DNA of 64,000 nucleotides from Anaerolineae bacterium (GTDB lineage: Bacteria > Chloroflexota > Anaerolineae > UBA1429). Under the pieces are notes generated by a model, which worked only from the letters and a program-made list of their open reading frames with translations, ran no database searches and was not told the DNA's origin. Below are positions 1 through 64,000 of the stretch, in pieces. Location of the stretch: NCBI GenBank assembly GCA_034433995.1, contig DAOTZU010000169.1, positions 2,109 to 66,108 of the forward strand, in the 5' to 3' direction. The translations under genes were made by a program, and so were the position numbers. How positions within the stretch are numbered: position 1 is the stretch's first letter; each line of letters begins with the position of its first letter.

Positions 1-584
1 CTGCTATAGGTGACCACGCCGATCCCGTGTTCCCGGCAAAAGGGCAAGACGTCGGCCTCGATAAAGCGCCAGATCATGTTATAGGGGGGCTGGAGGGCAT
101 CGATGGTGCCGTACTCCATGGCCTTGCGCAGGATGGGCAAGGTAAAATTGGAGACCCCCACGGCGCGGATCAACCCCTCGCGGCGCAGCGCCTCCAAGGT
201 CGTCATGGTCTCAACGATAGGTTGGTCAAAATTGGGCCAATGGACAAAGTAGAGGTCGATATAATCGGTTTGCAGACGGGATAGCGATCCCTCCAGCGCC
301 TTGCGTATGGCCTCCGGGGCGAGATGCGCGGGGGCAACCTTGGTGGCAATATAGACCTCATGCCGGCGGCCCTTCAGCCCCTGGCCCAGGATCTCCTCGG
401 AATGGCCGGCGCCGTAGGCCTCCGCCGTGTCAAAGAGGTTGACCCCCAGTTCCAGGCTGCGCTGGATGGTGCGGATAGATTCGGCATCGTCTGCGCCGCC
501 CCATTGCGCGCCGCCCATAGGCCAACAGCCCAAAGCGACCACGCTGACGTACAGATCGGTTTGACCCAGTTGTCGTTTCTCCAT
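1..584 (-). CDS. aldo/keto reductase family oxidoreductase (partial; C-terminus runs off window start)
   Basis: Reverse-strand translation from ATG at 584 gives MEKRQLGQTDLYVSVVALGCWPMGG...DTAEAYG, typical AKR N-terminus; frame stays open to position 1. Confidence 0.7.
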   Translation of the reverse strand, partial: MEKRQLGQTDLYVSVVALGCWPMGGAQWGGADDAESIRTIQRSLELGVNLFDTAEAYGAGHSEEILGQGLKGRRHEVYIATKVAPAHLAPEAIRKALEGSLSRLQTDYIDLYFVHWPNFDQPIVETMTTLEALRREGLIRAVGVSNFTLPILRKAMEYGTIDALQPPYNMIWRFIEADVLPFCREHGIGVVTYS

Positions 585-756
585 AGTGCCCCCTTGATGC
601 TTTAGCGACCGGCACGCAAGTTCGCCACACTGCGGTGTTCCAAGCTGAAACAAGGCTCCCACTGCGGTGGTTCGTGCTCCCAGGTAAAAGACCCCAAATG
701 GCCGGGGGCGATGTTGCGTAGCAGGTTCATGGGACACGCTCCTTAAAATTTGGATG

Positions 757-1755
757 TCAATCCTTGCGCCGATGGGATAGAGCCGCAGGGTTGGCCACAA
801 ACTCGGGCAGTTCGCCTCTGGCCAGGGCCAACGCGGCGCGCCCCACCCGGCGGCGCAGCGAGGCAAAGGTGGCATCGGCCCAGGACGCTGTGTGGGGCGT
901 GAGCACCACGTTGGGCAACCGACAGAAGGGGTGGTCCTGGCCGATGGGCTCGCTCTCAAACACGTCCAGGCCGGCGCCGGCGATCCAGCCCTCCTGCAGG
1001 GCCCGGATCAGGTCAGCCTCGTTGACCACCGCGCCCCGGCTGGTGTTGATAAAATAGGCGGTGGGCTTCATCCGCCGGAAGAAGGCGGCGTCGATCATCC
1101 CTTTGGTCTGGGGGGTGGCCGGCACGTGGCAAGAGACGTAATCGGCACGTGCGGCCAATTCCTCCAGATCCACGCGCTCCACCCCCGCTTGCGCAAAGAC
1201 CTCCGGGGCCACGTACGGGTCGTAGGCGATGACGCGCATATCCAACACCTGGGCCCGTTTGGCCAGGGCGCGGGCGATGTTGCCAAAGGCGATCAGCCCC
1301 AAGGTTTCGTCGTGGATGGTGCCCATGGGCTCCAAAAGGGCCCGGGCGGCGGCCCAACCCTGCTGGCGCAGGGTGTTATCGAGCCGCACGATCTTTTTGG
1401 CGCAGGCGAGGAGGAGCACCAAGGCGTGGTTGGCCACTTCGGCGATGCAAAAATCGGGGAAATTGGCCACCAGCACGCCATAGTCGCTGGCGGCGTCCAG
1501 GTCAATGGTATCCACACCGATACCATAGCGCACCACACCTTTCAGGCGGGGGGCCTGGGCGAACACCTCGCGGGTGTAGGGCTCACCGTAGCACAGGGCC
1601 ACGTCGGCGTCGCGCACCGCCGCTGCCACCTCCGCCGGCGTCTTGCAAGGGCCGCGCAGGACCAGCTCGATATCCGGCGCGTTCAGCGCCTCCCGCTCTT
1701 CGGGCAGGGGCGCGCCGGGCTGGGCTCCGGTATGAACGACGATCTTTTTGTTCAT
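757..1755 (-). CDS. D-isomer-specific 2-hydroxyacid dehydrogenase (phosphoglycerate dehydrogenase-like, NAD-binding)
   Basis: ORF 757..1845 (-); internal start MNKKIVVHTG at 1755; NAD-binding GxGxxG (FGNIARALAK) and catalytic motifs of D-2-hydroxyacid dehydrogenase family. Confidence 0.8.
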   Translation of the reverse strand: MNKKIVVHTGAQPGAPLPEEREALNAPDIELVLRGPCKTPAEVAAAVRDADVALCYGEPYTREVFAQAPRLKGVVRYGIGVDTIDLDAASDYGVLVANFPDFCIAEVANHALVLLLACAKKIVRLDNTLRQQGWAAARALLEPMGTIHDETLGLIAFGNIARALAKRAQVLDMRVIAYDPYVAPEVFAQAGVERVDLEELAARADYVSCHVPATPQTKGMIDAAFFRRMKPTAYFINTSRGAVVNEADLIRALQEGWIAGAGLDVFESEPIGQDHPFCRLPNVVLTPHTASWADATFASLRRRVGRAALALARGELPEFVANPAALSHRRKD

Positions 1756-2009
1756 GGCACCGTCCTTTCTCCAGGGTTTTGTTTCGCCCTCGGCGAGGCA
1801 AGAGGATGATAAACCGGTTTGGGCATCTGTCAATGCCGGGCGCAAGGGGGCGCGCCAGGTTCCTGGGAGATGCAGTGGACCTGGTTTTGCGCTATAATCG
1901 GGATGCCGCTGCCATCAGCCTGATTTGTCAAAACAGCCGGTCTGCATATATTCTCCAAGAGAATATTCTCGAAATTCGGTTTCCGTTCACGCATGTCAAA
2001 GGGGGAACG

Positions 2010-4301
2010 ATGGACACCACGCGCCTGGTTTTGTTGGGATTGTTGCGGGGTGGCGCCCGCTATGGGTATCAGCTCGGCAAAATGCTCCAAGAGGAGCGCT
2101 ACCGCGATTGGGCCACCGTGCCCACGGCTTCCCTCTACCGCGAGTTGGGGCATCTGGCCGATGAAGGCCTGATCGAGCGGGTGGGCGTGGAGGCCGCCGC
2201 CGGCCGGCCGGCGCGGGTGCTCTATCGTTTGACGGCGGCGGGGGAGGAGGAGTTGAGGCGCCTGCTGCGCGAGGCGTGGAGCGAGATCGCCCCTTGGGGT
2301 TCGCCCCAAGATAGCGCCGTCTTTTTCCTGGAGGCGTTGCCCACCCAGGAGGCAGCGGAGCTTCTGCGGCAACGGTTGCAGCGCCTGGAGGAGGAGGCCG
2401 ACCGTCTGCATCGCCCCGCCCGCGAAGGCCAAACCTCGCCGCTCTTGGAGGCGATCTGGGAGCATGCCCGCCTGCGCTGCCAGAGCGAGATTGAGTGGAC
2501 GCGCGCCCTCTTGGCGCGCCTGGAGGCGGGGGATCTGGCGCCCGAGCCGGCGCTCCCGGCCCAGGCCGCGCAGCCGGCGCCGCGCCCCCCACGGCGCACC
2601 ACGGAGGGGCTGGGCGCCTTTACCTTTGTCCTGCATACCCATCTGCCCTATTGCCGCCTGGCAGGGCGTTGGCCCCACGGCGAAGAATGGATCCATGAGG
2701 CCGCCGCGGAGACATACGTGCCCCTGCTCAACGCCCTGTACGATCTCCGCGAGGAGGGCGTGCCGTACAAACTGACTCTCAGCCTCACCCCCGTCCTCAC
2801 CGAGCAGTTGGCCGATGTGGATATCCAGCAACATTTCATCCTCTATCTGGAGGACGAGATCGAGGCGGCCGAGCTGGATATCCCCCGCTTTGGCGAGGAG
2901 GGACAGCCCCATCTGGAATATTTGGCCACCTTTTATCGCGATTTTTACACCCAGGTGCGCGATGCGTTTCTGCAGCGCTTCTCCGGCGATATCATCGGCG
3001 CCTTTCGTCAGCTCCAGGATGAAGGTTATGTGGAGATCATCACCTCTGCCGCCACCCATGGCTATCTCCCCTTGCTCTCCCGGGATGCTTCCATTTATGG
3101 GCAGTTGCGGGCGGGGGTGGAGAGCTACCGACGGCACTTTGGCCGGGCGCCCAGGGCCATCTGGCTCCCCGAGTGCGCCTATCGCCCGGCCTATCAGGAT
3201 TATGATAACATCGTGCGCCCTGCCCTGGAAGAGTTTCTCGCCCCGCTGGGCCTCACCTGCTTTTTTGTCGAGACCCACGCCATCGAGGGCGGGCGCCCGG
3301 TGGGCAAGGCCGCCGGCGAGGTGGCCATCGGCCCCTATGGGGCCATTCAGCGCCGCTATGTCATCCCCATGGCCGCAGAGCGGGCGCCGGGAGGCACCAC
3401 CTTCTCCGCCTATTATGTGGTGGGCAGCGCCAAAGGCTTGACGGATCCCCCCGTGGCCGTCATCGGGCGCAACAACCGCACCGGCCAACAGGTCTGGTCC
3501 GGCGAATGGGGCTATCCGGGCGATGCGGATTACCGCGAGTTCCACAAAAAAGATCACCAATCCGGCCTGCAATATTGGCGGGTGACGGGTCCGCGGGTGG
3601 ATCTGGGGGATAAAGACTATTACCATCCCGATTGGGCCGCCCACAAGGTGAGCCAACATGCCAACCACTTTGTGGGGTTGGTGGAACAATTGCTGCGGGA
3701 TTATCACGCCCAGAGTGGTCGCTACGGGCTTATCGCCTCCAACTATGATACGGAGCTCTTTGGCCATTGGTGGTTCGAGGGGGTACGCTGGATCCAAGAG
3801 GTCTTGCGTGGCTTGGCGCGCAGCGAGGTGGTGGACCTGGTCACCGCCAGCGAGTACATCAGCCGGCATCCGCCGCAAGAGGTGATGGCCGTGCCGGAGA
3901 GCTCCTGGGGCACCGGCGGCACCCACTGGACCTGGGATAACCCCGATACCCACTGGCTTTGGGAGCCGCTTCATCAGGCCGAGCGCCGCATGGAGGCCCT
4001 GGTGGCAAGTTTCTCCCCCGCGGAGGGCGAGGTTCGCCTGGCCCTCAACCAGGCCGGCCGGGAGCTGTTGCTCCTGCAGGCCAGCGATTGGCCCTTTTTG
4101 ATCACCACCGGCCAGGCCAAACAATACGCGGTGGAGCGTTTTCACGGCCACTTGGAGCGCTTCCATCGCCTGGCCAACTTGTTGGAGCAAGGAGACCTGA
4201 CCGAGGCCGCCCGGCTCGCCGTGGAGCTGTACGAGGTGGACAAAGTCTTCCCAGAGCTGGATTATCGCTGGTTTGCCGCGCGGCAAGGACGGGCAGAATG
4301 A
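2010..4301 (+). CDS. PadR-like winged-HTH domain fused to glycoside hydrolase family 57 (alpha-1,4-glucan branching-enzyme-like)
   Basis: ORF 1779..4301; start chosen at ATG 2010 after GGGGGA RBS. N-terminus has PadR signature (LLGLLRGGARYGYQLGK...SLYRELGHLADEGLIE). From FTFVLHTHLPY onward it is typical GH57. No in-frame start codon exists near the GH57 boundary. Confidence 0.75.
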   Translation: MDTTRLVLLGLLRGGARYGYQLGKMLQEERYRDWATVPTASLYRELGHLADEGLIERVGVEAAAGRPARVLYRLTAAGEEELRRLLREAWSEIAPWGSPQDSAVFFLEALPTQEAAELLRQRLQRLEEEADRLHRPAREGQTSPLLEAIWEHARLRCQSEIEWTRALLARLEAGDLAPEPALPAQAAQPAPRPPRRTTEGLGAFTFVLHTHLPYCRLAGRWPHGEEWIHEAAAETYVPLLNALYDLREEGVPYKLTLSLTPVLTEQLADVDIQQHFILYLEDEIEAAELDIPRFGEEGQPHLEYLATFYRDFYTQVRDAFLQRFSGDIIGAFRQLQDEGYVEIITSAATHGYLPLLSRDASIYGQLRAGVESYRRHFGRAPRAIWLPECAYRPAYQDYDNIVRPALEEFLAPLGLTCFFVETHAIEGGRPVGKAAGEVAIGPYGAIQRRYVIPMAAERAPGGTTFSAYYVVGSAKGLTDPPVAVIGRNNRTGQQVWSGEWGYPGDADYREFHKKDHQSGLQYWRVTGPRVDLGDKDYYHPDWAAHKVSQHANHFVGLVEQLLRDYHAQSGRYGLIASNYDTELFGHWWFEGVRWIQEVLRGLARSEVVDLVTASEYISRHPPQEVMAVPESSWGTGGTHWTWDNPDTHWLWEPLHQAERRMEALVASFSPAEGEVRLALNQAGRELLLLQASDWPFLITTGQAKQYAVERFHGHLERFHRLANLLEQGDLTEAARLAVELYEVDKVFPELDYRWFAARQGRAE

Positions 4302-4384
4302 CCTGGCGCAGAGGGATATAGTGAGGCTTTACGTTGGGCAAGGGCAGCGCTTTGCGTGGGCCAGGATGTGGTAGCGGCCGGCCC

Positions 4385-4413
4385 TTGACGCCCGGTGCCG
4401 ACGGCGCTATAGT
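4385..4413 (+). promoter_or_regulatory. sigma70-like promoter TTGACG-N17-TATAGT upstream of GntR-type regulator gene
   Basis: Hexamers with 17-nt spacer about 40 nt upstream of ATG 4450. Confidence 0.35.
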
Positions 4414-4449
4414 CTGGTTGGCGGTGTAGACTCTTGAAGGTGAGAGGTC

Positions 4450-5535
4450 ATGCCCAAGGCGACGGCAGAACGCGCACAACCTCTGTATCAGCGGGTCATC
4501 CAAGATATCTGCGCCCACATCGAAAGCGGCCAGTGGCGCCCTGGCGACAAGTTGCCCAGCGAGCACGCGCTGTGCGAGCGCTACGGCGTCAGCCAGATTA
4601 CGGTGCGCAGGGCGCTGCGCGAGCTGGCCCAGGCGGGACGGGTTTACAGCCACCACGGTTTGGGCTGGTTCGTCAGCGTGGAGAGGGCGGCCCAGGCTGC
4701 CGAGGTGACCCTGCTCCTCTTTGACCTCAATGAGGGCTATGCTCCCGTGGTGCATGCGTTGGCGCAGGCGTTATACCCCCATGGGGTCGTCTTGCGGTTG
4801 GCCTTGGTGGAAGGACCCGGTGAGGACGAAGCGGAGGCGGTGGCCGGGGCCATCGCCCGGGGCGCCGGCGCGCTGGTGCTGGATGTGACCGGCGAGGAGC
4901 GCCGCCTGATCCAACGGTACCATCGCCTGTTGCGCAACGTGGAGATCCCCGTGCTTTTTTTGCGCCACGAGGTGAACGGACTGGATGTGCCCGCAGCCAT
5001 CTTGGATGAGGCCAGCTGCATGGAACAGCTCACCCGCCATATTCTGGCCTTGGGGCATCAACGGGTGGCCTATGCGGGCAACGATCCTGCCTTGGTGGAG
5101 GGACAGCGGCAATACTGGGGTTTTGCCACCACCCTGTGGGATCATGGATTGGAGCTGCCCTTGGATTGGGTCTTTACCGGCGACCTCGCGGCGGAGCGGG
5201 AGGCGGCCCGTTTCCGCCGCGCCTTCCAAGGTGCCGAGCGACCCACGGCCCTCGTCTGCGCCTCCGCGCTCCAGGCGGCGGAGGCCATGCATCTCTTGCG
5301 CGAGCTGGAACTGCACTGCCCGGAGGACGTGGCCATCGTGGCTCTGGGCGATAGCGCTTTCGCTCCCCTTTTGCCCACGCCCCTCACCACCTTTCGCCTG
5401 GCCCTGGCCGAGCTGGGCCAGGCTGCCGCTCAGTTGCTCCTCGAACTGGTGGCCGGCCATCCTGTTCAAAGCGTTCGCCTCACCGGCGAGCTGGTTGTGC
5501 GCCAAAGCTGTGGTGCCCACGCTGCCCGAACCTAG
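4450..5535 (+). CDS. transcriptional regulator: GntR-type HTH fused to LacI/periplasmic-binding-protein-like sugar-binding domain
   Basis: N-terminal GntR HTH (LPSEHALCERYGVSQITVRRALRELA); C-terminal PBP-like domain; RBS GAAGGTGAGAGG. Confidence 0.75.
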   Translation: MPKATAERAQPLYQRVIQDICAHIESGQWRPGDKLPSEHALCERYGVSQITVRRALRELAQAGRVYSHHGLGWFVSVERAAQAAEVTLLLFDLNEGYAPVVHALAQALYPHGVVLRLALVEGPGEDEAEAVAGAIARGAGALVLDVTGEERRLIQRYHRLLRNVEIPVLFLRHEVNGLDVPAAILDEASCMEQLTRHILALGHQRVAYAGNDPALVEGQRQYWGFATTLWDHGLELPLDWVFTGDLAAEREAARFRRAFQGAERPTALVCASALQAAEAMHLLRELELHCPEDVAIVALGDSAFAPLLPTPLTTFRLALAELGQAAAQLLLELVAGHPVQSVRLTGELVVRQSCGAHAART

Positions 5536-5615
5536 CTCGTAAGAATCCTTGAGATGCTTGTGGCGTTCTCTATCCTCAGTTACGGTGGAATGCTTTCGGC
5601 TTGCCGGGGACTTGC

Positions 5616-6350
5616 TCAGCTGAGGGGATAGGGCACGTTGCGCCAGCCCGGCCGCGGCCGGGGGAAATGTCCGTTCTGCAAAAGAGCGTGCAGCCGGCGC
5701 CGCAAGGCTGCCAGTTCCTCTGGCGCGATCAATGCGGAGAGAGCTTGGACCAGCGGAGCTCCCTCTTGCGCCAAGGCGGCCCGCAGCCGGCCTAGTTCCT
5801 CTGCCATCTCTGGCGGGATGGGCTGCCCGGCATAATCCCAGATCACCGTGCGGAGCTTGTACTCCACATGAAAGGTGAGGCCGTGGTCAATGGCCCACAC
5901 CTGATCCTCTGGGCCCAGAAGGAGGTGCCCCCCTTTGCGGTCGGCGTTGTTGACCACGACATCGAACAGGGCGATGCGTTGCAGCTCGTCCTGGCGCGCC
6001 GGCGATTGGCGCCAGGTGAAATAGTGGGCCTCCTCATCCACGTCCACGTAGAGCTGCACCGAGCCGAGCCCCAGCGGTCCTTGGCGCAGCACCACCGGTG
6101 GGATGGCCGGCCAGCCCAAACTTTGGCCCAGGAGAAAGGTGGCCACCTCGCGGCGGCAGAGGGTGCCGGCGGGAAAATCCCACAGGGGGCGTTCGCCGCG
6201 GGCGGGCTTGTAGATGGCACAGAGCGCGCCCTCTGGGGCGTGCACCCGCGCCAAGAAGGCGGCGTTGGAGCTCCACACCAAGCGTCCCTCGAGTTTCAGC
6301 TCACCTTGGGCCAACAGGGCCAGGATCTCGGCGGTAGAAAGGGGCGCCAT
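5616..6350 (-). CDS. SCO1664-family protein (PI3/4-kinase-like fold; partner of DUF3090)
   Basis: ORF 5616..6524 (-); start taken at MAPLSTAEIL (6350) to avoid overlap with upstream gene; motifs NNADRKGGH, DHGLTFH. Confidence 0.65.
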   Translation of the reverse strand: MAPLSTAEILALLAQGELKLEGRLVWSSNAAFLARVHAPEGALCAIYKPARGERPLWDFPAGTLCRREVATFLLGQSLGWPAIPPVVLRQGPLGLGSVQLYVDVDEEAHYFTWRQSPARQDELQRIALFDVVVNNADRKGGHLLLGPEDQVWAIDHGLTFHVEYKLRTVIWDYAGQPIPPEMAEELGRLRAALAQEGAPLVQALSALIAPEELAALRRRLHALLQNGHFPRPRPGWRNVPYPLS

Positions 6351-6367
6351 GGGCGGAGGAGGGCGGC

Positions 6368-6910
6368 TCAGACTGTGGGGACCTGATCGTGGCCATTGCC
6401 CCGGGGGCAGAAATGGCCGCCGGGGTCTATGGGGTTGCCACAGAGGGTACAGATGGGCCGCCCTTGGCCGGCGACCTCCCGGGCCACGCGGCTGAGGGCG
6501 CGCATCTGCCCCAGGCCGGCCCAAAAGCGGGCCACCTGGAGGGGCGGGCCCTCTGCTGCGCCGGTCTCGGCGGCCTCCTGCACCACCAGCACCAGCAGCC
6601 CGCTGGCCTGGTCGAAGGCCAACGCCATCTGTCCCGCGACAAAGGCTGGCTCCACCGGCTGGCGCAGGGCCAGCGCGTCACCGGAGGGCTCCTCCAGGCT
6701 CGAGACGGGGCGCAGTTCCCGCTGCTCCAACTCTTCCAGAATCGTCTCGATGGCCCGGGCCAGGGCCACCACCTGTTCCTTTTCCAGTTTCAGGCTGATC
6801 ATCCGTTCGCCCTGGCTGGCTTGGAGGAAAAAGGTGCGTCGGCCCGGCTGGCCCACCGCTCCGATGGTGATGTGGGAGGTGGGATTAAACTCGTACACTA
6901 CTTCTGACAT
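6368..6910 (-). CDS. DUF3090-family protein (Cys-rich C-terminus)
   Basis: MSEVVYEFNPTSHITIGAVGQPGRRTFFLQASQGERM...PICTLCGNPIDPGGHFCPRGNGH; conserved partner of SCO1664 family. Confidence 0.7.
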   Translation of the reverse strand: MSEVVYEFNPTSHITIGAVGQPGRRTFFLQASQGERMISLKLEKEQVVALARAIETILEELEQRELRPVSSLEEPSGDALALRQPVEPAFVAGQMALAFDQASGLLVLVVQEAAETGAAEGPPLQVARFWAGLGQMRALSRVAREVAGQGRPICTLCGNPIDPGGHFCPRGNGHDQVPTV

Positions 6911-6934
6911 AGGTCTCCCCAGGTTTGCCCGGCG

Positions 6935-7483
6935 CTACGCTTCGGCCAGCCAGCGCCCCGTGGCCTCCAGGATGGGCAGCTTGGCCGCCAGGTTTTGCCG
7001 GCGCAGGGGCAGCACATCCACCAGGTCAAAACCGCAGGTGCGGAGCACCCTCTCCAGGCTCACAGCGCATGTGGGCCCTCCGCCTCCTCCGCCGCCGGCC
7101 ACGCAGAGCCCCACGGCCCGTTTATCGGCGATGCCGGCGCGGCCGGCATCGTGCATGCAGATGCGGCGCAAGCGGTCGGTGAAGGCCCGCAGGCTCTCGC
7201 TGAGATCGCCGAAATAGACGGGTGTGGCGAACACGGCCAGGTCCGCCGCTTTGATCTGGGCCACCAGGTTGGCGAAATCATCCTGGATGATGCAGCGGCC
7301 CTCGCTGCGGCAGATGCCCCAGCCGTCGTCTTCACACTGGCGGCAACGTTCGAGATGGCGGGTGGGCAAAAAGATGATCTCGCCCTGGCCGCCCCGCTCC
7401 TTCCAGCCCTGGAGCAACGCCTGGGCTGCCTTGGCCGTCTGGCCTGCAGGATTGCGGCTGCCGGAGAGGATGATGCATTGCAT
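6935..7483 (-). CDS. flavodoxin-like fold NAD(P)H-dependent FMN reductase / iron-sulfur flavoprotein family
   Basis: ORF 6935..7531 (-); start MQCIILSGSRNP at 7483 with GGAGGTG RBS; flavodoxin-like SGSxR motif and Cys cluster. Confidence 0.65.
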   Translation of the reverse strand: MQCIILSGSRNPAGQTAKAAQALLQGWKERGGQGEIIFLPTRHLERCRQCEDDGWGICRSEGRCIIQDDFANLVAQIKAADLAVFATPVYFGDLSESLRAFTDRLRRICMHDAGRAGIADKRAVGLCVAGGGGGGGPTCAVSLERVLRTCGFDLVDVLPLRRQNLAAKLPILEATGRWLAEA

Positions 7484-7625
7484 GATGGCACCTCCCAAAA
7501 GGGTTAAGATCTCTGAGCGCTGCCTTGACAAAGGCGAACAGGATGCTTGCCCATTTGCACACCATCAGGATAATCGCTAGGGGAAACTCTGTCAAACCTT
7601 TGGGCCGCCGTCCTTGCGGGGCGGT

Positions 7626-7654
7626 TTGAGCGCCGGAGCAAGAGGGCGTATAAT
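7626..7654 (+). promoter_or_regulatory. sigma70-like promoter TTGAGC-N17-TATAAT overlapping the first ATG of the downstream ORF
   Basis: Perfect -10 TATAAT (7649-7654), rare in this GC-rich sequence; implies the real start may be GTG 7689 (RBS GGGAGG). Confidence 0.35.
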
Positions 7655-8408
7655 GCGCCCCGACACCACCCATCCGGGAGGCAGAACGGTGCCCTCTCCC
7701 CTGATCGGTATTCCCGGCAGCAATAAAGACGAATCCTTTGTCCTGCGCAAGCCTTATGCCCGCGCCATCGCCGAGGCGGGCGGTTTGCCCGTCATCTTGC
7801 CCTTGATCCACGATGAGGGCCTGCTCTGCTCCCTTTATGCGCGCCTGGACGGCCTGCTTTTTAGCGGCGGGGGGGATCTATCCCCCGCCCACTATGGCGG
7901 GGAGGATAACGGCAGGCTCAACAACATAGATCCTGAACGTGATGCGGTGGAGCTCCTCCTGGCCCGCTGGGCCTTGGCGGAGGGGAAGCCTGTTTTGGGC
8001 ATCTGTCGCGGGATCCAGCTCCTCAATGTGGCCGCCGGCGGCACGTTGATCCAGGATATCCCCAGCCAGTTCCCCGGCGCGCTGGCGCACTGGGTCCGCG
8101 CCTCCGGCCATCGTCCGGCCCATGAGGTGGAGCTCGTCCCCGGCACGCTCCTGGCGGATATCCTCCTGGCCGGGAAGGCTTCGCGCCCCCTGGGCGTCAA
8201 CAGCCGCCATCACCAAGCGGTGTGCCGGGTGGCGCCAGAGTTTGTGGTCAGCGCCCGCGCCCCCGACGGGATCATTGAAGGGCTCGAGCGCCCTCAGACC
8301 CAAGGGGGTTTCGCCGTAGGCGTCCAGTGGCACCCGGAGGATCTGGTGCCCGGCGATCTCCCCATGGAGCGCCTCTTCCGGCGCTTTGTGGCCGCCTGTG
8401 GCCGTTGA
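7653..8408 (+). CDS. class I glutamine amidotransferase, peptidase C26 (gamma-glutamyl-GABA hydrolase PuuD-like)
   Basis: PLIGIPG...GGGDLSPAHYG...GICRGIQLLNVAAGG...H motifs; alternative start GTG 7689 if the overlapping promoter is real. Confidence 0.75.
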   Translation: MRPDTTHPGGRTVPSPLIGIPGSNKDESFVLRKPYARAIAEAGGLPVILPLIHDEGLLCSLYARLDGLLFSGGGDLSPAHYGGEDNGRLNNIDPERDAVELLLARWALAEGKPVLGICRGIQLLNVAAGGTLIQDIPSQFPGALAHWVRASGHRPAHEVELVPGTLLADILLAGKASRPLGVNSRHHQAVCRVAPEFVVSARAPDGIIEGLERPQTQGGFAVGVQWHPEDLVPGDLPMERLFRRFVAACGR

Positions 8409-8417
8409 GGCACGTCC

Positions 8418-9266
8418 ATGATCTCAGTCACCCCTTCCCGCCCCCCGACGCCGGACGATCCCATCGGTGTGTTCGATTCCGGAGTGGGCGGCTTATCGGT
8501 GGTGCGGGCCTTGGTGGCACAACTGCCCCAGGAGAACCTGCTCTACGTGGCCGATGCGGCCCATTGCCCTTATGGAGCGCGCGCGCCGGAGGAGATTCGC
8601 CATTTGAGCGAGGGGATCAGCCGCTATCTCATCGCCCAAGGCGCCAAAGTGGTGGTGGTGGCCTGCAACACGGCCTCGGCGGCGGCGCTGAGGCATCTGC
8701 GGGAAACCTTCCCCCAAACGCCCTTTGTGGGCATGGTGCCGGCCGTCAAGCCGGCGGCGCAGCTCACCCAGAGCGGCGTGGTGGGAGTGTTGGCCACGCC
8801 CATCACCATCGGTGGCGCCCTCTATGAGGAGGTGGTGGAGCAATATGGGGTGGGGGTGCGGGTGATCTCGCGGGCCTGTCCGGGCCTGGTGGAGCGGGTG
8901 GAGGAAGGGGACCTGGATGGCCCCGCGACGTTGGAGCTTGTGCGCGATTGCGTCACCCCTCTCTTGCGCGCCGGGGCCGATACCCTGGTATTGGGCTGCA
9001 CCCATTACCCCTTTTTGATCCCTCTCCTGCGCCGCCTGGTGGGCGATGGGGTACACATCCTGGAACCCAGCGACGCCGTCGCCAGGCAGACGGGGCGGGT
9101 GTTGGGCCGCCTGGGCCTCCTGCGCAGAGGCGGTGAGGCGCCCTGGGCCCTTTACACCACCAGCGGCGAGCCCCGGCGCTTGGCTGTGGCTGTGGAGCGC
9201 CTCCTGGGGCAAAAGGCCGACGTGCGCCAACTGCTTTGGCGTGGAGATAGCCTCGGAGAAAGGTAG
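8418..9266 (+). CDS. murI: glutamate racemase
   Basis: IGVFDSGVGGLSVV...VVACNTASAAAL signature of MurI. Confidence 0.85.
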   Translation: MISVTPSRPPTPDDPIGVFDSGVGGLSVVRALVAQLPQENLLYVADAAHCPYGARAPEEIRHLSEGISRYLIAQGAKVVVVACNTASAAALRHLRETFPQTPFVGMVPAVKPAAQLTQSGVVGVLATPITIGGALYEEVVEQYGVGVRVISRACPGLVERVEEGDLDGPATLELVRDCVTPLLRAGADTLVLGCTHYPFLIPLLRRLVGDGVHILEPSDAVARQTGRVLGRLGLLRRGGEAPWALYTTSGEPRRLAVAVERLLGQKADVRQLLWRGDSLGER

Positions 9267-9324
9267 GCGCGCGCGACGGAGATGGCCTCTCAGCGGGAGG
9301 GGGCCCCAGCCTTGCTTTTGCTCT

Positions 9325-10698
9325 TTACTCCTGCAAAATCTCTTTGGCCTGGGCGATCTGGGCCAGGACGCTGCGGCGCGCCGTGCCGCCGATGACGTTC
9401 CGCGCCTCCACCGAGGCCTCGAAGCTGAACACGCCATAGAGATCCGGCCCAAAGGCCGGCGAGAGGCGCCGGTACTCTGCGTACTCGAGCTTGCTCAACG
9501 GCACGCCCCGCTCCTCGGCCAAGAGCACCGCTTGGCCCACCAGCCTGTGCGCCTCGCGGAAGGGCAGCCCCCGCTTGACGAGGTAATCGGCCAGGTCGGT
9601 GGCCAAAAGGTCCTCGCGCAGCGCGGCCCGCATGCGCTCGGCGTTCACCTCCAAGGTCTCTACCACGCCGGCGACCACGGGCAGCACCCGGGCCAAGGTG
9701 TCCAAAGTATCAAAAAGGGGTTCCTTATCCTCCTGCAGGTCTTTATCGTAGGTGGAGGGGAGGCCCTTGAGCACCACCAGCAGGCGCGTCAGGTTGCCCA
9801 CCAGCCGGCCCGCCTTGCCGCGCACCAACTCCATGCTATCGGGGTTGCGCTTTTGGGGCATGATGCTGGAGCCGGTGGTGTAGCGCTCCGCCAGGCGCAG
9901 AAAGCCAAACTCGGCGCTGGACCACAGGATCACATCCTCCGCCAGGCGGCTGAGGTGCAGCCCCAAGATGGCCGCCCAGCTCAGGGTCTCCAGGATCATG
10001 TCCCGGTCGCTGACGGCATCCATGCTGTTCTCCGTCACGCCGGCAAAGCCCAGCTCCCGCGCCAACGCCTCGCGATCGAGGCCATAGGCGTTGCCGGCCA
10101 ACGCGCCGGCCCCCAAAGGACAGCGGGCCACCCGTTTGAGGAGATCGGCGAGCCGCTCCTGATCCCGCTGGAGCATCCAGAAATACGCGAGCAACCAATG
10201 GCTGAAGCGCACCGGCTGGGCGGGCTGCAGGTGCGTATAGCCGGGCATGATGACCTCGATCTCGGCCTCGGCCTTGCTCACCAGCGCTTGCTGCGCCTGG
10301 CGCAACAAGCGCCCCAGGGCTGGCAGTTCCTCCAACAGGTAAAGGCGCACATCGGTGGCCACCTGGTCGTTGCGGCTGCGGCCGGTGTGGAGCTTGCCCG
10401 CCACCGGCCCCACCAGCTCGCCCAGGCGTCGCTCCACGGCGGTGTGGATGTCCTCATCGCCGGGGGCCAGGACGAACGTGCCCTGGGCGAACTCGGCGGC
10501 CACCTGTTCCAGGCCGGTGATGAGGGTCTGCGCCTCCTCCACCGTGAGCACCCCCGCCCGGGCCAACGCCCGGGCATAGGCGATGCTGCCCTTGATATCC
10601 ACCTGGGCCAAACGCCGATCGAAACCGATGGAGGCGTTCAGCTCCCACAGGAGCGCATCCGTCGGGCCGGTGTAGCGGCCGCCCCAGAGTGTGCCCAT
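9325..10698 (-). CDS. argH: argininosuccinate lyase
   Basis: ORF 9325..10740 (-); start MGTLWGGRY at 10698; fumarate-lyase family signature. Confidence 0.9.
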   Translation of the reverse strand: MGTLWGGRYTGPTDALLWELNASIGFDRRLAQVDIKGSIAYARALARAGVLTVEEAQTLITGLEQVAAEFAQGTFVLAPGDEDIHTAVERRLGELVGPVAGKLHTGRSRNDQVATDVRLYLLEELPALGRLLRQAQQALVSKAEAEIEVIMPGYTHLQPAQPVRFSHWLLAYFWMLQRDQERLADLLKRVARCPLGAGALAGNAYGLDREALARELGFAGVTENSMDAVSDRDMILETLSWAAILGLHLSRLAEDVILWSSAEFGFLRLAERYTTGSSIMPQKRNPDSMELVRGKAGRLVGNLTRLLVVLKGLPSTYDKDLQEDKEPLFDTLDTLARVLPVVAGVVETLEVNAERMRAALREDLLATDLADYLVKRGLPFREAHRLVGQAVLLAEERGVPLSKLEYAEYRRLSPAFGPDLYGVFSFEASVEARNVIGGTARRSVLAQIAQAKEILQE

Positions 10699-10702
10699 GG
10701 CG

Positions 10703-11968
10703 CTAATCCCGCTTGAACTCGGTGTAATCCGGGCCTTCATGGCCCGTCTTCCCTTTGCCTTCCAGGTCCAGCAGGGCGCGCACCTTCATGGAGAGGCCAT
10801 ACAGATTGATGAATCCCTCGGCGTCGCTTTGGTCGTACACATCGTCGGCGCCAAACGTGGCATAGTCCTCGCGATAGAGGCTGTAGGGCGACTTGCGCCC
10901 CACCACCCAGCAATTTCCCTTGTATAGCTTGACCCGCACAGTGCCCGTCACCCGTTGCTGGGTGGAACGGACAAAGGCGTCCAGGGCCTCGCGCAAGGGG
11001 GTAAACCAGCGGCCATTGTACACCAATTCGGCGTATTTCTGGGCGACGAGGTCTTTGTAATGCATCGTCTCGCCATCCAGCGTGAGGCTCTCCAAGCCCA
11101 TATGGGCCGTGCGCAGGATGGTGCCGCCGGGGGTCTCGTACACGCCCCGGGACTTCATCCCCACCAGGCGGTTCTCCACCATGTCCACCCGGCCCACGCC
11201 GTGGGCGCCGCCCAGGCGGTTCAAGGCCGTGACAAGCTCCACCGGCCCCATGCTGACGCCGTTCAAGCGCACCGGCACGCCCTGGTGAAAGTCAATCTCC
11301 ACATAGGCCGGCTCGTCGGGGGCCTTTTCGGGGGCGACGGTGAGGACAAACATCTCCTCGTCCGGCTCGCGCCAGGGGTCTTCCAGGCCGCCGCCTTCAT
11401 GGCTGATGTGCCAGATGTTGCGGTCGCGGCTATAGATGGAGCGGCGCGTCTGGCTCACGGGCACGTTGTGGGCCGCGGCATATTCCAGGGCATCCTCGCG
11501 GGAGCGGATGTGCCACTCGCGCCAAGGGGCGATCACCCGCAGCTTGGGGTTCAGGGCCTTGAAGGTCAACTCAAAGCGCACCTGGTCGTTCCCTTTGCCG
11601 GTGCAGCCGTGGGCCACGGCATCGGCCCCTTCCAGCTCGGCGATCTCCACCATTCTTTTGGCGATGAGGGGCCGGGCGAAGGAGGTGCCTAGAAGGTACA
11701 GCCGCTCATAGACGGCGCCGGCCATGAGGGTGGGAAAGACATATTCGGTGAGGAACTCGCCCCTGAGGTCCTCGATATAGATTTTGCTGGCGCCGCTGGC
11801 CAGGGCCTTGGCCTCCAGGCCGTTCAGTTCCTCCTCCTGGCCCAGGTCGGCGGTGAAGCAGACCACCTCGCAGCCATAATTCTCGCGCAGCCAGGGCACG
11901 ATCACCGAGGTATCCAGGCCGCCCGAATAGGCCAAGACGCACTTGTTCACTTTACCCTTGGGTTGCAT
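10703..11968 (-). CDS. argG: argininosuccinate synthase
   Basis: [22 protein letters not shown]-terminus; start at 11968. Confidence 0.9.
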
Positions 11969-12464
11969 GGCGCTCCTCCTGTTGTTGATCCAGATCAATG
12001 ATCAAAGCCACTTCATCGCAATTGGGGAATTTGGGACAATCGATGCAATCGCCCCAGATCTTGTGGGGCAACATCTCCCGCGAGACAAGGTGAAACCCCA
12101 GCCATTCAAAGAACGTTTGATGGTAGGTCAGGGCAAAGACCCGGGGTAGCCCCAAACTGCGGGCCTCCCGCAGCAATGCCTGCACCAGGCGCCGTCCCAC
12201 GCCTTTTTTGCGCCAACCCTCGGCCACGGCCAGGGAGCGGATCTCGGCGATGTCCTCCCAGACCACGTGGAGCGCGCCACAGCCGATGAGCTCGCCCTCG
12301 GCGATGGCCACGGTGAAATCGCGGATGTCTTGGTAGAGGCGATGTTGCGAACGAGGCAACATCTGCCCCTGGGCGGCATAGCCGTTGATGAGCCGCGCCA
12401 TGGCCGGCACATCTTTGACGGTGGCCTTGCGGATGAGGATGGATTGGTTGTCGCTTTCCGTCAC
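11952..12464 (-). CDS. GNAT-family N-acetyltransferase (short N-acetylglutamate-synthase-like; in arg operon)
   Basis: GNAT motifs ([10 protein letters not shown]); sits between argD and argG; 17-nt overlap with argG start. Confidence 0.7.
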
Positions 12465-12476
12465 AGAAACCTCCTG

Positions 12477-13667
12477 TCAGAGCCGGCTAAAGGCCCGGTC
12501 GAGGATCTCCACCGCCCGATCCAGCTCGGCCTGGCCCACGATAAGGGGCGGCAGCAGGCGCAACACCCGCGGCCCCGCCTTGCAGGTGATCAGGCCCTCC
12601 TCGTAGCCGGCCTGGATCAGCGGTGTCACGTCCCTATCGGTCTCTAATCCCCAGATCAGCCCCCGTCCGCGCACCTGGCGGATTTGGCCGTGGCGCTGTT
12701 GCAGCTCCAGCAACCTTCCCTCCAGATAAGACCCCGCCCGGCGCACATGCTCCAGAAATTGGGGGGCCGAGATCTTGTTGACCACCACCTGGGCCACCGC
12801 GCAGACCAGGGGGTTGGCAGCGAAGGTGCTGCCGTGGTCGCCCACGGCGACGGTCTCGGCCACCTCTTCTTTGAGGAGGGTGGCGCCCATGGGCAGGCCG
12901 CCGGCCAGGGGCTTGGCCAAGGTCATGAGATCGGGCTGGACGCCATAGAACTCGTGGGCCCACAGCGTGCCCGTGCGTCCCAGACCGCATTGCACTTCGT
13001 CAAAGATGAGCAGAACTTGGCGTTCCGTGCAAAGCTGGCGCAGGCCGCGGAGGAATTCCGTCGTAGCCAGGTTCACGCCGCCCTCTCCCTGCACCGGCTC
13101 CACGATGCAGGCGCAGGTCTTTTCGTCCAGCAGGGCCTCGGCCGAGGCCAAATCGTTAAAAGTGGCGAACTTGGCCCCCGGCACCAGGGGACGGAAGGGA
13201 TCTTGGTAATGCGGGCGCGGCGTCACCGCCAGGGCGCCCATGGTGCGCCCGTGGAACCCCTCGCTGAAGGCCAGGATCTCGTTCTTCTCCGGGCCGAAGC
13301 GGACCTTGGCCCATTTGCGGGCGAATTTGAGCGCCGCCTCTGCTGCCTCGGTGCCTGAATTGCAAAAGAATACCTTATCGGCGAAAGAGCGCTCCACCAA
13401 CATCTGGGCGAGCTGGGCCTGGGGCGCCGTGAGGTATAAATTGGAGACGTGGATGAGCCGCTCGGCCTGCTCGTGCAGCGCCCGGCGCACGTCAGGATCG
13501 CCGTATCCCAGGGCATTGACGGCGATGCCGCTGACGAAATCCAAGTAGGCGCGCCCCTCGGTATCGTAAAGGTAGGCCCCCTCTCCCCGTTCCAAGACAA
13601 AGGGGGCACGGGCATACGTGGCCAGGACATAGCGCTCATCTAACGCGCGGATCTCGGCTGCGTTCAT
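12477..13667 (-). CDS. argD: acetylornithine aminotransferase
   Basis: Class-III PLP aminotransferase; MNAAEIRALDERYVLATYARAPFVLERGEGAYLYD. Confidence 0.9.
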   Translation of the reverse strand: MNAAEIRALDERYVLATYARAPFVLERGEGAYLYDTEGRAYLDFVSGIAVNALGYGDPDVRRALHEQAERLIHVSNLYLTAPQAQLAQMLVERSFADKVFFCNSGTEAAEAALKFARKWAKVRFGPEKNEILAFSEGFHGRTMGALAVTPRPHYQDPFRPLVPGAKFATFNDLASAEALLDEKTCACIVEPVQGEGGVNLATTEFLRGLRQLCTERQVLLIFDEVQCGLGRTGTLWAHEFYGVQPDLMTLAKPLAGGLPMGATLLKEEVAETVAVGDHGSTFAANPLVCAVAQVVVNKISAPQFLEHVRRAGSYLEGRLLELQQRHGQIRQVRGRGLIWGLETDRDVTPLIQAGYEEGLITCKAGPRVLRLLPPLIVGQAELDRAVEILDRAFSRL

Positions 13668-13683
13668 CTCTCCTCCTCAATGG

Positions 13684-14439
13684 TCAAGCCAGCACGCGGG
13701 TGCCCGAGCCCCGGGCGAACCCCGCCAGATCGGTGATGCGCACCGCGCCCACGCCCGCGGCGATGGCCTCCAGGGCCGAGCGCACTTTGGGGATCATCCC
13801 GCCGCTGATTTCCCCTGTGGCGATGAGATGCTCCGCCTCCTCCGCCCGCAGCGCATCCATCAGGGCGCCACCCCGCAGCACGCCGGGGACGTTGGTCAAA
13901 AAGACCGCCTCGGCCACCTTCAAGGCGCCGGCGATGGCCAAGGCGGCGTGATCGGCGTTGACGTTCAGCGCCCGGCCGTCCTCGCCCAGGGAGATGGGCG
14001 AGATGACCGGCGTCAAGCCCAGGGAGAGGAGCTGCTGAAGGCAGGCGGCGTCCACGGCGGTGATCTCGCCCACGCGCCCCAGGTCGCCTTGGGGATGGAC
14101 CAGGGTTTTGGCCCGCAAGAGGCCGGCGTCCACCCCGCTCAGGCCCATGGCCCGCACCCCTTGGGCCACCAGCCGGGCCACCAGGCGTTTGTTCACCGCC
14201 CCCGAAAGGACCATCTCTGCCACCCACAGGGAGGCCTCGTCGGTCACCCGCAGGCCCTCCACAAAGCGGGGCTGCAACCCGAGACGTTCTTGGAGCGCGG
14301 CGATCTCTGGCCCGCCGCCATGCACCACCACCAGGGGGCGCTGCCTTGCCAGGCGGGCCAGCACCTCCACTAAGGTGGCCAGCTCAGGCCCTTCCTGCAA
14401 TTCCGCCCCACCCACTTTGACCAGGATCAAATCGCCCAT
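13684..14439 (-). CDS. argB: acetylglutamate kinase
   Basis: ORF 13684..14496 (-); start MGDLILVKVGG at 14439 with GAGGGGGA RBS. Confidence 0.9.
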   Translation of the reverse strand: MGDLILVKVGGAELQEGPELATLVEVLARLARQRPLVVVHGGGPEIAALQERLGLQPRFVEGLRVTDEASLWVAEMVLSGAVNKRLVARLVAQGVRAMGLSGVDAGLLRAKTLVHPQGDLGRVGEITAVDAACLQQLLSLGLTPVISPISLGEDGRALNVNADHAALAIAGALKVAEAVFLTNVPGVLRGGALMDALRAEEAEHLIATGEISGGMIPKVRSALEAIAAGVGAVRITDLAGFARGSGTRVLA

Positions 14440-14533
14440 TTTCCCCCTCTCCAGGGGTATGTTTGCCACTTCTCGTGGCCTTGTGCCCGTGGCCAACGCC
14501 CACGAGGGGCTAGGGTACCGGTTGGTAGCCCTG

Positions 14534-15550
14534 CTAGACCAGCAACCCCAACGTCTCTTCTAGGCCAAACATCACGTTCATATTCTGCACGGCCTGGCCG
14601 GAGGCCCCTTTGACCAAATTATCAATGGCCGAGACCAGGATAAATTCCCCCGGCGCGCCTGCCGAGCTGAGGGATAGCGCGCAACGGTTGCTGTGCACCA
14701 CGTGGGCCAACGTGGCCAGGTTGCCCAATTCCAGGATCTGAATAAAGGGCTCGCCGGCATAGGCTTGCTGCCAGAGGGCTAGAAGATCCTCTGCCCCCAG
14801 CTCCGGCCGCGCCTGGATATAGATGGTGGAGAGAATCCCCCGCGAGACGGGCAACAGATGCGGCGCAAAGACCAGACGCAAGGGCTTTTTCCCATAGAGG
14901 GCCAGCTCCTGCTCCATCTCGGGGACGTGACGGTGCACATGCCCCACGTTATAGGCCGAGTAATTCTCGTACACGCTGACAAAATGGGTCTTGGGCGTGG
15001 GTTTGGCCCCCGCCCCCGAAACGCCGGAGGCGGCATCCACGATGATGCGCTCTCCCGTCAGGGCGCCGGCGCGCAACAAAGGGTATAGGGGCAGGAGCAC
15101 CGACGTGGGGTAACACCCCGGATTGGCCACCAACCGCGCCCCGGCCACCTGGGTGCGATAGACCTCCGTGAGGCCGTAAACGGCCTCGCCCAAGAGTTCG
15201 GGCGCCGGATGGGTGTGTTCGTACCAGGCGGCGTAGACGGCCGGATCGCGCAAGCGGAAATCGGCCGAAAGATCCACGCATTTGGCCCCCGCCGCCAGCA
15301 CCTTCTGGGCCAAGGGGGCCGAGGCGCCGTGGGGCGTGCACAAAAAGACGACATCGGCCTGCTCCAAGGGGGCCTCCTCCGGCGAGATCAGGCGCAGATC
15401 AAAGGGCCCCGGATAGACCTGGTTCAGGCGCTGGCCCGCGTAACTTTCCGAGGCGGCAAAGACCACCTCCGCTTGGGGGTGTCGCGCCAGGATCTGGAGC
15501 AGCTCGTATCCCGCATACCCTGTGACGCCATAGATGCCGACGCGAATCAT
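14534..15550 (-). CDS. argC: N-acetyl-gamma-glutamyl-phosphate reductase
   Basis: MIRVGIYGVTGYAGYELLQILARHP; RBS AGGAGG. Confidence 0.9.
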   Translation of the reverse strand: MIRVGIYGVTGYAGYELLQILARHPQAEVVFAASESYAGQRLNQVYPGPFDLRLISPEEAPLEQADVVFLCTPHGASAPLAQKVLAAGAKCVDLSADFRLRDPAVYAAWYEHTHPAPELLGEAVYGLTEVYRTQVAGARLVANPGCYPTSVLLPLYPLLRAGALTGERIIVDAASGVSGAGAKPTPKTHFVSVYENYSAYNVGHVHRHVPEMEQELALYGKKPLRLVFAPHLLPVSRGILSTIYIQARPELGAEDLLALWQQAYAGEPFIQILELGNLATLAHVVHSNRCALSLSSAGAPGEFILVSAIDNLVKGASGQAVQNMNVMFGLEETLGLLV

Positions 15551-15577
15551 CGGCCTCCTTTCCTTTCCGTGAAGCGC

Positions 15578-15612
15578 AGAGCAACAAAAAAACCAGCCCC
15601 CGTCTGGAGAGC
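15578..15612 (-). terminator. hairpin followed by T7 run inside the argC 5' leader (attenuator-like)
   Basis: Minus-strand CCAGCTCTCCAGACGGGGGCTGG-TTTTTTTG; only long U-tract seen in this GC-rich window. Confidence 0.3.
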
Positions 15613-15670
15613 TGGTGTGTGCATGCGCAGAATCGTGACCCAGGCGATACCATCCAGACCGGCGGTCCGG

Positions 15671-15718
15671 CTACAGCCCAGGCTGCCTCCTCAATGGATG
15701 GACCATCGTCGGGTTCAT
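15671..15718 (-). other. 15-codon upstream ORF in arg leader (MNPTMVHPLRRQPGL*) with tandem rare AGG-AGG Arg codons
   Basis: Minus-strand ATG preceded by AGAGG; lies between promoter and U-tract hairpin. Confidence 0.2.
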
Positions 15719-15747
15719 CGCCTCACCTCTGTTCAGCGTTGCGCCAA

Positions 15748-15776
15748 GTATAACGCAAAGGCCGGCCCTTGTCAAT
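15748..15776 (-). promoter_or_regulatory. sigma70-like promoter TTGACA-N17-TATACT for arg operon, with TTGCG-N10-CGCAA inverted repeat overlapping the -10
   Basis: Minus-strand hexamers exact for -35, 5/6 for -10, 17-nt spacer; about 190-nt leader to argC ATG. Confidence 0.4.
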
Positions 15777-15779
15777 TTA

Positions 15780-15836
15780 AAGACCCGACAGGTCTTTCAA
15801 GACCTGTCGGGTCTTGCCAGACCTGTCAGGTCTCCA
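15780..15836. promoter_or_regulatory. array of three 15-bp palindromes AGACC-N5-GGTCT in argC/epimerase divergent region
   Basis: AGACCCGACAGGTCT / AGACCTGTCGGGTCT / AGACCTGTCAGGTCT separated by 4 bp. Confidence 0.4.
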
Positions 15837-15957
15837 TACGCGGCGAGACCCCTGGCTCCCAAATGGCCGGCCAAAACCCTTTCCGGCCTCAGTGGACGGG
15901 GAAGAAGGACCATGCTATCATACTGGCCACATGACCAAGCAACGGGGAGGAAAGGCG

Positions 15958-16968
15958 ATGCGGGTTCTTTTCATCGGCGGGACGGGCAACATCAGCTCGG
16001 CCTGCGTGGAGTTGGCCCTGGCGCGGGGCTATCAGGTGACGTTGCTCAACCGCGGCACCCGGGAGACGCCCTGGGGCGACCGGGTGACCACCATCCTGGG
16101 CGACCGCAACGATGGCCCCTTCCTGGCCCAGGTGGCCGAGGAGGGGCGCTACGATGTGGTGGCCAACTTTGTCGGTTTTACGCCGCAACAGATTGAGCTG
16201 GATATCGCCGCCTTTGCCGGGCGGGTGGGCCAGTACATCTTTATCAGCTCGGCCAGCGTCTATCAAAAGCCACCCAACCATTACCTCATCACCGAGTCCA
16301 CGCCTCTCCATAACCCCTATTGGGAGTATTCCCGGCAAAAGATCGCCTGCGAGGAGCGCCTGCTGCGGGCCTATCGCGAGGAGGGGTTCCCCATCACCAT
16401 CGTGCGCCCCTCGTACACCTTTGGCCCTACCTGGATCCCCAGCGGCGTGGGCGGCCACGGCTATACCATCGTGGGGCGGATGCGCCAAGGCAAGCCCATC
16501 ATCTCCCACGGCGATGGCCAATCGCTCTGGGTGATGACCTTCCACACCGATTTTGCCCTGGGGTTTGTGGGGCTATTCGGCAAAGCCCAGGCCATCGGCG
16601 AGGCGGTGCACATCACCAGCGACGAGGTGCTCACCTGGGACCAGATCTACCACACCATCGCCCGCGCCGCTGGCTGTCGGGCAGAGATCGTGCATATCCC
16701 CTCGGATTTCATCGCCGCCGTCTATCCGGAATGGGGCCCTGGCCTCTTGGGCGATAAGGCCCATAGCGTGGTGTTCGATAACCAAAAGATCAAGCGCTTG
16801 GTGCCCGAGTTTCGCGCCACGGTGAGCTTTGCCGAGGGGATCGCCCGCTCCCTGGCCTGGCATGACGCCGACCCCGCCCGCCAGGTGGTGGATGCCAAAA
16901 CCGACGCCATGATGGACCGCCTCATCGCCCTCTATCGCCGCGCCTGGGAGGGGTTGGGACGCGGATGA
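15958..16968 (+). CDS. NAD-dependent epimerase/dehydratase family protein
   Basis: MRVLFIGGTGNISSACVELALARGY Rossmann N-terminus; start 15958 after GGGGAGGAAAGG. Confidence 0.8.
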   Translation: MRVLFIGGTGNISSACVELALARGYQVTLLNRGTRETPWGDRVTTILGDRNDGPFLAQVAEEGRYDVVANFVGFTPQQIELDIAAFAGRVGQYIFISSASVYQKPPNHYLITESTPLHNPYWEYSRQKIACEERLLRAYREEGFPITIVRPSYTFGPTWIPSGVGGHGYTIVGRMRQGKPIISHGDGQSLWVMTFHTDFALGFVGLFGKAQAIGEAVHITSDEVLTWDQIYHTIARAAGCRAEIVHIPSDFIAAVYPEWGPGLLGDKAHSVVFDNQKIKRLVPEFRATVSFAEGIARSLAWHDADPARQVVDAKTDAMMDRLIALYRRAWEGLGRG

Positions 16969-16985
16969 CCCCGGATGGGACGGCT

Positions 16986-17019
16986 GGACGCGGAGCAGAA
17001 ATGGGGATGCTCCGCGTCC
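16986..17019. terminator. bidirectional terminator hairpin (12-bp perfect stem) between convergent genes
   Basis: GGACGCGGAGCA-N11-TGCTCCGCGTCC. Confidence 0.5.
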
Positions 17020-17077
17020 ATGGCGGCTCGGTCTTGCGCGTCGTCCAACCCTACCCCCAAACCTTGTTCCCTGACCT

Positions 17078-18937
17078 CTATTCCCCAAACGGCCCGTGAT
17101 AGCGCCCGAAACCGGCCCGCCACAGGGTGAGGCGGTCCGGCATCTCCGCCAGGGGCAGCCAGGAGCGGTAGGGTGTGCCGGTGGTGCCGGCGGAGGCAAA
17201 ATCGCAGAGGACCAGCTCACGGCCCGCCGCGGTCTGGAGCTTGAGCAGGAGCCACGGCGCGGGCCAGGCGCCTGTCCAGGGCACGGGGGTGGACTGAAGT
17301 TGGCGCACATCCACCGGCGGCAGGTCGCCCGGATCGACGCTGTTGAAGCGGCGGTCGTAGGCCAAGAGCAGCGGGCCGTAGTAGAGGGATACCTTGCCCT
17401 CAGCCTCTCGCTCGCCGATCCAAGGGCGCAGGGACATATCCAGTTCCAGCGTCACCCGGTCGCCGGCGCGCCACTCCCGCCGTAGCGCCAGATAGCGTCC
17501 GGGCACCACGCCCTCCACCGGCTGGCCGTTCACCGCCACTTGGCTGTGGCGCGACCACGTTGGGATGCGGAGAGAGAGGCTAAAACTCTCCGCCTGAGAC
17601 AGTTCCAGGGCCAGGGTGATCCTGCCGGAGAGAGGATACTCGGTATATTGAGTGAGCCCCAGCCTTTGGCCGGAGGGCAGGTCGAAGGCGATGGCGCAGG
17701 GGCCATAATAGTTGACCACCGGCCCCTCCTCGGCCTGCATCACCGCCCAATCGGCCAAAAGGGCCAAACTGCGCGGACCGTTCACCGAGCAGCAGTTCAG
17801 CTCCGGGCTGCCCTCCCGCGCCTGAAAGACAATGTGGTGGGCCGAAGCTTTGCGCACGCCGTCCATGGGAGTGTCGTAGGTCCACCAGCGGCCGGAGGGA
17901 TGTTGCGCGCCGAGGGTCGCGTTGAGGGTGGAGAGCTCCAGTTCATCGGCCACGCGGGAATCGCCGGTCAGCCGCAACATATCCACGCTGAGCACCATCC
18001 AGGCCACCGTGCAACAGGTCTCGATGGCGCCCCGGTCGTAGGGGTTGCCGGTGGCCCTTTCGCCGGAGGAAAAACCACCGGTGTTGTGGCGGTCGCCCTG
18101 CTGGATGGTGCGCCAGATCTGCTCAAAAGCGCGGCGATAGTCCTCCTGGCCGGTGATCTCGTACAGGCTGAGGATAGCTTGGATATCGTGCAGGCTCTCC
18201 CAGCGCGGCTTGGGCGTCCGGTGGAAGGGGATATCGGCCAGGGCGGCGCGGACATAGTCGCCGGCCGGAGGGTGTTGCCAATCAGCCTCCACCTCTCGCA
18301 ACATCTGCAAGTAGCGCGGCTCGCCCGTCTCCTGGTAGAGCAGGGCCAGGCCGTGGCTGATGGCCATGTTCATCTCCTCGGCGCCCGCCTGCCGGACCCG
18401 CTCCCCCGTGCCCAGAAAGCGGCGGCAGATGTAATCGGCCGCCCGGCAGCAGGCCTCCAGCGCCGGACGATAGCCCGTCTCCCAATACCAGAGGAGCAGC
18501 CCCAAGATGCAATGGTAGTGGCCCCATAGATCCCAGAGGGCGCCATGGCGGCCATCGCTGGCGCGGCCTGTCAACCGCTCCTGGAGGGGATAGGGGCCCA
18601 GGTAGCCGTCGGCATCCTGGCAGGCGATCAGCTCATCCACAAAGCGATCCAGCTGGGCGCGGAGGCGCTCGTCGCGGCTGAGGCGATAGGCCAGCACCGC
18701 CGAGGTGAGGTACTTGCCGGCGAACTCGCCCGCCCAGGGGACGAGGTCCCGGCGGGGCAGGCGGTCGCGGTCGCGAAAAATCTCCAACATGGCCGGGTTG
18801 GCCTGGGGGGCAATGAGCAGCCATTGCTCCAGGTTGGCCTGCAGGCGCTGCTCGATGAATCCATGGAAGGTGAAGCGCGCCCCCGCGACGGGGGCAAGGG
18901 CGAGGCGAGATGATCTCTTGCAGGGCTCGTGGTTCAT
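17078..18937 (-). CDS. glycoside hydrolase family 127 (beta-L-arabinofuranosidase-like, DUF1680)
   Basis: ORF 17078..19141 (-); start MNHEPCKRSS at 18937 with GGAGGAG RBS; GH127 motifs and Cys residues. Confidence 0.8.
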   Translation of the reverse strand: MNHEPCKRSSRLALAPVAGARFTFHGFIEQRLQANLEQWLLIAPQANPAMLEIFRDRDRLPRRDLVPWAGEFAGKYLTSAVLAYRLSRDERLRAQLDRFVDELIACQDADGYLGPYPLQERLTGRASDGRHGALWDLWGHYHCILGLLLWYWETGYRPALEACCRAADYICRRFLGTGERVRQAGAEEMNMAISHGLALLYQETGEPRYLQMLREVEADWQHPPAGDYVRAALADIPFHRTPKPRWESLHDIQAILSLYEITGQEDYRRAFEQIWRTIQQGDRHNTGGFSSGERATGNPYDRGAIETCCTVAWMVLSVDMLRLTGDSRVADELELSTLNATLGAQHPSGRWWTYDTPMDGVRKASAHHIVFQAREGSPELNCCSVNGPRSLALLADWAVMQAEEGPVVNYYGPCAIAFDLPSGQRLGLTQYTEYPLSGRITLALELSQAESFSLSLRIPTWSRHSQVAVNGQPVEGVVPGRYLALRREWRAGDRVTLELDMSLRPWIGEREAEGKVSLYYGPLLLAYDRRFNSVDPGDLPPVDVRQLQSTPVPWTGAWPAPWLLLKLQTAAGRELVLCDFASAGTTGTPYRSWLPLAEMPDRLTLWRAGFGRYHGPFGE

Positions 18938-19158
18938 ACTGCTCCTCCGAAAATGCTCATCCGTCATTATCACCCTGGCGGTGAACCCAGGGATCGTGAG
19001 TGACTCACAGGCAGGCCAGCAAGCGCCACTCTCCATCTCCCCAGGAGGATAGCTCAAAACCCCATCCAGCTCAAATCCCCCCTTCTTTATCCATTCTTTA
19101 CGTTGGCGCGCCGAAATTCGATTAAAGTAAGTTGAGTCCATATGTTCCAGGAGTGTTT

Positions 19159-21696
19159 ATGGCTACTGAGAGCTATTCTGCAAACTCTACAGAGCGCTCA
19201 GCCCTTTCTGCCCCTTCCTTTTGGGGTTTTTGGATTCAAAACGCCGCTTTGCCCATCCTGGTCCTCGCCCTGTTGGTGGTGAGCTGGCAGTTGCCCTTTT
19301 CTCAAAACCGCATGTTGACCGAGGCGGCCACCCGGACCTATCAGCTTACCCAGCTAGAGATCGTGCGCGCTGTGGCCCGCAGCGTGGAGCAATATCTCCA
19401 AGAGGCGGTGGAGCGACACGCGGTAACGGATCTCTCGGCCTTGGAGCCGGAGGTCCTGGAGCGGTTTATCGCGCCGGTGCAGGTGTTGCCGGGCGCCAAG
19501 CTCTGGCTCGCTGCCCCGGACCGCGTTGTGTTCGAGCGTGGCGGCGATTTCCCCGCAGAGTATCGCGAGCTCAGCTTGGCCAAAATCTTTGAGCGCCAGT
19601 CGGCCCTTGGGGCGCGCGGTTATGAGGAGCTGCTGCGCGCCATCAGCTACGGCCGTGAAGGGGTGGGTTCGTACGTTTGGCTTCCCCAAAAGGGTACCGA
19701 GATCGCCGCTTGGGCGCCGGTGCGGGTGGGCGAGCGTGTTTGGGTCATTGTGCTTTCCACGCCTTTGCGCGAGGTGCTGCGCTCCATCGGAGTGGGCCGG
19801 GAGATCAATACCTCCATCGTCTCCATGAGCCTGGTGACGGTGCTGAGCCTGATCCTGCTTACCGCCTATGCGCGCAACGCCGTCTTGCGCCGCCGGGCGG
19901 AGGAGGATCTTTGGCGCGTGCGCAACGAGCTGGAATGGCGCGTGCAAGAGCGCACTGCCGAGCTGGACCGGCTGAACGAGGCCCTGCGCCAGGATATCGT
20001 CCGTCGGGAACAGGCCGAGCGCAGCTTGCGCCAACGCGAGCAATATCTGCTCACCCTGGTGGAGCTGCAAAAATATCTCCTCCATCTCGGCCGCGAGGAT
20101 GATCTTTATGCGCCGGCGCTGGCCCTCCTGGGCCAGGTCTCTGGCGCCAGCCGAGTGTATATCTTTGAAAATCACCGGAACGGGGCAGGACGCTTGCTCA
20201 TGAACCAGCGCGCCGAATGGTGCGCGCCGGGGATTCATCCAGAGCTGGATAATCCCCGTTTGCAGCATCTCCCCTACGATCAAGGTTACTCCCGTTGGGA
20301 GGCGACCCTCTCCCAGGGCGAGGTCATCGCCGGCCCCGTGGCCGAGTTCCCTGCCGAGGAACGCCCCCTCTTGGAGGAGCAAGGGATCCTGTCGTTGATG
20401 GTGATCCCACTCCTGGTGCAGGGCGAGTTCTTTGGGTTCATCGGCTTTGACCATTGCCAAGAGGCCAAGGCCTGGAATCCCTCCGAGGTAGCCCTCTTGC
20501 GCAGCGCGGCGGTTTCCATCTCTTTGGCTTTGGAACGGCGCCGCCTGGAGGAGCAGTTGCTCCAGGCGCAAAAGATGGAGGCCATCGGCCGCCTGGCCGG
20601 CGGCGTGGCCCATGATTTCAACAATCTGCTCACCATCATCAACGGCTTTAGCCAGCTCCTGTTGCAGACGGCCAAGCCGGAAGATCCCTGGCGCGAGGGA
20701 TTGGAGCAGATCCGCCAGGCCGGCGAGCGCGGCGCCCATCTGACGCGCCAGCTCCTGACCTTCAGCCGGCGCCAGGTGTTGCGGCCCCAGGTGCTCAATC
20801 TCAACGAGGTGCTGGAGGGCCTGCAAAAAATGTTGCCCCGCCTGTTGGGCGAGGATATCATCATCCAGTATGATCTGGCGCAGGATCTGGGCTGGATCAA
20901 GGCCGATCCGGGACAGATGGAGCAAGTGGTGCTCAATTTGGCCGTCAATGCCCGCGATGCCATGCCCCATGGCGGCACCTTGACGGTGCGCACGGCCAAC
21001 GCCACTTTGGATGGCACCCAGGCGCCGAAAAGGACAGGGCGCTACGTGCGGCTCACCTTCCAGGATACCGGCGTGGGGATGTCGGCCCAGGTGCGGGAAC
21101 ACCTGTTTGAGCCTTTCTTCACCACCAAAGAGGTGGGCAAGGGCACGGGGCTGGGGCTTTCGGTGGTCTATGGCATTGTGCAGCAGAGCGGCGGCTGGAT
21201 CGAGGTGGAAAGCGAGCCGGGGCGCGGTTCCACGTTTATCCTCATGTTGCCCCAGGTGGAGGCGCATCCCGTCGCCACCGAGGCGGAATCCCCTGCGGCG
21301 CCGCGGGGTAGCGGCACGGTCTTGGTGGTGGAGGATAACGAAAACGTGCGCCGCCTGACGGTGCGCCTGGTGCGCGAGCTGGGCTATTCCGCCTTGGAGG
21401 CCTCCAACGGGCCGGAGGCGCTGGAGCTCTTGCGCCGCCGGGATGTGCCGGTGGATGTGGTCTTGAGCGATGTGGTCATGCCCCAGATGAATGGCCGAGA
21501 GCTGGCAGAACGAGCCCGCGAGCTCCGGCCGGAGGTGCGCGTGCTCTTGATGTCCGGCTATCCCCAAAGAGCGGGCCGGCCCGAGGCCGAGGCCGCGTTC
21601 CCCATCCTCGATAAACCCCTCACCTTGGAGAGCCTGGCCCGGGCGTTGCGCCAGGTGCTGGGCAATCACCCCCCGCCCGATGCTTCTCTTCCCTAA
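19159..21696 (+). CDS. hybrid sensor histidine kinase (periplasmic sensor, TM, GAF, HisKA, HATPase, C-terminal receiver)
   Basis: H-box GGVAHDFNNLLTII; N/G boxes; C-terminal REC (VLVVEDNENVRRL...LSDVVMP). Confidence 0.8.
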   Translation: MATESYSANSTERSALSAPSFWGFWIQNAALPILVLALLVVSWQLPFSQNRMLTEAATRTYQLTQLEIVRAVARSVEQYLQEAVERHAVTDLSALEPEVLERFIAPVQVLPGAKLWLAAPDRVVFERGGDFPAEYRELSLAKIFERQSALGARGYEELLRAISYGREGVGSYVWLPQKGTEIAAWAPVRVGERVWVIVLSTPLREVLRSIGVGREINTSIVSMSLVTVLSLILLTAYARNAVLRRRAEEDLWRVRNELEWRVQERTAELDRLNEALRQDIVRREQAERSLRQREQYLLTLVELQKYLLHLGREDDLYAPALALLGQVSGASRVYIFENHRNGAGRLLMNQRAEWCAPGIHPELDNPRLQHLPYDQGYSRWEATLSQGEVIAGPVAEFPAEERPLLEEQGILSLMVIPLLVQGEFFGFIGFDHCQEAKAWNPSEVALLRSAAVSISLALERRRLEEQLLQAQKMEAIGRLAGGVAHDFNNLLTIINGFSQLLLQTAKPEDPWREGLEQIRQAGERGAHLTRQLLTFSRRQVLRPQVLNLNEVLEGLQKMLPRLLGEDIIIQYDLAQDLGWIKADPGQMEQVVLNLAVNARDAMPHGGTLTVRTANATLDGTQAPKRTGRYVRLTFQDTGVGMSAQVREHLFEPFFTTKEVGKGTGLGLSVVYGIVQQSGGWIEVESEPGRGSTFILMLPQVEAHPVATEAESPAAPRGSGTVLVVEDNENVRRLTVRLVRELGYSALEASNGPEALELLRRRDVPVDVVLSDVVMPQMNGRELAERARELRPEVRVLLMSGYPQRAGRPEAEAAFPILDKPLTLESLARALRQVLGNHPPPDASLP

Positions 21697-21768
21697 ATCT
21701 GATGCGCACATCTTGAAATCCCTCACGGTGTTGCATATGATAGGGGCAACACTTGTGGGGGGAGCGCC

Positions 21769-22899
21769 ATGATGAACCAAAATCTGGTGGTGGAGCCGGT
21801 CCGCTCGCGCCGCGACTTGAGGCGTTTCGTCCTGCTGCCGTGGCGCATCTATCGCCACGACCCGAACTGGGTGCCTCCCTTGATCGGTGAACGGATGGCC
21901 TATCTCACGCCATCCCGCAACCCCTTCCTGCACGATGCCGAGATGGACCTTTTCCTGGCCCGCCGCGCAGGGCGGGTGGTGGGCAGCATCGGCGTCATCC
22001 TGGATGCCCAGGGGCGATCGGAGGGGGTGGCCCGCTTCGGCTTCTTTGAGGTGGAGGAGGATTACGCCGCGGCGGCGGCGCTGTTGGATCGGGCCCGCCG
22101 CTGGGCCAAGGAGCATGGCGCAAGCTGGCTGCGCGGCCCGGCCAATTTCAGCGAATGGGAATGCCCCGGCGTCTTGGTGGAGGGCACCGATTGCCCCCCG
22201 GTGATGTTGGCCGCCCACACCCCCCTCTACTACCGCGAGTTCCTGGAGCGCTACGGCATGGCAAGTTACCAGGATATGTTCGCCTGGCGCGCTTTCCGCG
22301 AGCAGATCGGCGAGGGCTTGGAACACGTGCCCGATATCCTGGCCCATGTGGCCCAGGTGGCCGAGCAACACCACGTTGTCGTGCGCAAGCTGCGTTTCGA
22401 CCACTGGACCGAGGATGTGGATACCGCCTGTTATCTCTTTAACGCCACGTTGCAACATCTGCCCAAGTTTGTGCCCATCTCCCAAGAGGATTTTCGCCAT
22501 TTCGCCGAGCAGGTGCGCCCCCTCCTGGATCCCGACCTGGCCCTCTTTGCCGAGGTGGATGGCAAGGTGGTGGGTTTTTGCGTCTCCTGGCCCGATTTCA
22601 ACCGCGTCCTGATCCATCTCAACGGCAGGCTGTGGCCTTTGGGCTGGGTGAAGCTGTTTTGGTACATGCGCCGGATAGATGTGCTCACCTTCAAGCTCAT
22701 GGGCCTCTTGCCCGAATATCGCCTGCGCGGGATCGATGCGTTGCTCTTTCTCTCCTCCCTGCGGGCGATGATGGCCAAGGGCTATCGCTGGTTGGATGGT
22801 TCCCTCACTTCGGAGTATAATGCGGCTGTCAATCAATTAGCGGCGCGGTTTGGCGCGGAGCGTTACAAACACTATCGTTTGTACCAGATGGCGGTATAG
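21769..22899 (+). CDS. FemAB-like / GNAT-fold acyltransferase (Acetyltransf_6-like), putative
   Basis: 376-aa two-lobed GNAT-like protein; translationally coupled (4-nt gap) to downstream AMP-ligase gene. Confidence 0.55.
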   Translation: MMNQNLVVEPVRSRRDLRRFVLLPWRIYRHDPNWVPPLIGERMAYLTPSRNPFLHDAEMDLFLARRAGRVVGSIGVILDAQGRSEGVARFGFFEVEEDYAAAAALLDRARRWAKEHGASWLRGPANFSEWECPGVLVEGTDCPPVMLAAHTPLYYREFLERYGMASYQDMFAWRAFREQIGEGLEHVPDILAHVAQVAEQHHVVVRKLRFDHWTEDVDTACYLFNATLQHLPKFVPISQEDFRHFAEQVRPLLDPDLALFAEVDGKVVGFCVSWPDFNRVLIHLNGRLWPLGWVKLFWYMRRIDVLTFKLMGLLPEYRLRGIDALLFLSSLRAMMAKGYRWLDGSLTSEYNAAVNQLAARFGAERYKHYRLYQMAV

Positions 22900-22903
22900 C
22901 GTC

Positions 22904-24598
22904 ATGATCACCGCGAACATGACCCTTTACCAGGCCTTGCTCCAGGAGGCCCGCCAGCATCCGGAGCGCGAGGCCCTCATTGTCGAGGATGTGCGCCTGA
23001 CCTATGGCCAATTGCTGGCCCGCTGTGAGGCGCTGGCTTGGGGGCTGCACCGGGCAGGGCTGCAACCGGGAGAGCGGGTGGCCAGCCTCCTGCCGCCGGG
23101 GTGGCCCGCGGTGGTGTTGCTCTTTGCCCTGGCGAGGCTGGGGGCGGTTGCCGTGCCCCTGAACCCCCAATTCCGCCGTCGCCAGTTGGAGCAGATCCTG
23201 GCCGAGGTGGAGCCGGTCTTTTTGTTCACGGCGGCGCCTCCCCATACCGCCGAGGATCCGGCCACCATCCGAGAGGTCGCGGCGGCCGTGCCCTCCCTGC
23301 GGCAGGTGGTGCTGGTGGAGGATGGGGAGGGGACGCCTTGGAGCGAGCTCCTCCGGCACGCGCCGCCGGTGGAGTGGCCCGAGGGCCCGGCTTCGCCGGA
23401 CGATCTGGCGGTGATCCTTTACACCTCCGGCACCACAGGCCAACCCAAAGGGGTGATGCACAGCCACCGGGGCTTGATCACGCCGGTCTTGGCCAGCCTC
23501 ACCTTGCGACGCATGTGGCTCCATGCCCCCTCGCCGGCCCGGCTCTTGCAGATGGCCGGCTTGGTGGCCCGCTACGGTACGCGGCTGCTCCAGGCCGCCG
23601 GCAAGCCACAGACCTTTCTCACCGCCCTGGGCACCTCCGCCATCGCCGGCGTGGAGGTGGTGTTGCAGGCCCTCTTGATGGGCGATCGCCTCATCCTCAT
23701 GCCCCATTTTCACCCGGTGGAGACCCTGCGCTGGATCCAGCGCGAACGGGTGACGGTGTTGATCGCCGTGCCCTTTGCCTTGGGTGTGTTGGTCAAGATG
23801 CGCGATCTGGAGCGTTACGACCTTTCCTCCCTTTTGATTTGTGGCACCGGCTCGGCCCCCTGCCCGCCGGAGCTGGCCCGCCAGGTGCAGGAGCGTTTCG
23901 GCTGTGCCGTGCACATCGGTTTTGGCACCACCGAGATCGGCGGCGGCATCTCGGCCACCAGCATCGAAGATTCCTCTGAGCGCCAGGCCGAGACGGTGGG
24001 CCGGCCCATGCCGGGCATGGAGGTGCGGGTGGTGGATGAGCAGGGGCGGCCCTTGCCCCCCGGCGCGGTGGGCGAATTGGTCTGCCGCAGCCCCAGCCGC
24101 ATGTTGGGCTACTATCGGGCGCCAGAGTTGACCCGCGAGGTGTTGGACCCCGAGGGCTGGTACCACACCGGCGACCTGGCCACCATGGATGAGCAAGGGT
24201 TCATCCGCATCGTGGGGCGCAAAAAGGACGTCATCATCCGCGGCGGGCAAAATATCTACCCCGCCGAGATCGAGCACTTTTTAATGTCCTTGCCCGGCAT
24301 CCGCGAGGCGGCGGTGGTGGGCGTGCCGGCCCCGGCCGGCGGCGAGCAGGTGTGGGCGTTCATCATCCCGGAAGAAGGGGCCACGGTGGATGCCCAAGAG
24401 GTGTTGGCCCGCTGCCGAGGGGCGTTGGCGCGCTACCAGGTGCCCGAGCAGGTGCGTTTTGTCTCTACTTTGCCCCGTTCCGCGCTGGGCAAGGTGAACA
24501 AGGTGGCCCTGCGCGCCGAGGCGTTGCAGGAGTTCAGCGCCAAGCCGGCTCAAGAGGTAACCCTTGGCACCGATGGGAGCGCTCCCGCGAACGCCTGA
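22904..24598 (+). CDS. AMP-dependent synthetase/ligase (acyl-CoA or acyl-ACP ligase)
   Basis: YTSGTTGQPKGV, GTTE, and ...KVNK motifs of adenylate-forming enzymes. Confidence 0.85.
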   Translation: MITANMTLYQALLQEARQHPEREALIVEDVRLTYGQLLARCEALAWGLHRAGLQPGERVASLLPPGWPAVVLLFALARLGAVAVPLNPQFRRRQLEQILAEVEPVFLFTAAPPHTAEDPATIREVAAAVPSLRQVVLVEDGEGTPWSELLRHAPPVEWPEGPASPDDLAVILYTSGTTGQPKGVMHSHRGLITPVLASLTLRRMWLHAPSPARLLQMAGLVARYGTRLLQAAGKPQTFLTALGTSAIAGVEVVLQALLMGDRLILMPHFHPVETLRWIQRERVTVLIAVPFALGVLVKMRDLERYDLSSLLICGTGSAPCPPELARQVQERFGCAVHIGFGTTEIGGGISATSIEDSSERQAETVGRPMPGMEVRVVDEQGRPLPPGAVGELVCRSPSRMLGYYRAPELTREVLDPEGWYHTGDLATMDEQGFIRIVGRKKDVIIRGGQNIYPAEIEHFLMSLPGIREAAVVGVPAPAGGEQVWAFIIPEEGATVDAQEVLARCRGALARYQVPEQVRFVSTLPRSALGKVNKVALRAEALQEFSAKPAQEVTLGTDGSAPANA

Positions 24599-24665
24599 CC
24601 ATGATGCTGGGCGGGCCGGCTGAGCCCTGAGGGCTGAGAGCTGACCGCTATCGTTGAGGAGGATA

Positions 24666-24974
24666 ATGATGACCTCGTCTCTAACGCATCCGTTGGGCTT
24701 GGAAGAGTTCCGCCAGTTGGTCGCCAAAGAATTGCAAATAGACCTTGCCCAGGTGACGCCCCAATCCTCCTTCATTGAGGATCTGCAGGTGGATTCCATC
24801 CACATGGTGGAGCTCATGCTGCGGCTGGAGGAGTTGGGCATCACCATCCCCCTGGAGCAGGCCTGGGAGATCCACACGGTGGAGGATGCCTATCGTTGCT
24901 ACCGTGCCGGGGTCGAAGCCTCCGCTGCTCCCCAGACCGGTGACCAGCATGCCCCGGCCACCTCGGGCGGCTGA
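24666..24974 (+). CDS. acyl carrier protein (phosphopantetheine-binding)
   Basis: DLQVDSIHMVEL phosphopantetheine attachment-site context; GAGGAGG RBS. Confidence 0.75.
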   Translation: MMTSSLTHPLGLEEFRQLVAKELQIDLAQVTPQSSFIEDLQVDSIHMVELMLRLEELGITIPLEQAWEIHTVEDAYRCYRAGVEASAAPQTGDQHAPATSGG

Positions 24975-24987
24975 GACCGACGGACTC

Positions 24988-25023
24988 CTTGGCAGGGCGC
25001 GAGGCTCCTCGTGCCCTGCCAAG
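24988..25023. terminator. strong hairpin (about 16-bp stem) after ACP gene
   Basis: CTTGGCAGGGCGCGAGG-ctc-CTCGTGCCCTGCCAAG. Confidence 0.5.
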
Positions 25024-25244
25024 ATGCGTTGGCGATGTGCGTCGGAGAGTATCGCTCCGGCCTAAAGGTCGGGCGTGGTCTTGTTTTCCCTCTTTTCAAC
25101 CCCCCGGTTTGCTGGCTTGGCTGCGTTGGGTCGTAAAATCTCTGTGAATTAACGTTGCCTTCACGTTCCCCCTGGCGCTTCTTGGGTACAATAAGGGCGC
25201 TTCTGAAGGATTCTTTCGATTTCAGTGCCTTTGAGGAGCGAGCT

Positions 25245-25460
25245 ATGGCATCCGACGAGCGCATGACCCTGTTGACGGCCAAAGAGGCGGCCAAGTACCT
25301 GCGGGTGAGTCTCTTTACCCTGAGCCGGATCGAGAAGGAGGGACACCTTTTGCCCTTCCGGACGCCAGGGGGGCATCGCCGCTATAGCATCCACATGTTG
25401 AACGAATATTTGGAGCGCAGCCGCCAGGCCGACCGGACCACATCCCCCGCCAAGGCCTAG
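25245..25460 (+). CDS. small helix-turn-helix DNA-binding protein (excisionase/MerR-type HTH_17-like)
   Basis: LLTAKEAAKYLRVSLFTLSRIEKEG; start 25245 after GAGGAG. Confidence 0.6.
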   Translation: MASDERMTLLTAKEAAKYLRVSLFTLSRIEKEGHLLPFRTPGGHRRYSIHMLNEYLERSRQADRTTSPAKA

Positions 25461-25492
25461 AAGGGCCCTGGGGCGGGCGCGAGAGGTGCACC

Positions 25493-27007
25493 GTGGCTGA
25501 TCCATGCAAGCCGGACAAGATCCTCGTGGTGGACGACGAGGCGAACATCCGCCAGATCATCATCCGTGTCCTTGAGCAACGGGGCTACCGGGTGAAGGAG
25601 GCGGCCAACGGCGCGCAGGCCCTGGACTTCCTGCGCGAGGAGCCCTTTGACCTCGTCATCACCGATCTGCGCATGCCCCAGATGGAGGGTTTGGAGCTCT
25701 TGGAGCGGGCGCGGGAGCTTTATCCGGAGACGGATTTCATCATCCTCACCGCCCATGGCACCATCGAAAGCGCCGTCTGGGCCATGCAGCGCGGCGCCGA
25801 TGATTACCTCACCAAGCCCTTTGATGTGCGCGATCTGGAGCTCAAGGTCTCCCAATGCTTTGAGCGGCGCCGCCGGCGCTACGAGGCCCGGCGGCGTTCT
25901 CCCCTGGAACCCCTGGTGGAGCTGGGGCGCATCCTCTCCAGCCAGACGGGCCTGCCCACCAAGCTGGAGCAGATGTTGGAGCAGATTCTGGACCTTATGC
26001 GGCGCACCTTTGCCCCCAACGGCATCGTCATGACCCTGTTCGATCCCCAGAGCCAGCAAGAGGTCACCGTCATCCAGAGCGGCCTGGTGCCCGAGGCTTT
26101 GGGGTATCCCCGGCTCTCTTATGAGGCCATGCGCCAGCTCGCCCAGCGGCCACGGGGATGGTGCCTGCGGGAGGCCGGCGATGCGGCGCCCCTGGAGCGA
26201 GAGGCCCAGAGCGGCGGCGGCATCACCGTCCCCTTGTTTGTGGGCGAGGAGATGGCCGGCGAGCTGACCCTGGTCCGCCAGCCCGGCGCGCCGCGTTACA
26301 CTCCGGAGGATGCCCAGCTCCTGCAGATCTTTGGCTTTCAGGTGGGCATCGCCGTGTTGCAAACCAGGACCCGCCAACGCTTGCTGGAGGCCTTCCAGAA
26401 CCTCCGCCAGGTTACCGTGGAGGCGGTGCAGACCCTTTTTGCGGCGGTGGGCACGTATGACCAATACACCCACGACCATTCCCAGCGGGTGGCCCAGTAT
26501 GCTTATTGGTTGGGGCAACGTGTGGGGCTGGTGGGACGGGAGCTGGAGGCGGTGCGGATTGCCGGTTTGCTCCATGATATCGGCAAGCTGGGCGTGGCCG
26601 ATGAAACGTTGCACAAGAACGGCCGCCTCACCTCCGACGAGTTCGATCGTGTCAAGCTCCACCCGGTGATGGGCGCCCGCATCCTCATGGGCATGGAGGC
26701 CTTTGCCGAGGCGGTGCCCTTGGTGCTCCATCACCATGAACATTATGACGGCAAGGGCTATCCTGACGGCCTGGCCGGCGAGGCGATCCCCCTGGGGGCG
26801 CGCATCATCGCCGTGGTGGATGCTTTCGATTCCATGACCTCCGATCGCCCCTACCGCCCCGCGCTCTCTGTGGCCGAGGCCTTTGGCCTGCTCCGCGGCG
26901 CGGCGGGGACCCAGTTGGATGGTCATTTGGTGGAGGAATGGATCGCGCTGGTGCAGCAAGAGCCCGAAAAAGTAAGCGGTGCTCGCCTGGGGCTAGAAAG
27001 CAGGTGA
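25493..27007 (+). CDS. response regulator with REC, GAF and HD-GYP domains (putative c-di-GMP phosphodiesterase)
   Basis: N-terminal REC (ILVVDDEANIRQ...DLVITDLRMP); HD motif LLHDIGK; HHHEHYDGKGYP (GYP motif). Confidence 0.8.
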   Translation: MADPCKPDKILVVDDEANIRQIIIRVLEQRGYRVKEAANGAQALDFLREEPFDLVITDLRMPQMEGLELLERARELYPETDFIILTAHGTIESAVWAMQRGADDYLTKPFDVRDLELKVSQCFERRRRRYEARRRSPLEPLVELGRILSSQTGLPTKLEQMLEQILDLMRRTFAPNGIVMTLFDPQSQQEVTVIQSGLVPEALGYPRLSYEAMRQLAQRPRGWCLREAGDAAPLEREAQSGGGITVPLFVGEEMAGELTLVRQPGAPRYTPEDAQLLQIFGFQVGIAVLQTRTRQRLLEAFQNLRQVTVEAVQTLFAAVGTYDQYTHDHSQRVAQYAYWLGQRVGLVGRELEAVRIAGLLHDIGKLGVADETLHKNGRLTSDEFDRVKLHPVMGARILMGMEAFAEAVPLVLHHHEHYDGKGYPDGLAGEAIPLGARIIAVVDAFDSMTSDRPYRPALSVAEAFGLLRGAAGTQLDGHLVEEWIALVQQEPEKVSGARLGLESR

Positions 27008-27013
27008 GGTTGG

Positions 27014-28636
27014 ATGCCTGAGCGGATTTTACTTGTGGATGATGAACAAGAGATCGTCGAGTTTGCCGGCCGGGTGCTCCAGCGGCTGGGGTACGAGACC
27101 GTCACGGCCACCTCCGGCGAGGCGGCTTTGGCGCTCCTCTCCCAGGAGCATTTTGACCTGTTGGTCACAGATCTCATGATGCCGGGGATGACGGGGCTGG
27201 AGCTTTTGGCGGCGGCGCGCCAGGCGAACCCTCACCTGGCGACGGTGGTCATCACCGGGTTCGGCAGCGTGGAGATGGCCATCAAGGCCCTGCGGGCCGG
27301 CGCGGGAGATTTTGTCACCAAGCCCTTTGGCATGGCCGATCTCCGCGCCGCCGTGGAGCACGCCCTGGAGCAGGGGCGGCTGTTGCGCGAGAACGCCCGC
27401 CTGCGCGCCCTCTTGCCCCTTTTGGAGCTGAACAAGCAGAGCTTGCGCCAGGATTTGCCGTCGCTCCTGCAGCACCTTGTGGAGATCGCCCAGGAGGAGA
27501 CGGGCGCCGATGGGGCGGCCCTGTTGCTCCTCGGTGAAGACGGCCATACGTACATCGAGGGAAGACTTGGGCTCATCCCCGCAAGTTGCACCGAATGCGA
27601 GAACATTACCCGCAATATGAGTGCCTCCGAAGAGGCGCGTATCTTGAGCCCGCAGGACGCGCCCTCGCCCACGCTGTGCGAGGCGATGCAAGAGCACGGC
27701 ATTGCCTCGCTCATGTGCGTGCCTTTGCGCACCCCCAACCGCTATCTGGGCGTCATGGCGTTGACCAAGGCCGCCGGCCACGAGCTCTTCCGCGAGGCGG
27801 ACCGGGAGTTGGCCTCCATCTTGGGAAGCCAGGCGGCGGCGCTTTTGGAGAACGCCAACCTGGTACAAAAGTTGGGGGCCTGGAACAAGGAGCTGGAGGC
27901 GCGGGTGGAGGAGCGCACCCGCGAGCTTCGCGCCGCCCAGGAGCAGCTCTTGCGCGCCGAACGCCTGGCCACCATCGGCAAGTTCGGCGCCAGCATCGCC
28001 CATGAGTTGCGCAACCCGCTGGGTGTGATCAACAACTCGGTCTATTACCTCAAAACGCGCCTGGGCGAGGCTGATCCCAAGGTTGCCAAGCATCTCCAGA
28101 TCATCGAGCGCGAGGTGGAGGCCGCAAACCGCATCATCACCGATATCATGAACTTTGTGCGTGTCACCGAGGTGCGGATGGAGCCGGTAGATCCGAACGC
28201 GTTGGTGCGCCAAACCCTGGAACGGGCTTTGTTGCCCGATACGGTGCAAGTGCAGTTGGCTCTCACCCCTGATCTGCCTCCTGTACAGGCGGATGCCGAT
28301 AAGATGCACCAGGTCTTTATCAATCTGATCAACAACGCCGTCCAAGCCATGCCCGAGGGCGGAAAGCTCACCATTGCCACGGATCAGCAGAACGGTTGCG
28401 TCCGTTTTAGTTTTAGCGATACCGGCTGCGGCATCCCCGAGGAGAACATGGAGCGCATCTTTGAGCCCTTGTTCACCACCAAGGCCAAAGGGATCGGCCT
28501 GGGGTTGCCGCTGGTGCGGATGTTGGTGGAGGCGCACCGTGGCCAGGTTCAGGTCGCCAGCCGCGTGGGCGAAGGAACCCGCTTCACCGTGTGCTTGCCC
28601 TATCAAGAGCATCATAAGGAGCACCTGACCACATGA
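27014..28636 (+). CDS. hybrid REC-GAF-histidine kinase
   Basis: N-terminal REC; H-box ASIAHELRNPL; HATPase G-boxes. Confidence 0.8.
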   Translation: MPERILLVDDEQEIVEFAGRVLQRLGYETVTATSGEAALALLSQEHFDLLVTDLMMPGMTGLELLAAARQANPHLATVVITGFGSVEMAIKALRAGAGDFVTKPFGMADLRAAVEHALEQGRLLRENARLRALLPLLELNKQSLRQDLPSLLQHLVEIAQEETGADGAALLLLGEDGHTYIEGRLGLIPASCTECENITRNMSASEEARILSPQDAPSPTLCEAMQEHGIASLMCVPLRTPNRYLGVMALTKAAGHELFREADRELASILGSQAAALLENANLVQKLGAWNKELEARVEERTRELRAAQEQLLRAERLATIGKFGASIAHELRNPLGVINNSVYYLKTRLGEADPKVAKHLQIIEREVEAANRIITDIMNFVRVTEVRMEPVDPNALVRQTLERALLPDTVQVQLALTPDLPPVQADADKMHQVFINLINNAVQAMPEGGKLTIATDQQNGCVRFSFSDTGCGIPEENMERIFEPLFTTKAKGIGLGLPLVRMLVEAHRGQVQVASRVGEGTRFTVCLPYQEHHKEHLTT

Positions 28637-29031
28637 CCGACGAACCTGCACGTCCTGCGTTGCTGTTGGTGGTGGATGACGAAGAGGGCATGCGCGATAC
28701 CCTGCTGGACATCTTGGAGGCGTATGACTTTGACGTCGACCAGGCCTGTAACGGCCAAGAGGCGGTGGACAAGGTGAAGCGGCGGCCCTATAACCTGGTG
28801 TTGATGGATGTCAAGATGCCGGTGATGGATGGCCTGATGGCGCTCCATCTCATCAGGACGATCCGCCCCAAGCTGCCGGTGATCCTGATGACCGCCTATG
28901 CCGACACCTTCTCGCTGGATCGGGCCAAGGTGGATGGAGCGACGGCGATCTTTGCCAAGCCCCTCAAGCTGGACGATCTGCTGCGCTTGATCCAAAGCCT
29001 TTTGCCCGTGCAGGGCAGGGGAGGCTGCTGA
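28633..29031 (+). CDS. single-domain response regulator (REC)
   Basis: LLVVDDEEGMRD...VLMDVKMP...ILMTAY; 4-nt overlap with upstream kinase. Confidence 0.8.
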   Translation: MTDEPARPALLLVVDDEEGMRDTLLDILEAYDFDVDQACNGQEAVDKVKRRPYNLVLMDVKMPVMDGLMALHLIRTIRPKLPVILMTAYADTFSLDRAKVDGATAIFAKPLKLDDLLRLIQSLLPVQGRGGC

Positions 29032-29717
29032 TGGCCGCCATCCGCGAGCGCCCATTTTTGGTGGATGAGGCTTTCGGGCAGATCATCCGCCTGGTGGGCC
29101 ACGATTTGCGCAACAAGCTCAGCGTGATGCAGAACTCGACGTACTTTTTGAATATGAAGGTGGGCGGCCAGAATGAGAAACTGGCCAAACACCTGGGCAT
29201 TCTGCTGCGCGAGATCAACCAAAGCAACCGCATCGTGCTCAACTTGATGGACCTGGCCGCGCCCAAGACGCCCAAGCCGGCGCTGGTGGAGCTCAACCCG
29301 CTGATCCAGCAGACCCTGGAACAAGTGCCGCCGCCCGAGGGCGCCATCCTCAAGACCATGCTGGCGGCAGAACTGCCTCCCGTGCAGGCTGATGGGGAAC
29401 AGCTGGGCCGGGCGTTGGAGAACATCCTCCTCTTCCAATATGCCGCCCTCAGGCCGGGCGATACCTTGCGGGTGATCTCGCGCGCCGCCGGCGCCAAGGT
29501 TTATGTGGAGCTGGTGGATAGCGGCCCCGGCCTGGCCAAGGAGCAGGTGGCGCGCCTGTTCGAGCTACAGCCGGGGGAGGGGCCTATCGCGTTGCAGATG
29601 GGCCTGGTGGTGGCCCGTCAATTGATCGCCTTGAACAAGGGCCAGCTTGAGGTGGAGAGCCGCCTGGGCCTGGGCACCCGGTTCAGCATCATTTTGCCCC
29701 TCTCCCCTGCGGGATGA
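29031..29717 (+). CDS. cytoplasmic histidine kinase core (HisKA-like + HATPase)
   Basis: LVGHDLRNKLSVM H-box; C-terminal ATPase GxGLG motifs; start overlaps stop of REC gene. Confidence 0.7.
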   Translation: MAAIRERPFLVDEAFGQIIRLVGHDLRNKLSVMQNSTYFLNMKVGGQNEKLAKHLGILLREINQSNRIVLNLMDLAAPKTPKPALVELNPLIQQTLEQVPPPEGAILKTMLAAELPPVQADGEQLGRALENILLFQYAALRPGDTLRVISRAAGAKVYVELVDSGPGLAKEQVARLFELQPGEGPIALQMGLVVARQLIALNKGQLEVESRLGLGTRFSIILPLSPAG

Positions 29718-29858
29718 GGGTCAGCAGCCCTTCCTCTCCCCTGCGGGGCGAGGGGCCAGCCGTTCCTCTCCCCCCTGGGGAGAGGCTAGGTGAGGGGAGG
29801 TCACCCTCCTGCCCGCCCCCTCACCCCACCCTCTCCCCTGCGGGGCGAGGGGCAAAGG
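29717..29858. repeat. G/C-rich palindromic repeat cluster (REP-like), family shared with 60744..60881
   Basis: Two copies of CCTCTCCCCTGCGGGGCGAGGGG, hairpin CCTCTCCCCCCTGGGGAGAGG, GGTGAGGGG / CCCCTCACC inverted repeats. Confidence 0.5.
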
Positions 29859-30989
29859 TCAGGCGGAGCGCAGGAGCTGGCGCACGTGTTCCGGATTATT
29901 GGCCTTGGCCAAGATGTCTTCCAGGGTGACCATGCCGCGACGGTAAAGCTCGATCAGCGCCTGATCTAGGGTCCTCATCCCCAGCCGCTGGCTGGTCTCG
30001 ATGACGCCGGGGAGTTGATGGGTCTTGGCCTCGCGGATGAGATTGCGCACCGCCGGCGAGGCGACCATCACCTCCACCGCTACCACGCGGCCCTTCCCAT
30101 CGGCGGTGGGCAGCAGCGTCTGAGAGAGCACTCCCTCCAGGATCATGGAGAGTTGGATGCGCACCTGTTGTTGCTGGTGCGGCGGAAAGACGTCGATGAT
30201 GCGGTCCACCGTGTTGGCGGCGCCGGCGGTGTGCAGGGTGGAGAGCACCAGGTGGCCCGTCTCGGCGGCGGTGATGGCCGCGGCGATGGTCTCCAGGTCC
30301 CGCATCTCGCCCACCAGGATCACGTCGGGGTCCTGGCGCAAGGCGTGTTTGAGGGCGGAGGCGAAGCTGGGCGTGTCCTCGCCCAGCTCCCGCTGGGTGA
30401 TCATGCTCTGCTTGTCGGTAAAGACGTACTCGATGGGATCTTCGCAGGTGACGATGCGGCAGCGTTGTCGCTCGTTAAGATAGTCAATCATCGCCGCCAG
30501 GGTGGTGGATTTGCCGCTGCCGGTGGGCCCGGTGACGAGGATCAAGCCACGGGGCCGCATGATCAATTCTTTGCACACCGGGGGCAGCAACAAGTCGTCC
30601 AACGTGGGGATGATCATGCTCAGGCGGCGCATGACCATGGTGATGGTGCCCCGTTGTTTGGCCACATTGATGCGAAAGCGGGCCACCCCTTCCAGCTCAT
30701 AGGAGAGATCCAGCTCCAATTCCTGCTCAAAGCGCCGGCGCTGCTCCGGATTGGTCACCTGCTCGTAGAGGCGGGCCAGGTCGGCGGCGCTCAGGGGCTC
30801 GTACTGCGCCTGCACCTGCAGGTCGCCCCGGATGCGCAACACCGGCGGGCTCCCGGCCTTCAGGTGCAGATCTGAGGCGCCCAGGCGCGTCGTCAAGTGC
30901 AAAAGCTCGTCAATGTACACCTCCGCGCTGGGCGTGGGCCGGGCGAAGGTTGTGCGCTGCGTAGGTTGGCGCATGATGGGATCGGACAT
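29859..30989 (-). CDS. pilT: type IV pilus retraction ATPase PilT
   Basis: Walker A GPTGSGKST, PilT-family motifs; start 30989 with GGGGAA upstream. Confidence 0.85.
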   Translation of the reverse strand: MSDPIMRQPTQRTTFARPTPSAEVYIDELLHLTTRLGASDLHLKAGSPPVLRIRGDLQVQAQYEPLSAADLARLYEQVTNPEQRRRFEQELELDLSYELEGVARFRINVAKQRGTITMVMRRLSMIIPTLDDLLLPPVCKELIMRPRGLILVTGPTGSGKSTTLAAMIDYLNERQRCRIVTCEDPIEYVFTDKQSMITQRELGEDTPSFASALKHALRQDPDVILVGEMRDLETIAAAITAAETGHLVLSTLHTAGAANTVDRIIDVFPPHQQQQVRIQLSMILEGVLSQTLLPTADGKGRVVAVEVMVASPAVRNLIREAKTHQLPGVIETSQRLGMRTLDQALIELYRRGMVTLEDILAKANNPEHVRQLLRSA

Positions 30990-31145
30990 GTCCAAATTCC
31001 CCAGATCAGGATGTTGTGCTATCCCCTCGCCTGTAATGGGCCCTGAGGCCAAACAGTCGTTCTCCCCCGCGGTGCGACCAAATCCATGGGCGCGGGACCC
31101 TGCCCGATATATTTGCTCTAGTGAGCCCCTTGTGGGCCGTGGCCT

Positions 31146-31976
31146 CTAACCGGCGAAATACCAGAGCAACAGCCGGCTGCCGTAGAGCATGTACAGGAAG
31201 GTGGTGAGCACCAAAAAGGGCGCAAAAGGGATGGCCGTTTTGCGCCCGGCCAGCCGGGTGATGAGCAGCACGACCCCCACAACCCCTCCCAAAATGAAGG
31301 AGCTGAACACCGCCACCAGCGCCCCCGGAAAGGCGGTGATGAGCCCGGCAAAGGCCGCCAGCTTGACATCGCCGGCCCCCATCCCCTGGGGGGCGATGAG
31401 CCAGATCAGCCAAAAGATGAGAAAGGCGGCCAAGCCTCCCAGCAGCTGGCTCAAGGCCGTCCATTGCGCGATGGACAAACTCGCCATGCCACGGTTGCGT
31501 TGGATCAGCCAAAAGAGGCCCAAGTGGGCGAAGGAAGGCTCCGCCACCAGGGCCTGGATGGGGATGGCCAAAAGGGCCAAGACGATGGCCGGCAAGATGA
31601 CCACGTTCAACACCAATTTGTGCTCCAAGTCGATGACCAGGATGACCAGGAGGAAGCAGGTGTACACCGTGCTCAGCGCCAGTTCCACACTGGGGCCGAA
31701 AAACCAGGCCAGGAAGGCGAAAAGGAGGCCGGTAACCAGTTCCACCAGCAGCACGCGCAAGGGAATGCGCGCCCCGCAGGTGCGGCAACGTCCCCGGAGG
31801 ACGAGATAGCTGACCACAGGCACCAGGTCCCCCGCGGTGAGCTGCCGACCGCACTGGGGACAATGGGAGGGCGGGCGCAGCAGCGATTGCTGGGCGGGCA
31901 GCCGATCCATGACGACGTTCAGGAAGCTGCCCACGATGAGCCCCACCAAGCCATAAAGGGCGCTGAACCACACCAT
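31146..31976 (-). CDS. pilD: prepilin peptidase (A24 family)
   Basis: N-terminal CPxCG Zn-finger-like (HCPQCGRQL...CRTCG), polytopic membrane domain. Confidence 0.85.
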   Translation of the reverse strand: MVWFSALYGLVGLIVGSFLNVVMDRLPAQQSLLRPPSHCPQCGRQLTAGDLVPVVSYLVLRGRCRTCGARIPLRVLLVELVTGLLFAFLAWFFGPSVELALSTVYTCFLLVILVIDLEHKLVLNVVILPAIVLALLAIPIQALVAEPSFAHLGLFWLIQRNRGMASLSIAQWTALSQLLGGLAAFLIFWLIWLIAPQGMGAGDVKLAAFAGLITAFPGALVAVFSSFILGGVVGVVLLITRLAGRKTAIPFAPFLVLTTFLYMLYGSRLLLWYFAG

Positions 31977-31977
31977 G

Positions 31978-32871
31978 CTACACCTTCTTCAGGGCCAGGC
32001 CGAAATTGGTCATGAACTCCATCTCGGGCAATTCCTCCGGGCAGGGAAATGGGGCGACGGCCCGTTCCACGGGGCGGTCAATGGTGGCTTTGAGATAGTC
32101 CCAGGCCTCGCGGGTATTCAGCGAGCGCCCCGCCAAATAGACGGACGTGCTGGGCTGCAACATAGCCTCGCGGTGGCTATCGTTGTAAAAGCGCACCGTC
32201 TGGGTCAGCTCCTCCAACAAGCGTTCGAGCTGGCCCAGGGCATCCAGGCCCTCCTTTTCAAAGGAGAAGGTGCGCATGATGGCCGGCAGATAATCTATGA
32301 CGATGACGATATCCAATAACCCATCCTCCAGGCAGACGATGATCGCCTCCGGTTGGCCTATGGCGCGGATGAGGGCCAACGGTTTGAGGTCCATCACAAA
32401 AGGCGGGATGCCCGCGGCCTGGAGCGCCCGCACCTGGGCCTCAATCATCTCCCTGGGCACCCCCACCACGTAAATGCGCTGTTGGTCGCCCACTCCGGGC
32501 ATGGATTGCCACGCGAGGTAGAGGCTCTCCAAGGAGACGGGCATCTCTTTGCGCGCCTCGCGGGAGATGGCCTCTTCCATCAACGAGGCCTGCAACTTGG
32601 GCAAGGTGAGCAGGCGCGGGATGGAGCGCATGGCGCTCAGGCTCGTGATCACCTGTTTGCGGGGCAGATTGTGGGCGGTAAAGAGGGCATCGAGGATCTT
32701 GCCCATCTCCACGGCGTTGGTGATCAACCCTTCCACCACCAGCCCCGGCGGCAGGTCCACGCTGAGCCAGCGGTCCACCTTGCCGTTGCGCAGGGTGAGC
32801 AGCCGCACATCGGTGGGTTCGATGGCCAGGGTGATCACATCACGGGTTTTGGGCTTGCTGAACAAGGCCAT
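31978..32871 (-). CDS. pilM: type IV pilus assembly protein PilM (actin-like ATPase fold)
   Basis: MALFSKPK...ITLAIEPTDVRLL N-terminus typical of PilM; GGAAGGA RBS. Confidence 0.8.
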   Translation of the reverse strand: MALFSKPKTRDVITLAIEPTDVRLLTLRNGKVDRWLSVDLPPGLVVEGLITNAVEMGKILDALFTAHNLPRKQVITSLSAMRSIPRLLTLPKLQASLMEEAISREARKEMPVSLESLYLAWQSMPGVGDQQRIYVVGVPREMIEAQVRALQAAGIPPFVMDLKPLALIRAIGQPEAIIVCLEDGLLDIVIVIDYLPAIMRTFSFEKEGLDALGQLERLLEELTQTVRFYNDSHREAMLQPSTSVYLAGRSLNTREAWDYLKATIDRPVERAVAPFPCPEELPEMEFMTNFGLALKKV

Positions 32872-32914
32872 GTGCGTTTCCTTCCCCAGGGCTAGGGGCA
32901 TCCCTGCGCCGATT

Positions 32915-34162
32915 TCAAGGGATGCGCAGCCTCATGCCCACGGTGATGCGCGAGCTGGTCAGACCGTTGGCCGCCATGAGGGCCGCCACGGTGGTGCCGA
33001 AGCGTTGGGCGATACTGAACAGGGTATCGCCGGCCTGCACGATATAGATCCTCCCGGGCAGGAGCGGCCCTCCGGGTAGGCCGCCCGGCCACAGCGGCGG
33101 GCTGCCCGCCCAGCCGGCCGGCGGGATGATCAAGCGCTGGTACACATAAAGGCTGTAGGTGGTCAAGCCGTTGGCCAACATGAGCAGGGCGACGGTGGTG
33201 TTGTAGCGTTGGGCGATGGTGTAAAGCGTCTCGCCGGGCATGACCACATGGATCAGGATGTCCGATTGCATGACGGTGGGGATGAACAGCGCCCGGTAAG
33301 CGCGGATGCTGGTGCCAGTCAACCCGTTGGCCGCCATGATGGCCCAGACTGTGGTATTGTACTGGCGGGCGATGGAGTAGAGGGTCTCGCCCGGCTGGAC
33401 GATGTGCACTAATGGCCCCGGTGCCGGGATGCCGCTGGCGGGGATCCAGATCACCGCGCCGGCGCGCAAGAAATAGGTCATCATCCCGTTGGCCTGCATG
33501 ATGGCTTGGACGGTGGTGTTGTAGCGCTTGGCCAGGCTATAGAGCGTATCGCCGGGTTGGACGGTGTAGGTGATGGGCTGGGAGAGGGTGCGTGGCGTGG
33601 GGGTGGGCGTGCTCGGTCCCGGTGTGATGGTGAGGGGGGGCGTGGAGGTGGCGGTGGGCGTGCCCGGCACCGGCGTGGTGCAATACCGCGCCACCAAATC
33701 AAGGCCCATGAGGGCCTCCTCGCCGGTGGGCCTGAGGGACCAAGCCTGGCGGAATTGCTCCAACGACTCGGTGCACTTGTTCTCCGTCAACAGCTTGTAG
33801 CCATAGTTGACATGGGCATAGTAGCGCTTGGCCTGGATGTCGTCATAGTTGGGGTCAATGGCGATGATCTGGCCGATGAGGTTCAACACTTGGGGCCAAT
33901 CCTGGGCGTTCCAGGCGGCGTCGAGCTGCTGCGCCAGGGCTTGCAGGCGCTGCTCGTTGGTGGGCGTGGCCGTGGCCACTTGCAAGGGGTGAAGGGGCAG
34001 TCCCTGGGGCTGCCCTCCCTCGGCTGCCGGCGGTTGGGCGCCGAGGCTCGCCCGCGCCGCCGGCGGCAGCCGGCCGGCCAACGTCCCTTGGGGCAAGAGG
34101 CCGCCGAGAAGGGCCAAGATCAGCAACGCCCTGCCCAAACGTGTCCATCGTCGCCTGCTCAT
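32915..34162 (-). CDS. secreted protein with TPR-like N-region and four LysM peptidoglycan-binding domains
   Basis: Signal peptide; four repeats of YTVQPGDTLYSIAxRYNTTV...ANGL. Confidence 0.75.
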   Translation of the reverse strand: MSRRRWTRLGRALLILALLGGLLPQGTLAGRLPPAARASLGAQPPAAEGGQPQGLPLHPLQVATATPTNEQRLQALAQQLDAAWNAQDWPQVLNLIGQIIAIDPNYDDIQAKRYYAHVNYGYKLLTENKCTESLEQFRQAWSLRPTGEEALMGLDLVARYCTTPVPGTPTATSTPPLTITPGPSTPTPTPRTLSQPITYTVQPGDTLYSLAKRYNTTVQAIMQANGMMTYFLRAGAVIWIPASGIPAPGPLVHIVQPGETLYSIARQYNTTVWAIMAANGLTGTSIRAYRALFIPTVMQSDILIHVVMPGETLYTIAQRYNTTVALLMLANGLTTYSLYVYQRLIIPPAGWAGSPPLWPGGLPGGPLLPGRIYIVQAGDTLFSIAQRFGTTVAALMAANGLTSSRITVGMRLRIP

Positions 34163-34174
34163 CTTTTCGCCCTC

Positions 34175-35317
34175 TTATCTTGGAATCACCAGCCGCTGAC
34201 CCACATATACGGTGGTGCTGCGCAGATCGTTGGCGCGCATGATGGCGCTGACCGTGGTATGGTAGCGGCTGGCGATGGACCACAAGGTATCTCCGGGCCG
34301 CACCACATGGATCAGCACCTCAGGCGTGGGGGTTTTGGTGGGCCCGGCGGTGGGGGAAGGTTTGGCCGTCTGCCCCGGCCGGGTGATGGTGGGCCGCGCC
34401 GCGGGGAGGGTCGGCGTCCCCTGAAGGCCGCGCAACAGCGTCAAGGCCTCCTGGCCGTTGGGCACCAAACGGAGGGCGGCCTCGAAGCGTTGTTGCGCCT
34501 CGGCGCGCCGGCCCTTGGCGGCCAGCTCGCGCCCCCAAGCGAGGTATACCTGATAGAGCTGATACGTCACCTCTTGGTGTTCCGGCTCCTCCTGCAAAAG
34601 GCGCTCCCCCTGGGCCGCCGCGGCCGGCCAATCCTGGGCCGCGATGGCGGCCTGGAAGGATTCCATCAGGCTACCTTGTTGTGCCGGCGTGGCGGTGGGG
34701 GCAGGACTGGGCGTCCCCTGGGCCGGCGCCGGTAGGGTGCCCCGCTCGATGGAATAGACCGCCAGGTCCACATTCCCCGTGAAGGGCCCATCGGGTTTGA
34801 CGATGAGGTTATCCAGCAAAAAGGTCTTGAACGGCCCATCGGCCAGGCGCGCCAAAAAGCGCAACAGCCCCGGCACCTCCCCCCGCGCCTCCACCAGAAA
34901 GCGCTGTACGTTATAGGCCTTCTCGGCCTCCTCCTCCGGCGTCTTGAGCAATGGCTCCAGCCGCGCCAGCCGCACGCCGAAGGTGCTGGCGTATTGGTAA
35001 TACTGGGCCATCTCATCGGCCACCTGTTGCCCGGTGGGCCAACCCGTGGTCAACTGCTGCAGTTGCTGTTGGGCCGCGCCCAGGCGCTGGCGCAGCGTCT
35101 CGGGGGCGGCGGCCTGGACGCGTTGAATCTGGGCGATGGCCTCTTGGGCGGTGTCGTACTCGCTCTGGGCCTCGCTCCGCCGCGAGATGGCACGCACCAG
35201 CGCGCTGAACACCACACCGGAGAGGACCAGTGCCACGATGAGGCTGAGGACGGCTCCCACCACCAGCGGGTTCTTGATCTTGAAGCGCCGAAAAAGATCC
35301 TTGACGTCGGTGTTCAT
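34175..35317 (-). CDS. PilO-like pilus assembly membrane protein with C-terminal TPR-like region and LysM domain
   Basis: Single TM (LVVGAVLSLIVALVL), coiled-coil, PilO-like core, C-terminal LysM (HVVRPGDTLWSIASRYHTTV); ATGA start/stop overlap with upstream giant gene. Confidence 0.5.
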   Translation of the reverse strand: MNTDVKDLFRRFKIKNPLVVGAVLSLIVALVLSGVVFSALVRAISRRSEAQSEYDTAQEAIAQIQRVQAAAPETLRQRLGAAQQQLQQLTTGWPTGQQVADEMAQYYQYASTFGVRLARLEPLLKTPEEEAEKAYNVQRFLVEARGEVPGLLRFLARLADGPFKTFLLDNLIVKPDGPFTGNVDLAVYSIERGTLPAPAQGTPSPAPTATPAQQGSLMESFQAAIAAQDWPAAAAQGERLLQEEPEHQEVTYQLYQVYLAWGRELAAKGRRAEAQQRFEAALRLVPNGQEALTLLRGLQGTPTLPAARPTITRPGQTAKPSPTAGPTKTPTPEVLIHVVRPGDTLWSIASRYHTTVSAIMRANDLRSTTVYVGQRLVIPR

Positions 35318-38300
35318 GGCGTCACCGTCTTGAGCCGCAGTTGCAGGGTGAATTGGATCAGTTGCGCGCCGGGGGCAGCGCCCAAGGGCGCCAATTGGGC
35401 CGCCGGCCGCTCCGGGGGCGCCGCCAGCCCCCACCAGCGCCGCGGGGCCGGCCAGGCTATCCCTTGCAGAAGGGGAGCGCCCTCTCTCCGCCAAGCGACC
35501 GCCTGGGGCTGCCCCAACGGGGCCCAGGCAGTCACTAGCCCCACCTCGTAGGCGCGCAGGTAATATTCCATGGTGGGGCCGAACAGTCCCTTGTTGTAGA
35601 TGGTGATGGTCACCTCGCCGTCGGCGGTCGCCTCAAAGATCACCGCCGAGTTCAGGTAACCCGTGCCGGGCAACGCATCGTCGCTTTGGCAGCCGCTGGG
35701 CTGGCAGTTGTGCACCGGCCCCGTCACCACCAACACGGTATCCACGCCGGGGGTCAGCGGATCGCAGACCAACTGGGTGGGCGAAAAGGGCGTGGTGACG
35801 GTGATGCTGGAACCGGGCTCCAGCCCGTTGCCGCAGGTGACCACCATGTAGCGCCGGCCGGCCTTGACCAAGAGGGTCACCTGGTCCACATCCAGCGCGG
35901 GGTGGAAGGTGTGGCGCTGGGATTCGTTGATGGAAAGATACCGTTTCACCGTGAGGTCCGGCTCGTAGGCGTCACCGCTTTCGGTGCCCAGATCGTCTAC
36001 CTGCAGGACATAGGTCTTGTCCGGCCCGTATTGTCCCTTGTTGGTGACCTGCACCGTCGCCTCAAGGTCGTCCGGGCCGTCGTTCTGCAGCTCCACGTAG
36101 GAGGAGAGATCGCCCGGTATCTTGTCGTCATTGCTGAGGTGGGTTGTGCCCATGTCCACCGTCAACATGGTATCCACGCCGGGGGCCAGATCTCGAGTGT
36201 AGATGCGATAGCGGCGTTCCGCCTTGGCGGTGAAGTAAACCCGATCCACGTCGCCGGGCGGATAAAAGCTCCGCGCCTGCCCCGCGCCGATGGCGATGGG
36301 CACCGGCGCAAGATCATCCACTTCGTAAGCATCGCCGGAGCCGACATCCGTCACCCGCAGGACGTAGGTGCGGTTGGGGCCAAAGAGGCCTTTGTTGGTC
36401 ACGGTGACAAAGGCGGGGGCGTCGGCGCCCGTTTGATTTTGAAACACAACCCTTGAGCTGAGATCCTGGGGCGAGCGATCGTCGCTGGTCCAGACCTGGC
36501 TGCCCAGGCGCACGGTGAGGACGCTATCGGCGCCCGTGGCCAGGGCGGTGGTCTCCACGGCGTAGGAATAGCCGGCTTTGGCGGTAAAGACCACCTGGTC
36601 CACATCGCCCGCGGGGCAGAAGGTGCGTGGCTGCTCCTCGTTCACCCCCATCACGCGGGCCACGGCATCGTCCGGTTCAAAGGCATCGCCGCAATCGAGG
36701 GTTGGAGTGGAGCTGGGGCCGGGCGTCGCCGTCGGTCCAGGGGTGAACAGCGGTGTGGGCGTAGCGGTGGTGCGGGTCAAATCGGGCGTAGGGGTGCGCA
36801 CCACACCCAAGAACTCGACCACCAGGGTGTAGGTCTTGTCCGGCCCATATTGGCCGTTGTTGGTCACCAAGACGGTGGCTTGGACGTCGCTAGCCCCGTC
36901 GTTCTGCAACTCCACATAAGATGAGAGATCGCCCGGCTGGCGGTCGTCGTTGCGGAGCTGGAGGGCGCCCATATTCACCGTGAGGACCGTATCCACGCCG
37001 GGGGCCAGGCCCTGGGTATAGATGCGGTAGCGGTGGTTGACCTTGGCCACAAAATAGACCCGATCCACATCGCCGGGCGGGTAAAAACTGCGCGCCTGGC
37101 CGATGCCAAAGGCGATGGGCACGGGGGAGAGGTCATCCACCTCGTAGGCATCGCCGGTGCCCGCGTCGGACACCTTGAACTTGTAGGTGCGATTTTGGCC
37201 AAAAAGGCCCTTGTTGGTGATGGTGATAAAGGCGGGAGCATCGCGGCCCGATTGGTTCTGGAAGATGATCTTGGAGCTGAGATCCTGGGGCGAGCGGTCG
37301 TCGCTGGTCCAGGATTGACCGCCCAAGAGCACGGTGACCACCGTATCCACACCGGGGGCCAGGTCATAGGTTTCCACGATGTAGGAATAGCCGGCCTTGG
37401 CGGTAAAGACGGCCTTGTCCACATCCCCGTTGGGACAAAAGTTGCGTCCCTGTTCCTGGTTCACCACCGCCAGGCGGCCCACGATATCATCCGGCTCGTA
37501 ACTATCGCCGCAAAAGACGGTGGGCGTGGGGCCGGGGGTAAGGGGCTGGCGGGTGAGATCGCGGGTGGGCGTGCCGGCCAGCTCGCGCAGCGTGAGCCAA
37601 TATTCCTTATCCACCCCATACTCGCCCCGGTTGGTGAGGGTGGCGATGGCCACACCGTCGCGGGAGGGGGTGAGGATCACCCGCGAGGCATAATCGCCGG
37701 GGGCGATGTCATCGTTCCGGAGGGTTTGCCCCTCCACCAGCACCTCCAACACCGTATCCACGCCCAAGGTGAGGCTGTACGTCTTGACCTCGTACACCCG
37801 CCCCGCCTTGACGGGGAAATAGACCCGGTCTACATCGCCCAAGGGGAAGAAGGTATGGCGCTGGCCCTCGTAAGGCGAGAGGGGCCGCGGGGTCTGGTCA
37901 TCCGGCTCGTAGGCATCACCCCCCGCCTCCAAGAGTTGCAGGGTGTAGGTTTTATCCACGCCATAGAGGCCCTTGTTGGTGATGGTGACCTGGGCCGTCC
38001 CATCGGCGTTGGCCTTGAAGAGGAGGCGCGAGGAGGGATCGCCGGAGGCGGCGTCATCGTTCTGCTGGGTGACGCCATCCACCTGCACCACGATGACCGT
38101 ATCCACCCCCAGGGCCAAGTTGGTGGTGCGCAATTCGTAGGCGTGCCCCGCCTTGACGGGGAAATAGACCCGGTCCACATCGCCGGCGGGGTAGAAAGAG
38201 CGGGCCTGGGCCTCGCCGATGGCGATGGGTTTGGGGGTTTGGTCGTCGCGCTCGTACGCGTCGCCGGTGGCCTCATAGACCGCCAGGGTGTACCACTTGT

Positions 38301-39294
38301 CTGGCCCGTATTGGCCGCGATTGCTGACCCGCACCCGCACCTGTTGGTCGGTGGCGCCGGGGATCTGGATCTCCACCAGGGAGGCCAAGCTGCCCGTCAC
38401 CGTCCCTGTGGGGCAGGCGCAGGCGAGCAAGGTCGCCTCGCCGGGGTGGCAATCGTCGTTAGTCAAGCCCGCACCGGCGACGGTGACCTCTAGAAAAGTA
38501 TCCACCCCGATGGCCTGGGGCAACGCCTGGATGCAATAGCGCCGGCCGGCCTTGCCCAAAAAGATCACCTGGTCCACATCGCCGGGGGGGTTAAAGTTGT
38601 GCCATTGCACCTCGCCCAGGACGATGGCGGTGGCTTGAAAATCATCGGTCTCGTAGGCATCGTAGGGGCTGGCGGTGGGCGTGGGGGTGACTTGGGCCGT
38701 GGGCGCCATGGTCAAGGTTAGAACCGCCGTACCGGTTACGGTGGCCGCGGCGGTGGGCGTGGGCAAGGTAAAGCTCTCCATGGATTGGACGATGACCTGT
38801 TCAAAGACGCCGGACCGATCCAGGGCGTTGGCGTAGCTGAGGACGTCGTCCTCGCTGAGGGCCAGGCCGCCGACGGTGAGGGTGTTGCGATCTTGGAAGA
38901 GGTCGGTCAGGCTGAGCCGCTGACGGTCATAGTTGAGCAACGCCTCGACGATGGCCGTCCAATCGCGCTGTTTGGCGGCGAGGGAGGGCTGCAGGGTCTG
39001 GATGACGGTGATGGCCCGCAGCGTGCGGCTGAGCTCGTCGGTCATCTGGATCATCTCTGGGGCGGGCGTGCGCATGGTTTTGAGGGCGCGCTGGGCCTGT
39101 TGGGCCTTGAGCTCCAGTTGCTCTGCCTGGGAGGTGTTGACGCTCAGCAGGACCAGCCCGAGCACCGTCAGCACGACCAGGCCGATGGATACGCCCCAGA
39201 GCAATTTGGCCATGGGCGGCACCACCCGCGGCCGGTATTGGGGCGGCAAGATATTCAGGTCAATTGGGCCAGGCGCTGGTGGTTTTGGCGGCAT
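35314..39294 (-). CDS. giant PilN-like protein: N-terminal PilN membrane/coiled-coil module fused to about eight pre-peptidase C-terminal (PPC)-like beta-sandwich repeats
   Basis: N-terminus LNILPPQYRP + TM + coiled-coil (PilN hallmark); then eight repeats of DAYEPDD...GDVDRVYF..KAG..Y......GVDTVL.V.....NDD...........T.TN.G.YG....Y.L.V. Confidence 0.65.
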   Translation of the reverse strand: MPPKPPAPGPIDLNILPPQYRPRVVPPMAKLLWGVSIGLVVLTVLGLVLLSVNTSQAEQLELKAQQAQRALKTMRTPAPEMIQMTDELSRTLRAITVIQTLQPSLAAKQRDWTAIVEALLNYDRQRLSLTDLFQDRNTLTVGGLALSEDDVLSYANALDRSGVFEQVIVQSMESFTLPTPTAAATVTGTAVLTLTMAPTAQVTPTPTASPYDAYETDDFQATAIVLGEVQWHNFNPPGDVDQVIFLGKAGRRYCIQALPQAIGVDTFLEVTVAGAGLTNDDCHPGEATLLACACPTGTVTGSLASLVEIQIPGATDQQVRVRVSNRGQYGPDKWYTLAVYEATGDAYERDDQTPKPIAIGEAQARSFYPAGDVDRVYFPVKAGHAYELRTTNLALGVDTVIVVQVDGVTQQNDDAASGDPSSRLLFKANADGTAQVTITNKGLYGVDKTYTLQLLEAGGDAYEPDDQTPRPLSPYEGQRHTFFPLGDVDRVYFPVKAGRVYEVKTYSLTLGVDTVLEVLVEGQTLRNDDIAPGDYASRVILTPSRDGVAIATLTNRGEYGVDKEYWLTLRELAGTPTRDLTRQPLTPGPTPTVFCGDSYEPDDIVGRLAVVNQEQGRNFCPNGDVDKAVFTAKAGYSYIVETYDLAPGVDTVVTVLLGGQSWTSDDRSPQDLSSKIIFQNQSGRDAPAFITITNKGLFGQNRTYKFKVSDAGTGDAYEVDDLSPVPIAFGIGQARSFYPPGDVDRVYFVAKVNHRYRIYTQGLAPGVDTVLTVNMGALQLRNDDRQPGDLSSYVELQNDGASDVQATVLVTNNGQYGPDKTYTLVVEFLGVVRTPTPDLTRTTATPTPLFTPGPTATPGPSSTPTLDCGDAFEPDDAVARVMGVNEEQPRTFCPAGDVDQVVFTAKAGYSYAVETTALATGADSVLTVRLGSQVWTSDDRSPQDLSSRVVFQNQTGADAPAFVTVTNKGLFGPNRTYVLRVTDVGSGDAYEVDDLAPVPIAIGAGQARSFYPPGDVDRVYFTAKAERRYRIYTRDLAPGVDTMLTVDMGTTHLSNDDKIPGDLSSYVELQNDGPDDLEATVQVTNKGQYGPDKTYVLQVDDLGTESGDAYEPDLTVKRYLSINESQRHTFHPALDVDQVTLLVKAGRRYMVVTCGNGLEPGSSITVTTPFSPTQLVCDPLTPGVDTVLVVTGPVHNCQPSGCQSDDALPGTGYLNSAVIFEATADGEVTITIYNKGLFGPTMEYYLRAYEVGLVTAWAPLGQPQAVAWRREGAPLLQGIAWPAPRRWWGLAAPPERPAAQLAPLGAAPGAQLIQFTLQLRLKTVTP
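36004..37506. repeat. intragenic tandem duplication (two ~0.7-0.8 kb units, period 819 bp) encoding a two-PPC-domain module
   Basis: Nearly identical 32-nt strings at 36462 and 37281; protein units DSYEPDD...TYTLVV and DAFEPDD...TYVLQV are co-linear. Confidence 0.6.
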
Positions 39295-39385
39295 AGGTTC
39301 CTTTGCGCAGCAAGGGCCAGAGCCGAGACTCTGGCCCCATTGTAACATATCTTGCTGTAGCTGTCATCCGTGGCAATGGGGGCGT

Positions 39386-40543
39386 TTAGCGGGTGATGAA
39401 CCAGGAGAGGAGCTGCATGGCCCCGTCCTCGCAAAGGCGCACCCGCGCCCGGGTGATGGTGCCGCCGGCGGTGGCTTCGATGTCGAAATCCTTGCAGCCC
39501 TCGTCCTCGCCGGCCATGGGGGGCGGCTGTATGGTGAGCCCCTCGCCGCAGAGATCCACCGAATCGCCCACAAAGGCGCCGGCCATGGCGCCGGAACCGC
39601 TCACGCGGATCATCCCGTTGGGGGCATAAACGTAACCCCGCACCATGGAGACGCCGCTCCCGCTGATCTGGATCACCGGCTGGGAGCAACGCGCCGAGCC
39701 GGTGTAGGCCGCCGGCGTGAAAAAGGCCAGATTATCCACATAGGGATGCAGGTCATAGCCGGAGCCGATGATTTCGATGGTGCCCAAGGCCACAAAGGTG
39801 GCCGTGCCGCTGAAGCTGTTGCCGTTGATCTTTAGATTGCCGGTGATATAGTACAGCCCGTCAAAGACGGTGCCGCTTTCGTTGACCGTATAGTTGCCCT
39901 CGATCCGGTGGTAGCGGCCCTCTTGTTGGGCAGCGTAGGCTGCCGTGCCCACAGCGTTGGGGTTGTTGTAATCATCGAGGGTGAACAACGGGGGCAAGAT
40001 CGTCACCGGCACCTGAATGGGGCTGGCCGGCGGGGGCGGGTTAAAGGTCACTTGGCCCTCGCCGCTGACCTCGGTGACGTACTCGACGATGCCGTTGATG
40101 ATGGTATCGGCCCCGCGGATGCGCATATCCCGGTTGGTGTGGACGTTGCCGTACAGCCGGTTATGGGCGCCCGTCCAATCCAACACGGAGGAACAGGTGG
40201 TGCTGTTGCCCCACAGAGTATAGTTGAAGGACCAAGAAACGGGCGCCACGCGCAGGGTGACCGGTAACCGGTTGACCGTGTCGGGCAGGGTCAGCTGCAC
40301 GCCTGAGGCGCCGCTCTGCTTCACCGTCTCGCGCCAGGCGGCATCGTGGCGCAGTCGCCAGAGGGCGTATTCCGCCCCCGCCTCGGAGGCGTACTGGGCG
40401 TGGAGCGCTCCCTCGTGGCGCAGGGTGGCCTTTTGCGCCGTGGCCACATGGCCCAAAAGGGGCACCAGGAGCAACGTCCCCACCATCAGGGCCACCAGCG
40501 CGTGGGGCAACGTGTTTCCCTGTTCCCTCGCGAGAGACGTCAT
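39386..40543 (-). CDS. pilus-associated protein, PilX/TadG-like N-terminus with GSG-repeat beta-rich C-domain (paralog 2)
   Basis: N-terminal TM, conserved YASEAGAEYALWRLRHDAAWRE block, repeated I(S/T)GSG motifs; ATGA overlap with upstream paralog. Confidence 0.5.
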   Translation of the reverse strand: MTSLAREQGNTLPHALVALMVGTLLLVPLLGHVATAQKATLRHEGALHAQYASEAGAEYALWRLRHDAAWRETVKQSGASGVQLTLPDTVNRLPVTLRVAPVSWSFNYTLWGNSTTCSSVLDWTGAHNRLYGNVHTNRDMRIRGADTIINGIVEYVTEVSGEGQVTFNPPPPASPIQVPVTILPPLFTLDDYNNPNAVGTAAYAAQQEGRYHRIEGNYTVNESGTVFDGLYYITGNLKINGNSFSGTATFVALGTIEIIGSGYDLHPYVDNLAFFTPAAYTGSARCSQPVIQISGSGVSMVRGYVYAPNGMIRVSGSGAMAGAFVGDSVDLCGEGLTIQPPPMAGEDEGCKDFDIEATAGGTITRARVRLCEDGAMQLLSWFITR

Positions 40544-41742
40544 GATGAGCCCACCTGCCAGGAGAGCACCTGCCAATCGCCGTCGCCGCACCCTCGCATC
40601 CGCACTGTCGTGACCGTCGAGCCGGAGGTGGACCGGATGTCATAGACGCCACAGACGATGCTGCTGCCGCCGCTGCCCGGCAGTTCCACCTCGGCCAGGT
40701 TGATGGTGGCCCCCGAACCGTTGATATCGATCTCGTTGCCCAAGAAGGCGCCGGTGATCACCCCGCCGGAGCCGGTGAGAGAGATCTTGCCATTGGGGGC
40801 AAAGACCGTCCCGCCGGTGTTGCCCGAACCGCTGATGCTGACCACGTTGGTGCTGGCCGCGCGGGTGCTGAAAAAGCTCAGGCCGGGCACGTAGGGCGTG
40901 AAATCCAGCCCCGAGCCGCTGACATCGATGGTGGACAAGGAGACCACGGTCACATTGTATCCCCGCAGGCCCGAGCCGGAAAAGTTGACTTTGCCGGTGC
41001 AATAGTGCAGACCCTCCGGGATCACCGTGCCGGAGCCGGTGATGTTCCATGTGCCATTATGGACGTAATATTTCCCCTCGGCCTGGGCTCGGGCTGCCCA
41101 GCTGCCGGGTTGGTTGGGATCGTTGAACTCGTTGATATCCCAGGTGATGGGAAAAGGCTGGACGGTGGTCTGCACGGCCGGGCCCGGCACGATGCGGTTG
41201 CCCGAACCCAAAATGGTCAGGTTGCGCACATATTCCGCTGTGCCGTAGATGGTGTGGCCCGAACCGTTGATCTTGAGATCGCGGTTGCTGTGCACGCCGC
41301 CGTTGACGGTGTGCCCCGATCCGCCGATGACCAAGCCGTTGGTGGCGGTGCTGCTCTGGGCCCAGAGGGCCCATTCCAGGCATTCTGGCTCGCCGCCCCC
41401 GCCGCCAGCCTGGGTCTCGGTCTCGACGCACACCACCTCCACGGTGGGGGTATCTCCGTTGGGGGCGCTGGGCAGGGTCAAGGAGGCCACGGTGCCCGGC
41501 TGGTCCAGCAGAGTTTGCCGCCAAGCCGCGTCGTGGACCAGCTTCCAGAGGGCGAATTCCACGCCGGCATCGCTGGAATATTGCCGCTGCAGGGTGGTCT
41601 GGGTTGCCGCCGTCGTCTTCAGGCTGGTGCTCAGATGGGCCAGGAGCGGCCCGATCAAAATGATCCCCGTGGCTAAGGCGAGCAAGGCCAGGGGCAAGGA
41701 CTCGCCGCGTTCCTCTTGCCGGAATGTTGCTCTGTGCTTCAT
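40540..41742 (-). CDS. pilus-associated protein, PilX/TadG-like (paralog 1)
   Basis: Collinear similarity to 39386..40543 product (YSSDAGVEFALWKLVHDAAWRQ; GSG repeats); GAGGGAG RBS. Confidence 0.5.
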   Translation of the reverse strand: MKHRATFRQEERGESLPLALLALATGIILIGPLLAHLSTSLKTTAATQTTLQRQYSSDAGVEFALWKLVHDAAWRQTLLDQPGTVASLTLPSAPNGDTPTVEVVCVETETQAGGGGGEPECLEWALWAQSSTATNGLVIGGSGHTVNGGVHSNRDLKINGSGHTIYGTAEYVRNLTILGSGNRIVPGPAVQTTVQPFPITWDINEFNDPNQPGSWAARAQAEGKYYVHNGTWNITGSGTVIPEGLHYCTGKVNFSGSGLRGYNVTVVSLSTIDVSGSGLDFTPYVPGLSFFSTRAASTNVVSISGSGNTGGTVFAPNGKISLTGSGGVITGAFLGNEIDINGSGATINLAEVELPGSGGSSIVCGVYDIRSTSGSTVTTVRMRGCGDGDWQVLSWQVGSS

Positions 41743-41755
41743 GGGAAGATCTCCC

Positions 41756-42274
41756 TCACTGGGAAAGGCGCCGGGTGATGGTCAGCGTCATGCTGCGGCT
41801 GCCCCGGCGGGCCAGGGCGCTGGTCAAGGTGATGCGCACGGTGGTGCTGATCTGGGTCCCTTGCAGCGGCTCGATCTGCCAGGAGCTGATGTGCCGGGCC
41901 ACGGTGACCGAGCTGCTCCCGCCCGCGCCCGAGGTGGTGCGCACCAAATTGCCCCCCACCAGGCTGTAGGTGACGGTGGTGACCTGCGCCGATCCCGTTT
42001 GTCCAAAGGGGTAGGAGGGGATGTTCAGAGTCAATGTGGTGCCGTCAAAAGTGCCCTCCGAGGCGCCCACCACATCCCGGTTGAGGAGCACGCCGGCGGT
42101 CTGGAGCTGTTGGCTCAGCGTCAGCGAGTCCTGCTGCAGGCGGGTGAGGTTGTTAAATTGATACAGCATCACCACCAACGCCCCCAGGAGCAGCGCCGTG
42201 ATGGCGGTGGAGATCATGGTCTCCACCAGGGTGAATCCGTTTTGGCCCGTGCCGAGGAGCAAGCGCTTTTTCAT
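41756..42274 (-). CDS. prepilin-type N-terminal cleavage/methylation domain protein (minor pilin-like)
   Basis: GFTLVETMISTAITALLLGALVVML class-III signal peptide. Confidence 0.7.
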   Translation of the reverse strand: MKKRLLLGTGQNGFTLVETMISTAITALLLGALVVMLYQFNNLTRLQQDSLTLSQQLQTAGVLLNRDVVGASEGTFDGTTLTLNIPSYPFGQTGSAQVTTVTYSLVGGNLVRTTSGAGGSSSVTVARHISSWQIEPLQGTQISTTVRITLTSALARRGSRSMTLTITRRLSQ

Positions 42275-42675
42275 GGCCGATCCACCTTGTAATCCTCTAA
42301 GGCAAAGAGCAACTTGCCGTTTTCATAGACCTTGACCAGGATCTTTTGCATCCCGTTATCCGTGGCCGGCGGCGAACCGGAGAAGGTCTGGGTGGCCGAG
42401 AGCCAGTAGGTCACCTCCACCGAATGGGTGTAGAGGCTGGAGGGTTGGATGGTGGGGTACGGCTGGGCCGTCGGGTTGGCCCGATACTCGGCCTGTTTGA
42501 TCAGCTCCATCTGCTGCCGGGCATAGTTTTCGGCGCTGATGCGCTCTTCCACCAAAGCCACGCTCCCGCTGGAGGTGGAAAGCCCGCTGAGCATGATGAG
42601 GAGCGCCGCGCCGACGATGGCCAGCGTCACCAAGTCGCCCACCAGAGAACCGCCCCGTTGATCTTGTAACATCAT
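42271..42675 (-). CDS. pilin/pseudopilin-like protein with hydrophobic N-terminal helix
   Basis: ORF 42271..42795; start MMLQDQRGGSLVGDLVTLAIVGAALLIM at 42675 with AAGGTGG RBS. Confidence 0.6.
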   Translation of the reverse strand: MMLQDQRGGSLVGDLVTLAIVGAALLIMLSGLSTSSGSVALVEERISAENYARQQMELIKQAEYRANPTAQPYPTIQPSSLYTHSVEVTYWLSATQTFSGSPPATDNGMQKILVKVYENGKLLFALEDYKVDRP

Positions 42676-42802
42676 GGGAACCACCTTCTTGCTTATAAAA
42701 CCACCCGCAAAAACGCCGGTTTTTGTCGTCCAGCGCCCGCGAGGGGCTGGGCACCCGGCGGACCGCAAGACCTGTGCCCGCCGGATGCGCCCCAAAAGCG
42801 GG

Positions 42803-44005
42803 TTACTTGATCGAACCCATGAGCGAGTACATGGGCATGATCACCGCCACAGCCACAAAGCCCACCACCGCGCCGATAAAGAGGGTGAGGGCCGGCTCCA
42901 CCGCCCCGGCCATGGCCGCCACGGCCCGGTCCACCTCCTCTTCGTAAAAGATGGCCAGGGTCTCCATGTTGGAATCCAGGGCGCCGGTCTCTTCGCCCAC
43001 CCGCACCATCTGCACCAGCATCCCCGGAAAGATCTTTTGCTGGGCTAAAGGATCGGCCAGGCCGCGGCCCTGCAAAAGGTCGCGGCGCACGCCCTCCAAG
43101 GCGGCCCTGATGACCCGGTTGCTCTGGGTGCGGATGATCATCTCGATGATCTCCGGCAGGGCCAACCCCGCCCGCAGCAGGGCGGACATGGAGCGACACA
43201 TCCGCGCCACCGCCCCTTGGATCGTCACCCGTTTGATGAGGGGGATCTTGAGCAAGGCCCGGTCAAAGAACCAATGCCCTGCCTCCGAGCGGAAGAAAAG
43301 CACCCCCGCGCTGCCCACCAGCACCAGCGTGCCCAGGAGATGGAACTTGTAGGTGGAGGCGAAATCGGTGATGGCGATGAGGATGCGGGTGGGCAGGGGT
43401 AACTCCGCGCCGAAGGAGGTGAACAGGCCCATCAGGGGCGGCAGGGCCACGGTGAGCATCAAAAAGACCACGCCCACCGCCAACAAAAGCACAAAGGAGG
43501 GATAGGCCATGGCGCTGCGGATCTTGCGCACCAGGGCCTCTTCTTTCTCCATGTAAATGGCCAGTTGCCGCAGCACCATCTCCAAATTACCGGTGCGCTC
43601 GCCCACCTCGATCAACCGAGCATAGAGGTTGGAAAAGATCTTTTTGTGTTTCGAGATGGCCTCGGAGAGGAAACGGCCCTGCTGCAGGTCGAGGATGATC
43701 TCGCCCAACACCTGGCGCAGACGCTTGTTGCTGGTCTGTTCCTGCAACAGTTGGATGGCGCGAACGATGGGGATGCCCGATTCGATCAGTGTGGCCAATT
43801 GCCGGGAAAAGATGATCAGATCCCGGGTGCGCACCTTGGGGCTGAACAAGGAGACCCCGCCGTTTGTCTCCTGGGTCTCCTTGAGAGAGATGATGGTATA
43901 GTTCAGCTTCCACAGGAGCTCCTCGGCCACTTTCTCCGAGGCCGCCTCGATGCGGCCTTGGATCATTTCTCCTTTAGGCGTATACGCGATGTAATGGTAT
44001 GCCAT
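42803..44005 (-). CDS. pilC: type IV pilus inner-membrane platform protein PilC (GspF family)
   Basis: Two GspF-type repeats; start MAYHYIAYTPKGE at 44005. Confidence 0.85.
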   Translation of the reverse strand: MAYHYIAYTPKGEMIQGRIEAASEKVAEELLWKLNYTIISLKETQETNGGVSLFSPKVRTRDLIIFSRQLATLIESGIPIVRAIQLLQEQTSNKRLRQVLGEIILDLQQGRFLSEAISKHKKIFSNLYARLIEVGERTGNLEMVLRQLAIYMEKEEALVRKIRSAMAYPSFVLLLAVGVVFLMLTVALPPLMGLFTSFGAELPLPTRILIAITDFASTYKFHLLGTLVLVGSAGVLFFRSEAGHWFFDRALLKIPLIKRVTIQGAVARMCRSMSALLRAGLALPEIIEMIIRTQSNRVIRAALEGVRRDLLQGRGLADPLAQQKIFPGMLVQMVRVGEETGALDSNMETLAIFYEEEVDRAVAAMAGAVEPALTLFIGAVVGFVAVAVIMPMYSLMGSIK

Positions 44006-44019
44006 GGTCACCCACTCCC

Positions 44020-45930
44020 TCAACTCATGGTAAAGACGCCCCTCAAAATCTCTGAGGGCGTGGTGATGCCCATTTTGACCTTGACCATGCCGTCGTAGGG
44101 CATGCTCTTCATCCCCATGGCCTCGGCGGCGCGGCGCAGGTCGCCCGAGTTGGCCCCCTGCAACACCAGGCGGCGCAGCTCGTCGTTCATCATCAAGAGC
44201 TCAAAGACGCCCACCCGCCCGCGATAGCCCGTCTCGGCGCAATAGTTGCAGCCTGTGCCGTATTCAAAGTGGGTGCGGTGTTCGCCCAGTTGCTGCTCAT
44301 AGGCCGTGATCTCGGGCAGGGTCGCCTCTTTGACGGCGCGACACTGGTTGCACACCCGCCGCACCAGCCGCTGGGAGAGCACGGCCAAGAGCGACGAGGT
44401 GAGGAGGAACGGCTCCACCCCAAGGTCAATCAGGCGAAAGATGGCGCCCACGGTGTCGTTGGCGTGGATGGAGGAAAAGACCAGGTGGCCCGTCAGCGAG
44501 GCCTGCACCGCCGTCTTGGCCGTCTCTTGGTCGCGGATCTCGCCCACCAGGATGACGTCGGGGTCCAAGCGCATCGCCGCCCGCAGCCCGCTGGCGAAGG
44601 TGATCTCCGCCTGGCGGTTCACCTGCACCTGGTTGATCCCCTCAAAACGGTATTCCACCGGGTCCTCGATGGTGATGATCTTGAGCACCGTCTTATCCAG
44701 CTGGTTCAAGCTGGCATAGAGGGTGCTGGTCTTGCCGGAGCCGGTGGGACCGGCGATGAGCACGATGCCCCAGGGCGAATGAATCAGGCGGTTCCAGTTC
44801 TGCTCCATCTCGGGCAAAAAGCCCAGCTCGCTCAAGCCCCGCACCGAGATGGATTTATCCAGCACGCGCATGACCACCATCTCCCCCTTGACGGTGCTGA
44901 TGGTGGCCACGCGGATATCCACGGATTTTCCCTCCACCGTGATGGAGAATTGCCCATCTTGCGGGCGGCGCCGCTCGGCGATGTTGAGGTTGGCCAAAAC
45001 TTTGATCCGCGAGACGATGGGCGCGTGCACCCGCAACGGCAGCCGCATGGCATCGTGCAAGACGCCATCGATGCGGTAGCGGATCCGGAGATGGTCCTCC
45101 TGGGGCTCGATATGGATATCGGAGGCCTTGTCCTTCACCGCCTGGGTGATCATGAGCTCCACGGCCCGCACCACCGGCGCCTGCGAGACCAGTTCGGCGG
45201 TGAGGCGTTGGCTGGTTTTATCCTCCGTCTCGCTGGGGGGCGGCGCGATGCGCTCGATGTGGCGATCGATCTCGGTCGTCGCCTGATAATAGTTGGTAAA
45301 GGCGTTTTGGATATCGGCCGGCGAGGCGCGCAGTGTCTTGATCTTTAATCCCGTGCGGATGCGCAGGTCCTCAATGGCCAGCAGGTTGGTGGGGTCCGTC
45401 ATGGCCACCAACAATTGCCCTTGCTCCACCTTGAGCGGCAACAGGCTGTACTTGCGGGCCAGCTCCTCCGGCACCAGTTTCACCGCTTCGGGATCCACCT
45501 GGTAACGCTTCAGGTCAATGATGGGCAGGGAGACCAGGTCGCGGTGTTTGCGTTCGATCAGCTCGATGACGGCGTTGACGTCAAAGGGCTTGTACAAAAC
45601 GCCATCCACGCCGGCCCAGAGGGCCTCGGAGACGTACCCCTCCAATTGGCTGTGGCCGGTCATGATGATGGTGATCACATTGGGATTGATGGCCTTGATC
45701 TGGCGCAGCGTCTCCACGCCGTTCATCCCCGGCATCATGATGTCGATGAGGATGAGGTCGTAGGAGGCCTTTTTCATCAGCTCCAGGGCGGTCTTGCCGT
45801 CCTGGGCGCTGCCCACGCTAAAGCCCCGATCCTCCAGGATATCCACCAGGGTCTCGCACATCCCGGGGTCGTCATCCACGATGAGCACGCTCAATTGTTT
45901 TTGTTGGACGGCAACCGTTTCCTCGGTCAT
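44020..45930 (-). CDS. pilB: type IV pilus assembly ATPase PilB (GspE family) with N-terminal response-regulator receiver domain
   Basis: REC block LSVLIVDDDPGMCET...LILIDIMMPGMNG; GspE N-domain; Walker A GPTGSGKT; tetracysteine CNQC...CNYC; start could also be 45969. Confidence 0.85.
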   Translation of the reverse strand: MTEETVAVQQKQLSVLIVDDDPGMCETLVDILEDRGFSVGSAQDGKTALELMKKASYDLILIDIMMPGMNGVETLRQIKAINPNVITIIMTGHSQLEGYVSEALWAGVDGVLYKPFDVNAVIELIERKHRDLVSLPIIDLKRYQVDPEAVKLVPEELARKYSLLPLKVEQGQLLVAMTDPTNLLAIEDLRIRTGLKIKTLRASPADIQNAFTNYYQATTEIDRHIERIAPPPSETEDKTSQRLTAELVSQAPVVRAVELMITQAVKDKASDIHIEPQEDHLRIRYRIDGVLHDAMRLPLRVHAPIVSRIKVLANLNIAERRRPQDGQFSITVEGKSVDIRVATISTVKGEMVVMRVLDKSISVRGLSELGFLPEMEQNWNRLIHSPWGIVLIAGPTGSGKTSTLYASLNQLDKTVLKIITIEDPVEYRFEGINQVQVNRQAEITFASGLRAAMRLDPDVILVGEIRDQETAKTAVQASLTGHLVFSSIHANDTVGAIFRLIDLGVEPFLLTSSLLAVLSQRLVRRVCNQCRAVKEATLPEITAYEQQLGEHRTHFEYGTGCNYCAETGYRGRVGVFELLMMNDELRRLVLQGANSGDLRRAAEAMGMKSMPYDGMVKVKMGITTPSEILRGVFTMS

Positions 45931-46429
45931 GGTCTCATCTCGATGGACATTAAAGGCTATACCGGCCATGGGCCTTGCCGGCTAACGAAATCTAACAGTT
46001 TCTGCTCTTATCATACCGGATCGTGGGCGGCGGGGCATAAAAAGTACATTAATCCAGCGCTTTTGGCGCGGGGAGGGGGCTAAATTTGGCCTAAAGGAGA
46101 ACACACCCGCTTCGCCCTCGGCGCTCGGAGGTATCCCCAGAAAGATGCCGGGGCTGCGCCTGGCGGGTGGCGCGCCACCGCCGTGGCGCGCTCGCGGATT
46201 TACGCTTCATTTACCCCACTTTGACCCACGCTTTACGGATGCCTATAGGGGCTGTGCTATGATGTGGCCAGAATAAGCTCAGGATAGACGACGATAGCAT
46301 CGCAGCAGCAGTGAGGCCAGCAGGCAAGGAGGTAAGGAGGCAAGATCAGAAGACGAGGTCAGAGTTGCGGCACATGGCAATGCGTGTGGCATCGGGCATT
46401 ATTCTTAGCACTAAACGGAGGTAACGAAA

Positions 46430-46768
46430 ATGCGTAAGCAGCAAGGTTTCACCCTGATCGAACTGTTGATCGTCTTGGCCATCCTCGGCATCCTCATCGG
46501 CATCGTGGCCATGAGCGTGGGCGGCCTGAACCAGACGGCCAAGAGCCGGGGCATGAACTCGGAGAAAGAGATCGTCCAGACGGCCATCGACACCTACAAC
46601 ACCCAAGACGTGACGGTGGAGGGCTCGGCCACCATCCCCGCGCGGGCAACGGCGGCCACCATCGGCACGGCGGATACGGATGCTCCCTTCGCCAAGTATC
46701 TGAAGCGCGCCACCAAGTACAAGTACACCTGGGCCGCGGGTGGGGACACCTTGGTGGTCTCTGAATAA
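46430..46768 (+). CDS. pilA: type IV major pilin PilA
   Basis: MRKQQGFTLIELLIVLAILGILIGIV prepilin leader plus N-methyl-Phe motif; RBS GGAGG. Confidence 0.8.
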   Translation: MRKQQGFTLIELLIVLAILGILIGIVAMSVGGLNQTAKSRGMNSEKEIVQTAIDTYNTQDVTVEGSATIPARATAATIGTADTDAPFAKYLKRATKYKYTWAAGGDTLVVSE

Positions 46769-46794
46769 AACCGAATACGGCTGTTGATTGGAGG

Positions 46795-46828
46795 GCGATG
46801 GCCCGCTGAGCACCAGCGGGCCATCGCT
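46795..46828. terminator. perfect 14-bp stem hairpin after pilA (bidirectional with convergent gene)
   Basis: GCGATGGCCCGCTG-agcacc-CAGCGGGCCATCGC. Confidence 0.55.
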
Positions 46829-46830
46829 CG

Positions 46831-48891
46831 TTATGGCGTGACGCGGCGCGGAACGACCGTGATCGTCCCCAGTGCGATCCCCTCCTCTGGCCGCGCCACA
46901 CCCATCGGCAAGACGGGACGCGTGCGCTCCTCATCCTCATAGACCCAAAGCTTGATGGTGTACGTGCCCGGCTTGACGCGCCAGGGCACGAGCATATCGT
47001 AGCGCTCGCGGATGATCGTCCCAGCCTCCCAGCGGGAAGAGGGGCGGGCTCCGCCAAGGAAATGGCTCTGGTCCCACACCGGCAGGCCGCGCAAGAGCTG
47101 GATATAGCCCTCGGCATCTTCAAAGCGGACGCTGGCATAGTAATCCACCGTGGTGGGCTGCTCCAGGCGCCAATAGTAGCTGAGGCTGGCCGCCTCGCCC
47201 ACTGCTACCGGCTGGGTTGGCCCGCCAAAACCCACCAACGTGAGGGAAGGACCAAAACGCACGCCGCGCAGCTGATGTTCCTGGGGGATGGCAGCGACAA
47301 CACCGCTGGGTGGGGCGGGGACCATGCGATAGACATCCATCATCGGCAGCCAGACATCTTTGAAGCGCGGCAGGGGCACGGTGGCGGAGACCATCGTTTC
47401 CACTATGTTGAGGCCCACCGGCGATAGGGTCAGATGGTGCCATACCTCCTCTGGGAGCCGCAGGCCTGGGATCACATAGAGCGGAGCCTCGGCCGCGCGC
47501 AGTTCGGCGGCGAACTCGTCCCAATCCAGGTCAGGCACGCTCAGGCCGGCTGAGAGCTCCACATCCGGCCGCCAGCCGCCGATGGTTTGATAGTAGGCCA
47601 GCGGGGCCCAGGCCCAGAAATCCGCCAACACGTGGGCGTTGGGCTCTAGGCGCAGGGCGAGGTAGCGGGCGTAATCGTAGGCAGAATAGTCCTGGCTGCG
47701 GTCGAGAACGCTAAAATCCCGCGCCACCAGATAGGTCGGCAGGCCGAGCAGGAGGAGGCCAAGCAGCAAGGGCACAGAGGCAACCGAGATCGGGCCGGCC
47801 CCTCGGACCGGCCGCGCGGCCCATCTTTCCACCCATCCGATGAGCGCAGCGCATCCCACCCCTAGCCAGATGGCCATGAGGACATAGATGGGCAAGAAAT
47901 ATTGAAAGATGTTGTGGATGCCGTAGATGAGGATCATCCCCATGGTCAAGACGCTGCCCACAAGGGCATAGAGCAAAAAGGGGCGGTTTTCCTGCCAAAG
48001 GCGCACCGCGCCCCACAAGGCCAGGGCCAGGCCAACGGCGGTGAACTCGTAGAGGGGAAAGAGGACCGCCGTCTTGAGCCGGATGCGCGCCACGACCACG
48101 TTGGCCGTAGGGGCCTGCAAGACCGAGCTGCTCTGCATGCCGACGGTAATCATCTTGAGAAAGGTGCGCCAATCGGAGGCGTCGGCCCACATCATGGTGG
48201 GCTTTTGCAGGGAGCGCAGGGGCAGGTAGAGGTTGATGGCGAACCCCGCCAGGAAAAGCCCAGCCAGCGGCAAAAGCTCACGCCAGGGCAGGCGGCGCTG
48301 GCGGTCCCAATGCACCGCGCCCCAATAGACCAGCATGGCCGGGGCAAAGAATTGGATCAGGTGGTGATTGCCCATCCCCAAGCCCAACACATAAAACGCC
48401 CAACGCAGCGTGCCGGGGCGTCCCCTCCGTTGCCAGGTGAGCAACAGATAACTGATCAAGGCCACGAGAAAGGCGTTGAGGGCATAACTTTCGGCCAGGG
48501 TGGCGTTGGCCCAGAGGGTGGAGCTGACGCCCAGGGTGAGGGCAGCCAGGCTGGCGGCCAGGCGGCGGCCGGTCACATCCCAGACGATGAAAAACACCAC
48601 CACCACCGTGCCCGTGGCAAAGACGGCGGACATCAGGTTCACCCGATAGGCGATATCCCCCACCGGCAAAAAGGTGAAGAGCTTGCCCAGAAGCGCGTAG
48701 AGGGGGTAGCCCGTGTGATGGATGATCCCCAGGTGGTAGGCCGCCGCGGCCATCTCGGCCATGTCGTACCACATGGCGGTGGGAGCCAGGGTACGGAGAT
48801 ACAGCGCCCCACAGAGGAGGCCCACCAACGCCGCCCAGAGGCGATGATCCAGCAGGGGCAGGGCGATCTGTATCCTTGGTTTCGCTTTCAT
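46831..48891 (-). CDS. polytopic membrane protein, DUF2723 / GT-C (PMT-like) glycosyltransferase family
   Basis: About 11 TM segments N-terminal, C-terminal soluble domain; GGGAGGA RBS. Confidence 0.6.
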   Translation of the reverse strand: MKAKPRIQIALPLLDHRLWAALVGLLCGALYLRTLAPTAMWYDMAEMAAAAYHLGIIHHTGYPLYALLGKLFTFLPVGDIAYRVNLMSAVFATGTVVVVFFIVWDVTGRRLAASLAALTLGVSSTLWANATLAESYALNAFLVALISYLLLTWQRRGRPGTLRWAFYVLGLGMGNHHLIQFFAPAMLVYWGAVHWDRQRRLPWRELLPLAGLFLAGFAINLYLPLRSLQKPTMMWADASDWRTFLKMITVGMQSSSVLQAPTANVVVARIRLKTAVLFPLYEFTAVGLALALWGAVRLWQENRPFLLYALVGSVLTMGMILIYGIHNIFQYFLPIYVLMAIWLGVGCAALIGWVERWAARPVRGAGPISVASVPLLLGLLLLGLPTYLVARDFSVLDRSQDYSAYDYARYLALRLEPNAHVLADFWAWAPLAYYQTIGGWRPDVELSAGLSVPDLDWDEFAAELRAAEAPLYVIPGLRLPEEVWHHLTLSPVGLNIVETMVSATVPLPRFKDVWLPMMDVYRMVPAPPSGVVAAIPQEHQLRGVRFGPSLTLVGFGGPTQPVAVGEAASLSYYWRLEQPTTVDYYASVRFEDAEGYIQLLRGLPVWDQSHFLGGARPSSRWEAGTIIRERYDMLVPWRVKPGTYTIKLWVYEDEERTRPVLPMGVARPEEGIALGTITVVPRRVTP

Positions 48892-48989
48892 CGGGATCCT
48901 CCCATGGGAGACCTTTTGGGCTCACCTGCCGCATAGCGTCGTGGTCTTGTGCCCGTTTTTTTGCTGGTCGCCGCCCGCAAAGGGCTAGG

Positions 48990-50003
48990 CTACCGTTGGT
49001 ATGGGACATTAGGCCTCGTGTGGATCGCCTCCACCAGCACATAGCGATGGTCCGAGCCGGGCATGCGCCCTAACCGCGCCCGCAGGGGCCGCCAGGCGCC
49101 GGCGCAAAAGATATAATCCAGCCGCAGGATGGGCCAGGGCGGGCGCAGCCCAAAGAGGGGCGCGCCCACGGGATAGGTGAACCCCGCCCCCCAACCCACC
49201 TGGCGAAACGCGTCGCGCCAATGGCGGGGGAGCAGGCGATATTCTTGGCATTGGTCGGTGGTGTTCAGATCGCCGAGGAGGAGGGCGTCGCCGGGCAAAG
49301 CGGCCAGAAGCTGCGCCAGGGCGACCATGTCCTCGCGGCGGAAGCGCGTCTCGAACCCACAGGGCAGGCGCAACCCCAGAAAGCGGCGGAAACGGGGAAA
49401 GGCGATGCGCGGGTGGGCGTTGACCAGCCATGTCTCATGCCCATCCAGGCGCAGGCGCGCCACCTGGGTGGGGTTGGCCCGGGGCGCAAGCTGCCGCAGC
49501 TCCACCGCCAGCAAGGGATGGCGACTGAGCAGCCCCATCCCCCGCGAGCCACCGGCCGGAGCCAGGGCCTGGTAGGGGTACGCCTCGGCCAGGAGGCGCT
49601 TGAGGGCCCGGGCGTGCTGAGGACGCAGCTCCTGCAACGCCACCACGTCGGGGGCGGCGGCCAAGATCGTCTGGGCGATGGCCTGGGCGTGGCCGTTGGT
49701 CTTGAGCAGGTTGGCGGTCATCAGGCGGATGGGGCGCTCCTCCGGCCGCGGCCGGCGCCGCTGCCAAGGGATCAGTGGCCAAAGGAAATGGCCGGCATAA
49801 AGGCCCGTTGCCAGGGCCGCCGCCCCAAGATAGAGCGGCGCGCGCACCCAAAGGCCCAGCGGTAGCAACACCAGCACGGGCATGAAGGCCCAGAAGGCGA
49901 CGGGGCTCAGCGCCGCCAGCCACCACGGGCGGGATCCATCCAGCCGCACCCAAAGGAGGTAGGCACTCAGGAGCAGGACGCAGGACCAGGCGAGATACAT
50001 CAT
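48990..50003 (-). CDS. endonuclease/exonuclease/phosphatase (EEP) family membrane-anchored protein
   Basis: N-terminal TM helices, EEP motifs (LMTANL...ALQEL...GDLN..D...SDH). Confidence 0.65.
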   Translation of the reverse strand: MMYLAWSCVLLLSAYLLWVRLDGSRPWWLAALSPVAFWAFMPVLVLLPLGLWVRAPLYLGAAALATGLYAGHFLWPLIPWQRRRPRPEERPIRLMTANLLKTNGHAQAIAQTILAAAPDVVALQELRPQHARALKRLLAEAYPYQALAPAGGSRGMGLLSRHPLLAVELRQLAPRANPTQVARLRLDGHETWLVNAHPRIAFPRFRRFLGLRLPCGFETRFRREDMVALAQLLAALPGDALLLGDLNTTDQCQEYRLLPRHWRDAFRQVGWGAGFTYPVGAPLFGLRPPWPILRLDYIFCAGAWRPLRARLGRMPGSDHRYVLVEAIHTRPNVPYQR

Positions 50004-50031
50004 CCGCCCACCTCAATGGGGAAAAAGACTC

Positions 50032-51657
50032 TCAATCTTCCACATCCATGGCGAGGGAGAGAGGATTTTGGCGGCCGCCCGCGGGTTTGGCTCTAGGCGC
50101 GCGCTGAAAGGTAATGTTCACCCCTTGGGCCGGGGGATAATCCACCCTTTTCCCTGCCAGGAGCTCGGCGATGGTGAGGATCTGGAGGCGGGGATGCTGG
50201 CCCCAGGGGGAGGTGTAAAAGCCGGCGCTGGCCGCCTCGGCCCGCATGGCCGGGGAGGGCTCCTGCAGCGTGATCAGCACGCCGATCTCGGCCTGCTCTC
50301 GGTTGACCACGCCCCACAGGTCGCGCAGATGGGCCACGGTGGTATGGCCGGCCTTGACAGAAAAGACGATCTGCTTGGTTTTGCCGTTGGGATCATCGTG
50401 GAAATAGAGCCGCCCATCTACGCCTTTATCGGCACCCCGTTTCCCGGCCGCGGGACGGGCGCCCACCAGCCCCAGGGCCCACCATTGGAACTGGAAGGGA
50501 TCTTGCGCAGCCAATTCCTCGGCATCGGCCAGGGTGACGGGCTCGCCGATCACCTCATAGTGGACGCTATCGCCAAAGGTGTCGCTCAGGCGCCGTTTGA
50601 TCAAGTTAATGGCCAGGTGGGTAATATCAATGCCGATCCAGCGGCGGTTGAGCTTTTGCGCGGCGGCAATGGTGGTGCCACAGCCGCAGAAAGGATCCAA
50701 GACGATATCGCCCTCGTTGCTGGAGGCGCGGATGATGCGCTCCAAAAGGGCCACAGGTTTTTGGGTGGGGTAGCCGAGGCGTTCTACAGCTTGCGCGCCG
50801 ACAGGGGGAATATCCGTGATGACTGACCTGATCAGCGTCCCCTTTTGCTCATGCAAATAGCGTTTGAGATAGGGCCTGCCCGTTTTGCTCCAGAACAATC
50901 TCCCGTCTTGATCCAGCATTTCCAGTTTTTCGCGCACGACGCGCCACCCCCAACGGGGCGTATAGCCTTTGTATTCGTAGGTCAGATTGGGCCTAGCTCC
51001 CATCGTGGCTGAGCGGATGATGTGATCCAGACGATACCTCCCTCGCTCGTCAGTATAGCGGTAAAAACTTTTAACGTAATCTACGCTGTGCGGAATATAG
51101 ACCCGGTTCCAAGTTGCCTGTTCAGTTTTGACATAATAGAGTATGACATCATGCACGGCTCCCCATTTCTTGGAATCATTGTGGCTGCTTGTGCGTTGCC
51201 AGATAAGCTCATTGCGAAATTGACGCGGTCCAAACACCGCGTCCATCAGCAGGCGCAGATAGGGGCTGGCCGTGGGGTCGCAATGGAGATAGATGCTGCC
51301 GGTGGGCTTGAGCACGCGGTGCAGCTCCACCAGGCGGGGCGCCATCATGGCCAAATAAGCCATCATGTTGCTGCCGCCCAGCAAGCGATAGAAGGCTTGC
51401 AAAGTCTGGGAGACCTGGCCGCCTCGTTCCACCATCTCTTGGTAGGCGCGGGCCGCGGCCTGGTCCCACGTCCAAGTATCCTCAAAAGCTTTGATCTGGG
51501 CGGCAGCCTGAGAGCCGTTATGCTCGGCAAAGAGGACGTTGTAGGTGGCGTTACTGTTAAAGGGGGGATCGAGGTAGATCAGATCTACCGACTCATCTTT
51601 GATATAGCGCTGGAGGATCTCCAAATTATCGCCGTAGTAAAGCAGATTCTCGGCCAT
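50032..51657 (-). CDS. beta-class N6-adenine/N4-cytosine DNA methyltransferase with C-terminal Mrr-cat-like (PD-(D/E)xK) domain
   Basis: Motif IV DPPF (LIYLDPPFNSN) precedes motif I (VLDPFCGCGTT); C-terminus GADKGVDGRLYF...IVFSVK; visibly lower GC than neighbours. Confidence 0.8.
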   Translation of the reverse strand: MAENLLYYGDNLEILQRYIKDESVDLIYLDPPFNSNATYNVLFAEHNGSQAAAQIKAFEDTWTWDQAAARAYQEMVERGGQVSQTLQAFYRLLGGSNMMAYLAMMAPRLVELHRVLKPTGSIYLHCDPTASPYLRLLMDAVFGPRQFRNELIWQRTSSHNDSKKWGAVHDVILYYVKTEQATWNRVYIPHSVDYVKSFYRYTDERGRYRLDHIIRSATMGARPNLTYEYKGYTPRWGWRVVREKLEMLDQDGRLFWSKTGRPYLKRYLHEQKGTLIRSVITDIPPVGAQAVERLGYPTQKPVALLERIIRASSNEGDIVLDPFCGCGTTIAAAQKLNRRWIGIDITHLAINLIKRRLSDTFGDSVHYEVIGEPVTLADAEELAAQDPFQFQWWALGLVGARPAAGKRGADKGVDGRLYFHDDPNGKTKQIVFSVKAGHTTVAHLRDLWGVVNREQAEIGVLITLQEPSPAMRAEAASAGFYTSPWGQHPRLQILTIAELLAGKRVDYPPAQGVNITFQRAPRAKPAGGRQNPLSLAMDVED

Positions 51658-51790
51658 GGAAGACCACCTCAGATTATCTCACGGGTATTATACACCATAA
51701 ACGTGAGCGATGTCATTTGGGGCCACGAGGTCGCCCTTTCCCGCATGGAGCCGCGGCGCGATAAGCGCGCACGTTCTCCGCGTGTGGCGG

Positions 51791-54061
51791 CTAGAGCGCG
51801 GGCAGGTTGGGCAAGTGTTTGCGCAGCTCCGCCTGCAGCGCCTCTTTCATGCGCTGCACGCTGGCCGCGCTCTCGCCCTCAAACCGCAGCGAGAGCTTGG
51901 GCGAGGTGTTGGAGGCGCGGATCAAGGCCCAATCGTGCTCACCAAAGTAGATGCGGGCGCCGTCAATATCGATCACCCGGTGGTCGCGGATAAAAGCGTC
52001 GCGCACGGCGTCTACTACGTCCCATTTGAGATAGTCGGGGCAGTCGAGGCGCAATTCCGGCGAACTGACATAGCGCGGCAGGCCCTCCAAGATCTCGGCC
52101 AGCACGACGCTGAGGGGTTTGCCGGCGCGATCCAGGTAGCTCAGCAAGAGCGCGGCGGCATAGAGGGCGTCGTCGAACTCAAAGGGCGGATCGTTGAAAA
52201 AGACGTGGCCGCTCAGCTCGCCGCCGATGACGGCCCGCTCCTGTTGCATCCGGGGCAGGATGGAGGTGTTGCCGCATTTGGCCATCACCGGGATGCCGCC
52301 GTATTTGCGCACGCCGTCAAAGAGGGTCTCGGAGCAGCGCACCTCGAACACGGCCTTGCCCGGCCCGTTGCGAAGGGCCTCGCGGGCGTAGAGCAGAAGG
52401 AACGTATCCGGCGGGACGACGGTGCCGCGTTCATCCACCATGCCGATGCGGTCGCCATCGCCATCGAAGGCCAGGCCCACATCACATCCCTCGCGCACCA
52501 CCAGGGCCGCCAATTCTTGCAGGTTCTCCGCCTCGCTGGGGTCAGGGGGATGGTGGGGAAAGGTGCCATCGGGCTCGCAATAGAGGGGCACCACCTCGCA
52601 CCCCAGCTCCCGCAGCAGGCGCACAGCCAAGGGGCCGCTCACGCCGTTGCCGCCATCCACGGCCACTTTGAAGGGGCGAGAGAGCTGCACTTTGTGCAGG
52701 ATGCAGTTGAGGTAGGGGTAGACCACATCCCGCGCCAGGCGGTTGCCCTGGCCGGAGGCAAAGGCGCCGCTGGCGATGAGCCGCTCGATCTTTTGCAATT
52801 CCAACCCAGAGAGAGCCTCCATGCCCACCTGGAGCTTCAGGCCGTTGAACTCGGCGGGGTTGTGGCTGGCCGTCACCTGCACAGCGCCATCCACCCAGAA
52901 ATGGTTGACGGCAAAGGAGGTGAGGGGCGTGGGCACCTGGCCGATGTCGATCACCTCGCAACCGGCAGCCAAGAGGCCCTGGATGGCCGCCTCGCTAAAG
53001 GCCGCCGAGCTGGGGCGCACGTCGCGCCCGACCACGATCTGCCTGCGCCCCGTGCGTCGCTGCATGTAGGTGCCAAAGGCCCGGCCCAGGCTCTCCAAGA
53101 CGGTGGTGGTCAGCTCGGTGCCCACCAAACCGCGGATATCGTATTCGCGAAAGATCGTCCGGCTGACGGCGAGCTTTTCCTGCAGGGCATAATCGTGGAG
53201 CAGCGAGCGCAGCGCTTGGCCCAGCTTCACCGGATCGTGGCGCACCACCAGCCGCTCCTCGCCCGTCAGAGGATCGCGCTCCATCACCTCGGCGGCAAGA
53301 TCGCGCTGCACCAGGATGGCGCCTTCGACCAGGGCCATCTCTTGGGGGGTTTCGGGGAAAATGACCAATTGCGAATCATCGTGCACCACCCGCTCCGTCT
53401 CCACCAAACGGGACGAGGCGTTGCGGTAGCGCTCCAGCACCTCCGGGCTGAGGGAATCGCCGTGGTGGGTGAGGACGTAATCCAAACGGAAGCCGCAGTG
53501 CTTGTGGATGGCCCGCACGTGGTCGGCCACGGAGTAGCCTTCGGTCTGGTTGGGCTGGGTCATCAGGTTGCAGACAAAGATCTTGCGGGCGTTGGAGGCG
53601 CGGATGGTCTGGTTGATCTGCTGGATCAACAGGGCGGGGATCAGGTTGGTAAAGAGGGAGCCGGGGCCGATGACGATGGCGTCGGCCTCCTTGAGGGCGG
53701 TCAGTACCTCCGGCGTGGGGCGAAAATCGTCGGCCGGCCGGCCCAGGACCTCCGAGATCAAAAAGACGCGGCGGATGGTAGCCCCCGGCTTGCCGCGGGT
53801 GATGGCCGCCTCGCCCACCAGGTGGCTGCCGTCGCTCAGCTCGGCGCAGACCTCCACCCGGTCCAGGGTGGGGATGAGGACCTCGTCGGCGGTGGCGCCG
53901 ATGGCGGAGTGGAGTTGGGCAAAGGCGGCGCCGGCGTTGGCCGGCGGCACGACGCCCACCGTGCGCCAAGGGGCGTCTTTGCAGGCGGAGAGCATCATGG
54001 CCAGGCCTTGGGTGCCGGCCAGGGCGACGACCAGAGAGCGCTTGTGGTTCGGTGTGGTCAT
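51791..54061 (-). CDS. fusion: YvcK/CofD-like (gluconeogenesis factor family) N-domain + phosphohexomutase (PGM/PMM/GlmM-type) C-domain
   Basis: N-terminal YvcK-like region of about 320 aa; C-terminal mutase with TASHNP active-site loop and GDGDR metal loop. Confidence 0.8.
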   Translation of the reverse strand: MTTPNHKRSLVVALAGTQGLAMMLSACKDAPWRTVGVVPPANAGAAFAQLHSAIGATADEVLIPTLDRVEVCAELSDGSHLVGEAAITRGKPGATIRRVFLISEVLGRPADDFRPTPEVLTALKEADAIVIGPGSLFTNLIPALLIQQINQTIRASNARKIFVCNLMTQPNQTEGYSVADHVRAIHKHCGFRLDYVLTHHGDSLSPEVLERYRNASSRLVETERVVHDDSQLVIFPETPQEMALVEGAILVQRDLAAEVMERDPLTGEERLVVRHDPVKLGQALRSLLHDYALQEKLAVSRTIFREYDIRGLVGTELTTTVLESLGRAFGTYMQRRTGRRQIVVGRDVRPSSAAFSEAAIQGLLAAGCEVIDIGQVPTPLTSFAVNHFWVDGAVQVTASHNPAEFNGLKLQVGMEALSGLELQKIERLIASGAFASGQGNRLARDVVYPYLNCILHKVQLSRPFKVAVDGGNGVSGPLAVRLLRELGCEVVPLYCEPDGTFPHHPPDPSEAENLQELAALVVREGCDVGLAFDGDGDRIGMVDERGTVVPPDTFLLLYAREALRNGPGKAVFEVRCSETLFDGVRKYGGIPVMAKCGNTSILPRMQQERAVIGGELSGHVFFNDPPFEFDDALYAAALLLSYLDRAGKPLSVVLAEILEGLPRYVSSPELRLDCPDYLKWDVVDAVRDAFIRDHRVIDIDGARIYFGEHDWALIRASNTSPKLSLRFEGESAASVQRMKEALQAELRKHLPNLPAL

Positions 54062-54082
54062 GGTTCCCTCCCAATAAGCGTT

Positions 54083-54250
54083 TTACTCGAGCCGCATGGC
54101 GAACAGGCCGACCGTGTCATCCTCTGGGTTGATCTTGTTGCGCCAGCGTCTCTCCCGGCGGGCGGGGGAGCGGGGATTGGCATAGGCCTTGACCTGCACA
54201 GGCACGCCACTTGCTATGTGCACGACAATCCATATCTTTTTACCTTTGGG
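54083..54250 (-). CDS. small hypothetical protein (55 aa) in AT-rich island
   Basis: MPKGKKIWIVVHIASGVPVQVKAY...; ATG in AT-rich context; no recognisable family. Confidence 0.2.
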   Translation of the reverse strand, partial: PKGKKIWIVVHIASGVPVQVKAYANPRSPARRERRWRNKINPEDDTVGLFAMRLE

Positions 54251-54380
54251 CATGCTACTTTTTCCTTTAACATCAAATAAGATACCATGCACTGGTTTCT
54301 TTTGCTGGTTTGAGGCTACCCCTATTATGCCCAAGATCATCCCCTTTGGCAAACGCCGTGGGCAGATGGTCGAGAGGGCC

Positions 54381-54465
54381 CCCGTCGGTTGGAAACCGAC
54401 GGCTGTGGATGGTAAGCCCGCGTTGCGGGCTTGGCAGGCAGAGCCGTCGGATTGGATCCGACGGC
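54381..54465. repeat. two near-identical 7-N7-7 palindromes (CCGTCGG-N7-CCGACGG) plus further hairpins upstream of the AOR gene
   Basis: CCGTCGGTTGGAAACCGACGG (54382-54402) and GCCGTCGGATTGGATCCGACGGC (54443-54465), with AAGCCCGC-GTT-GCGGGCTT hairpin between. Confidence 0.35.
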
Positions 54466-54672
54466 GAGCAAGGGCCACATGCCATCGGTGGTTTAACGCA
54501 TTGCTACGGGCGGAGTCGCCCGCAACTCGCCCTCGTTCAACACCCCCTGTGAGCCTGCGTTTGACAACGTTGTCCCAGGCCGTTAGAATTTCGTGCAACA
54601 CGGGGCACGCCCGCTGGGTGCCGCCGATGGCTGTCGGTCGATCGGGGTAAGCTACACAATAAGGAGGTCGGG

Positions 54673-56541
54673 ATGAAAGGGTATGCGGGCAAGATTCTGC
54701 GGGTCAATCTGAGCAGCGGCGACATCTGGACGGAGGAGCCGCCGGAGAGCTTTTACCGCCGCTATCTGGGCGGGCAGGGGTTCATTGCGTATTACCTTTT
54801 GAAAGAGTTGCCCAAGGGGGCGGATCCCCTGGGGCCGGAGAACCTGCTGATCTTTGCCGGCGGCGCGGTGACGGGCATCCCCGTGGCCGGCGCCGGGCGC
54901 AGCGCTGTGGGGGGCAAATCCCCCTTGACCGGCGGCTATGGGGAATCCGATGTGGGGGGCTTTTTCGGCGCCGAGCTCAAGCGCGCCGGCTATGATGCCA
55001 TCGTCATCACCGGGAGGGCGCCCCGGCCCGTGTACCTCTGGGTGCACGATGGCCAGGCCGAGCTCCGCTCCGCGGAAAAGCTCTGGGGCTTGAGCACCCT
55101 GGATTGCCAAGAGGCCATCCAGGCCGAACTGGGCGATGCCCGTGTGCGCCTGGCCATGATCGGGCCGGGCGGCGAGAAATTGGTGCGCTATGCCTGCGTG
55201 ATCAACGACCTGCGCCACGCCGCCGGCCGCTGCGGCCTGGGCGCGGTCATGGGCTCCAAGAACTTGAAGGCTGTGGCCGCCCGTGGCACGGGCAATATCC
55301 CCGTGGGCGATCCGGACGGTCTGCGAGAGCTGGCCAAGTGGATGCGCGATAACTGGAAGGAGAAGGCCTGGGGCTTGCACGATACCGGCACCGATGGCGG
55401 CCTGCTGGATCTGAGCGAGCAGGGGGCGCTGCCCACGCGCAACTTCCAAGACGGCCAGTTCGCCGGCGCGGACAAGATCACCGGCGCCACCATGCGCGAT
55501 ACCATCTTGATCGACCGCGAAGGCTGCTACGCCTGCCCCGTGCGCTGCAAGCGGGTGGTGCGGGTGGATGACGCCGAATATCAGGTCAACCCCATCTATG
55601 GCGGCCCCGAATACGAGACCACCGCTGCCTTTGGCTCCAACTGCGGCGTGGATGACCTGCGGGCCATCGCCAAGGCCCACGAGATCTGCAATGCCTACAG
55701 CCTGGATACCATCTCCACCGGCATGGCTGTGGCCTTTGCCATGGAATGCTACGAGGCGGGGTTGCTCACCAAGGAGATGACCGGCGGGCTGGAGCTCAAC
55801 TTTGGCAACGCGGCGGCCATGGTGGAGCTCACCCGTCTCATCGGCGAGCGCCAGGGCATCGGCGATCTTTTGGCCGAAGGCCCCCGCCGCGCGGCGGCCA
55901 AGATCGGCCCCAAGGCGTTCGACTTTGTGGTGGATGTCAAGGGGCAGCCCTTCCCCATGCACGAATGTCGCACCCGCCACGGCCAGGCCCTGGGCTACGC
56001 CGTCTCTCCCACCGGCGCCGATCATGTGCACAACTTTTGGGATGGCGGCATGGCCAAAGAGCCTTTGGAGGAGAGTTGGCAGGAGTTGGGCATCTATGAG
56101 CCGGTGCCCCAGACGGTATTGAACCCGGCCAAGGTGCGGGCCTATACCGTGGTGACCAATTGGTCATGGCTGCCCAACCATTTGGGGCTCTGTGTGTTCC
56201 TTCCCTGGTCACGGGATCAGGTGGTGCAGCTCGTGCGGACCATCACTGGCTGGCGCACGAACATGTACGAGCTTTTGCAGGTGGCCGAGCGCGGCGTGAC
56301 CATGGCCCGCGCCTTTAACCTGCGCGAGGGGTTTGGCCGGGCCGATGACGTGTTGCCCCTGCGGATGCGCATGCCTCATGTCAGCGGCAGCTTGAACGAG
56401 AAGCCGGTGGATCCGGAGGTGTTGGACGAGAACCTCACCACGTTCTACGCCATGATGGGCTGGGATCCGCAGACGGGCATGCCCACCTTGGCCAAGTTGC
56501 AGCAATTGGATATCGCCTGGGTGGCCGAGGCGATCAAGTAG
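54673..56541 (+). CDS. aldehyde:ferredoxin oxidoreductase (tungsten-containing AOR family)
   Basis: MKGYAGKILRVNLSSG...; AOR N and C domains, Cys ligands for 4Fe-4S; AAGGAGG RBS. Confidence 0.85.
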   Translation: MKGYAGKILRVNLSSGDIWTEEPPESFYRRYLGGQGFIAYYLLKELPKGADPLGPENLLIFAGGAVTGIPVAGAGRSAVGGKSPLTGGYGESDVGGFFGAELKRAGYDAIVITGRAPRPVYLWVHDGQAELRSAEKLWGLSTLDCQEAIQAELGDARVRLAMIGPGGEKLVRYACVINDLRHAAGRCGLGAVMGSKNLKAVAARGTGNIPVGDPDGLRELAKWMRDNWKEKAWGLHDTGTDGGLLDLSEQGALPTRNFQDGQFAGADKITGATMRDTILIDREGCYACPVRCKRVVRVDDAEYQVNPIYGGPEYETTAAFGSNCGVDDLRAIAKAHEICNAYSLDTISTGMAVAFAMECYEAGLLTKEMTGGLELNFGNAAAMVELTRLIGERQGIGDLLAEGPRRAAAKIGPKAFDFVVDVKGQPFPMHECRTRHGQALGYAVSPTGADHVHNFWDGGMAKEPLEESWQELGIYEPVPQTVLNPAKVRAYTVVTNWSWLPNHLGLCVFLPWSRDQVVQLVRTITGWRTNMYELLQVAERGVTMARAFNLREGFGRADDVLPLRMRMPHVSGSLNEKPVDPEVLDENLTTFYAMMGWDPQTGMPTLAKLQQLDIAWVAEAIK

Positions 56542-56562
56542 CGCCTCGCTGAGGCGCCTCCC

Positions 56563-56617
56563 AAAGGGGTGAAGCGCGCGCCGGTGGAGCAAGGCTCCCC
56601 GCCAACGCTTCACCCCT
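56563..56617. terminator. 13-bp stem hairpin downstream of AOR gene
   Basis: AAGGGGTGAAGCG...CGCTTCACCCCTT with about 30-nt loop. Confidence 0.3.
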
Positions 56618-56820
56618 TGTCGTTTAACCCATCCGCTGTGCCCGCTGGCAGGATGCCACTGTGTTGACGGGCCCCTACCACAAGGTTTAACGAACCTCTA
56701 ACCTCCCCTTAACTCTCTGTTAGCTCTGGCTTAATGGACCTGTGGCATGATTCTAAAGGAAGAGGGTTTTCTCGCAGCGTGATGATAGGAACCAGTTCTT
56801 CGCCGAAGGAAAAGGCACAT

Positions 56821-59280
56821 ATGGCCAAAGCCGATCTCCATGTCCATAGCAAATTCTCTGACCGCCCATCTGAATGGTGGTGGCAGCGCCTGGGGGCTGC
56901 CGAATCCTATACCGAGCCCGAATTCATCTATCGCACTGCCAAAGCCCAGGGTATGGATTGGGTCACCATCACCGATCACGACCAGATCGCCGGCGCACTC
57001 CAACTCCAAGAGGCGCATCCTCGCGATGTCTTGACCGGCGTCGAGACGACGGCATTTTTCCCCGAAGATGGCTGTAAAGTGCATGTCCTGGTCTGGGGTT
57101 TGAGCGAGGCCGAGTTTCGCGATACGCAGCGTCTGCGCACCAACATCTATGATCTGCGCGACTATCTGCACGAGCATAACCTGGCCCACGCTGTGGCCCA
57201 CGCCACCTTTGCCGTCAATGGCCGGCTGACCCTATCCCATCTGGAGAAACTGATCCTGCTCTTTAACGTCTTTGAGGGGCTGAACGGCGGACGCAACCGC
57301 CTCAACAATGAGACCTGGACGCGCATCCTGCGCGGTTTGACGCCGGAACATTTGGAGGATCTTTATCACCAATACCGCATCGCGCCGGTGGGCGAGGAGC
57401 CTTGGATCAAGGGGTTCACCGGCGGCTCGGACGACCACGGGGGCATCTTTATCGGGCGCACTTATACCGTTGCCGATGGCGCCACGCCGACGGCTTTTCT
57501 GCGCAATGTGATGCAGAGGCGCTCCTGCGCCGAAGGGCGGCAAAACGATTACCAATCGTTGGCCTTTACCCTCTACAAGATCGGCTACGACTATGCCCGG
57601 GCCAAGGGCGAAGAGCGGCCCAGCCCCATCCTGACGCAGCTTACGGAGATGGTCTTTGACCGGCATGCGCCGACCATCGCGGAGAAGCTGCGGGTGCGGG
57701 CTTTTAAATCCATCAGCAAAAAAGAGCACAAGATTGAGCGCACCTGTCTGGAGCTGATCCATGATCTGCAGGTGCACCATCGCGCGCCGGTAGACGAGAA
57801 GCTGGCCCTCGTCTATCACAAAGCGGCCGGAATCGTGGACGAGTTTGTCAAGATCTTTTGCGAGACCGTCGTGCACGATGTGAAAAAGGGCCAAGTGGTG
57901 CGTTTGGTGCGCGATCTATCTTCTTCTTTACCCGCCGTGTTGCTCTCGGTGCCTTTTCTTTCCACCTTGAAACATCTTTATCAAGGCCGAGCACTGCTCA
58001 ACCAGTTGGAGGTGCGTTTTAGCCCCGGTCGTCCCCGCCAGAAGCGCGTGCTTTGGTTCACCGATACCCTGACCGATCTGAACGGCGTGGCCATCACCTT
58101 GCGCAAGGTCGGCTGGCTGGCGCATGTCACCGGCCGCCAACTGCAGATCGTCACCTCGCTCGACCCGAACCAGAGCGAGACGAACCTCCCTCCCAATGTG
58201 ATCAATCTTCCCACAGCTCACGCGTTCAATTTGCCCACGTATGAGAGCTATGCCATGCGCATCCCCTCGCTCCTCGACGCTCTAGAGCGTCTCTATCCGT
58301 TTGAGCCCGATGAGGTCCTGATCTCCACCCCCGGCCCCATCGGGCTCTTGGGGCTATTGGTCGCGCGGCTCTTCAATGCCCGCAGTGTGGGCATCTATCA
58401 CACCGATTTCACGCTGCAAGCCAAAGAGATCACTGGCGAGGAGACGATTGCGAATCTCCTGGAGGCCTATACCCGCTGGTTCTATTCCTCGGTGGATGAG
58501 ATTCGCGTGCCCACTCTGGAATACCGGCGCATCCTGACGGCCCGCGGCCTGGATCCTACCCGCATGAAGCTTTTTCGCCGGGGGATCGATGCCGAGCTCT
58601 TCCGCCCCAGGCCCGAAGGGCGGGCCTATTTGGCCGAACATTTCAACCTCAGGCGTGGGCCAACCCTGCTTTACGTGGGGCGCATTTCCAAGGACAAGGA
58701 TTTGGATTTTTTGGGGCAGGTCTATGTGCGGCTCTTGACCCGGCATCCCGATCTCAACCTGGTCATCACCGGCGACGGCCCCTATCTGGCTGAACTGCGC
58801 GAACGCTGGCGACATCTGCCGCGAGCCGTTTTCACCGGGCGGCTCGCCCATGAGGAGCTGCCGCTGGTGTACTCTGGCGCGGATGTGTTTATCTTCCCCA
58901 GCATCACCGATACCTTTGGGCTGGTCGTTTTGGAGGCTCAGGCCTGTGGGCTGCCGGCCGTCGTCTCCAACGTGGGCGGGCCCCAGGAGATCGTGACTCC
59001 TCACCAGACCGGCTATGTGTTGCCCGCCCGCGATCTGGAGGCTTGGGTGGCCCAAGTGGACGAGCTTTTGCTCATGCGTGAGGCACGGCCACGCGATTAT
59101 GAGGCCCTCCAGGTGGCGGCCCGTGAAATGGTTTTGCATCACTGCGATTGGGACGCTGTCTTGCGTGATCTTTTGGGCGAGGAACCCGGAGCCGAAAGCG
59201 CGGAACCGGCGGCGTCCCCAGAGGCGCAAAAGAATAGCCAGTGGCTCGTCTCGCCCTTGCCGGTAGCGGCCGGATCGTGA
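56821..59280 (+). CDS. fusion of PHP-domain metal-dependent phosphoesterase and family-4 glycosyltransferase (GT4)
   Basis: ADLHVHSKFSD...ITDHD PHP motifs; C-terminal GT-B signature (E...GLVVLEAQACGLPAV). Confidence 0.8.
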   Translation: MAKADLHVHSKFSDRPSEWWWQRLGAAESYTEPEFIYRTAKAQGMDWVTITDHDQIAGALQLQEAHPRDVLTGVETTAFFPEDGCKVHVLVWGLSEAEFRDTQRLRTNIYDLRDYLHEHNLAHAVAHATFAVNGRLTLSHLEKLILLFNVFEGLNGGRNRLNNETWTRILRGLTPEHLEDLYHQYRIAPVGEEPWIKGFTGGSDDHGGIFIGRTYTVADGATPTAFLRNVMQRRSCAEGRQNDYQSLAFTLYKIGYDYARAKGEERPSPILTQLTEMVFDRHAPTIAEKLRVRAFKSISKKEHKIERTCLELIHDLQVHHRAPVDEKLALVYHKAAGIVDEFVKIFCETVVHDVKKGQVVRLVRDLSSSLPAVLLSVPFLSTLKHLYQGRALLNQLEVRFSPGRPRQKRVLWFTDTLTDLNGVAITLRKVGWLAHVTGRQLQIVTSLDPNQSETNLPPNVINLPTAHAFNLPTYESYAMRIPSLLDALERLYPFEPDEVLISTPGPIGLLGLLVARLFNARSVGIYHTDFTLQAKEITGEETIANLLEAYTRWFYSSVDEIRVPTLEYRRILTARGLDPTRMKLFRRGIDAELFRPRPEGRAYLAEHFNLRRGPTLLYVGRISKDKDLDFLGQVYVRLLTRHPDLNLVITGDGPYLAELRERWRHLPRAVFTGRLAHEELPLVYSGADVFIFPSITDTFGLVVLEAQACGLPAVVSNVGGPQEIVTPHQTGYVLPARDLEAWVAQVDELLLMREARPRDYEALQVAAREMVLHHCDWDAVLRDLLGEEPGAESAEPAASPEAQKNSQWLVSPLPVAAGS

Positions 59281-59443
59281 CGCCAACCGTTGGGCCGGCG
59301 ACGCGCCATTCCCCAAGATTGGCATCCTGGAGGGCTGCCAGAAGATTGGCGCAGCCGGGCCGATCTCCCGCCGCCGGGATGCCTCTGACCAGCCTATACC
59401 AAAAGCAGTGCGATAAGAGCCGGCCTGGGCTTACCGCCGTGGC

Positions 59444-60601
59444 TTATGCCGGCATCACCACCTCGCAGTAACGCCGGCTCTCGGCGGATTCCCTGGCCCA
59501 CAGGCAGGTGAGGGCGCTGAGGATGCCCGCGGCCATGGGGCTGCGAGACGGGGTGCCATCGCGCATGGCCCGCAGGAAATCCAGGCACAGCTCCCGGTCG
59601 CCGCCGAAATGGGGCATCTCGCCGGTGAACTCGATGGTCTCCACGCTGGGCGTGTGGTGCTTGTAGACGCGGATGACGTTCTCGTACCAATCGAAATGAA
59701 TGGTCCCCCGATAGCCGTACAGCCGCGCCCCGCGCCGCGCTGCCTTGAAACGGGCAAAAAAGTTCTGCGTGTAGCTGGCCTGGGCGCCGTTCTCGTATTC
59801 CAGAAGGCAGCTCCCCAAATCCTCGTTGAGGATCCCCTTGGCGAATAGGCACATCCGCTGCGACTGGGTATCCACCTTCTCCCCCTGATAGCGCTGATAA
59901 AAGAGGTTGAAGGGGCTTTCGGGGCACGTTTCCCACCGTTCACAATCCACGCAATGCAGGTCAAAGGGCATCTCGCCGCCATAGATCCGTTGGGCCTTCA
60001 TGGCGCAGAGCAGCCGGGGCCGCTGATTCAAAAGGTAGGCGATGTAATCCAGATCGTGGGTGGCCTTTTGCAAAAAGAGGCCGCCCACCTGCTCATAGTT
60101 CCGATACCAGCTGTAGTAGTAGACATCGCCATAGGGCACGTCGTTAAAGGCGATGACCTGTTCCACCGTGCCGATGGTATCCGCCTCCAGCAGTTGCTTC
60201 ACCGTCTGCACGATGGGCGAGAGGCGCAAAGGGAACGAGACCACCGTGGGCGCGGGGTAATCGCGAAAGGCCGCGTCCAACCGTTTGACCTGCTCAAAGG
60301 TGATGGCCACAGGTTTCTCCAAAAAGAGAGGCAATTTGTAGGGCGCCACCTTGCAGGCCATCTCGGTGTGCAGGTAACAGCGGGTGCCCACCATCACCCC
60401 GTCCAGTTTCTCCTTTTCCAGCATCTCCTCAGGGGTGGCGTAAAAGACCGTATCCTGCAGGAAAGGATCGTTGGCCGCCTGCAATTCTGGCGCGCGGGGA
60501 TCCACAATGGCCGCCACGCGATAGGGGATGCCGTAAACGGCCAACGCTTTGGCCATGCTGGAAACGCGCCCACCGTAGCCGATGATGCCGATCTGCAACA
60601 T
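59444..60601 (-). CDS. Gfo/Idh/MocA-family NAD(P)-dependent oxidoreductase
   Basis: MLQIGIIGYGGRVSSMA Rossmann N-terminus; GAGGTG RBS before ATG 60601. Confidence 0.8.
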   Translation of the reverse strand: MLQIGIIGYGGRVSSMAKALAVYGIPYRVAAIVDPRAPELQAANDPFLQDTVFYATPEEMLEKEKLDGVMVGTRCYLHTEMACKVAPYKLPLFLEKPVAITFEQVKRLDAAFRDYPAPTVVSFPLRLSPIVQTVKQLLEADTIGTVEQVIAFNDVPYGDVYYYSWYRNYEQVGGLFLQKATHDLDYIAYLLNQRPRLLCAMKAQRIYGGEMPFDLHCVDCERWETCPESPFNLFYQRYQGEKVDTQSQRMCLFAKGILNEDLGSCLLEYENGAQASYTQNFFARFKAARRGARLYGYRGTIHFDWYENVIRVYKHHTPSVETIEFTGEMPHFGGDRELCLDFLRAMRDGTPSRSPMAAGILSALTCLWARESAESRRYCEVVMPA

Positions 60602-60743
60602 CTTGTTCACCTCTGCTTCGTGATAGCCCCGCCCACAGGGAGGCCGACTCCGCCGATTATAGGCCTTGCCCCAGGATGGCGCAAACGGCCCAGGTTGACA
60701 GTTATCGCCCCTGGGCTTACCATAGAAAGAGGCGATACTGCCC

Positions 60744-60881
60744 CCCTCTCCCCCGTGGGGAGAGGGATGGGGTGAGGGGGGAAGTGCCGGACCTTGGTTT
60801 CACCCTCACCCCACCTCTCCCTGAAGGGAGAGGCGCTGCGGCCCTCCCCTCTCCCTGTGGGGAGAGGGACGGGGTGAGGGG
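60744..60881. repeat. REP-like G/C-rich palindromic repeats (two direct 36-bp units flanking an inverted related unit)
   Basis: CCCTCTCCCCCGTGGGGAGAGGGATGGGGTGAGGGG (60744) and CCCCTCTCCCTGTGGGGAGAGGGACGGGGTGAGGGG (60847); middle CACCCTCACCCCACCTCTCCCTGAAGGGAGAGG matches 29815-29840. Confidence 0.5.
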
Positions 60882-60927
60882 ATGGCCCTGTTGACGGATG
60901 CGGCGTTGCTGTGGGAAGGTGAGGACG

Positions 60928-63141
60928 ATGCGGAAAAAACAGTTCCGGCAGGTCAAGCCCAGCGGAGAACAGGAAAATCTCCAAGAAACGTTGACGGCCA
61001 TGCGTGGCGACACCTTCCGGGTGATCCTGCTCCTCAGCTTGGTGGCCACGGTGGGCTGGTATCTCTGGGAGAGGATACGGGTGCCGGCCAATGACGCCGT
61101 GGATGGCGGGCTCTTTATCGTCCCGGTGTTGCTCTGGCTGTGGATCGTCTATCAATTGTTGGATGAGCAGCCGCGGGCGGCGCAGCTCGTCTATCTCCTG
61201 GGCGGGTTGGTCTTGTTGAGCGGGCACATCTGGTTATTCCAATCGTCGCGGGCGCTGTATCTTTATGGCGTGTTGGCCTTGATCGCCGTGGTCATTTGGG
61301 AGCCTTGGTCCGGCTTGGCCATGGCGGGCCTGGGGATCTTGACGGCCTATCTCTTGCTTTCCTTCGGCGGGACGCGCCTGGGGTCTCCTGCCCAAGTGAC
61401 TTTAATGGCGCTGAACACCTTGGCGGTGGTGGTGGTGGGTTGGACCTTGGCCCAGAACTTTGCCTTGGCCGTCAGTTGGTCCCTCACCAGCTATGCCAAG
61501 GCCAGGGATAGCTTGGCGGCGGTGCAGGCCCGGCGGGCGGAGGTGATCCACCTCAACCAGGAGCTGAGCCGCGCCCGCGAGCGCCTGGAGCGGGCCAACG
61601 CCGCCCTGGTGCGCGCGTGGCGCGCCGCCGAGGAGGCCGAGCGCCGCCAAAAACAGATGACGGCTTACATCAGCCACGAGCTGCGCACGCCCCTTAACCT
61701 CATCGTCGGCTTTAGCGAGATGTTGGTCACCTCACCCGAGACCTACGGCCTGGAGCAGCTCCCGCCCAAGGTGCGCCGCGACCTCAACGCCATTTACCGC
61801 AGCGCCGAGCAGGTGGCGGCGCTGGTGGATGACGTCTTGGACATGGCCAGCGTGGATGCTGGCCATCTCGCCCTCATGCGCGAGCCTTCGGACCTTTGGC
61901 AGGTGGTGCTGGAGGCCATCTCCATGGTGCGAGATTATGTGGAGACCAAGAACCTGGCTCTGCGCGTGGAGCGCCAGGGCGAGATCCCCACGCTCCTCTT
62001 GGACCGGCTGCGCATCCGCCAGGTGTTGCTTAACCTGCTCATCAACGCGGCGCGCTTTACCCTGGAGGGGGCCATCATAGTGCGAGTGATGCGCGAGCCG
62101 GACCAAGTGCGGGTGCAGGTGCACGACACGGGCAAAGGGATCGCCCCGGAGGATCTGGACAAGATCTTTCAAGAGTTTCACGCCTCATCGGAGGCCCCTT
62201 CGTGGTGGGGCAAGGGCACCGGCCTGGGGCTGCCCCTCAGCCGGCGCTTGGTGCGCCTCCACGGCGGCGAGATGGGCGTGGAAAGCACGCTGGGCCGAGG
62301 CTCCACCTTCTGGTTCACCCTGCCCCTGGAGATGGCCACTGACCAGGGCCAGGTGACCATGGTCTACACCCAGCCCAGGGTGGCCCGCTCCGAGCCTCAA
62401 CCCAGCTTGGTGATCTATCAGGAGGACGAGGTGGCGGTGCACCGCCTGCGGCGCTGGCTGGAAGGTTACCACCTGGTGAGCGCACCCTCATGGGAGGAGG
62501 CCCGACAACGGGCGGAGGAGCTGCGCGCCGTGGCCCTCCTGGCCGACGCCCGAGCGCCCCTGCCTGAAGAGCCCGCTGCCTTGCCCATCATCCAATGTCC
62601 TTTGCCCAGCACCCGCCAATGGGCCCAGGCCCTGGGCGTGGAGGCCTATTTGGCCAAGCCGGTGCGCAATGCCTACTTGCTGCAAGTTTTGCGCGAGGTG
62701 ATCCCGCAAGGGGAAAAGGTGTTGGTGGTGGATGACGATGAGCGCTTTGTGCAGTTGGTGAGCCGGGTGTTGGAGACGGCCTCGCCGCCCTATCGCGTGG
62801 CGGTGGCCTATAACGGCGAGGAGGCCCTACAAAAGATGGCCACGGAGCGGCCCGACGTGGTGTTGCTCGACCTGGCTTTGCCCCAGGTGGATGGCTACCA
62901 GGTGTTGAAGATCAAAGCAGCAGATCCCCAGATGGCCCCCATCCCGGTGATCGTCATCTCGGCGCCGCCGGTGGAGGAGGAGAGCGCCCCCTTGGGCGAG
63001 ACCTTTATCGTGCGGCAAAAGGAGGGGCTCTATCTGGATCAGATCAGCCATCTGGTGCAGAGCGTGCTGACGGTGCTTTCCCCTGGGGATGGGAGCGCTA
63101 GCCCCAGCGATGCAGGGCCTCGCGAAGCATCTCCTGGGTGA
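60928..63141 (+). CDS. membrane-bound hybrid histidine kinase with two C-terminal receiver-like domains
   Basis: About 6 TM helices; H-box ISHELRTPLN; HATPase; C-terminal REC (VLVVDDDERFV...VLLDLALPQVDG). Confidence 0.75.
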   Translation: MRKKQFRQVKPSGEQENLQETLTAMRGDTFRVILLLSLVATVGWYLWERIRVPANDAVDGGLFIVPVLLWLWIVYQLLDEQPRAAQLVYLLGGLVLLSGHIWLFQSSRALYLYGVLALIAVVIWEPWSGLAMAGLGILTAYLLLSFGGTRLGSPAQVTLMALNTLAVVVVGWTLAQNFALAVSWSLTSYAKARDSLAAVQARRAEVIHLNQELSRARERLERANAALVRAWRAAEEAERRQKQMTAYISHELRTPLNLIVGFSEMLVTSPETYGLEQLPPKVRRDLNAIYRSAEQVAALVDDVLDMASVDAGHLALMREPSDLWQVVLEAISMVRDYVETKNLALRVERQGEIPTLLLDRLRIRQVLLNLLINAARFTLEGAIIVRVMREPDQVRVQVHDTGKGIAPEDLDKIFQEFHASSEAPSWWGKGTGLGLPLSRRLVRLHGGEMGVESTLGRGSTFWFTLPLEMATDQGQVTMVYTQPRVARSEPQPSLVIYQEDEVAVHRLRRWLEGYHLVSAPSWEEARQRAEELRAVALLADARAPLPEEPAALPIIQCPLPSTRQWAQALGVEAYLAKPVRNAYLLQVLREVIPQGEKVLVVDDDERFVQLVSRVLETASPPYRVAVAYNGEEALQKMATERPDVVLLDLALPQVDGYQVLKIKAADPQMAPIPVIVISAPPVEEESAPLGETFIVRQKEGLYLDQISHLVQSVLTVLSPGDGSASPSDAGPREASPG

Positions 63142-64000
63142 CGGGCTTGCGCAGATATCCCGCCGCCCCCAGGGAGAGGGCCAATTGGGGTTGATGCAGA
63201 ATGGAACAGATGACCACGGGGATGGAGGCCGTGGCCGGCGAGCGCTTGAGCTGGGTCAGGAGCTGCCAGCCATCCTGGCCGGGCAGGAGCACGTCCAGCA
63301 GGATGAGGGAAGGCCGCCGTTCCTGGCATAGGACCAGGGCCTGTTCCACCGTGGCTGCGTGCAAGAGGAGCCAATCCTCTCCCTCGAGATAGCGGGCAAA
63401 GAGCTCCGCTAACTCCTGGTTGTTATCCACCAAGAGGACGAGCCGTTGGCGCGCCAGAACGGGAAAGGAGAGGCAAATCTGTCGGGCGCCCTCTTGGTCG
63501 AGGATGATGGCGCCCCCGCTCATCTCCACAAAGGGGCGCACGCGTTCGGGATCCAAGGGCGGCGCTGTGGGATTGAGGGGCCCCTCGCAGGAGATGCGGA
63601 CGAGGGCTTGCTCCCTTTGCGAAACAACCTGTACCCGCACCGCCCCTTCCATCAGCGCGCCGGCCAGCTCAGAGAGGGGCAAAAGCACGCTCTGGCGCAG
63701 GATGCTGGGGATGGCCCGCACCCAAAGCGGCGTGGTGGATGGCGCCAGCTCCAAGCGTAGACCGCTCTCCTGGAGGCTGGGCCCCAGCAGGGTGGCCAGA
63801 TCGCGGAGGACCGCGTTGAGCTCAAGGGCCTCCGGCGCCTCCTGGCGGGCAAGGGCCAGGAGCTCATCCCGGGTGAGGGTGTCGGCATCGGTGGGGGGGC
63901 AAGGCTGCTCTGCCTCGGTCAGTGCTTGGTCCAGCCCCCAGGCGTGCCAGAGGATGCAAGCCAGGGCCTCCACGGCGCGGGAATGGTCACGATAGTATTG
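63098..64000 (-). CDS. signal-transduction protein with C-terminal receiver domain (partial; N-terminus beyond window)
   Basis: C-terminal REC block LVLLVDNNQELAEL...ILLDVLLPGQDG; frame open to window end; 44-nt convergent overlap with 60928..63141. Confidence 0.55.
   Translation of the reverse strand, partial: QYYRDHSRAVEALACILWHAWGLDQALTEAEQPCPPTDADTLTRDELLALARQEAPEALELNAVLRDLATLLGPSLQESGLRLELAPSTTPLWVRAIPSILRQSVLLPLSELAGALMEGAVRVQVVSQREQALVRISCEGPLNPTAPPLDPERVRPFVEMSGGAIILDQEGARQICLSFPVLARQRLVLLVDNNQELAELFARYLEGEDWLLLHAATVEQALVLCQERRPSLILLDVLLPGQDGWQLLTQLKRSPATASIPVVICSILHQPQLALSLGAAGYLRKPVTQEMLREALHRWG

Follow-up and report, generated by a model that had tools for sequence, protein, structure and literature searches.

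A receiver domain fused to a PilB-like pilus ATPase of Anaerolineae suggests control of the extension motor by phosphorylation

A type IV pilus cluster from an anaerolinean contig encodes a PilB-like extension ATPase that carries a response-regulator receiver at its N terminus (REC-PilB). The 64,000-nucleotide stretch that was analysed, hereafter the window, also contains a cassette of signalling genes with a histidine kinase. We consider it likely that the receiver of this monoderm-style pilus motor is phosphorylatable, that the cassette kinase acts as its donor and that its phosphorylation switches extension. Sequence comparisons make phospho-control of pilus extension well supported, because the receiver is canonical, because it stands in place of the c-di-GMP-binding MshEN_N domain, and because a kinase cassette is syntenic with the motor gene in relatives; but we infer the phosphotransfer itself, the identity of the donor and whether the effect is activating or inhibitory. 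The coordinates of the features are given in Table 1.

The REC-PilB gene is one uninterrupted ORF that encodes 649 residues from the ATG at 45969 or 636 residues from the ATG at 45930. In homologues, 14 to 22 residues precede the 'ILIVD' beta-1 strand and the protein often starts with 'MTEQ', which favours ATG 45930. No strong Shine-Dalgarno sequence was found before either ATG, and a promoter/terminator scan of the intergenic segment 45850-46480 yielded no sites, so that the start codon was chosen by homologue comparison alone. The coordinates of the preliminary description, 44020-45930, are thus right, and moving the start between the two ATGs leaves the receiver domain complete. Pfam scores were far above chance for all three modules: Response_reg (PF00072; 107.4 bits against a cutoff of 30.2, E 5.9e-31, model positions 1-110 of 111), MshEN/T2SSE_N for the N1E subdomain (E 1e-21) and T2SSE (418 bits, E 4e-125). 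The ATPase is complete, with an intact Walker A sequence GPTGSGKT (residues 407-414, nucleotides 44728-44751), Asp box (431-439), Walker B (469-480) and His box (493-502), and a tetracysteine site made up of C540/C543/C574/C577 (nucleotides 44239-44352). These motifs and the catalytic Glu are invariant or nearly so across 120 homologues. The fusion of a receiver to a GspE/PilB ATPase with Walker A and tetracysteine motifs, as first described, is encoded in a single frame.

Table 1. Features of the window, with positions counted from its first nucleotide
Feature	Position	Strand	Remark
REC-N1E-T2SSE ORF (REC-PilB)	44020..45969	-	likely true start ATG 45930
Receiver (REC), residues 28-138	45556..45888	-	Pfam and alignment to CheY/Spo0F/NtrC
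Acid pocket D32/D33 of REC-PilB	45871-45876	-
Phospho-acceptor D76 of REC-PilB	45742-45744	-	predicted from CheY alignment
T104 of REC-PilB	45658-45660	-
K127 of REC-PilB	45589-45591	-
N1E / MshEN_C subdomain, residues 147-232	45274..45531	-	after REC helix alpha-5 and a short linker
N2 and C-terminal ATPase domain (T2SSE), residues 261-643	44041..45189	-	Pfam and motifs
PilC platform protein (T2SSF)	42803..44005	-	ATG 44005 is the start of gene callers in identical contigs
Four genes, probably minor pilins or tip complex	39386..42795	-
1344-aa protein, PilN-like and PPC domains	35314-39348	-
Two LysM proteins	34175-35494 and 32915-34162	-
PilM	31978-32901	-
PilD prepilin peptidase	31146-31976	-
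PilT retraction ATPase	29859-31052	-	TIGR01420, 480 bits, cutoff 319
112-aa prepilin (MRKQQG/FTLIELLIV), candidate major pilin	46430..46768	+	divergent from REC-PilB
HTH_17 protein	25155-25460	+
REC-GAF-HD-GYP response regulator	25493-27007	+	HD and HHExxDGxGYP motifs intact
REC-GAF-HisKA-HATPase histidine kinase	27014..28636	+	H, N, G1, F and G2 boxes intact
Single-domain receiver, 132 aa	28633..29031	+
Short HK, 228 aa: DHp and degenerate CA	29031..29717	+	paralogue of kinase 27014..28636

The receiver has the hallmarks of a canonical domain rather than of a pseudo-receiver. In an alignment with CheY, Spo0F and NtrC, D32/D33 of REC-PilB match the acid pocket D12/D13 of CheY, D76 the acceptor D57, T104 the switch residue T87, and K127-P128 the pair K109-P110. 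These positions are conserved in the homologues: D32 in 118 of 120, D33 in 117, D76 in 119, T104 in 119 (as T or S), K127 in 118 and P128 in all 120. The conserved Asp, Thr and Lys suggested at the outset were thus all recovered, each in at least 117 of the 120 homologues. At residues 27-145, the AlphaFold2 model shows five strands alternating with five helices, a (beta-alpha)5 fold, with pLDDT in ten-residue blocks mostly of 79-89 over residues 31-100 and of 52-74 over residues 101-150. The alpha4-beta5 segment 'VSEALWxGVDGVLYKP' is highly conserved in the fused receivers.

Comparison with other extension motors indicates that the receiver stands in place of the c-di-GMP-binding MshEN_N helices, with a fixed junction. 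The tandem MshEN_N motif RLGxx(L/V/I)(L/V/I)xxG(L/V/I)(L/V/I)xxxxLxxxLxxQ of the N-terminal four-helix domain was found in none of the 120 REC-PilB family members, with either a strict or a relaxed pattern. PilB chains in the PDB align to REC-PilB only from residue 147 on, and a sequence search of the PDB returned no solved chain covering both receiver and ATPase. A PilB of Dehalococcoidia (L039:17109-18797) is 49% identical to REC-PilB beginning exactly at 'SLPIIDLK', its residue 65, and has MshEN_N-like motifs in the 64 residues before that point. In REC-PilB the receiver is joined to N1E by a very short linker, and the fusion is maintained across a family of 50-74% identity. Vibrio cholerae MshE and Myxococcus xanthus PilB, which have an N-terminal MshEN (PMC5013675, PMC11656802), share with REC-PilB the N1E-N2-CTD motor, its Walker, Asp, His and tetracysteine motifs, and a small regulatory module right before N1E. 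In REC-PilB, however, a receiver replaces the four-helix MshEN_N (RLGxx..LxxxLxxQ), and a phosphoryl group, not c-di-GMP, is predicted as its input. Wang et al. (2016) mention receivers together with MshEN_N solely in proteins other than ATPases, such as Bd2402.

The genomic neighbourhood of REC-PilB in relatives points to a source of phosphoryl groups. In most relative loci with upstream sequence, a signalling cassette lies directly upstream of the motor gene in the same orientation, in the order [REC-GAF-HD-GYP]-[REC-GAF-HK]-[REC]-[short HK] followed by REC-PilB and PilC. The full cassette was found in loci L005/L006/L017, L007, L009, L010 and L012, and a variant of it in a divergent clade (L011, L018, L020, L021, L024 and L025). 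It is partial in L014, where the short HK is missing, and in L015, where the short HK is missing and the single receiver is reduced to an 81-residue remnant; L008 and L016 have KaiC/KaiB-like genes where the kinase would be. With identities of 45-55% for the kinase and 38-50% for the short HK, the relatives' genes are orthologues of those of the window's own cassette (25155-29717). The link to the operon at about 25.2-29.7 kb proposed in the preliminary description is thus strengthened by the relatives, and the presence of a kinase cassette directly upstream of the motor gene indicates that extension is probably switched by phosphorylation.

In the window itself, the cassette is 14 kb away from the REC-PilB gene and convergent with pilT, an arrangement that requires an inversion of the pil block relative to the cassette; no convincing inverted repeats that could account for it were found flanking the block. 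The REC-GAF kinase is the likely candidate phosphodonor of REC-PilB. The single receiver could pass phosphoryl groups on in a relay or drain them as a sink. The short HK retains the His of the H box but has lost the N-box Asn, the F box and the G2 box, and is probably a phosphotransferase, a phosphatase or a modulator of the kinase. Pairwise identities among the five receivers of the window, 25-44%, single out no donor or partner. The earlier mention of many hybrid kinases nearby was overstated: the complement of the window is the REC-GAF kinase, the short pseudo-kinase and a single classical hybrid kinase (60898-63141).

In the mechanism that we propose, the REC-GAF histidine kinase of the conserved cassette would be the likely phosphodonor, transferring the phosphoryl group directly or through the single receiver and the short pseudo-kinase in a His-Asp-His-Asp relay. 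Once D76 is phosphorylated, the alpha4-beta5-alpha5 face of the receiver, only a few residues away from N1E, would change state; this would modify the N-terminal hold on the hexameric motor or the docking of the motor on PilM/PilC, and extension would thereby be started or stopped. The REC-GAF kinase would probably also drive the REC-GAF-HD-GYP phosphodiesterase, so that c-di-GMP breakdown would be coupled to pilus activity.

A stronger version of this scheme, in which a dedicated phosphorelay of the cassette, with the pseudo-kinase as phosphotransferase, ends on PilB and HD-GYP in parallel and phosphorylation has in this lineage taken over from c-di-GMP binding as the on/off input of PilB, can be put forward only tentatively. 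Its parts, an active-type kinase, a single receiver and a His-bearing protein with a degenerate CA domain, occur in several relatives as well as in the window. The order of kinase, single receiver, DHp protein whose CA domain is non-functional and terminal receiver mirrors that of Spo0F-Spo0B/ChpT relays, from which the system differs in that the short protein arose recently as a paralogue of the kinase next to it and is missing in some relatives. Homology of the short HK to Spo0B or ChpT was rejected, since its best PDB matches are with conventional kinases, ZraS and KinB among them; it may still be a functional analogue of Spo0B or ChpT. Because accessory genes are missing or replaced in L014, L015, L008 and L016, a strict four-step relay cannot be general.

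It is also conceivable, though improbable, that the receiver does accept phosphoryl groups, but chiefly as a sink or a source of feedback for the kinase, whose real output would be c-di-GMP hydrolysis by the HD-GYP protein while the ATPase is not switched. Several receivers of the cassette, namely the N-terminal one of the kinase itself, the single one and that of the HD-GYP regulator, compete for one kinase, and sink receivers such as PixH and PilH are known from pilus chemosensory systems. Nevertheless, the cassette already encodes a free single-domain receiver able to serve as a sink, and the conserved alpha4-beta5 segment, the very short linker to N1E and the persistence of the fusion argue for an intramolecular output. 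We hold it to be quite unlikely that the receiver works without phosphorylation or kinase control, in the manner of the FrzS and FimX pseudo-receivers, and serves for structure, dimerisation or localisation. The receiver of FimX affects localisation even though its acceptor Asp is missing (PMC11656802), and in the REC-PilB family the position of CheY Y106 is an aliphatic Val, Ile or Met, so that the classical aromatic switch is absent. However, a pseudo-receiver would not be expected to retain all five catalytic and switch residues, the cis-Pro behind the Lys among them, in 117 or more of the 120 homologues, and the kinase cassette is kept directly upstream in most relatives.

Phospho-control of pilus extension, the reading that we prefer, also supposes that REC-PilB is a pilus motor. 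Its gene heads a cluster for PilC, pilins, PilM, PilD and PilT, in which the probable minor pilin or tip genes encode a 174-residue protein, an N_methyl pseudopilin (41756-42274) and two DUF7305 proteins of about 400 residues. The cluster contains no secretin, no GspC/L/M and no second PilB-like gene. With NCBIfam models, REC-PilB scored 543 bits against PilB TIGR02538 and 575 bits against GspE TIGR02533, under the respective equivalog cutoffs of 675.65 and 630.25; because both scores are below cutoff, we classified it by context as a PilB-like extension ATPase rather than as a TIGR02538 equivalog. Its closest solved relatives in a PDB sequence search are the PilB proteins of Geobacter and Myxococcus, and the secretin-less type IV pilus cluster indicates an extension motor rather than the GspE of a type II secretion system. 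That REC-PilB is instead a GspE, or the ATPase of another non-pilus machine, is very improbable: GspE gives the better NCBIfam score, public annotations name it 'general secretion pathway protein E' and the signalling operons of betaproteobacterial REC-T2SSE relatives lack a neighbouring pilC, but neither equivalog cutoff is reached, the nearest structures are of PilB, and the operon combines PilC, prepilins, PilM, PilD and a PilT above its cutoff with the lack of a secretin and of GspC/L/M.

A literature search found no published description of the REC-PilB fusion or of its betaproteobacterial counterpart. In Synechocystis, a phosphorylated receiver controls the extension motor PilB1 through the PatA-type regulators PixG/PixE, in a pathway that includes a histidine kinase and a second single-domain receiver, the sink PixH (PMC11181946). 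There, however, a separate regulator binds PilB1/PilC through its PATAN domain and the kinase is CheA-like (PMC11181946), whereas REC-PilB carries its receiver within the motor polypeptide itself, and its presumed kinase is of the HisKA type with REC and GAF domains. In Pseudomonas and Xanthomonas, two-component and c-di-GMP signals converge on the activity or localisation of PilB through Pil-Chp (PilG/PilH) and FimX-PilZ-PilB, and the circuit includes a response regulator of the c-di-GMP phosphodiesterase type, PdeR there and REC-GAF-HD-GYP here (PMC11656802). Those systems use adaptors, and in none of them is a response regulator known to touch PilB directly (PMC11656802); REC-PilB would need no adaptor. 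If the proposed mechanism is true, two-component phosphorylation would here, for the first time, be seen to act directly on the pilus motor and not via transcription, localisation factors or adaptors.

In NtrC-type regulators, an N-terminal receiver gates the assembly or activity of a hexameric AAA+ P-loop ATPase. The likeness to REC-PilB is a mechanistic analogy only, since their ATPase belongs to another superfamily, their output is transcription and homology is limited to the receiver. In PilB/MshE-type motors, bound c-di-GMP frequently leaves the ATPase rate in vitro without an evident change, and the passage of signals from the N terminus to the hexamer is accordingly an unsettled question of the field (PMC11656802). 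In a PilB with a standard receiver input, BeF3- or D-to-E/A substitutions could fix the on or the off state, which would provide a clean handle for structural and biochemical study of extension-motor activation. Were the dedicated relay onto PilB to exist, the motor should be switchable in vitro with BeF3-.

The REC-PilB fusion is widespread in Anaerolineae, which are abundant filamentous bacteria of sludge and sediments, and it suggests a defined sensory pathway over their pili and hence over attachment, motility or DNA uptake. In a phmmer search of 1.84 billion representatives with residues 14-262, multi-REC proteins dominated the hits, so that no usable taxonomic spread was obtained; only P0121, P0049, P0123, P0126, P0129 and P0143 matched the receiver and N1E as a single stretch. 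A separate family of receivers fused to a GspE/PilB-type ATPase occurs in another phylum, in the Betaproteobacteria Sulfuricella denitrificans skB26, Sulfuriferula, Gallionella and Thiobacillus. Like REC-PilB, these REC-MshEN-T2SSE proteins go with a signalling cassette, their gene being the last of an operon with a GAF kinase, a REC-HD-GYP protein, a single receiver and a second kinase. They differ in their length of about 745 residues, an identity of only 38%, a helical segment between receiver and N1E, and the absence of an adjacent pilC. If the dedicated relay is real, the similar betaproteobacterial cassette would represent a portable signalling unit for GspE/PilB-type ATPases.

The minus-strand ORF 44020..45969 encodes a 649-aa protein, REC-PilB, with three Pfam domains (table below). 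Pfam and the sequence motifs agree on what the preliminary description had proposed, a receiver (REC) fused in one ORF to a GspE/PilB ATPase with Walker A and tetracysteine motifs. The ATPase part is complete, as all catalytic boxes and the tetracysteine site were found, and these are invariant or nearly so across 120 homologues. The same three-domain architecture is present in all of these best 120 homologues (57-74% identity), and those that are named all come from Anaerolineae or Chloroflexota MAGs. An AF2 model with the 120 homologues as input (mean pLDDT 77.9) consists of a (beta-alpha)5 receiver (residues 27-145), a compact N1E domain (150-227), a disordered linker (231-262), and then N2 and the C-terminal ATPase.

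Features of REC-PilB (residues numbered from ATG 45969; counts are of the 120 homologues) and of the surrounding genes
Feature	Location	Strand	Detail
Response_reg	residues 28-138		Pfam 107 bits, E 5.9e-31
MshEN/T2SSE_N	residues 147-232		Pfam E 1e-21
T2SSE	residues 261-643		Pfam 418 bits, E 4e-125
Walker A	residues 407-414		GPTGSGKT
Asp box	residues 431-439
Walker B	residues 469-480
His box	residues 493-502
Tetracysteine site	C540/C543/C574/C577
Acid pocket	D32		CheY D12; kept in 118/120
Acid pocket	D33		CheY D13; kept in 117/120
Acceptor Asp	D76		CheY D57; kept in 119/120
Conserved Thr	T104		CheY T87; T or S in 119/120
Conserved Lys	K127		CheY K109; kept in 118/120
Conserved Pro	P128		CheY P110; kept in 120/120
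HTH protein	in 25155-29717	+
REC-GAF-HD-GYP regulator	in 25155-29717	+	HD and HHExxDGxGYP motifs intact
REC-GAF-HisKA-HATPase kinase	27014-28636	+
Single REC	28633-29031	+	132 aa
Short HK-like protein	29031-29717	+	228 aa
Two LysM proteins	32915-35494	-	one with four LysM repeats, the other with a weak PilO-like/TPR region and LysM
Prepilin	46430-46768	divergent from REC-PilB	112 aa; canonical G|FTLIE site
TMEM260/PMT_2-like GT-C glycosyltransferase	46831-48891	-	686 aa
Methyltransferase-Mrr ORF	50032-51657	-	541 aa

Alignment of the receiver with E. coli CheY, B. subtilis Spo0F and NtrC confirmed the earlier claim of a canonical domain with conserved acceptor Asp, Thr and Lys, and showed the acid pocket to be present as well. 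Its sole departure from the canonical pattern is the aliphatic V124 where CheY has Y106. By these residues, the receiver is canonical rather than degenerate and should be phosphorylatable. The whole domain is retained with either of the two candidate start codons, so that remapping the start does not remove it. Because the homologues have 14-22 residues ahead of the beta-1 strand 'ILIVD' and many begin with 'MTEQ...', ATG 45930 (MTEETVAV...) is favoured over ATG 45969; a good Shine-Dalgarno sequence was not found before either.

PilB chains in the PDB align with REC-PilB only from residue 147 on, corresponding to residue 75-81 of Geobacter PilB. Identity to REC-PilB is 49% for a Dehalococcoidia PilB (L039:17109-18797), in which homology begins exactly at 'SLPIIDLK', residue 65 of that protein, and the first 64 residues carry the MshEN_N-like motifs 'NLGESLVQMQVISAEQLHSALELQ...KLSEILVSQGIIGTEDL'. 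MshEN_N is the four-helix c-di-GMP-binding part and MshEN_C the N1 domain (Wang et al. 2016, PMC5013675). The c-di-GMP motif, searched as a strict or a relaxed pattern, occurs in 0/120 family members. Since homology starts at the N1E junction, ahead of which the Dehalococcoidia protein has the sensor-like motifs that all 120 homologues lack, the receiver occupies the exact site of the c-di-GMP sensor of related motors, in a clean input-module swap at a fixed junction. In the same Dehalococcoidia locus, a gene for a REC-ParA/MinD-like ATPase (L039:15946-17112) precedes and overlaps that of the conventional MshEN-type PilB; thus, a receiver is associated with PilB there too, as a separate protein.

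The REC-PilB gene is followed on the same strand by genes for PilC, a 174-aa protein, a pseudopilin, two DUF7305 proteins, a 1344-aa protein with PilN-like and PPC domains, the LysM proteins, PilM, the prepilin peptidase PilD, and PilT (480 bits versus a family cutoff of 319). No secretin and no GspC/L/M were found within this cluster, of which REC-PilB is the sole extension-type ATPase. Its best solved relatives in a PDB sequence search are the PilB proteins of Geobacter and Myxococcus. As it scores below both NCBIfam equivalog thresholds (GspE, 575 versus 630; PilB, 543 versus 676), we place it outside both equivalogs and class it, on gene context, as a PilB-like extension ATPase. The two LysM proteins in place of a secretin suggest peptidoglycan anchoring in a monoderm-style envelope. 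The glycosyltransferase gene adjoins that of the 112-aa prepilin, the candidate major pilin, which the enzyme could O-glycosylate.

The plus-strand operon 25155-29717 encodes five proteins; the stop and start codons of the kinase, single REC and short HK genes overlap, and a 142-bp gap separates the operon from the 3' end of pilT. We compared this cassette with 25 related loci by tblastn of its proteins and by gene tables. The same cassette lies directly 5' of REC-PilB on the same strand, followed by REC-PilB and PilC, in L005/L006/L017, L007, L009, L010 and L012. The short HK is missing from L014 and from L015, where the kinase is followed by an 81-aa single-REC remnant. A divergent clade (53-59% identity; L011, L018, L020, L021, L024 and L025) has a variant cassette 5' (PAS kinase, HTH, REC-REC, short HK). 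Identity of the relatives' cassettes to that of the window is 45-55% for the kinase and 38-50% for the short HK. The proposed link between REC-PilB and the two-component/c-di-GMP operon is thus strengthened by its counterparts directly upstream in relatives. The best evidence available for joint action of the kinase and REC-PilB is this adjacency, kept across a family of 50-74% identity. The window layout would follow from the common one by a single inversion of the pil block (29859-45969); flanking repeats that would document it were looked for in the window, and none were found. Two tandem REC-PilB paralogues, 53-59% identical to the window protein, lie upstream of a single pilC in L011 (7443-11860) and L022 (242-4115), which belong to a more divergent Anaerolineae clade. 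In two other Anaerolineae relatives (L016:7641-9399; L008:3466-4018), the kinase, single REC and short HK directly 5' of REC-PilB are replaced by a KaiC/RecA-like ATPase of 487 aa and by a KaiB-like protein; the KaiC gene of L008 appears degraded. This arrangement is reminiscent of archaea, where the KaiC-like ArlH regulates ArlI, the PilB-related archaellum motor (bioRxiv 10.1101/2021.03.19.436134).

The short HK is paralogous to the DHp-CA part of the neighbouring kinase. It retains the H-box ('GHDLRN', including the E/DxxN phosphatase motif) but has lost the ATP-binding determinants: the N box reads NILLFQYAA (NLINNAVQA in the kinase), the G2 box ALQMGL (GIGLGL in the kinase), the F box is absent, and the G1 box, present in the kinase, is kept in only 3/6 orthologues. 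Autophosphorylation is therefore unlikely. Plausible roles are phosphotransfer from the single REC to terminal receivers, by functional analogy with Spo0B or ChpT, a dedicated phosphatase, or a RetS-like modulator that would heterodimerise with the kinase. Homology to Spo0B or ChpT was ruled out, the best PDB matches being ordinary kinases. Because some relatives lack the short HK, the minimal conserved pair is the kinase and REC-PilB, and direct phosphotransfer between them is the simplest model.

The predicted switch, set off by phosphorylation at D76, lies in the alpha4-beta5-alpha5 face of the receiver. This segment ('VSEALWxGVDGVLYKP') is strikingly conserved across the family, and in the AF2 model only a few residues tether it to N1E. 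In the T2SS, the N1E domain contacts GspL, a PilM-like partner; the switch would thus be likely to act through motor docking on PilM/PilC, relief of an autoinhibitory contact or assembly of the hexamer. The receiver is less likely to serve purely as a phosphate sink, in view of its conserved output face and the dedicated single REC already present in the cassette. A pseudo-receiver acting without phosphorylation is contradicted by residue conservation in the 120 homologues, and a T2SS GspE by the pilus genes around it. Low c-di-GMP is the usual 'motile' state. Activation by phosphorylation would fit the co-encoded HD-GYP regulator, predicted to lower c-di-GMP, and also the precedent of Synechocystis, in which PixG binds PilB1 only when phosphorylated and the single-REC PixH is a sink (PMC11181946).

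The identical REC-PilB protein was found in several metagenome assemblies. Among GTDB species representatives, full REC + N1E matches occur in at least 14 Anaerolineae/Chloroflexota MAGs and at least one Burkholderiales genome. The Burkholderiales protein (733 aa, 38% identity), in which a helical segment separates REC from N1E, is part of a large second family of Nitrosomonadales-type Betaproteobacteria, annotated only generically, that includes the cultured Sulfuricella denitrificans skB26 and Sulfuriferula species. Its members, of REC-(helical)-N1E-T2SSE architecture and about 745 aa long, are common among Betaproteobacteria (L072:9944-12145; L091:2740-10244), with the operon order GAF kinase, REC-HD-GYP, REC, Ras-like GTPase, kinase and, last, REC-ATPase. 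This cassette, from another phylum, appears to resemble that of the window very closely. No pilC gene adjoins the REC-ATPase gene.

The REC-ATPase architecture comprises hundreds of sequences in public databases, in at least two families. Our literature search found no description or test of a receiver-fused PilB or GspE, and a 2024 review of PilB regulation covers c-di-GMP, PilZ/FimX, Pil-Chp and inhibitory peptides, with no receiver fusion among them (PMC11656802). Taken singly, the motor and the receiver are of standard type; it is the combination of the two that is unstudied, along with the exchange of the c-di-GMP sensor for a receiver and the conserved cassette. The fusion by itself is no great surprise, but it offers a directly testable, switchable model of an N-terminal input domain controlling an extension motor.

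Elsewhere in the window, codon-position GC is atypical (high GC1, lower GC3) in three long ORFs, 19354-22836 (-), 51710-54280 (+) and 9046-10716 (+). A Pfam scan of the first and third gave no match, and all three are probably not genes but antisense or shadow ORFs. The methyltransferase-Mrr ORF, a few kb away from the pilus genes, fuses an N6/N4 DNA methyltransferase to an Mrr-like restriction endonuclease domain and probably has no connection with REC-PilB.

Follow-up and report, generated by a model that had tools for sequence, protein, structure and literature searches.

The window analysed here, a stretch of 64,000 nucleotides from an Anaerolineae contig, contains a complete open reading frame for a DNA methyltransferase (MTase) where the original prediction had placed one (Table 1). 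The encoded protein is a solitary beta-class enzyme extended at its C-terminus by a nuclease-fold domain and then by a disordered tail, and its full-length AF2 model has a pLDDT of 80 and a pTM of 0.76. The same protein, 100% identical, recurs in the same context in several metagenome samples (6 contigs, 4 shown). Next to the gene in the window lie a CofD-PGM fusion and an EEP-family protein. The gene is preceded by a Shine-Dalgarno sequence and by a putative promoter, a scan of 2.1 kb giving 1 site where 0.7 would be expected; searches for terminal or direct repeats on its flanks returned short chance-level matches only. The GC3 of the gene is low (z -3.2), which bears out the earlier suggestion of low GC and horizontal acquisition. 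At 29 loci of related Anaerolineae the MTase is missing downstream of the CofD-PGM ortholog, and so are the EEP and GT genes; the region is therefore variable and shows no clean insertion site. Acquisition of a single gene by the Anaerolineae chromosome, with a putative promoter of its own, is supported.

Table 1. Features of the methyltransferase gene and its upstream signals (window coordinates).
Feature	Coordinates	Strand	Basis and remarks
Complete open reading frame, 541 amino acids and stop	50032..51657	-	ORF list
MTase catalytic core and target-recognition region (TRD), residues 1-364, Pfam N6_N4_Mtase (PF01555)	50566..51657	-	Pfam E 8.6e-45
Motif IV, D30-P-P-F33, catalytic	51559..51570	-	Invariant in homolog alignment
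TRD, ~residues 155-295	50773..51195	-	Most variable segment among homologs, alignment columns 200-330
Motif I, F323-C-G-C-G327, AdoMet binding	50677..50691	-	F323, G325 and G327 invariant in homolog alignment
Mrr-type PD-(D/E)xK (restriction-endonuclease-like) fold, residues 376-505	50143..50532	-	Fold comparison
Q391, helix-1 position, Glu in Mrr ('RFE')	50485..50487	-	hhalign
D410-K-G-V-D414, counterpart of Mrr GDGGIDG	50416..50430	-	D414 at core metal-binding Asp position; hhalign to E. coli Mrr
S433-V-K435, (D/E/Q)xK position	50353..50361	-	Aligns with Mrr QAK (hhalign)
Basic patch T516-F-Q-R-A-P-R-A-K524, family consensus VTFKxAPKAK	50086..50112	-	T516, A520 and P521 conserved; opens low-confidence tail
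Beta-sliding-clamp-binding-like motif Q530-N-P-L533-S-L535, hexapeptide form QxxLxL	50053..50070	-	Followed by acidic end AMDVED
Shine-Dalgarno GAGGTGG	51664-51670	-	Read directly from sequence
Putative sigma-70-like promoter ATGACA-18 nt-TATAAT	51687..51716	-	Promoter scan, 11/12 matches

The MTase part matches the PF01555 profile with 153.8 bits (threshold 26.7) and also PHROG 67, 'DNA methyltransferase'. Its motif order is circularly permuted, with motif IV N-terminal to motif I and the variable TRD between them. Together with the invariance of both motifs, the profile score confirms the beta-class amino-MTase first proposed from a DPPF located before FxGxG. Among solved structures, the best sequence relatives are 6k0w and 4zcf, both Type III Mod subunits, and CcrM (6pbd). 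The Asp form of motif IV in amino-MTases is typical of N6-adenine enzymes, and judging from this form the window MTase is most likely N6-adenine specific. TRDs from 164 family members fall into 20 clusters, one of which is dominant.

The C-terminal extension had been described as reminiscent of a PD-(D/E)xK or Mrr core. A PDB sequence search with the C-terminal profile returned no nuclease match, only an overlap with MTase motif I, and fold comparison was therefore needed. This comparison upheld the description, with the active enzymes AspBHI and MspJI as closest structural neighbours of residues 376-505; RPB5-type dead folds are also among the neighbours. The top-scoring Pfam model is NA-iREase1 (PF22722; 36.1 bits, cutoff 27), in a partial match over profile positions 19-90 of 106. 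The original prediction had named a non-nuclease fold combined with ordinary GC as the outcome that would speak against it; the fold found is that of a nuclease, and the GC3 deviates as given above.

Residues of the active site were assigned by hhalign to E. coli Mrr, in a register that is statistically weak (E 0.11). Across the MTase family D414 is conserved in 387/391 sequences and D410 in 381/389; D414 and K435 are ~99% conserved, and the acidic residues D446, E454 and E474 are conserved like D410. Residue 433 is Ser in 356 and Gln in 34 of 391 sequences, and residue 391 is Gln in 340 and Glu in 27 of 371. E391 is found together with Q433 (odds ratio 8.7), i.e. both canonical residues are lost jointly. 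Among unique domains the combination Q-D-S-K accounts for 349/439 and the complete Mrr-type E-D-Q-K for 21/439 (5%), the latter being commoner in viral contigs (11/77). The window copy has Q391, D414, S433 and K435 in place of a complete E-D-(Q/E)xK constellation. Enzymes of the Cfr10I type are active with SxK in combination with a Glu that has been relocated. In MspJI, the Q355A substitution at the equivalent of position 433 abolishes cleavage (PMC2938202). Because Gln replaces Glu at 391 and Ser replaces Gln at 433, and because MspJI Q355A is inactive, the domain of the window protein probably represents a nuclease fold minus two key catalytic residues. The same two positions bear on the alternatives that were originally offered, and lean towards an orphan MTase whose nuclease fold is degenerate rather than a single-chain modification-plus-nuclease enzyme. 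The near-invariant D414 and K435 and the conserved acidic residues exceed the needs of a pure scaffold and are compatible with residual or altered catalysis.

Beyond the nuclease fold, the basic-patch segment has a net charge of ~+3.8 across the family, and the last ~20 residues of the window protein (GGRQNPLSLAMDVED) include a segment, residues 525-541, with AF2 pLDDT <50. The consensus described for sliding-clamp binding is QLxLF at unstructured C-termini (PMC4549789; PMC9690074), and a clamp peptide has been described as Q at position 1 with hydrophobic residues at positions 4/5 in an unstructured C-terminus (PMC4549789); in peptides of the QLxLxL type the hydrophobic residues stand at 4 and 6. 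The window protein presents Q530, L533 and L535 at positions 1, 4 and 6, at a disordered terminus where the motif is kept while its flanks diverge. A regular expression for the clamp motif matches 85/235 family tails, compared with 5.8 +/- 2.3 in shuffled tails, and 35/78 tails of an independent viral set, compared with 5.6 +/- 2.1, in shuffling controls that ignore relatedness among sequences. In 30/35 of the matching viral copies the motif lies 0-1 residues from the C-terminus, and the linkers before it are divergent in length and sequence. Motif density is ~9-fold higher in tails than in the rest of the same proteins, and de novo motif discovery in family tails yielded [AG]-E-Q-L-x-L-F. Clamp motifs are short, degenerate sequences; the strict Q-anchored form is present in only 37% of unique tails (Q in 59% in the de novo model). 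The C-termini of actinophage copies read EKLF, ETLF or QSTLF, in agreement with the flavour of the actinobacterial clamp motif [EK]-[LY]-[TR]-L-F, of which the NucS ending KLRLF is an example (PMC11109965). On these residues, the tail of the window protein looks like a sliding-clamp docking peptide of replication proteins. An SSB-tip-like acidic ending occurs in only 9/387 tails and is a sub-clade feature.

Relatives of the window MTase number at least 554 in viral contigs, and full-length homologs lie next to integrases in Streptomyces and Mycobacterium phages. The genes around homologs (93 loci) include integrases, S24 repressors, HTH regulators and lysozyme, and recurring neighbour clusters are limited to integrases, recombinases and repressors. 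No nuclease or helicase partner cluster was found within 3 genes in these 93 loci, and no NACHT/STAND NTPase in the window protein or among the recurrent neighbours. The earlier remark that no separate restriction gene flanks the MTase stands, its window neighbours being the CofD-PGM fusion and the EEP-family protein. Several candidate partners were rejected. Unannotated ORFs that abut the MTase at two homolog loci (L005 and L011) are mutually unrelated (E 3.4). A split two-gene version (L130), considered as a separable R subunit, is divided within motif I and therefore looks like a frameshift. The downstream EEP 'endonuclease/exonuclease/phosphatase' gene has native GC and hydrophobic N-terminal segments, and is never found alongside homologs. 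Transposon cargo was also considered; linkage to an IS1-type transposase is confined to ~4/99 loci, and the window has no such transposase, making this an occasional rather than a defining association.

Several known systems share parts of this architecture. Type III Mod subunits (H. pylori 6k0w; EcoP15I 4zcf) have the same beta-class motif order and internal TRD, with query residues 4-339 aligning to 6k0w; they are, however, adjoined by res (helicase-nuclease), which is found neither here nor in the 93 homolog loci, and the window protein has the Mrr-type fold and tail in place of the region after motif I. CcrM (6pbd) is likewise a solitary beta-class MTase, related in sequence around motif I, with a C-terminal segment for sequence-nonspecific DNA binding that lacks a PD-(D/E)xK fold. 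The window MTase scores 78 bits against the NCBIfam CcrM cutoff of 830 and is therefore no CcrM ortholog. Enzymes of the Mrr/MspJI/AspBHI group (Pfam Mrr_cat) have D...(Q/E)xK, with the Q/E required (PMC2938202), whereas the window protein has Ser and a helix-1 Gln; they carry a modification reader at the N-terminus, where the window protein has its MTase. NA-iREase1 is described as catalytically inactive and NACHT-associated, whereas the window protein has no NACHT NTPase; a literature search for that name found no paper. Among annotated actinophage proteins, Mycobacterium phage Dori gp42 and Amgine gp37 and Streptomyces phage OzzyJ gp49 ('DNA methylase') are full-length homologs with 45-48% identity that share the three-part architecture and the C-terminal ...LF motif. 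They differ in keeping the helix-1 Glu (E-D-S-K) and in being integrase-adjacent in phage genomes; a literature search found no characterisation of the three. NucS/EndoMS, a mismatch endonuclease whose catalytic residues are intact, has no MTase domain. A clamp-binding peptide on a DNA MTase is known from DNMT1, by which newly replicated DNA is preferentially methylated (PMC9690074). We propose DNMT1-PCNA as a possible functional analogy; DNMT1 belongs to the unrelated C5-cytosine class and uses a PIP box, not QLxLF, on PCNA, not the beta clamp. A literature search found no paper that describes a clamp-binding motif in any DNA MTase of bacteria or phages.

We favour, with a probability of roughly 0.45, an orphan MTase of a phage family that uses a degenerate nuclease fold as a binding module and docks on the clamp through its tail. 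The MTase core with its internal TRD would recognise a short sequence and methylate there using AdoMet. The degenerate nuclease fold (Q...D...SxK versus Mrr E...D...QxK) would act without catalysis, as a module for DNA binding or oligomerisation that still employs the invariant Asp/Lys pocket and has help from the basic patch beside it. The disordered tail peptide (QNPLSL; family E-Q-L-x-L-F) may dock on DnaN, the beta sliding clamp, in its hydrophobic cleft, so that the enzyme would travel with clamps that stay behind on freshly replicated DNA and promptly methylate nascent phage or host DNA. A phage could thereby gain quick self-protection of its replicating DNA against restriction, and in a lysogen the host chromosome could be re-marked. 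A broader version is advanced tentatively, at somewhat less than even odds: that a very large, mostly temperate-phage MTase family is tethered to the beta clamp via a QLxLF-type peptide, with the E-D-Q-K minority acting as clamp-guided single-chain restriction-modification enzymes.

The tail is also what distinguishes this proposal from a simple orphan MTase, in which the nuclease fold would bind DNA without catalysis and the terminal motif would serve another partner, act as a degron or simply be inherited within lineages. Such an enzyme would account for all the evidence for MTase identity and for the degenerate site; the weakness and shortness of clamp motifs, the minority of tails with the strict pattern, and the SSB-tip-like endings, which indicate that tails are able to evolve other peptides, all speak in its favour. 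It is nevertheless judged unlikely, since motif discovery without a prior recovered the QLxLF consensus, and since the motif keeps to the very end of the protein despite a variable linker, takes the actinobacterial flavour in actinophages and is concentrated in the tails.

Similarly doubtful is a single-chain restriction-modification enzyme (Type IIG/IIC-like, with a Type III Mod-like MTase), in which an active Mrr-type nuclease would cut unmethylated targets while the MTase protects self DNA, giving one-gene superinfection exclusion beside a prophage integrase. Here the clamp motif would bring the enzyme to replicating invader DNA, or would allow one-dimensional sliding as a substitute for the Res motor. 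Nuclease fold and MTase do share one polypeptide, the fold is nearest to active enzymes, D414/K435 are near-invariant, position 433 alternates only between Ser and the Mrr-type Gln, and the complete E-D-Q-K set is enriched in viral contigs. Homologs are integrase-proximal, and such sites often house prophage defence genes; the activity of Cfr10I with SxK points the same way. Shedu homologs fused to N6_N4_MTase have also been proposed as RM equivalents (bioRxiv 10.1101/2023.08.10.552793). Against this, the window copy has neither the Glu of helix 1 nor the Q/E of the QxK motif, whose counterpart is essential in MspJI, the top Pfam model represents a family of 'inactive' REases, and an unregulated nuclease would be risky for the many phages that carry the family. 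To our knowledge, no characterised beta-class MTase has a C-terminal nuclease. A fusion of an MTase with a modification-dependent nuclease (Type IV, Mrr-like) that cuts foreign-methylated DNA, a variant also raised originally, is highly improbable. AspBHI and MspJI, the nearest structural neighbours, are modification-dependent, but they owe their preference for modified DNA to a reader domain of its own at the N-terminus (PMC2938202). The variant is unsupported because the window protein has no such reader, residues 1-364 being MTase, and the catalytic Q/E is missing.

The very large temperate-phage family, the location of homologs in lysogeny modules and the conserved clamp-binding-like end go beyond the original prediction. 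The pace that MTases keep with replication in bacteria and phages is usually attributed to processivity or expression level alone. If the tail of the window protein binds DnaN, an abundant phage family would offer a simple, mutable handle on replication-coupled methylation, and likewise on phage escape from restriction and on prophage-imposed epigenetic marking of hosts. A clamp-tethered MTase family, if true, would give prokaryotes a counterpart of DNMT1-PCNA that couples methylation to replication. Tractable systems include phage Dori in M. smegmatis and OzzyJ-type phages in Streptomyces. The natural active-site series from E-D-Q-K through Q-D-Q-K or E-D-S-K to Q-D-S-K may further illustrate how nuclease domains retire into binding modules. 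Database labels for family members vary between 'restriction endonuclease' and 'DNA methyltransferase', and the former is probably wrong for most of them.

The gene at the centre of this analysis encodes an intact beta-class methyltransferase (MTase) with an internal target-recognition region (TRD). Catalytic motif IV (D30-P-P-F33) lies far N-terminal to the AdoMet motif I (F323-C-G-C-G327), both are invariant across aligned homologs, and residues 24-354 match Pfam N6_N4_Mtase at 153.8 bits, as expected from the original prediction of an amino-MTase with DPPF before FxGxG. The nearest solved sequence relatives are the Type III Mod subunits 6k0w and 4zcf and CcrM. The protein is a member of PF01555 and is Mod-like, but lacks the Res partner and is thus not assigned to Type III; nor is it a CcrM ortholog, its NCBIfam score being 78 bits where the cutoff is 830. 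Approximately 175 further residues follow the MTase core, and the GxDxGxDG...SxK pattern predicted there is present as G408-A-D410-K-G412-V-D414-G415 and S433-V-K435.

Features of the window at and around the MTase gene
Feature	Coordinates	Strand	Remarks
MTase ORF	50032..51657	-	541 aa; coordinates exact in ORF list
CofD-PGM fusion	51791-54061	-	756 aa; CofD/YvcK-like domain (PF01933) and complete phosphoglucomutase/phosphomannomutase (domains I-IV)
EEP-family protein (PF03372)	48990-50003	-	hydrophobic, apparently membrane-spanning N-terminal segments; GC 0.697 (very high)
Glycosyltransferase-like ORF	56734-59280	+	counterpart in locus L001 annotated as GT4-type glycosyltransferase
Prepilin-like ORF	46430-46768	+	112 aa

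The C-terminal domain exceeds the curated Pfam thresholds for Mrr_cat (30.6 bits, threshold 21) and for the overlapping NA-iREase1 (36.1 bits, threshold 27), bearing out the Mrr-cat-like domain first proposed; Pfam describes NA-iREase1 as “NACHT-associated inactive restriction endonuclease”. The site of the Mrr superfamily is D...(Q/E)xK, and cleavage by MspJI is abolished by D334A and by Q355A (PMC2938202). In a statistically weak (E 0.11), motif-consistent profile alignment to E. coli Mrr, Q391 corresponds to the Glu of helix-1 “RFE”, D410 and D414 to “GDGGIDG”, and S433-V-K435 to “Q-A-K”; the window site therefore reads Q...D...SxK against E...D...QxK in Mrr. Among 439 unique family domains, Q-D-S-K occurs in 349, Q-D-Q-K in 42, E-D-S-K in 20 and the full E-D-Q-K in 21. 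The canonical residues tend to occur together (odds ratio 8.7, phylogeny-uncorrected) and are commoner in viral contigs. From these sequences, the family looks to have begun with a working Mrr-type site, of which most members lost two of four residues, and such graded decay of a nuclease site appears new. The loss includes an isosteric exchange of Glu for Gln, of a kind typical of retired active sites. Structurally the domain belongs with Mrr/MspJI, but the protein has neither their catalytic motif nor a reader domain, and a modification-dependent nuclease, as once suggested, fails for want of that reader domain. We put the probability that the nuclease-fold domain is non-catalytic in the window copy at roughly 0.6. 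The figure is no higher because D414 and K435 are ~99% conserved in the family, several acidic residues close by in sequence are likewise conserved, and SxK together with a relocated Glu supports activity in Cfr10I-type enzymes. Between the two options originally offered, the Q...D...SxK site favours an orphan MTase with a degenerate fold; the main rival, an active single-chain nuclease and hence a true one-gene R-M enzyme, is rather unlikely.

A conserved basic patch, VTFKxAPKAK, is followed by disordered tails, whose endings in the alignments include QLSLL, QLPL, QKDLF, QPGMF and QTEMGL; the window copy carries QNPLSL. The published beta-clamp-binding consensus, QL(S/D)LF or QLxLF, occurs in unstructured C-terminal sequence, and its key features are a first-position Gln and hydrophobic residues at positions 4 and 5 (PMC9690074; PMC4549789). 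A Q-anchored pattern is present in 85 of 235 unique tails, compared with 5.8 +/- 2.3 in shuffles that ignore relatedness, at a fixed register and a density ~9-fold above the rest of the same proteins. An independent, more divergent viral set gave 35/78 against 5.6 +/- 2.1 shuffled (relatedness again ignored), and in 30 of these 35 the motif ends 0-1 residues from the C-terminus despite varying linker length and sequence. Searched de novo for motifs, without a prior, the tails yielded [A/G]-E-Q-L-x-L-F at log-odds twice those of shuffled tails. Actinophage copies end in EEQMEKLF, EEQTEKLF, DKTETLF and EQSTLFDTA, fitting the actinobacterial form [EK]-[LY]-[TR]-L-F, e.g. Streptomyces NucS ending KLRLF (PMC11109965). 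The window protein is accordingly described here as having a predicted disordered basic tail that ends in a clamp-motif-like peptide. The motif is short and degenerate, and a strict pattern fits ~37% of tails only. A second rival, likewise rather unlikely, keeps the same orphan MTase and has the tail doing something else. As far as the literature was searched, no bacterial or phage DNA MTase with a clamp-binding motif is reported, and the conserved clamp-binding-like tail appears new; the eukaryotic DNMT1-PCNA link is the known analogue (PMC9690074).

Under the orphan-MTase reading, the enzyme would methylate a short target, with adenine N6 as the probable position in view of the Asp form of motif IV, and the nuclease-fold domain and basic patch would give non-specific DNA affinity or mediate oligomerisation. 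The terminal peptide may dock on the beta sliding clamp, DnaN, and so concentrate the enzyme on freshly replicated DNA. If so, a phage would gain protection of progeny DNA and a lysogen re-marking of the host chromosome. Tails of one sub-clade (proteins P0029, P0044, P0068, P0095, P0105, P0195 and P0232, and locus L047) end in an acidic ...D-(E/Q)-P-(F/L/I) tip, seen in 9/387 tails against 0.5 expected from shuffles and preceded in most of the sub-clade by an L-D-F element. This ending resembles the C-terminal tip of SSB (DDDIPF).

The MTase/nuclease-fold fusion recurs well beyond this locus. A protein search listed 120 matches, every one full-length (60-74% identity), from Chloroflexota, Acidobacteriota and Actinomycetota MAGs; all but one share the architecture. 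Searched on its own, the C-terminal domain matched 3261 clusters at the 50%-identity level (E <= 0.001). A viral-contig scan gave at least 554 relatives, the best 80 being full-length at 50-64% identity, and full-length homologs (45-48%) occur in cultured temperate actinophages, namely Streptomyces phages (OzzyJ group) and Mycobacterium phages Dori, Mask and Amgine, with an integrase nearby in every actinophage region examined. Tyrosine integrases (16 loci), large serine recombinases (6), S24/CI-type repressors, HTH_3 regulators and lysozymes were the only genes to recur beside the homologs in the 93 loci compared, with no accompanying helicase, nuclease or specificity gene; in 44/80 viral loci the homolog lies <4 kb from a contig end. 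These neighbours and the missing partner indicate a solitary MTase of the kind usual in the lysogeny modules of temperate phages. The architecture is already in databases, unremarked, as “DNA methyltransferase”, “restriction endonuclease” or PHROG 67, and the window protein is a further member of this catalogued but uncharacterised family.

An IS1-type DDE transposase abuts the homolog in a few loci only. It lies directly upstream of or overlaps the MTase gene in L007 (7124-7984) and L013 (7156-8004), where the two transposases are 68% identical, and likewise in L081 (about 9717-10506) and L095 (about 1490-1699). In L013 the transposase-MTase unit sits between two fragments of one Acetyltransf_3 gene, which suggests its transposition. 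In five contigs, among them L130 (4015-5648) and L131, the gene is broken into two ORFs with a 4-nt overlap, one of 329 aa for the MTase and one of 215 aa for the nuclease fold; as the break falls at motif I, this is probably a frameshifted pseudogene. Two metagenome representatives (P0342, P0295) have a third, C-terminal Peptidase_M78 (ImmA/IrrE-type) domain.

As a family member, the window copy stands alone and was horizontally acquired. Compared with 35 other confidently framed window genes, its GC is 0.585 against 0.644 +/- 0.024 (z -2.4) and its GC3, the lowest of all, 0.712 against 0.823 +/- 0.034 (z -3.2); the predicted lower GC thus stood, and the atypical codon usage did so in part, synonymous-codon likelihood being just mildly low (z -1.3). 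The low GC3, the phage-type family and the absence of an MTase downstream of the CofD-PGM ortholog in all 29 related Anaerolineae loci agree with the acquisition originally proposed. The other downstream neighbours are also absent from those loci, so the region is variable rather than a clean empty site, and no repeats were found flanking the gene. An identical protein in the same context on contigs of several metagenome samples marks a stable chromosomal gene of the population. The gene has a promoter-like site of its own (ATGACA-18-TATAAT, 11/12 matches) and the ribosome-binding site GAGGTGG, and stands among housekeeping-type genes; with no nuclease partner across the 93 loci either, the claim that no restriction gene flanks it holds. 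In 29 Anaerolineae/Chloroflexota MAG loci the CofD-PGM fusion found upstream is conserved, with 73-81% identity. The EEP gene downstream begins 28 bp past the MTase stop without a terminator between, and may therefore be co-transcribed by read-through; it was never seen beside MTase homologs among the homolog loci examined.

Within the MTase gene GC3 is uneven: 0.687 for residues 1-358, where 300-nt windows dip to 0.51 GC, and 0.761 for the C-terminal domain. The difference would fit either a mosaic history or differing amino-acid constraints. At 0.724, the GC3 of the glycosyltransferase-like ORF ranks second-lowest in the window, and this ORF may be another acquired gene. An aldehyde:ferredoxin oxidoreductase gene lies upstream of CofD-PGM in ~9/29 loci, as in the window. 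The prepilin-like ORF, between a TMEM260-like glycosyltransferase gene and upstream genes, has an N-terminal prepilin-type methylation motif, and the same gene in L001 carries Pfam N_methyl.

Follow-up and report, generated by a model that had tools for sequence, protein, structure and literature searches.

The window, that is, the whole 64-kb stretch of DNA analysed, encodes a 756-aa protein in which a reduced YvcK/GlmR-like domain is joined to a four-domain phosphohexomutase, and this fusion is confirmed as genuine and conserved in its lineage. The N-domain is probably a trimmed, non-catalytic GlmR copy, judging from its residues, and it is followed by a mutase predicted to be catalytically competent. 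We give an even chance to the reading that the N-module is a non-catalytic UDP-sugar-sensing or docking module, through which an active mutase would be controlled, the pathway most likely being UDP-GlcNAc supply. The fusion suggests that the sugar supply of the cell envelope is controlled within the enzyme itself, and no description of it was found in the full-text literature searched.

The CofD/YvcK domain comes first in the protein and is followed by the four phosphohexomutase domains (Table 1). The ATG start is located at 54061-54059 on the minus strand, with an in-frame TAA further upstream (54085-54083), and the two domains meet in a short stretch following a predicted helix, with neither a frameshift nor a stop between them. 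Existing annotations, such as "CofD family", "YvcK family", and "phosphomannomutase/phosphoglucomutase", each describe half of the protein. The 56-aa ORF upstream has no family match and was rejected as a conserved partner, because it is absent beyond the same species; its belonging to the fusion feature is doubtful. An 856-aa ORF on the plus strand (51710..54280) was dismissed as an antisense shadow ORF in GC-rich DNA. As well, no riboswitch or ribozyme (e.g. glmS) was matched by Rfam in 51500-54800 at E <= 1.

Table 1. Positions in the window of the fusion gene, its upstream elements, and its modules and key residues.
Feature	Position	Strand	Basis
Fusion gene, 756 aa + TAG stop	51791..54061	-	ORF list; Pfam CofD + PGM_PMM_I-IV
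Phosphohexomutase module, aa 301-748, four domains, PMM/PGM-like	51818..53161	-	Pfam, phmmer, Foldseek
Phosphate-binding loop RASNTSP, 715-721 (R715, S717, N718, T719)	51899..51919	-	Alignment
Sugar-binding loop GGELSGH, 613-619 (E615, S617, H619)	52205..52225	-	Alignment
Metal-binding loop DGDGDR (D533, D535, D537, R538), invariant	52448..52465	-	Alignment
Ser399 codon, predicted catalytic phosphoserine in TASHNP (397-402), equivalent to PaPMM/PGM S108, invariant in family	52865..52867	-	Alignment
C-terminal beta-hairpin region and long helix of YvcK-like domain, aa 231-295	53177..53371	-	AF2 secondary structure
Reduced YvcK/GlmR-like Rossmann-type domain, aa 9-222	53396..54037	-	Profile alignment, AF2, Foldseek
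Tyr212 codon, equivalent to GlmR Y265 (UDP-GlcNAc binding in GlmR)	53426..53428	-	Alignment to 2hzb Y264
Shine-Dalgarno-like GGGAGGG, 4 nt before ATG at 54061	54066..54072	-	Sequence read
56-aa ORF directly upstream, possibly co-transcribed with fusion gene	54083..54253	-	ORF read
Sigma-70-like promoter match TTGCCA-17-CATAAT, upstream of small ORF and fusion gene	54324..54352	-	Consensus match only

The exact 756-aa sequence is present on four independent assemblies (ENA, JGI, and Logan) with identical neighbours. CofD and mutase domains occur together in all but one of the 120 homologue clusters listed (53-100% identity), and over 100 Anaerolineae/Chloroflexi clusters (53-82% identity) have the architecture in common and conserve LSVSRxIFREYD at the junction. 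The single exception, P0105 (525 aa), appears as a mutase-only gene with a separate ORF upstream; it was rejected as a true split gene and read as a frameshift artefact, because its long-read contig is noisy and has AOR and glmS fragmented as well. An exhaustive search of 1.84 billion representatives placed the fusion proteins in one 50%-identity cluster, and a scan of genome contigs returned at least three fusion loci (L001-L003). The N-domain and the mutase appear to be under equal constraint, since the mean pairwise identity is 66% in each of them. The earlier note had proposed a single ORF joining a YvcK domain to a mutase, and this is borne out with no hidden frameshift, the N-domain being incomplete.

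According to Pfam, CofD (PF01933) matches aa 52-224 with 140 bits (gathering score 30), covering only profile positions 108-274 of 290, and the YvcK family model TIGR01826 matches at positions 113-274 of 310 with 136 bits, below its curated cutoff of 196. When the family profile is aligned to B. halodurans YvcK (2hzb), residues 2-51 and 127-273 are matched with about nine residues between them, and YvcK residues ~52-126 are missing, which corresponds to a deletion of about 65-75 residues; canonical YvcKs match the family profile in two to three separate stretches. The GGGTG loop of YvcK has become AGTQG and the DDGGSSG motif NAGAAF. The AF2 model of the N-domain (pLDDT 88.5, pTM 0.88) has YvcK (2o2z/2hzb) as its best Foldseek match (E 3.5e-21, TM 0.70), the top matches being 2o2z, 2hzb, 2q7x, and 2ppv (TM 0.69-0.70), and the modelled domain is a YvcK fold with a deletion. 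Relatives of 855 aa (the long form) possess two strong hydrophobic N-terminal helices, suggestive of a membrane location, which the window protein does not have and of which no remnant was found in the window. The ~100 extra residues of these relatives were considered as the missing YvcK half, and this was rejected because they consist of the two hydrophobic helices, placed before the same reduced domain.

Previous studies showed that D40/D41/N198 of L. monocytogenes GlmR are tied to uridyltransferase catalysis, that B. subtilis GlmR D38A D39A is non-functional, and that the homologue FbiA holds its catalytic metal by the N-terminal Asp45 and Asp57. The equivalents of the GlmR catalytic residues in the window protein are N42, A43, and A143 (L. 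monocytogenes N198 was placed on B. halodurans N195 by assuming a constant +3 numbering offset), and family-wide these positions are N/G/D, A/S, and A/T/S. The N-domain is read as non-catalytic because these residues are replaced and a segment of ~70 residues is lost. Most of the nucleotide-sugar contacts, in contrast, are kept. The NAD/UDP-sugar contacts N217, Y264, and R300 of B. halodurans correspond to N218, Y265, and R301 of B. subtilis (PMC5482804, PMC7525490), and compared with B. subtilis T14, N218, Y265, and R301, three of the four contacts are found in the window protein as N165, Y212, and R274, without exception in 59 fusion proteins. In the glycine loop, T14 is matched by Q18, at a position variable in the family, and the T14A mutant of GlmR still binds ligand; Y265 is not conserved in every active GlmR either, being absent from L. 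monocytogenes. Y212, R274, and H275 are still invariant once the stand-alone reduced forms are included, and R274-H275-D276 (RHD) is invariant in the fusion, stand-alone reduced, and canonical Chloroflexota YvcK proteins. The glycine loop is partly retained, with A15, G16, T17, and G19 invariant or nearly so. Of the earlier assignment to YvcK/GlmR, the fold and the CofD family match stand; the domain is reduced, scores below the YvcK cutoff, and, without the deleted residues and the Asp-Asp and Asn tied to uridyltransferase activity, is not a normal GlmR.

The mutase carries PGM_PMM_I, II, III, and IV over aa 302-742, all above gathering scores. A phmmer search against PDB matched P. aeruginosa PMM/PGM (E 2.5e-106), and Foldseek aligned the mutase model to 2fkm (TM 0.95, rmsd 1.9 Å, 40% identity). 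The mappable ligand and catalytic residues of P. aeruginosa PMM/PGM (R15/Y17, S108, D242/244/246, R247, E325/S327/H329, and R421/S423/N424/T425) are all aligned and invariant, and the TASHNP and GDGDR loops, described as intact in the earlier note, are so indeed, with the active-site serine and D533-R538 present throughout the family; on alignment and model, the mutase is expected to be active. Its earlier typing as GlmM does not hold, however: the bacterial glmM model TIGR01455 gives 184 bits against a cutoff of 447.55, identity is 23-26% to GlmM structures versus 39-40% to P. aeruginosa PMM/PGM, and the phosphate loop has the PMM/PGM form, RASNT, rather than that of GlmM. PgmG (391 bits vs. 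600), Arch_GlmM TIGR03990 (361 vs. 439), and PRK09542 (294 vs. 618) are all below cutoff as well. The mutase is PMM/PGM-like, with archaeal-type GlmM models at about the same distance, and is not of the bacterial GlmM type; it could still take the GlmM role as an enzyme of the archaeal type.

Long-form genomes possess two further PMM/PGM paralogues, one of which directly adjoins the fusion gene. These adjacent stand-alone mutases score 375-392 on Arch_GlmM, as high as or above the fused mutase, and the GlmM role could instead belong to the adjacent paralogue. They were considered as recent duplicates of the fused one, which was ruled out by 41-46% identity and different sugar-site residues. 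Locus L086 carries a separate, more AlgC-like paralogue in a glycolysis cluster (TGSHNP, Lys and His retained, PgmG 545 bits), which looks like a housekeeping PGM/PMM.

The gene context of relatives was read within +/-10 kb of each match. In two divergent Chloroflexota lineages (L092 and L093, in different 50%-identity clusters), stand-alone reduced domains lie 7-9 nt downstream of glmS (772 and 741 bits vs. a cutoff of 418). A canonical yvcK is immediately upstream of the stand-alone reduced domain in L090, L091, and L094, and in L094 an alt_bact_glmU gene (384 bits vs. a cutoff of 225) overlaps the reduced gene on its downstream side, so that the reduced domain sits between canonical yvcK and alt_bact_glmU. 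As for the fusion itself, glmS is convergent and adjacent in L095, and in L084 it is found at a distance of 3 kb. The window neighbours of the fusion are genes for a DNA methylase, an aldehyde:ferredoxin oxidoreductase, and glycosyltransferases, with no glm genes among them, and no glmS, glmU, second YvcK, or second mutase was found elsewhere in the window. GT4 and TMEM260/PMT_2-like glycosyltransferase genes are 3-5 kb from the fusion in the window, and PMT_2 is near the fusion in L085; these glycosyltransferase neighbours are not conserved across loci. Neither yvcJ/rapZ nor whiA appears in the Pfam listings of called genes of the context loci or in the ten window neighbours scanned. No conserved operon partner was found, the neighbours varying between loci except for the adjacent second mutase in long-form loci. 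The UDP-GlcNAc link of the YvcK-like module gains support from the context of the reduced domain, i.e., glmS, yvcK, and alt-glmU. Of the earlier idea that a regulator is tied to the amino-sugar step, the covalent fusion is real and the context speaks for it, while the typing as bacterial GlmM has to be given up.

We propose that the C-terminal module would act as an alpha-D-phosphohexomutase, interconverting hexose 6-phosphate and 1-phosphate via the phosphoserine Ser399 and Mg2+. The N-module is a reduced member, without membrane anchor, of a Chloroflexota-specific YvcK/GlmR paralogue; the acidic and Asn residues are gone from it, as is the segment of ~70 residues required for phosphotransfer/uridyltransfer chemistry in the family, and the nucleotide-sugar pocket (Asn165, Tyr212, and Arg274-His275) is mostly retained. 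Its binding partners would be a UDP-sugar end product, most probably UDP-GlcNAc, and/or GlmS. The predicted helix-linker junction would run straight to the mutase N-terminal phosphate-binding residues Arg305 and Tyr307, and via this junction the N-module would modulate or place the mutase step in the supply of nucleotide-sugar precursors to the envelope. In the full-length AF2 model (pTM 0.62, linker pLDDT < 50), the inter-domain geometry is not confident. Because of the gene context, the pathway most likely served would be UDP-GlcNAc synthesis, from GlmS through the mutase to an alternative GlmU, in which the fused mutase would serve as a GlmM of the archaeal type.

A narrower version of this mechanism, which we regard as possible but unlikely, presumes that a catalytically dead, originally membrane-anchored GlmR paralogue, evolved in Chloroflexota, is a pseudoenzyme dedicated to sensing UDP-GlcNAc and docking GlmS. 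Within a single lineage of Anaerolineae it would have been joined to an archaeal-type GlmM, so that one polypeptide takes over GlcN-6-P from GlmS and gates its conversion to GlcN-1-P by the end-product level. The affinity of the mutase to PMM/PGM (AlgC and PgmG models), with no equivalog cutoff passed, was counted against the UDP-GlcNAc reading, and for this reason the sequence by itself fits a glucose or mannose role just as well.

Such a role is the core of another explanation, rather unlikely in our view, in which the mutase is a PMM/PGM for glucose/mannose activation, supplying Glc-1-P or Man-1-P to exopolysaccharides, to glycolipids, or to the glycosylation of proteins, and is not specifically bound up with UDP-GlcNAc. 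The N-module, which had a membrane anchor in the ancestral long form, would then only be a tether or oligomerisation scaffold that places or multimerises the enzyme, without ligand sensing. The best sequence and structure matches to AlgC-type PMM/PGM, the RASNT loop, the hydrophobic helices of long-form relatives, and the GT4 and TMEM260/PMT_2-like genes nearby are all consistent with this, and B. subtilis YvcK was found to bind UDP-Glc as well. However, a pure scaffold would have no need of N165, Y212, and R274-H275, which are invariant in the family including stand-alone forms, and the stand-alone reduced domain belongs to operons with glmS, yvcK, and alt-glmU. In addition, the AlgC-like paralogue of L086 seems to hold the housekeeping PGM/PMM position, and the glycosyltransferase neighbours change from locus to locus.

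It is quite improbable that the protein is bifunctional, with an N-domain that is still a GlmR-like sugar-1-phosphate uridylyltransferase or a CofD-like phosphotransferase (NDP-activated donor), so that one protein would make a sugar-1-phosphate and convert it onwards, the intermediate being channelled between two sites. Fusion of consecutive pathway steps is a common evolutionary pattern, which favours this idea. GlmR orthologues were reported to convert GlcNAc-1-P and UTP to UDP-GlcNAc in vitro, CofD/FbiA are phosphotransferases, the N-domain is conserved as well as the mutase, and part of the glycine loop persists (A15, G16, T17, and G19). Against it, the three GlmR catalytic positions are replaced family-wide, the deleted residues would include the counterpart of FbiA Asp57 (by sequence position alone), and the N-domain falls below the YvcK family cutoff. 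Canonical yvcK and alt-glmU adjoin the reduced paralogue in related genomes, and therefore the transferase step would already be covered. Finally, an artefactual origin of the fusion, be it a frameshift from sequencing or assembly, chimeric joining, or read-through of two separate genes, might be suggested by the mutase-only P0105 and is refuted for practical purposes by the faulty contig of P0105, the four independent assemblies, and the more than 100 clusters sharing architecture and junction.

The mode of action of GlmR/YvcK has been debated, with roles as GlmS activator, UDP-GlcNAc sensor, or accessory uridyltransferase; the evidence comes almost entirely from Firmicutes and Actinobacteria. 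The reduced family represents a natural separation-of-function variant, in which the catalysis-tied residues are gone and most pocket residues are kept, and its domain is either covalently attached to a mutase or shares operons with glmS, yvcK, and glmU. Binding of UDP-GlcNAc by the N-domain, together with modulation of the mutase or docking of GlmS, would show that sensing is an ancient role of the fold and can be separated from catalysis. The same result would identify which PMM/PGM paralogue serves as GlmM in a phylum with an alternative (archaeal-like) GlmU, and would add a rare phosphohexomutase to which a regulatory domain has been appended. Should the narrower sensor-docking mechanism be true, the fusion would be a hard-wired version of the Firmicutes GlmR-GlmS checkpoint and the first phosphohexomutase with a built-in nucleotide-sugar allosteric domain.

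Among known systems, CofD/FbiA (2-phospho-L-lactate transferase, F420 synthesis) share PF01933 and a distant fold relationship with the N-domain (TM 0.36-0.47, 12-18% identity), but their metal-binding aspartates are not conserved in it and it has no F420 context. Bacterial GlmM (TIGR01455; B. subtilis 7ojr and S. aureus 6gyz) shares superfamily and catalytic loops with the fused mutase, which differs in its profile score and identity, in an rmsd of more than 4 Å, and in the type of its phosphate loop.

Closer to the mutase is P. aeruginosa PMM/PGM (AlgC; 1k35 and 2fkm), with the same four domains, TM 0.92-0.95, an rmsd of about 2 Å, and phosphoserine, metal, sugar, and phosphate loops all present. 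Unlike in that enzyme, the ligand-shell residues K285 and H308 are replaced by Arg575 and Asn598, which are fixed in the fusion family. Compared with PgmG-type PMM/PGM, the fused mutase falls short of the model cutoff, has a 300-aa N-terminal extension, and shares its genome with up to two further paralogues. Similar to archaeal-type GlmM (TIGR03990), it scores on Arch_GlmM close to its PgmG score, although it remains below the curated cutoff, and the adjacent stand-alone paralogues score 375-392 on the same model. The archaeal-type and alternative bacterial GlmU families are TIGR03991/TIGR03992, and an archaeal-type GlmM would be the expected partner, because a related Chloroflexota genome has alt_bact_glmU beside the reduced YvcK-like gene.

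The references for YvcK/GlmR (UPF0052, TIGR01826) were B. subtilis GlmR, L. monocytogenes GlmR, and M. tuberculosis CuvA, with the structures 2hzb, 2o2z, and 2ppv. The window protein departs from them by its covalent fusion to a mutase and its lower family score, by the absence of residues ~52-126, by the replaced Asp-Asp motif and LPN Asn, by AGTxG in place of GGGTG, and by lacking the Firmicute yvcJ-yvcK-whiA context, and its close relatives are anchored by two predicted N-terminal transmembrane helices. On the other hand, the fold is shared, the match is strong over the C-terminal two thirds with the GPGSL(F/Y)T and CN(L/V)MTQ motifs, the contacts equivalent to N218, Y265, and R301 are conserved, and, like GlmR in UDP-GlcNAc supply, the reduced subfamily is linked to glmS and glmU by gene context.

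The fusion gene encodes a CofD domain (PF01933, aa 52-224) followed C-terminally by PGM_PMM_I, II, III and IV (aa 302-742), and all five Pfam domains exceed their gathering scores. An in-frame TAA lies eight codons 5' of its ATG. The short upstream ORF has no family match and occurs only in same-species contigs. On the opposite strand of the fusion gene, an 856-aa ORF (window 51710-54280, +) is not a gene but a shadow ORF of the sort common in GC-rich DNA (65% GC). The best-supported reading, which we hold with roughly even confidence, is an active phosphohexomutase with a non-catalytic, YvcK/GlmR-derived module that would bind a UDP-sugar and/or dock GlmS and would be coupled to the mutase through a short junction. 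In the AF2 model, helix 277-294 and about eight poorly ordered residues lead to Arg305/Tyr307 of the phosphate-binding N-terminus of the mutase, and because this junction is short, coupling of the two modules is physically plausible.

The mutase carries the TASHNP motif (with Ser399) and the metal loop (DGDGDR, 533-538) that the earlier note had read as intact, as well as a sugar loop (GGELSGH) and a phosphate loop (RASNTSP). Among solved structures, P. aeruginosa PMM/PGM (AlgC) comes closest (phmmer E 2.5e-106), and the AF2 model of the fused mutase matches 2fkm with TM 0.95, rmsd 1.9 Å and 40% identity, whereas bacterial GlmM structures are much more distant (23-26% identity, rmsd >4 Å). None of the NCBIfam equivalog cutoffs was reached by the fused mutase: the PgmG (PMM/PGM) model gave 391 bits against 600, Arch_GlmM (TIGR03990) 361 against 439, and bacterial glmM (TIGR01455) 184 against 447. 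On the last score and the low identity, this is by sequence not a bacterial GlmM, and the "GlmM-type" label needs correction. Residues that we take to be catalytic or ligand-binding in PaPMM/PGM (R15, Y17, S108, N110, D242/244/246, R247, E325, S327, H329, R421, S423, N424 and T425) are conserved in the alignment and invariant across the fusion family, while two PaPMM/PGM positions are changed and fixed throughout it (K285 to Arg575, H308 to Asn598). Judged by sequence, the fusion protein has the defining features of the PMM/PGM superfamily and is predicted to act like a mutase of that superfamily; the fused mutase should be active.

In four of the five loci of long-form (~855-aa) fusions, a stand-alone PMM/PGM paralogue adjoins the fusion on the same strand. 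It shares 41-46% identity with the fused mutase and differs in sugar-site residues, having GEA(A/S)GH, Tyr for His308 and Ser/Leu for Lys285; a glycolysis cluster in one of these loci (L086) holds a third, more AlgC-like paralogue. As for stand-alone reduced yvcK-like genes, which lack the central segment, glmS ends 7-9 nt 5' of two of them (L092 and L093, whose proteins fall in different 50% clusters), and canonical yvcK (TIGR01826, 243-290 bits) lies directly 5' of three (L090, L091 and L094). In L094, the reduced gene is also followed, with an overlap, by an alt_bact_glmU (TIGR03991, 384 bits; cutoff 225), the operon junctions being 8-nt and overlapping. Furthermore, glmS adjoins the fusion gene convergently in L095 and lies 3 kb from it in L084. 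Together, these neighbourhoods independently link the reduced module to UDP-GlcNAc synthesis, and the fused mutase might possibly be the archaeal-type GlmM step partnering an alternative GlmU. We consider it rather unlikely that the protein is a PMM/PGM for Glc/Man activation whose N-domain is purely a tether or scaffold. The earlier proposal of a regulator tied to a cell-wall precursor step is partly supported: its regulatory coupling and its amino-sugar link are plausible and backed by gene context, but both the "GlmM-type" and the "YvcK" label had to be corrected.

The N-domain covers the CofD profile only partially (positions 108-274 of 290). A profile built from 20 family N-domains aligned with residues 2-51 and 127-273 of B. 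halodurans YvcK (2hzb) with about nine residues between, so that some 65-75 YvcK residues are missing in every family member; an RH motif near 2hzb residue 300 was aligned as well. The YvcK glycine loop GGGTG has become AGTxG in the fusion family, and VADDGGSSG has become VPP(A/V/I)(N/G/D)(A/S)GAAF. AF2 predicts a compact YvcK fold for the N-domain with confidence (pLDDT 88.5, pTM 0.88); the model most resembles 2o2z and 2hzb, both of them YvcK structures (E 3.5e-21, TM 0.70), with CofD/FbiA far behind (TM about 0.4-0.47). Since mean pairwise identity in the fusion family is 66% for the N-domain and 66% for the mutase, the former is under selection and not decaying.

The uridyltransferase activity of L. 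monocytogenes GlmR was assigned to D40, D41 and N198 (Pensinger et al. 2023), B. subtilis D38A D39A is non-functional (Suits et al. 2026), and the catalytic metal in FbiA is held by Asp45 and Asp57. The fusion equivalents of the catalysis-linked residues (2hzb numbering) are N42, A43 and A143, N198 being mapped on the assumption of a constant numbering offset, and these positions are N/G/D, A/S and A/T/S across the family. The NAD contacts T13, N217, Y264 and R300 of B. halodurans YvcK correspond to B. subtilis T14, N218, Y265 and R301, of which Y265A and R301A abolished UDP-GlcNAc binding and T14A had little effect (Foulquier and Galinier 2017/2020). N165, Y212 and R274 are invariant in 59/59 fusion proteins, and Y212, R274 and H275 still are when stand-alone relatives are included. 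The residue pattern indicates that the family has lost its catalytic apparatus and retained most residues of the nucleotide-sugar pocket; with the catalytic positions replaced, a two-step bifunctional enzyme with a still active transferase domain seems improbable.

The single-ORF fusion noted earlier is borne out: four independently assembled contigs (ENA, JGI and Logan) encode the identical 756-aa protein with the same neighbours, PF01933 and mutase domains occur together in 119 of the 120 matches listed from 5.8 billion protein clusters (53-100% identity; named sources are Chloroflexi/Anaerolineae MAGs), and the junction …DYALQxxLSVSRxIFREYD… is conserved among relatives, so an artefact can practically be dismissed. 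P0105, a seemingly mutase-only relative, was rejected as an artefact: its noisy long-read contig has frameshifts that interrupt the N-domain and also the aldehyde:ferredoxin oxidoreductase (AOR) and glmS genes. When 1.84 billion 50%-identity representatives were searched exhaustively by HMM, the whole fusion family fell under one of them (P0121, E 7e-110), and scanning one genome per GTDB species gave at least three fusion loci, two in Anaerolineae and one in Chloroflexota; the fusion is therefore lineage-restricted. Public annotations label either one half or the other, and our literature search found no paper on the fusion or on the reduced YvcK-like subfamily.

Next after the fusion family, the HMM search ranked stand-alone proteins of 380-430 aa, which align with the full N-domain profile without a break; where named, most come from Chloroflexota, Ardenticatenales among them. 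They share the two strongly hydrophobic N-terminal helices that precede the same reduced domain in the long form, whereas the 756-aa clade, to which the window's protein belongs, lacks these helices and shows no remnant of them. A likely history is that a membrane-anchored YvcK paralogue lost its central segment and acidic residues, became fused with a mutase within an Anaerolineae lineage, and then lost its anchor in the window's clade.

Features of the window and of related loci
Feature	Locus	Coordinates	Strand	Details
Fusion ORF	window	51791..54061	-	756 aa; ORF listing
GGGAGGG preceding fusion ATG (54061)	window	54072-54066	-	sequence reading
56-aa ORF	window	54083-54253	-	begins MPKGKKIWIVVH; adjoins fusion gene 5', same frame, single TAA between
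Promoter-like site 5' of 56-aa ORF	window	54352..54324	-	sequence match
DNA methylase, 3' of fusion gene	window	50032-51657	-	541 aa; N6/N4; C-terminal Mrr_cat / NA-iREase1-like nuclease-fold domain
Methylase's own promoter-like site	window	51716..51687		sequence match
GT4 protein	window	56734-59280	+	848 aa
TMEM260-like / PMT_2-type membrane glycosyltransferase	window	46831-48891	-	686 aa
Type IV pilus / T2SS genes	window	42803-45969	-	
Stand-alone PMM/PGM beside long-form fusion	L003	8177-9496		
Same	L085	12604-13980		
Same	L086	2064-3455		
Same	L088	10600-11967		
Compact operon	L094	6973-10492		yvcK (339 aa), reduced membrane-anchored yvcK-like (409 aa), alt_bact_glmU (421 aa)
Broken AOR, fusion and glmS genes around P0105	L095	3303-7489		noisy long-read assembly

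The window neighbours of the fusion gene are unrelated and not conserved across the compared loci. The DNA methylase is probably an insertion, because other genes take its position in L084, L087 and L095, including glmS in L084 and L095. An aldehyde:ferredoxin oxidoreductase gene lies 5' and divergent, and GT4 and TMEM260/PMT_2-like glycosyltransferase genes lie a few kb away. In the GT4 protein, glycosyltransferase domains are confined to aa 469-811; the first ~450 aa, without a Pfam match, open with HVHSKFSD…ITDHD, a possibly PHP-like pattern. L085 likewise has a PMT_2 protein ~6 kb from its fusion gene, a pairing not conserved at other loci. Further away, a T2SSE ATPase with N-terminal response-regulator receiver and MshEN domains is followed by a T2SSF platform protein.

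Compared with YvcK/GlmR, the yvcJ/whiA synteny was not found at the context loci or among ten scanned window neighbours, and the N-domain departs from three defining features: it scores below the family cutoff and lacks the Asp-Asp/Asn motif as well as the central segment. It keeps the YvcK fold in its predicted structure and part of the ligand pocket, and is best termed a divergent, probably pseudo-enzymatic YvcK/GlmR paralogue.
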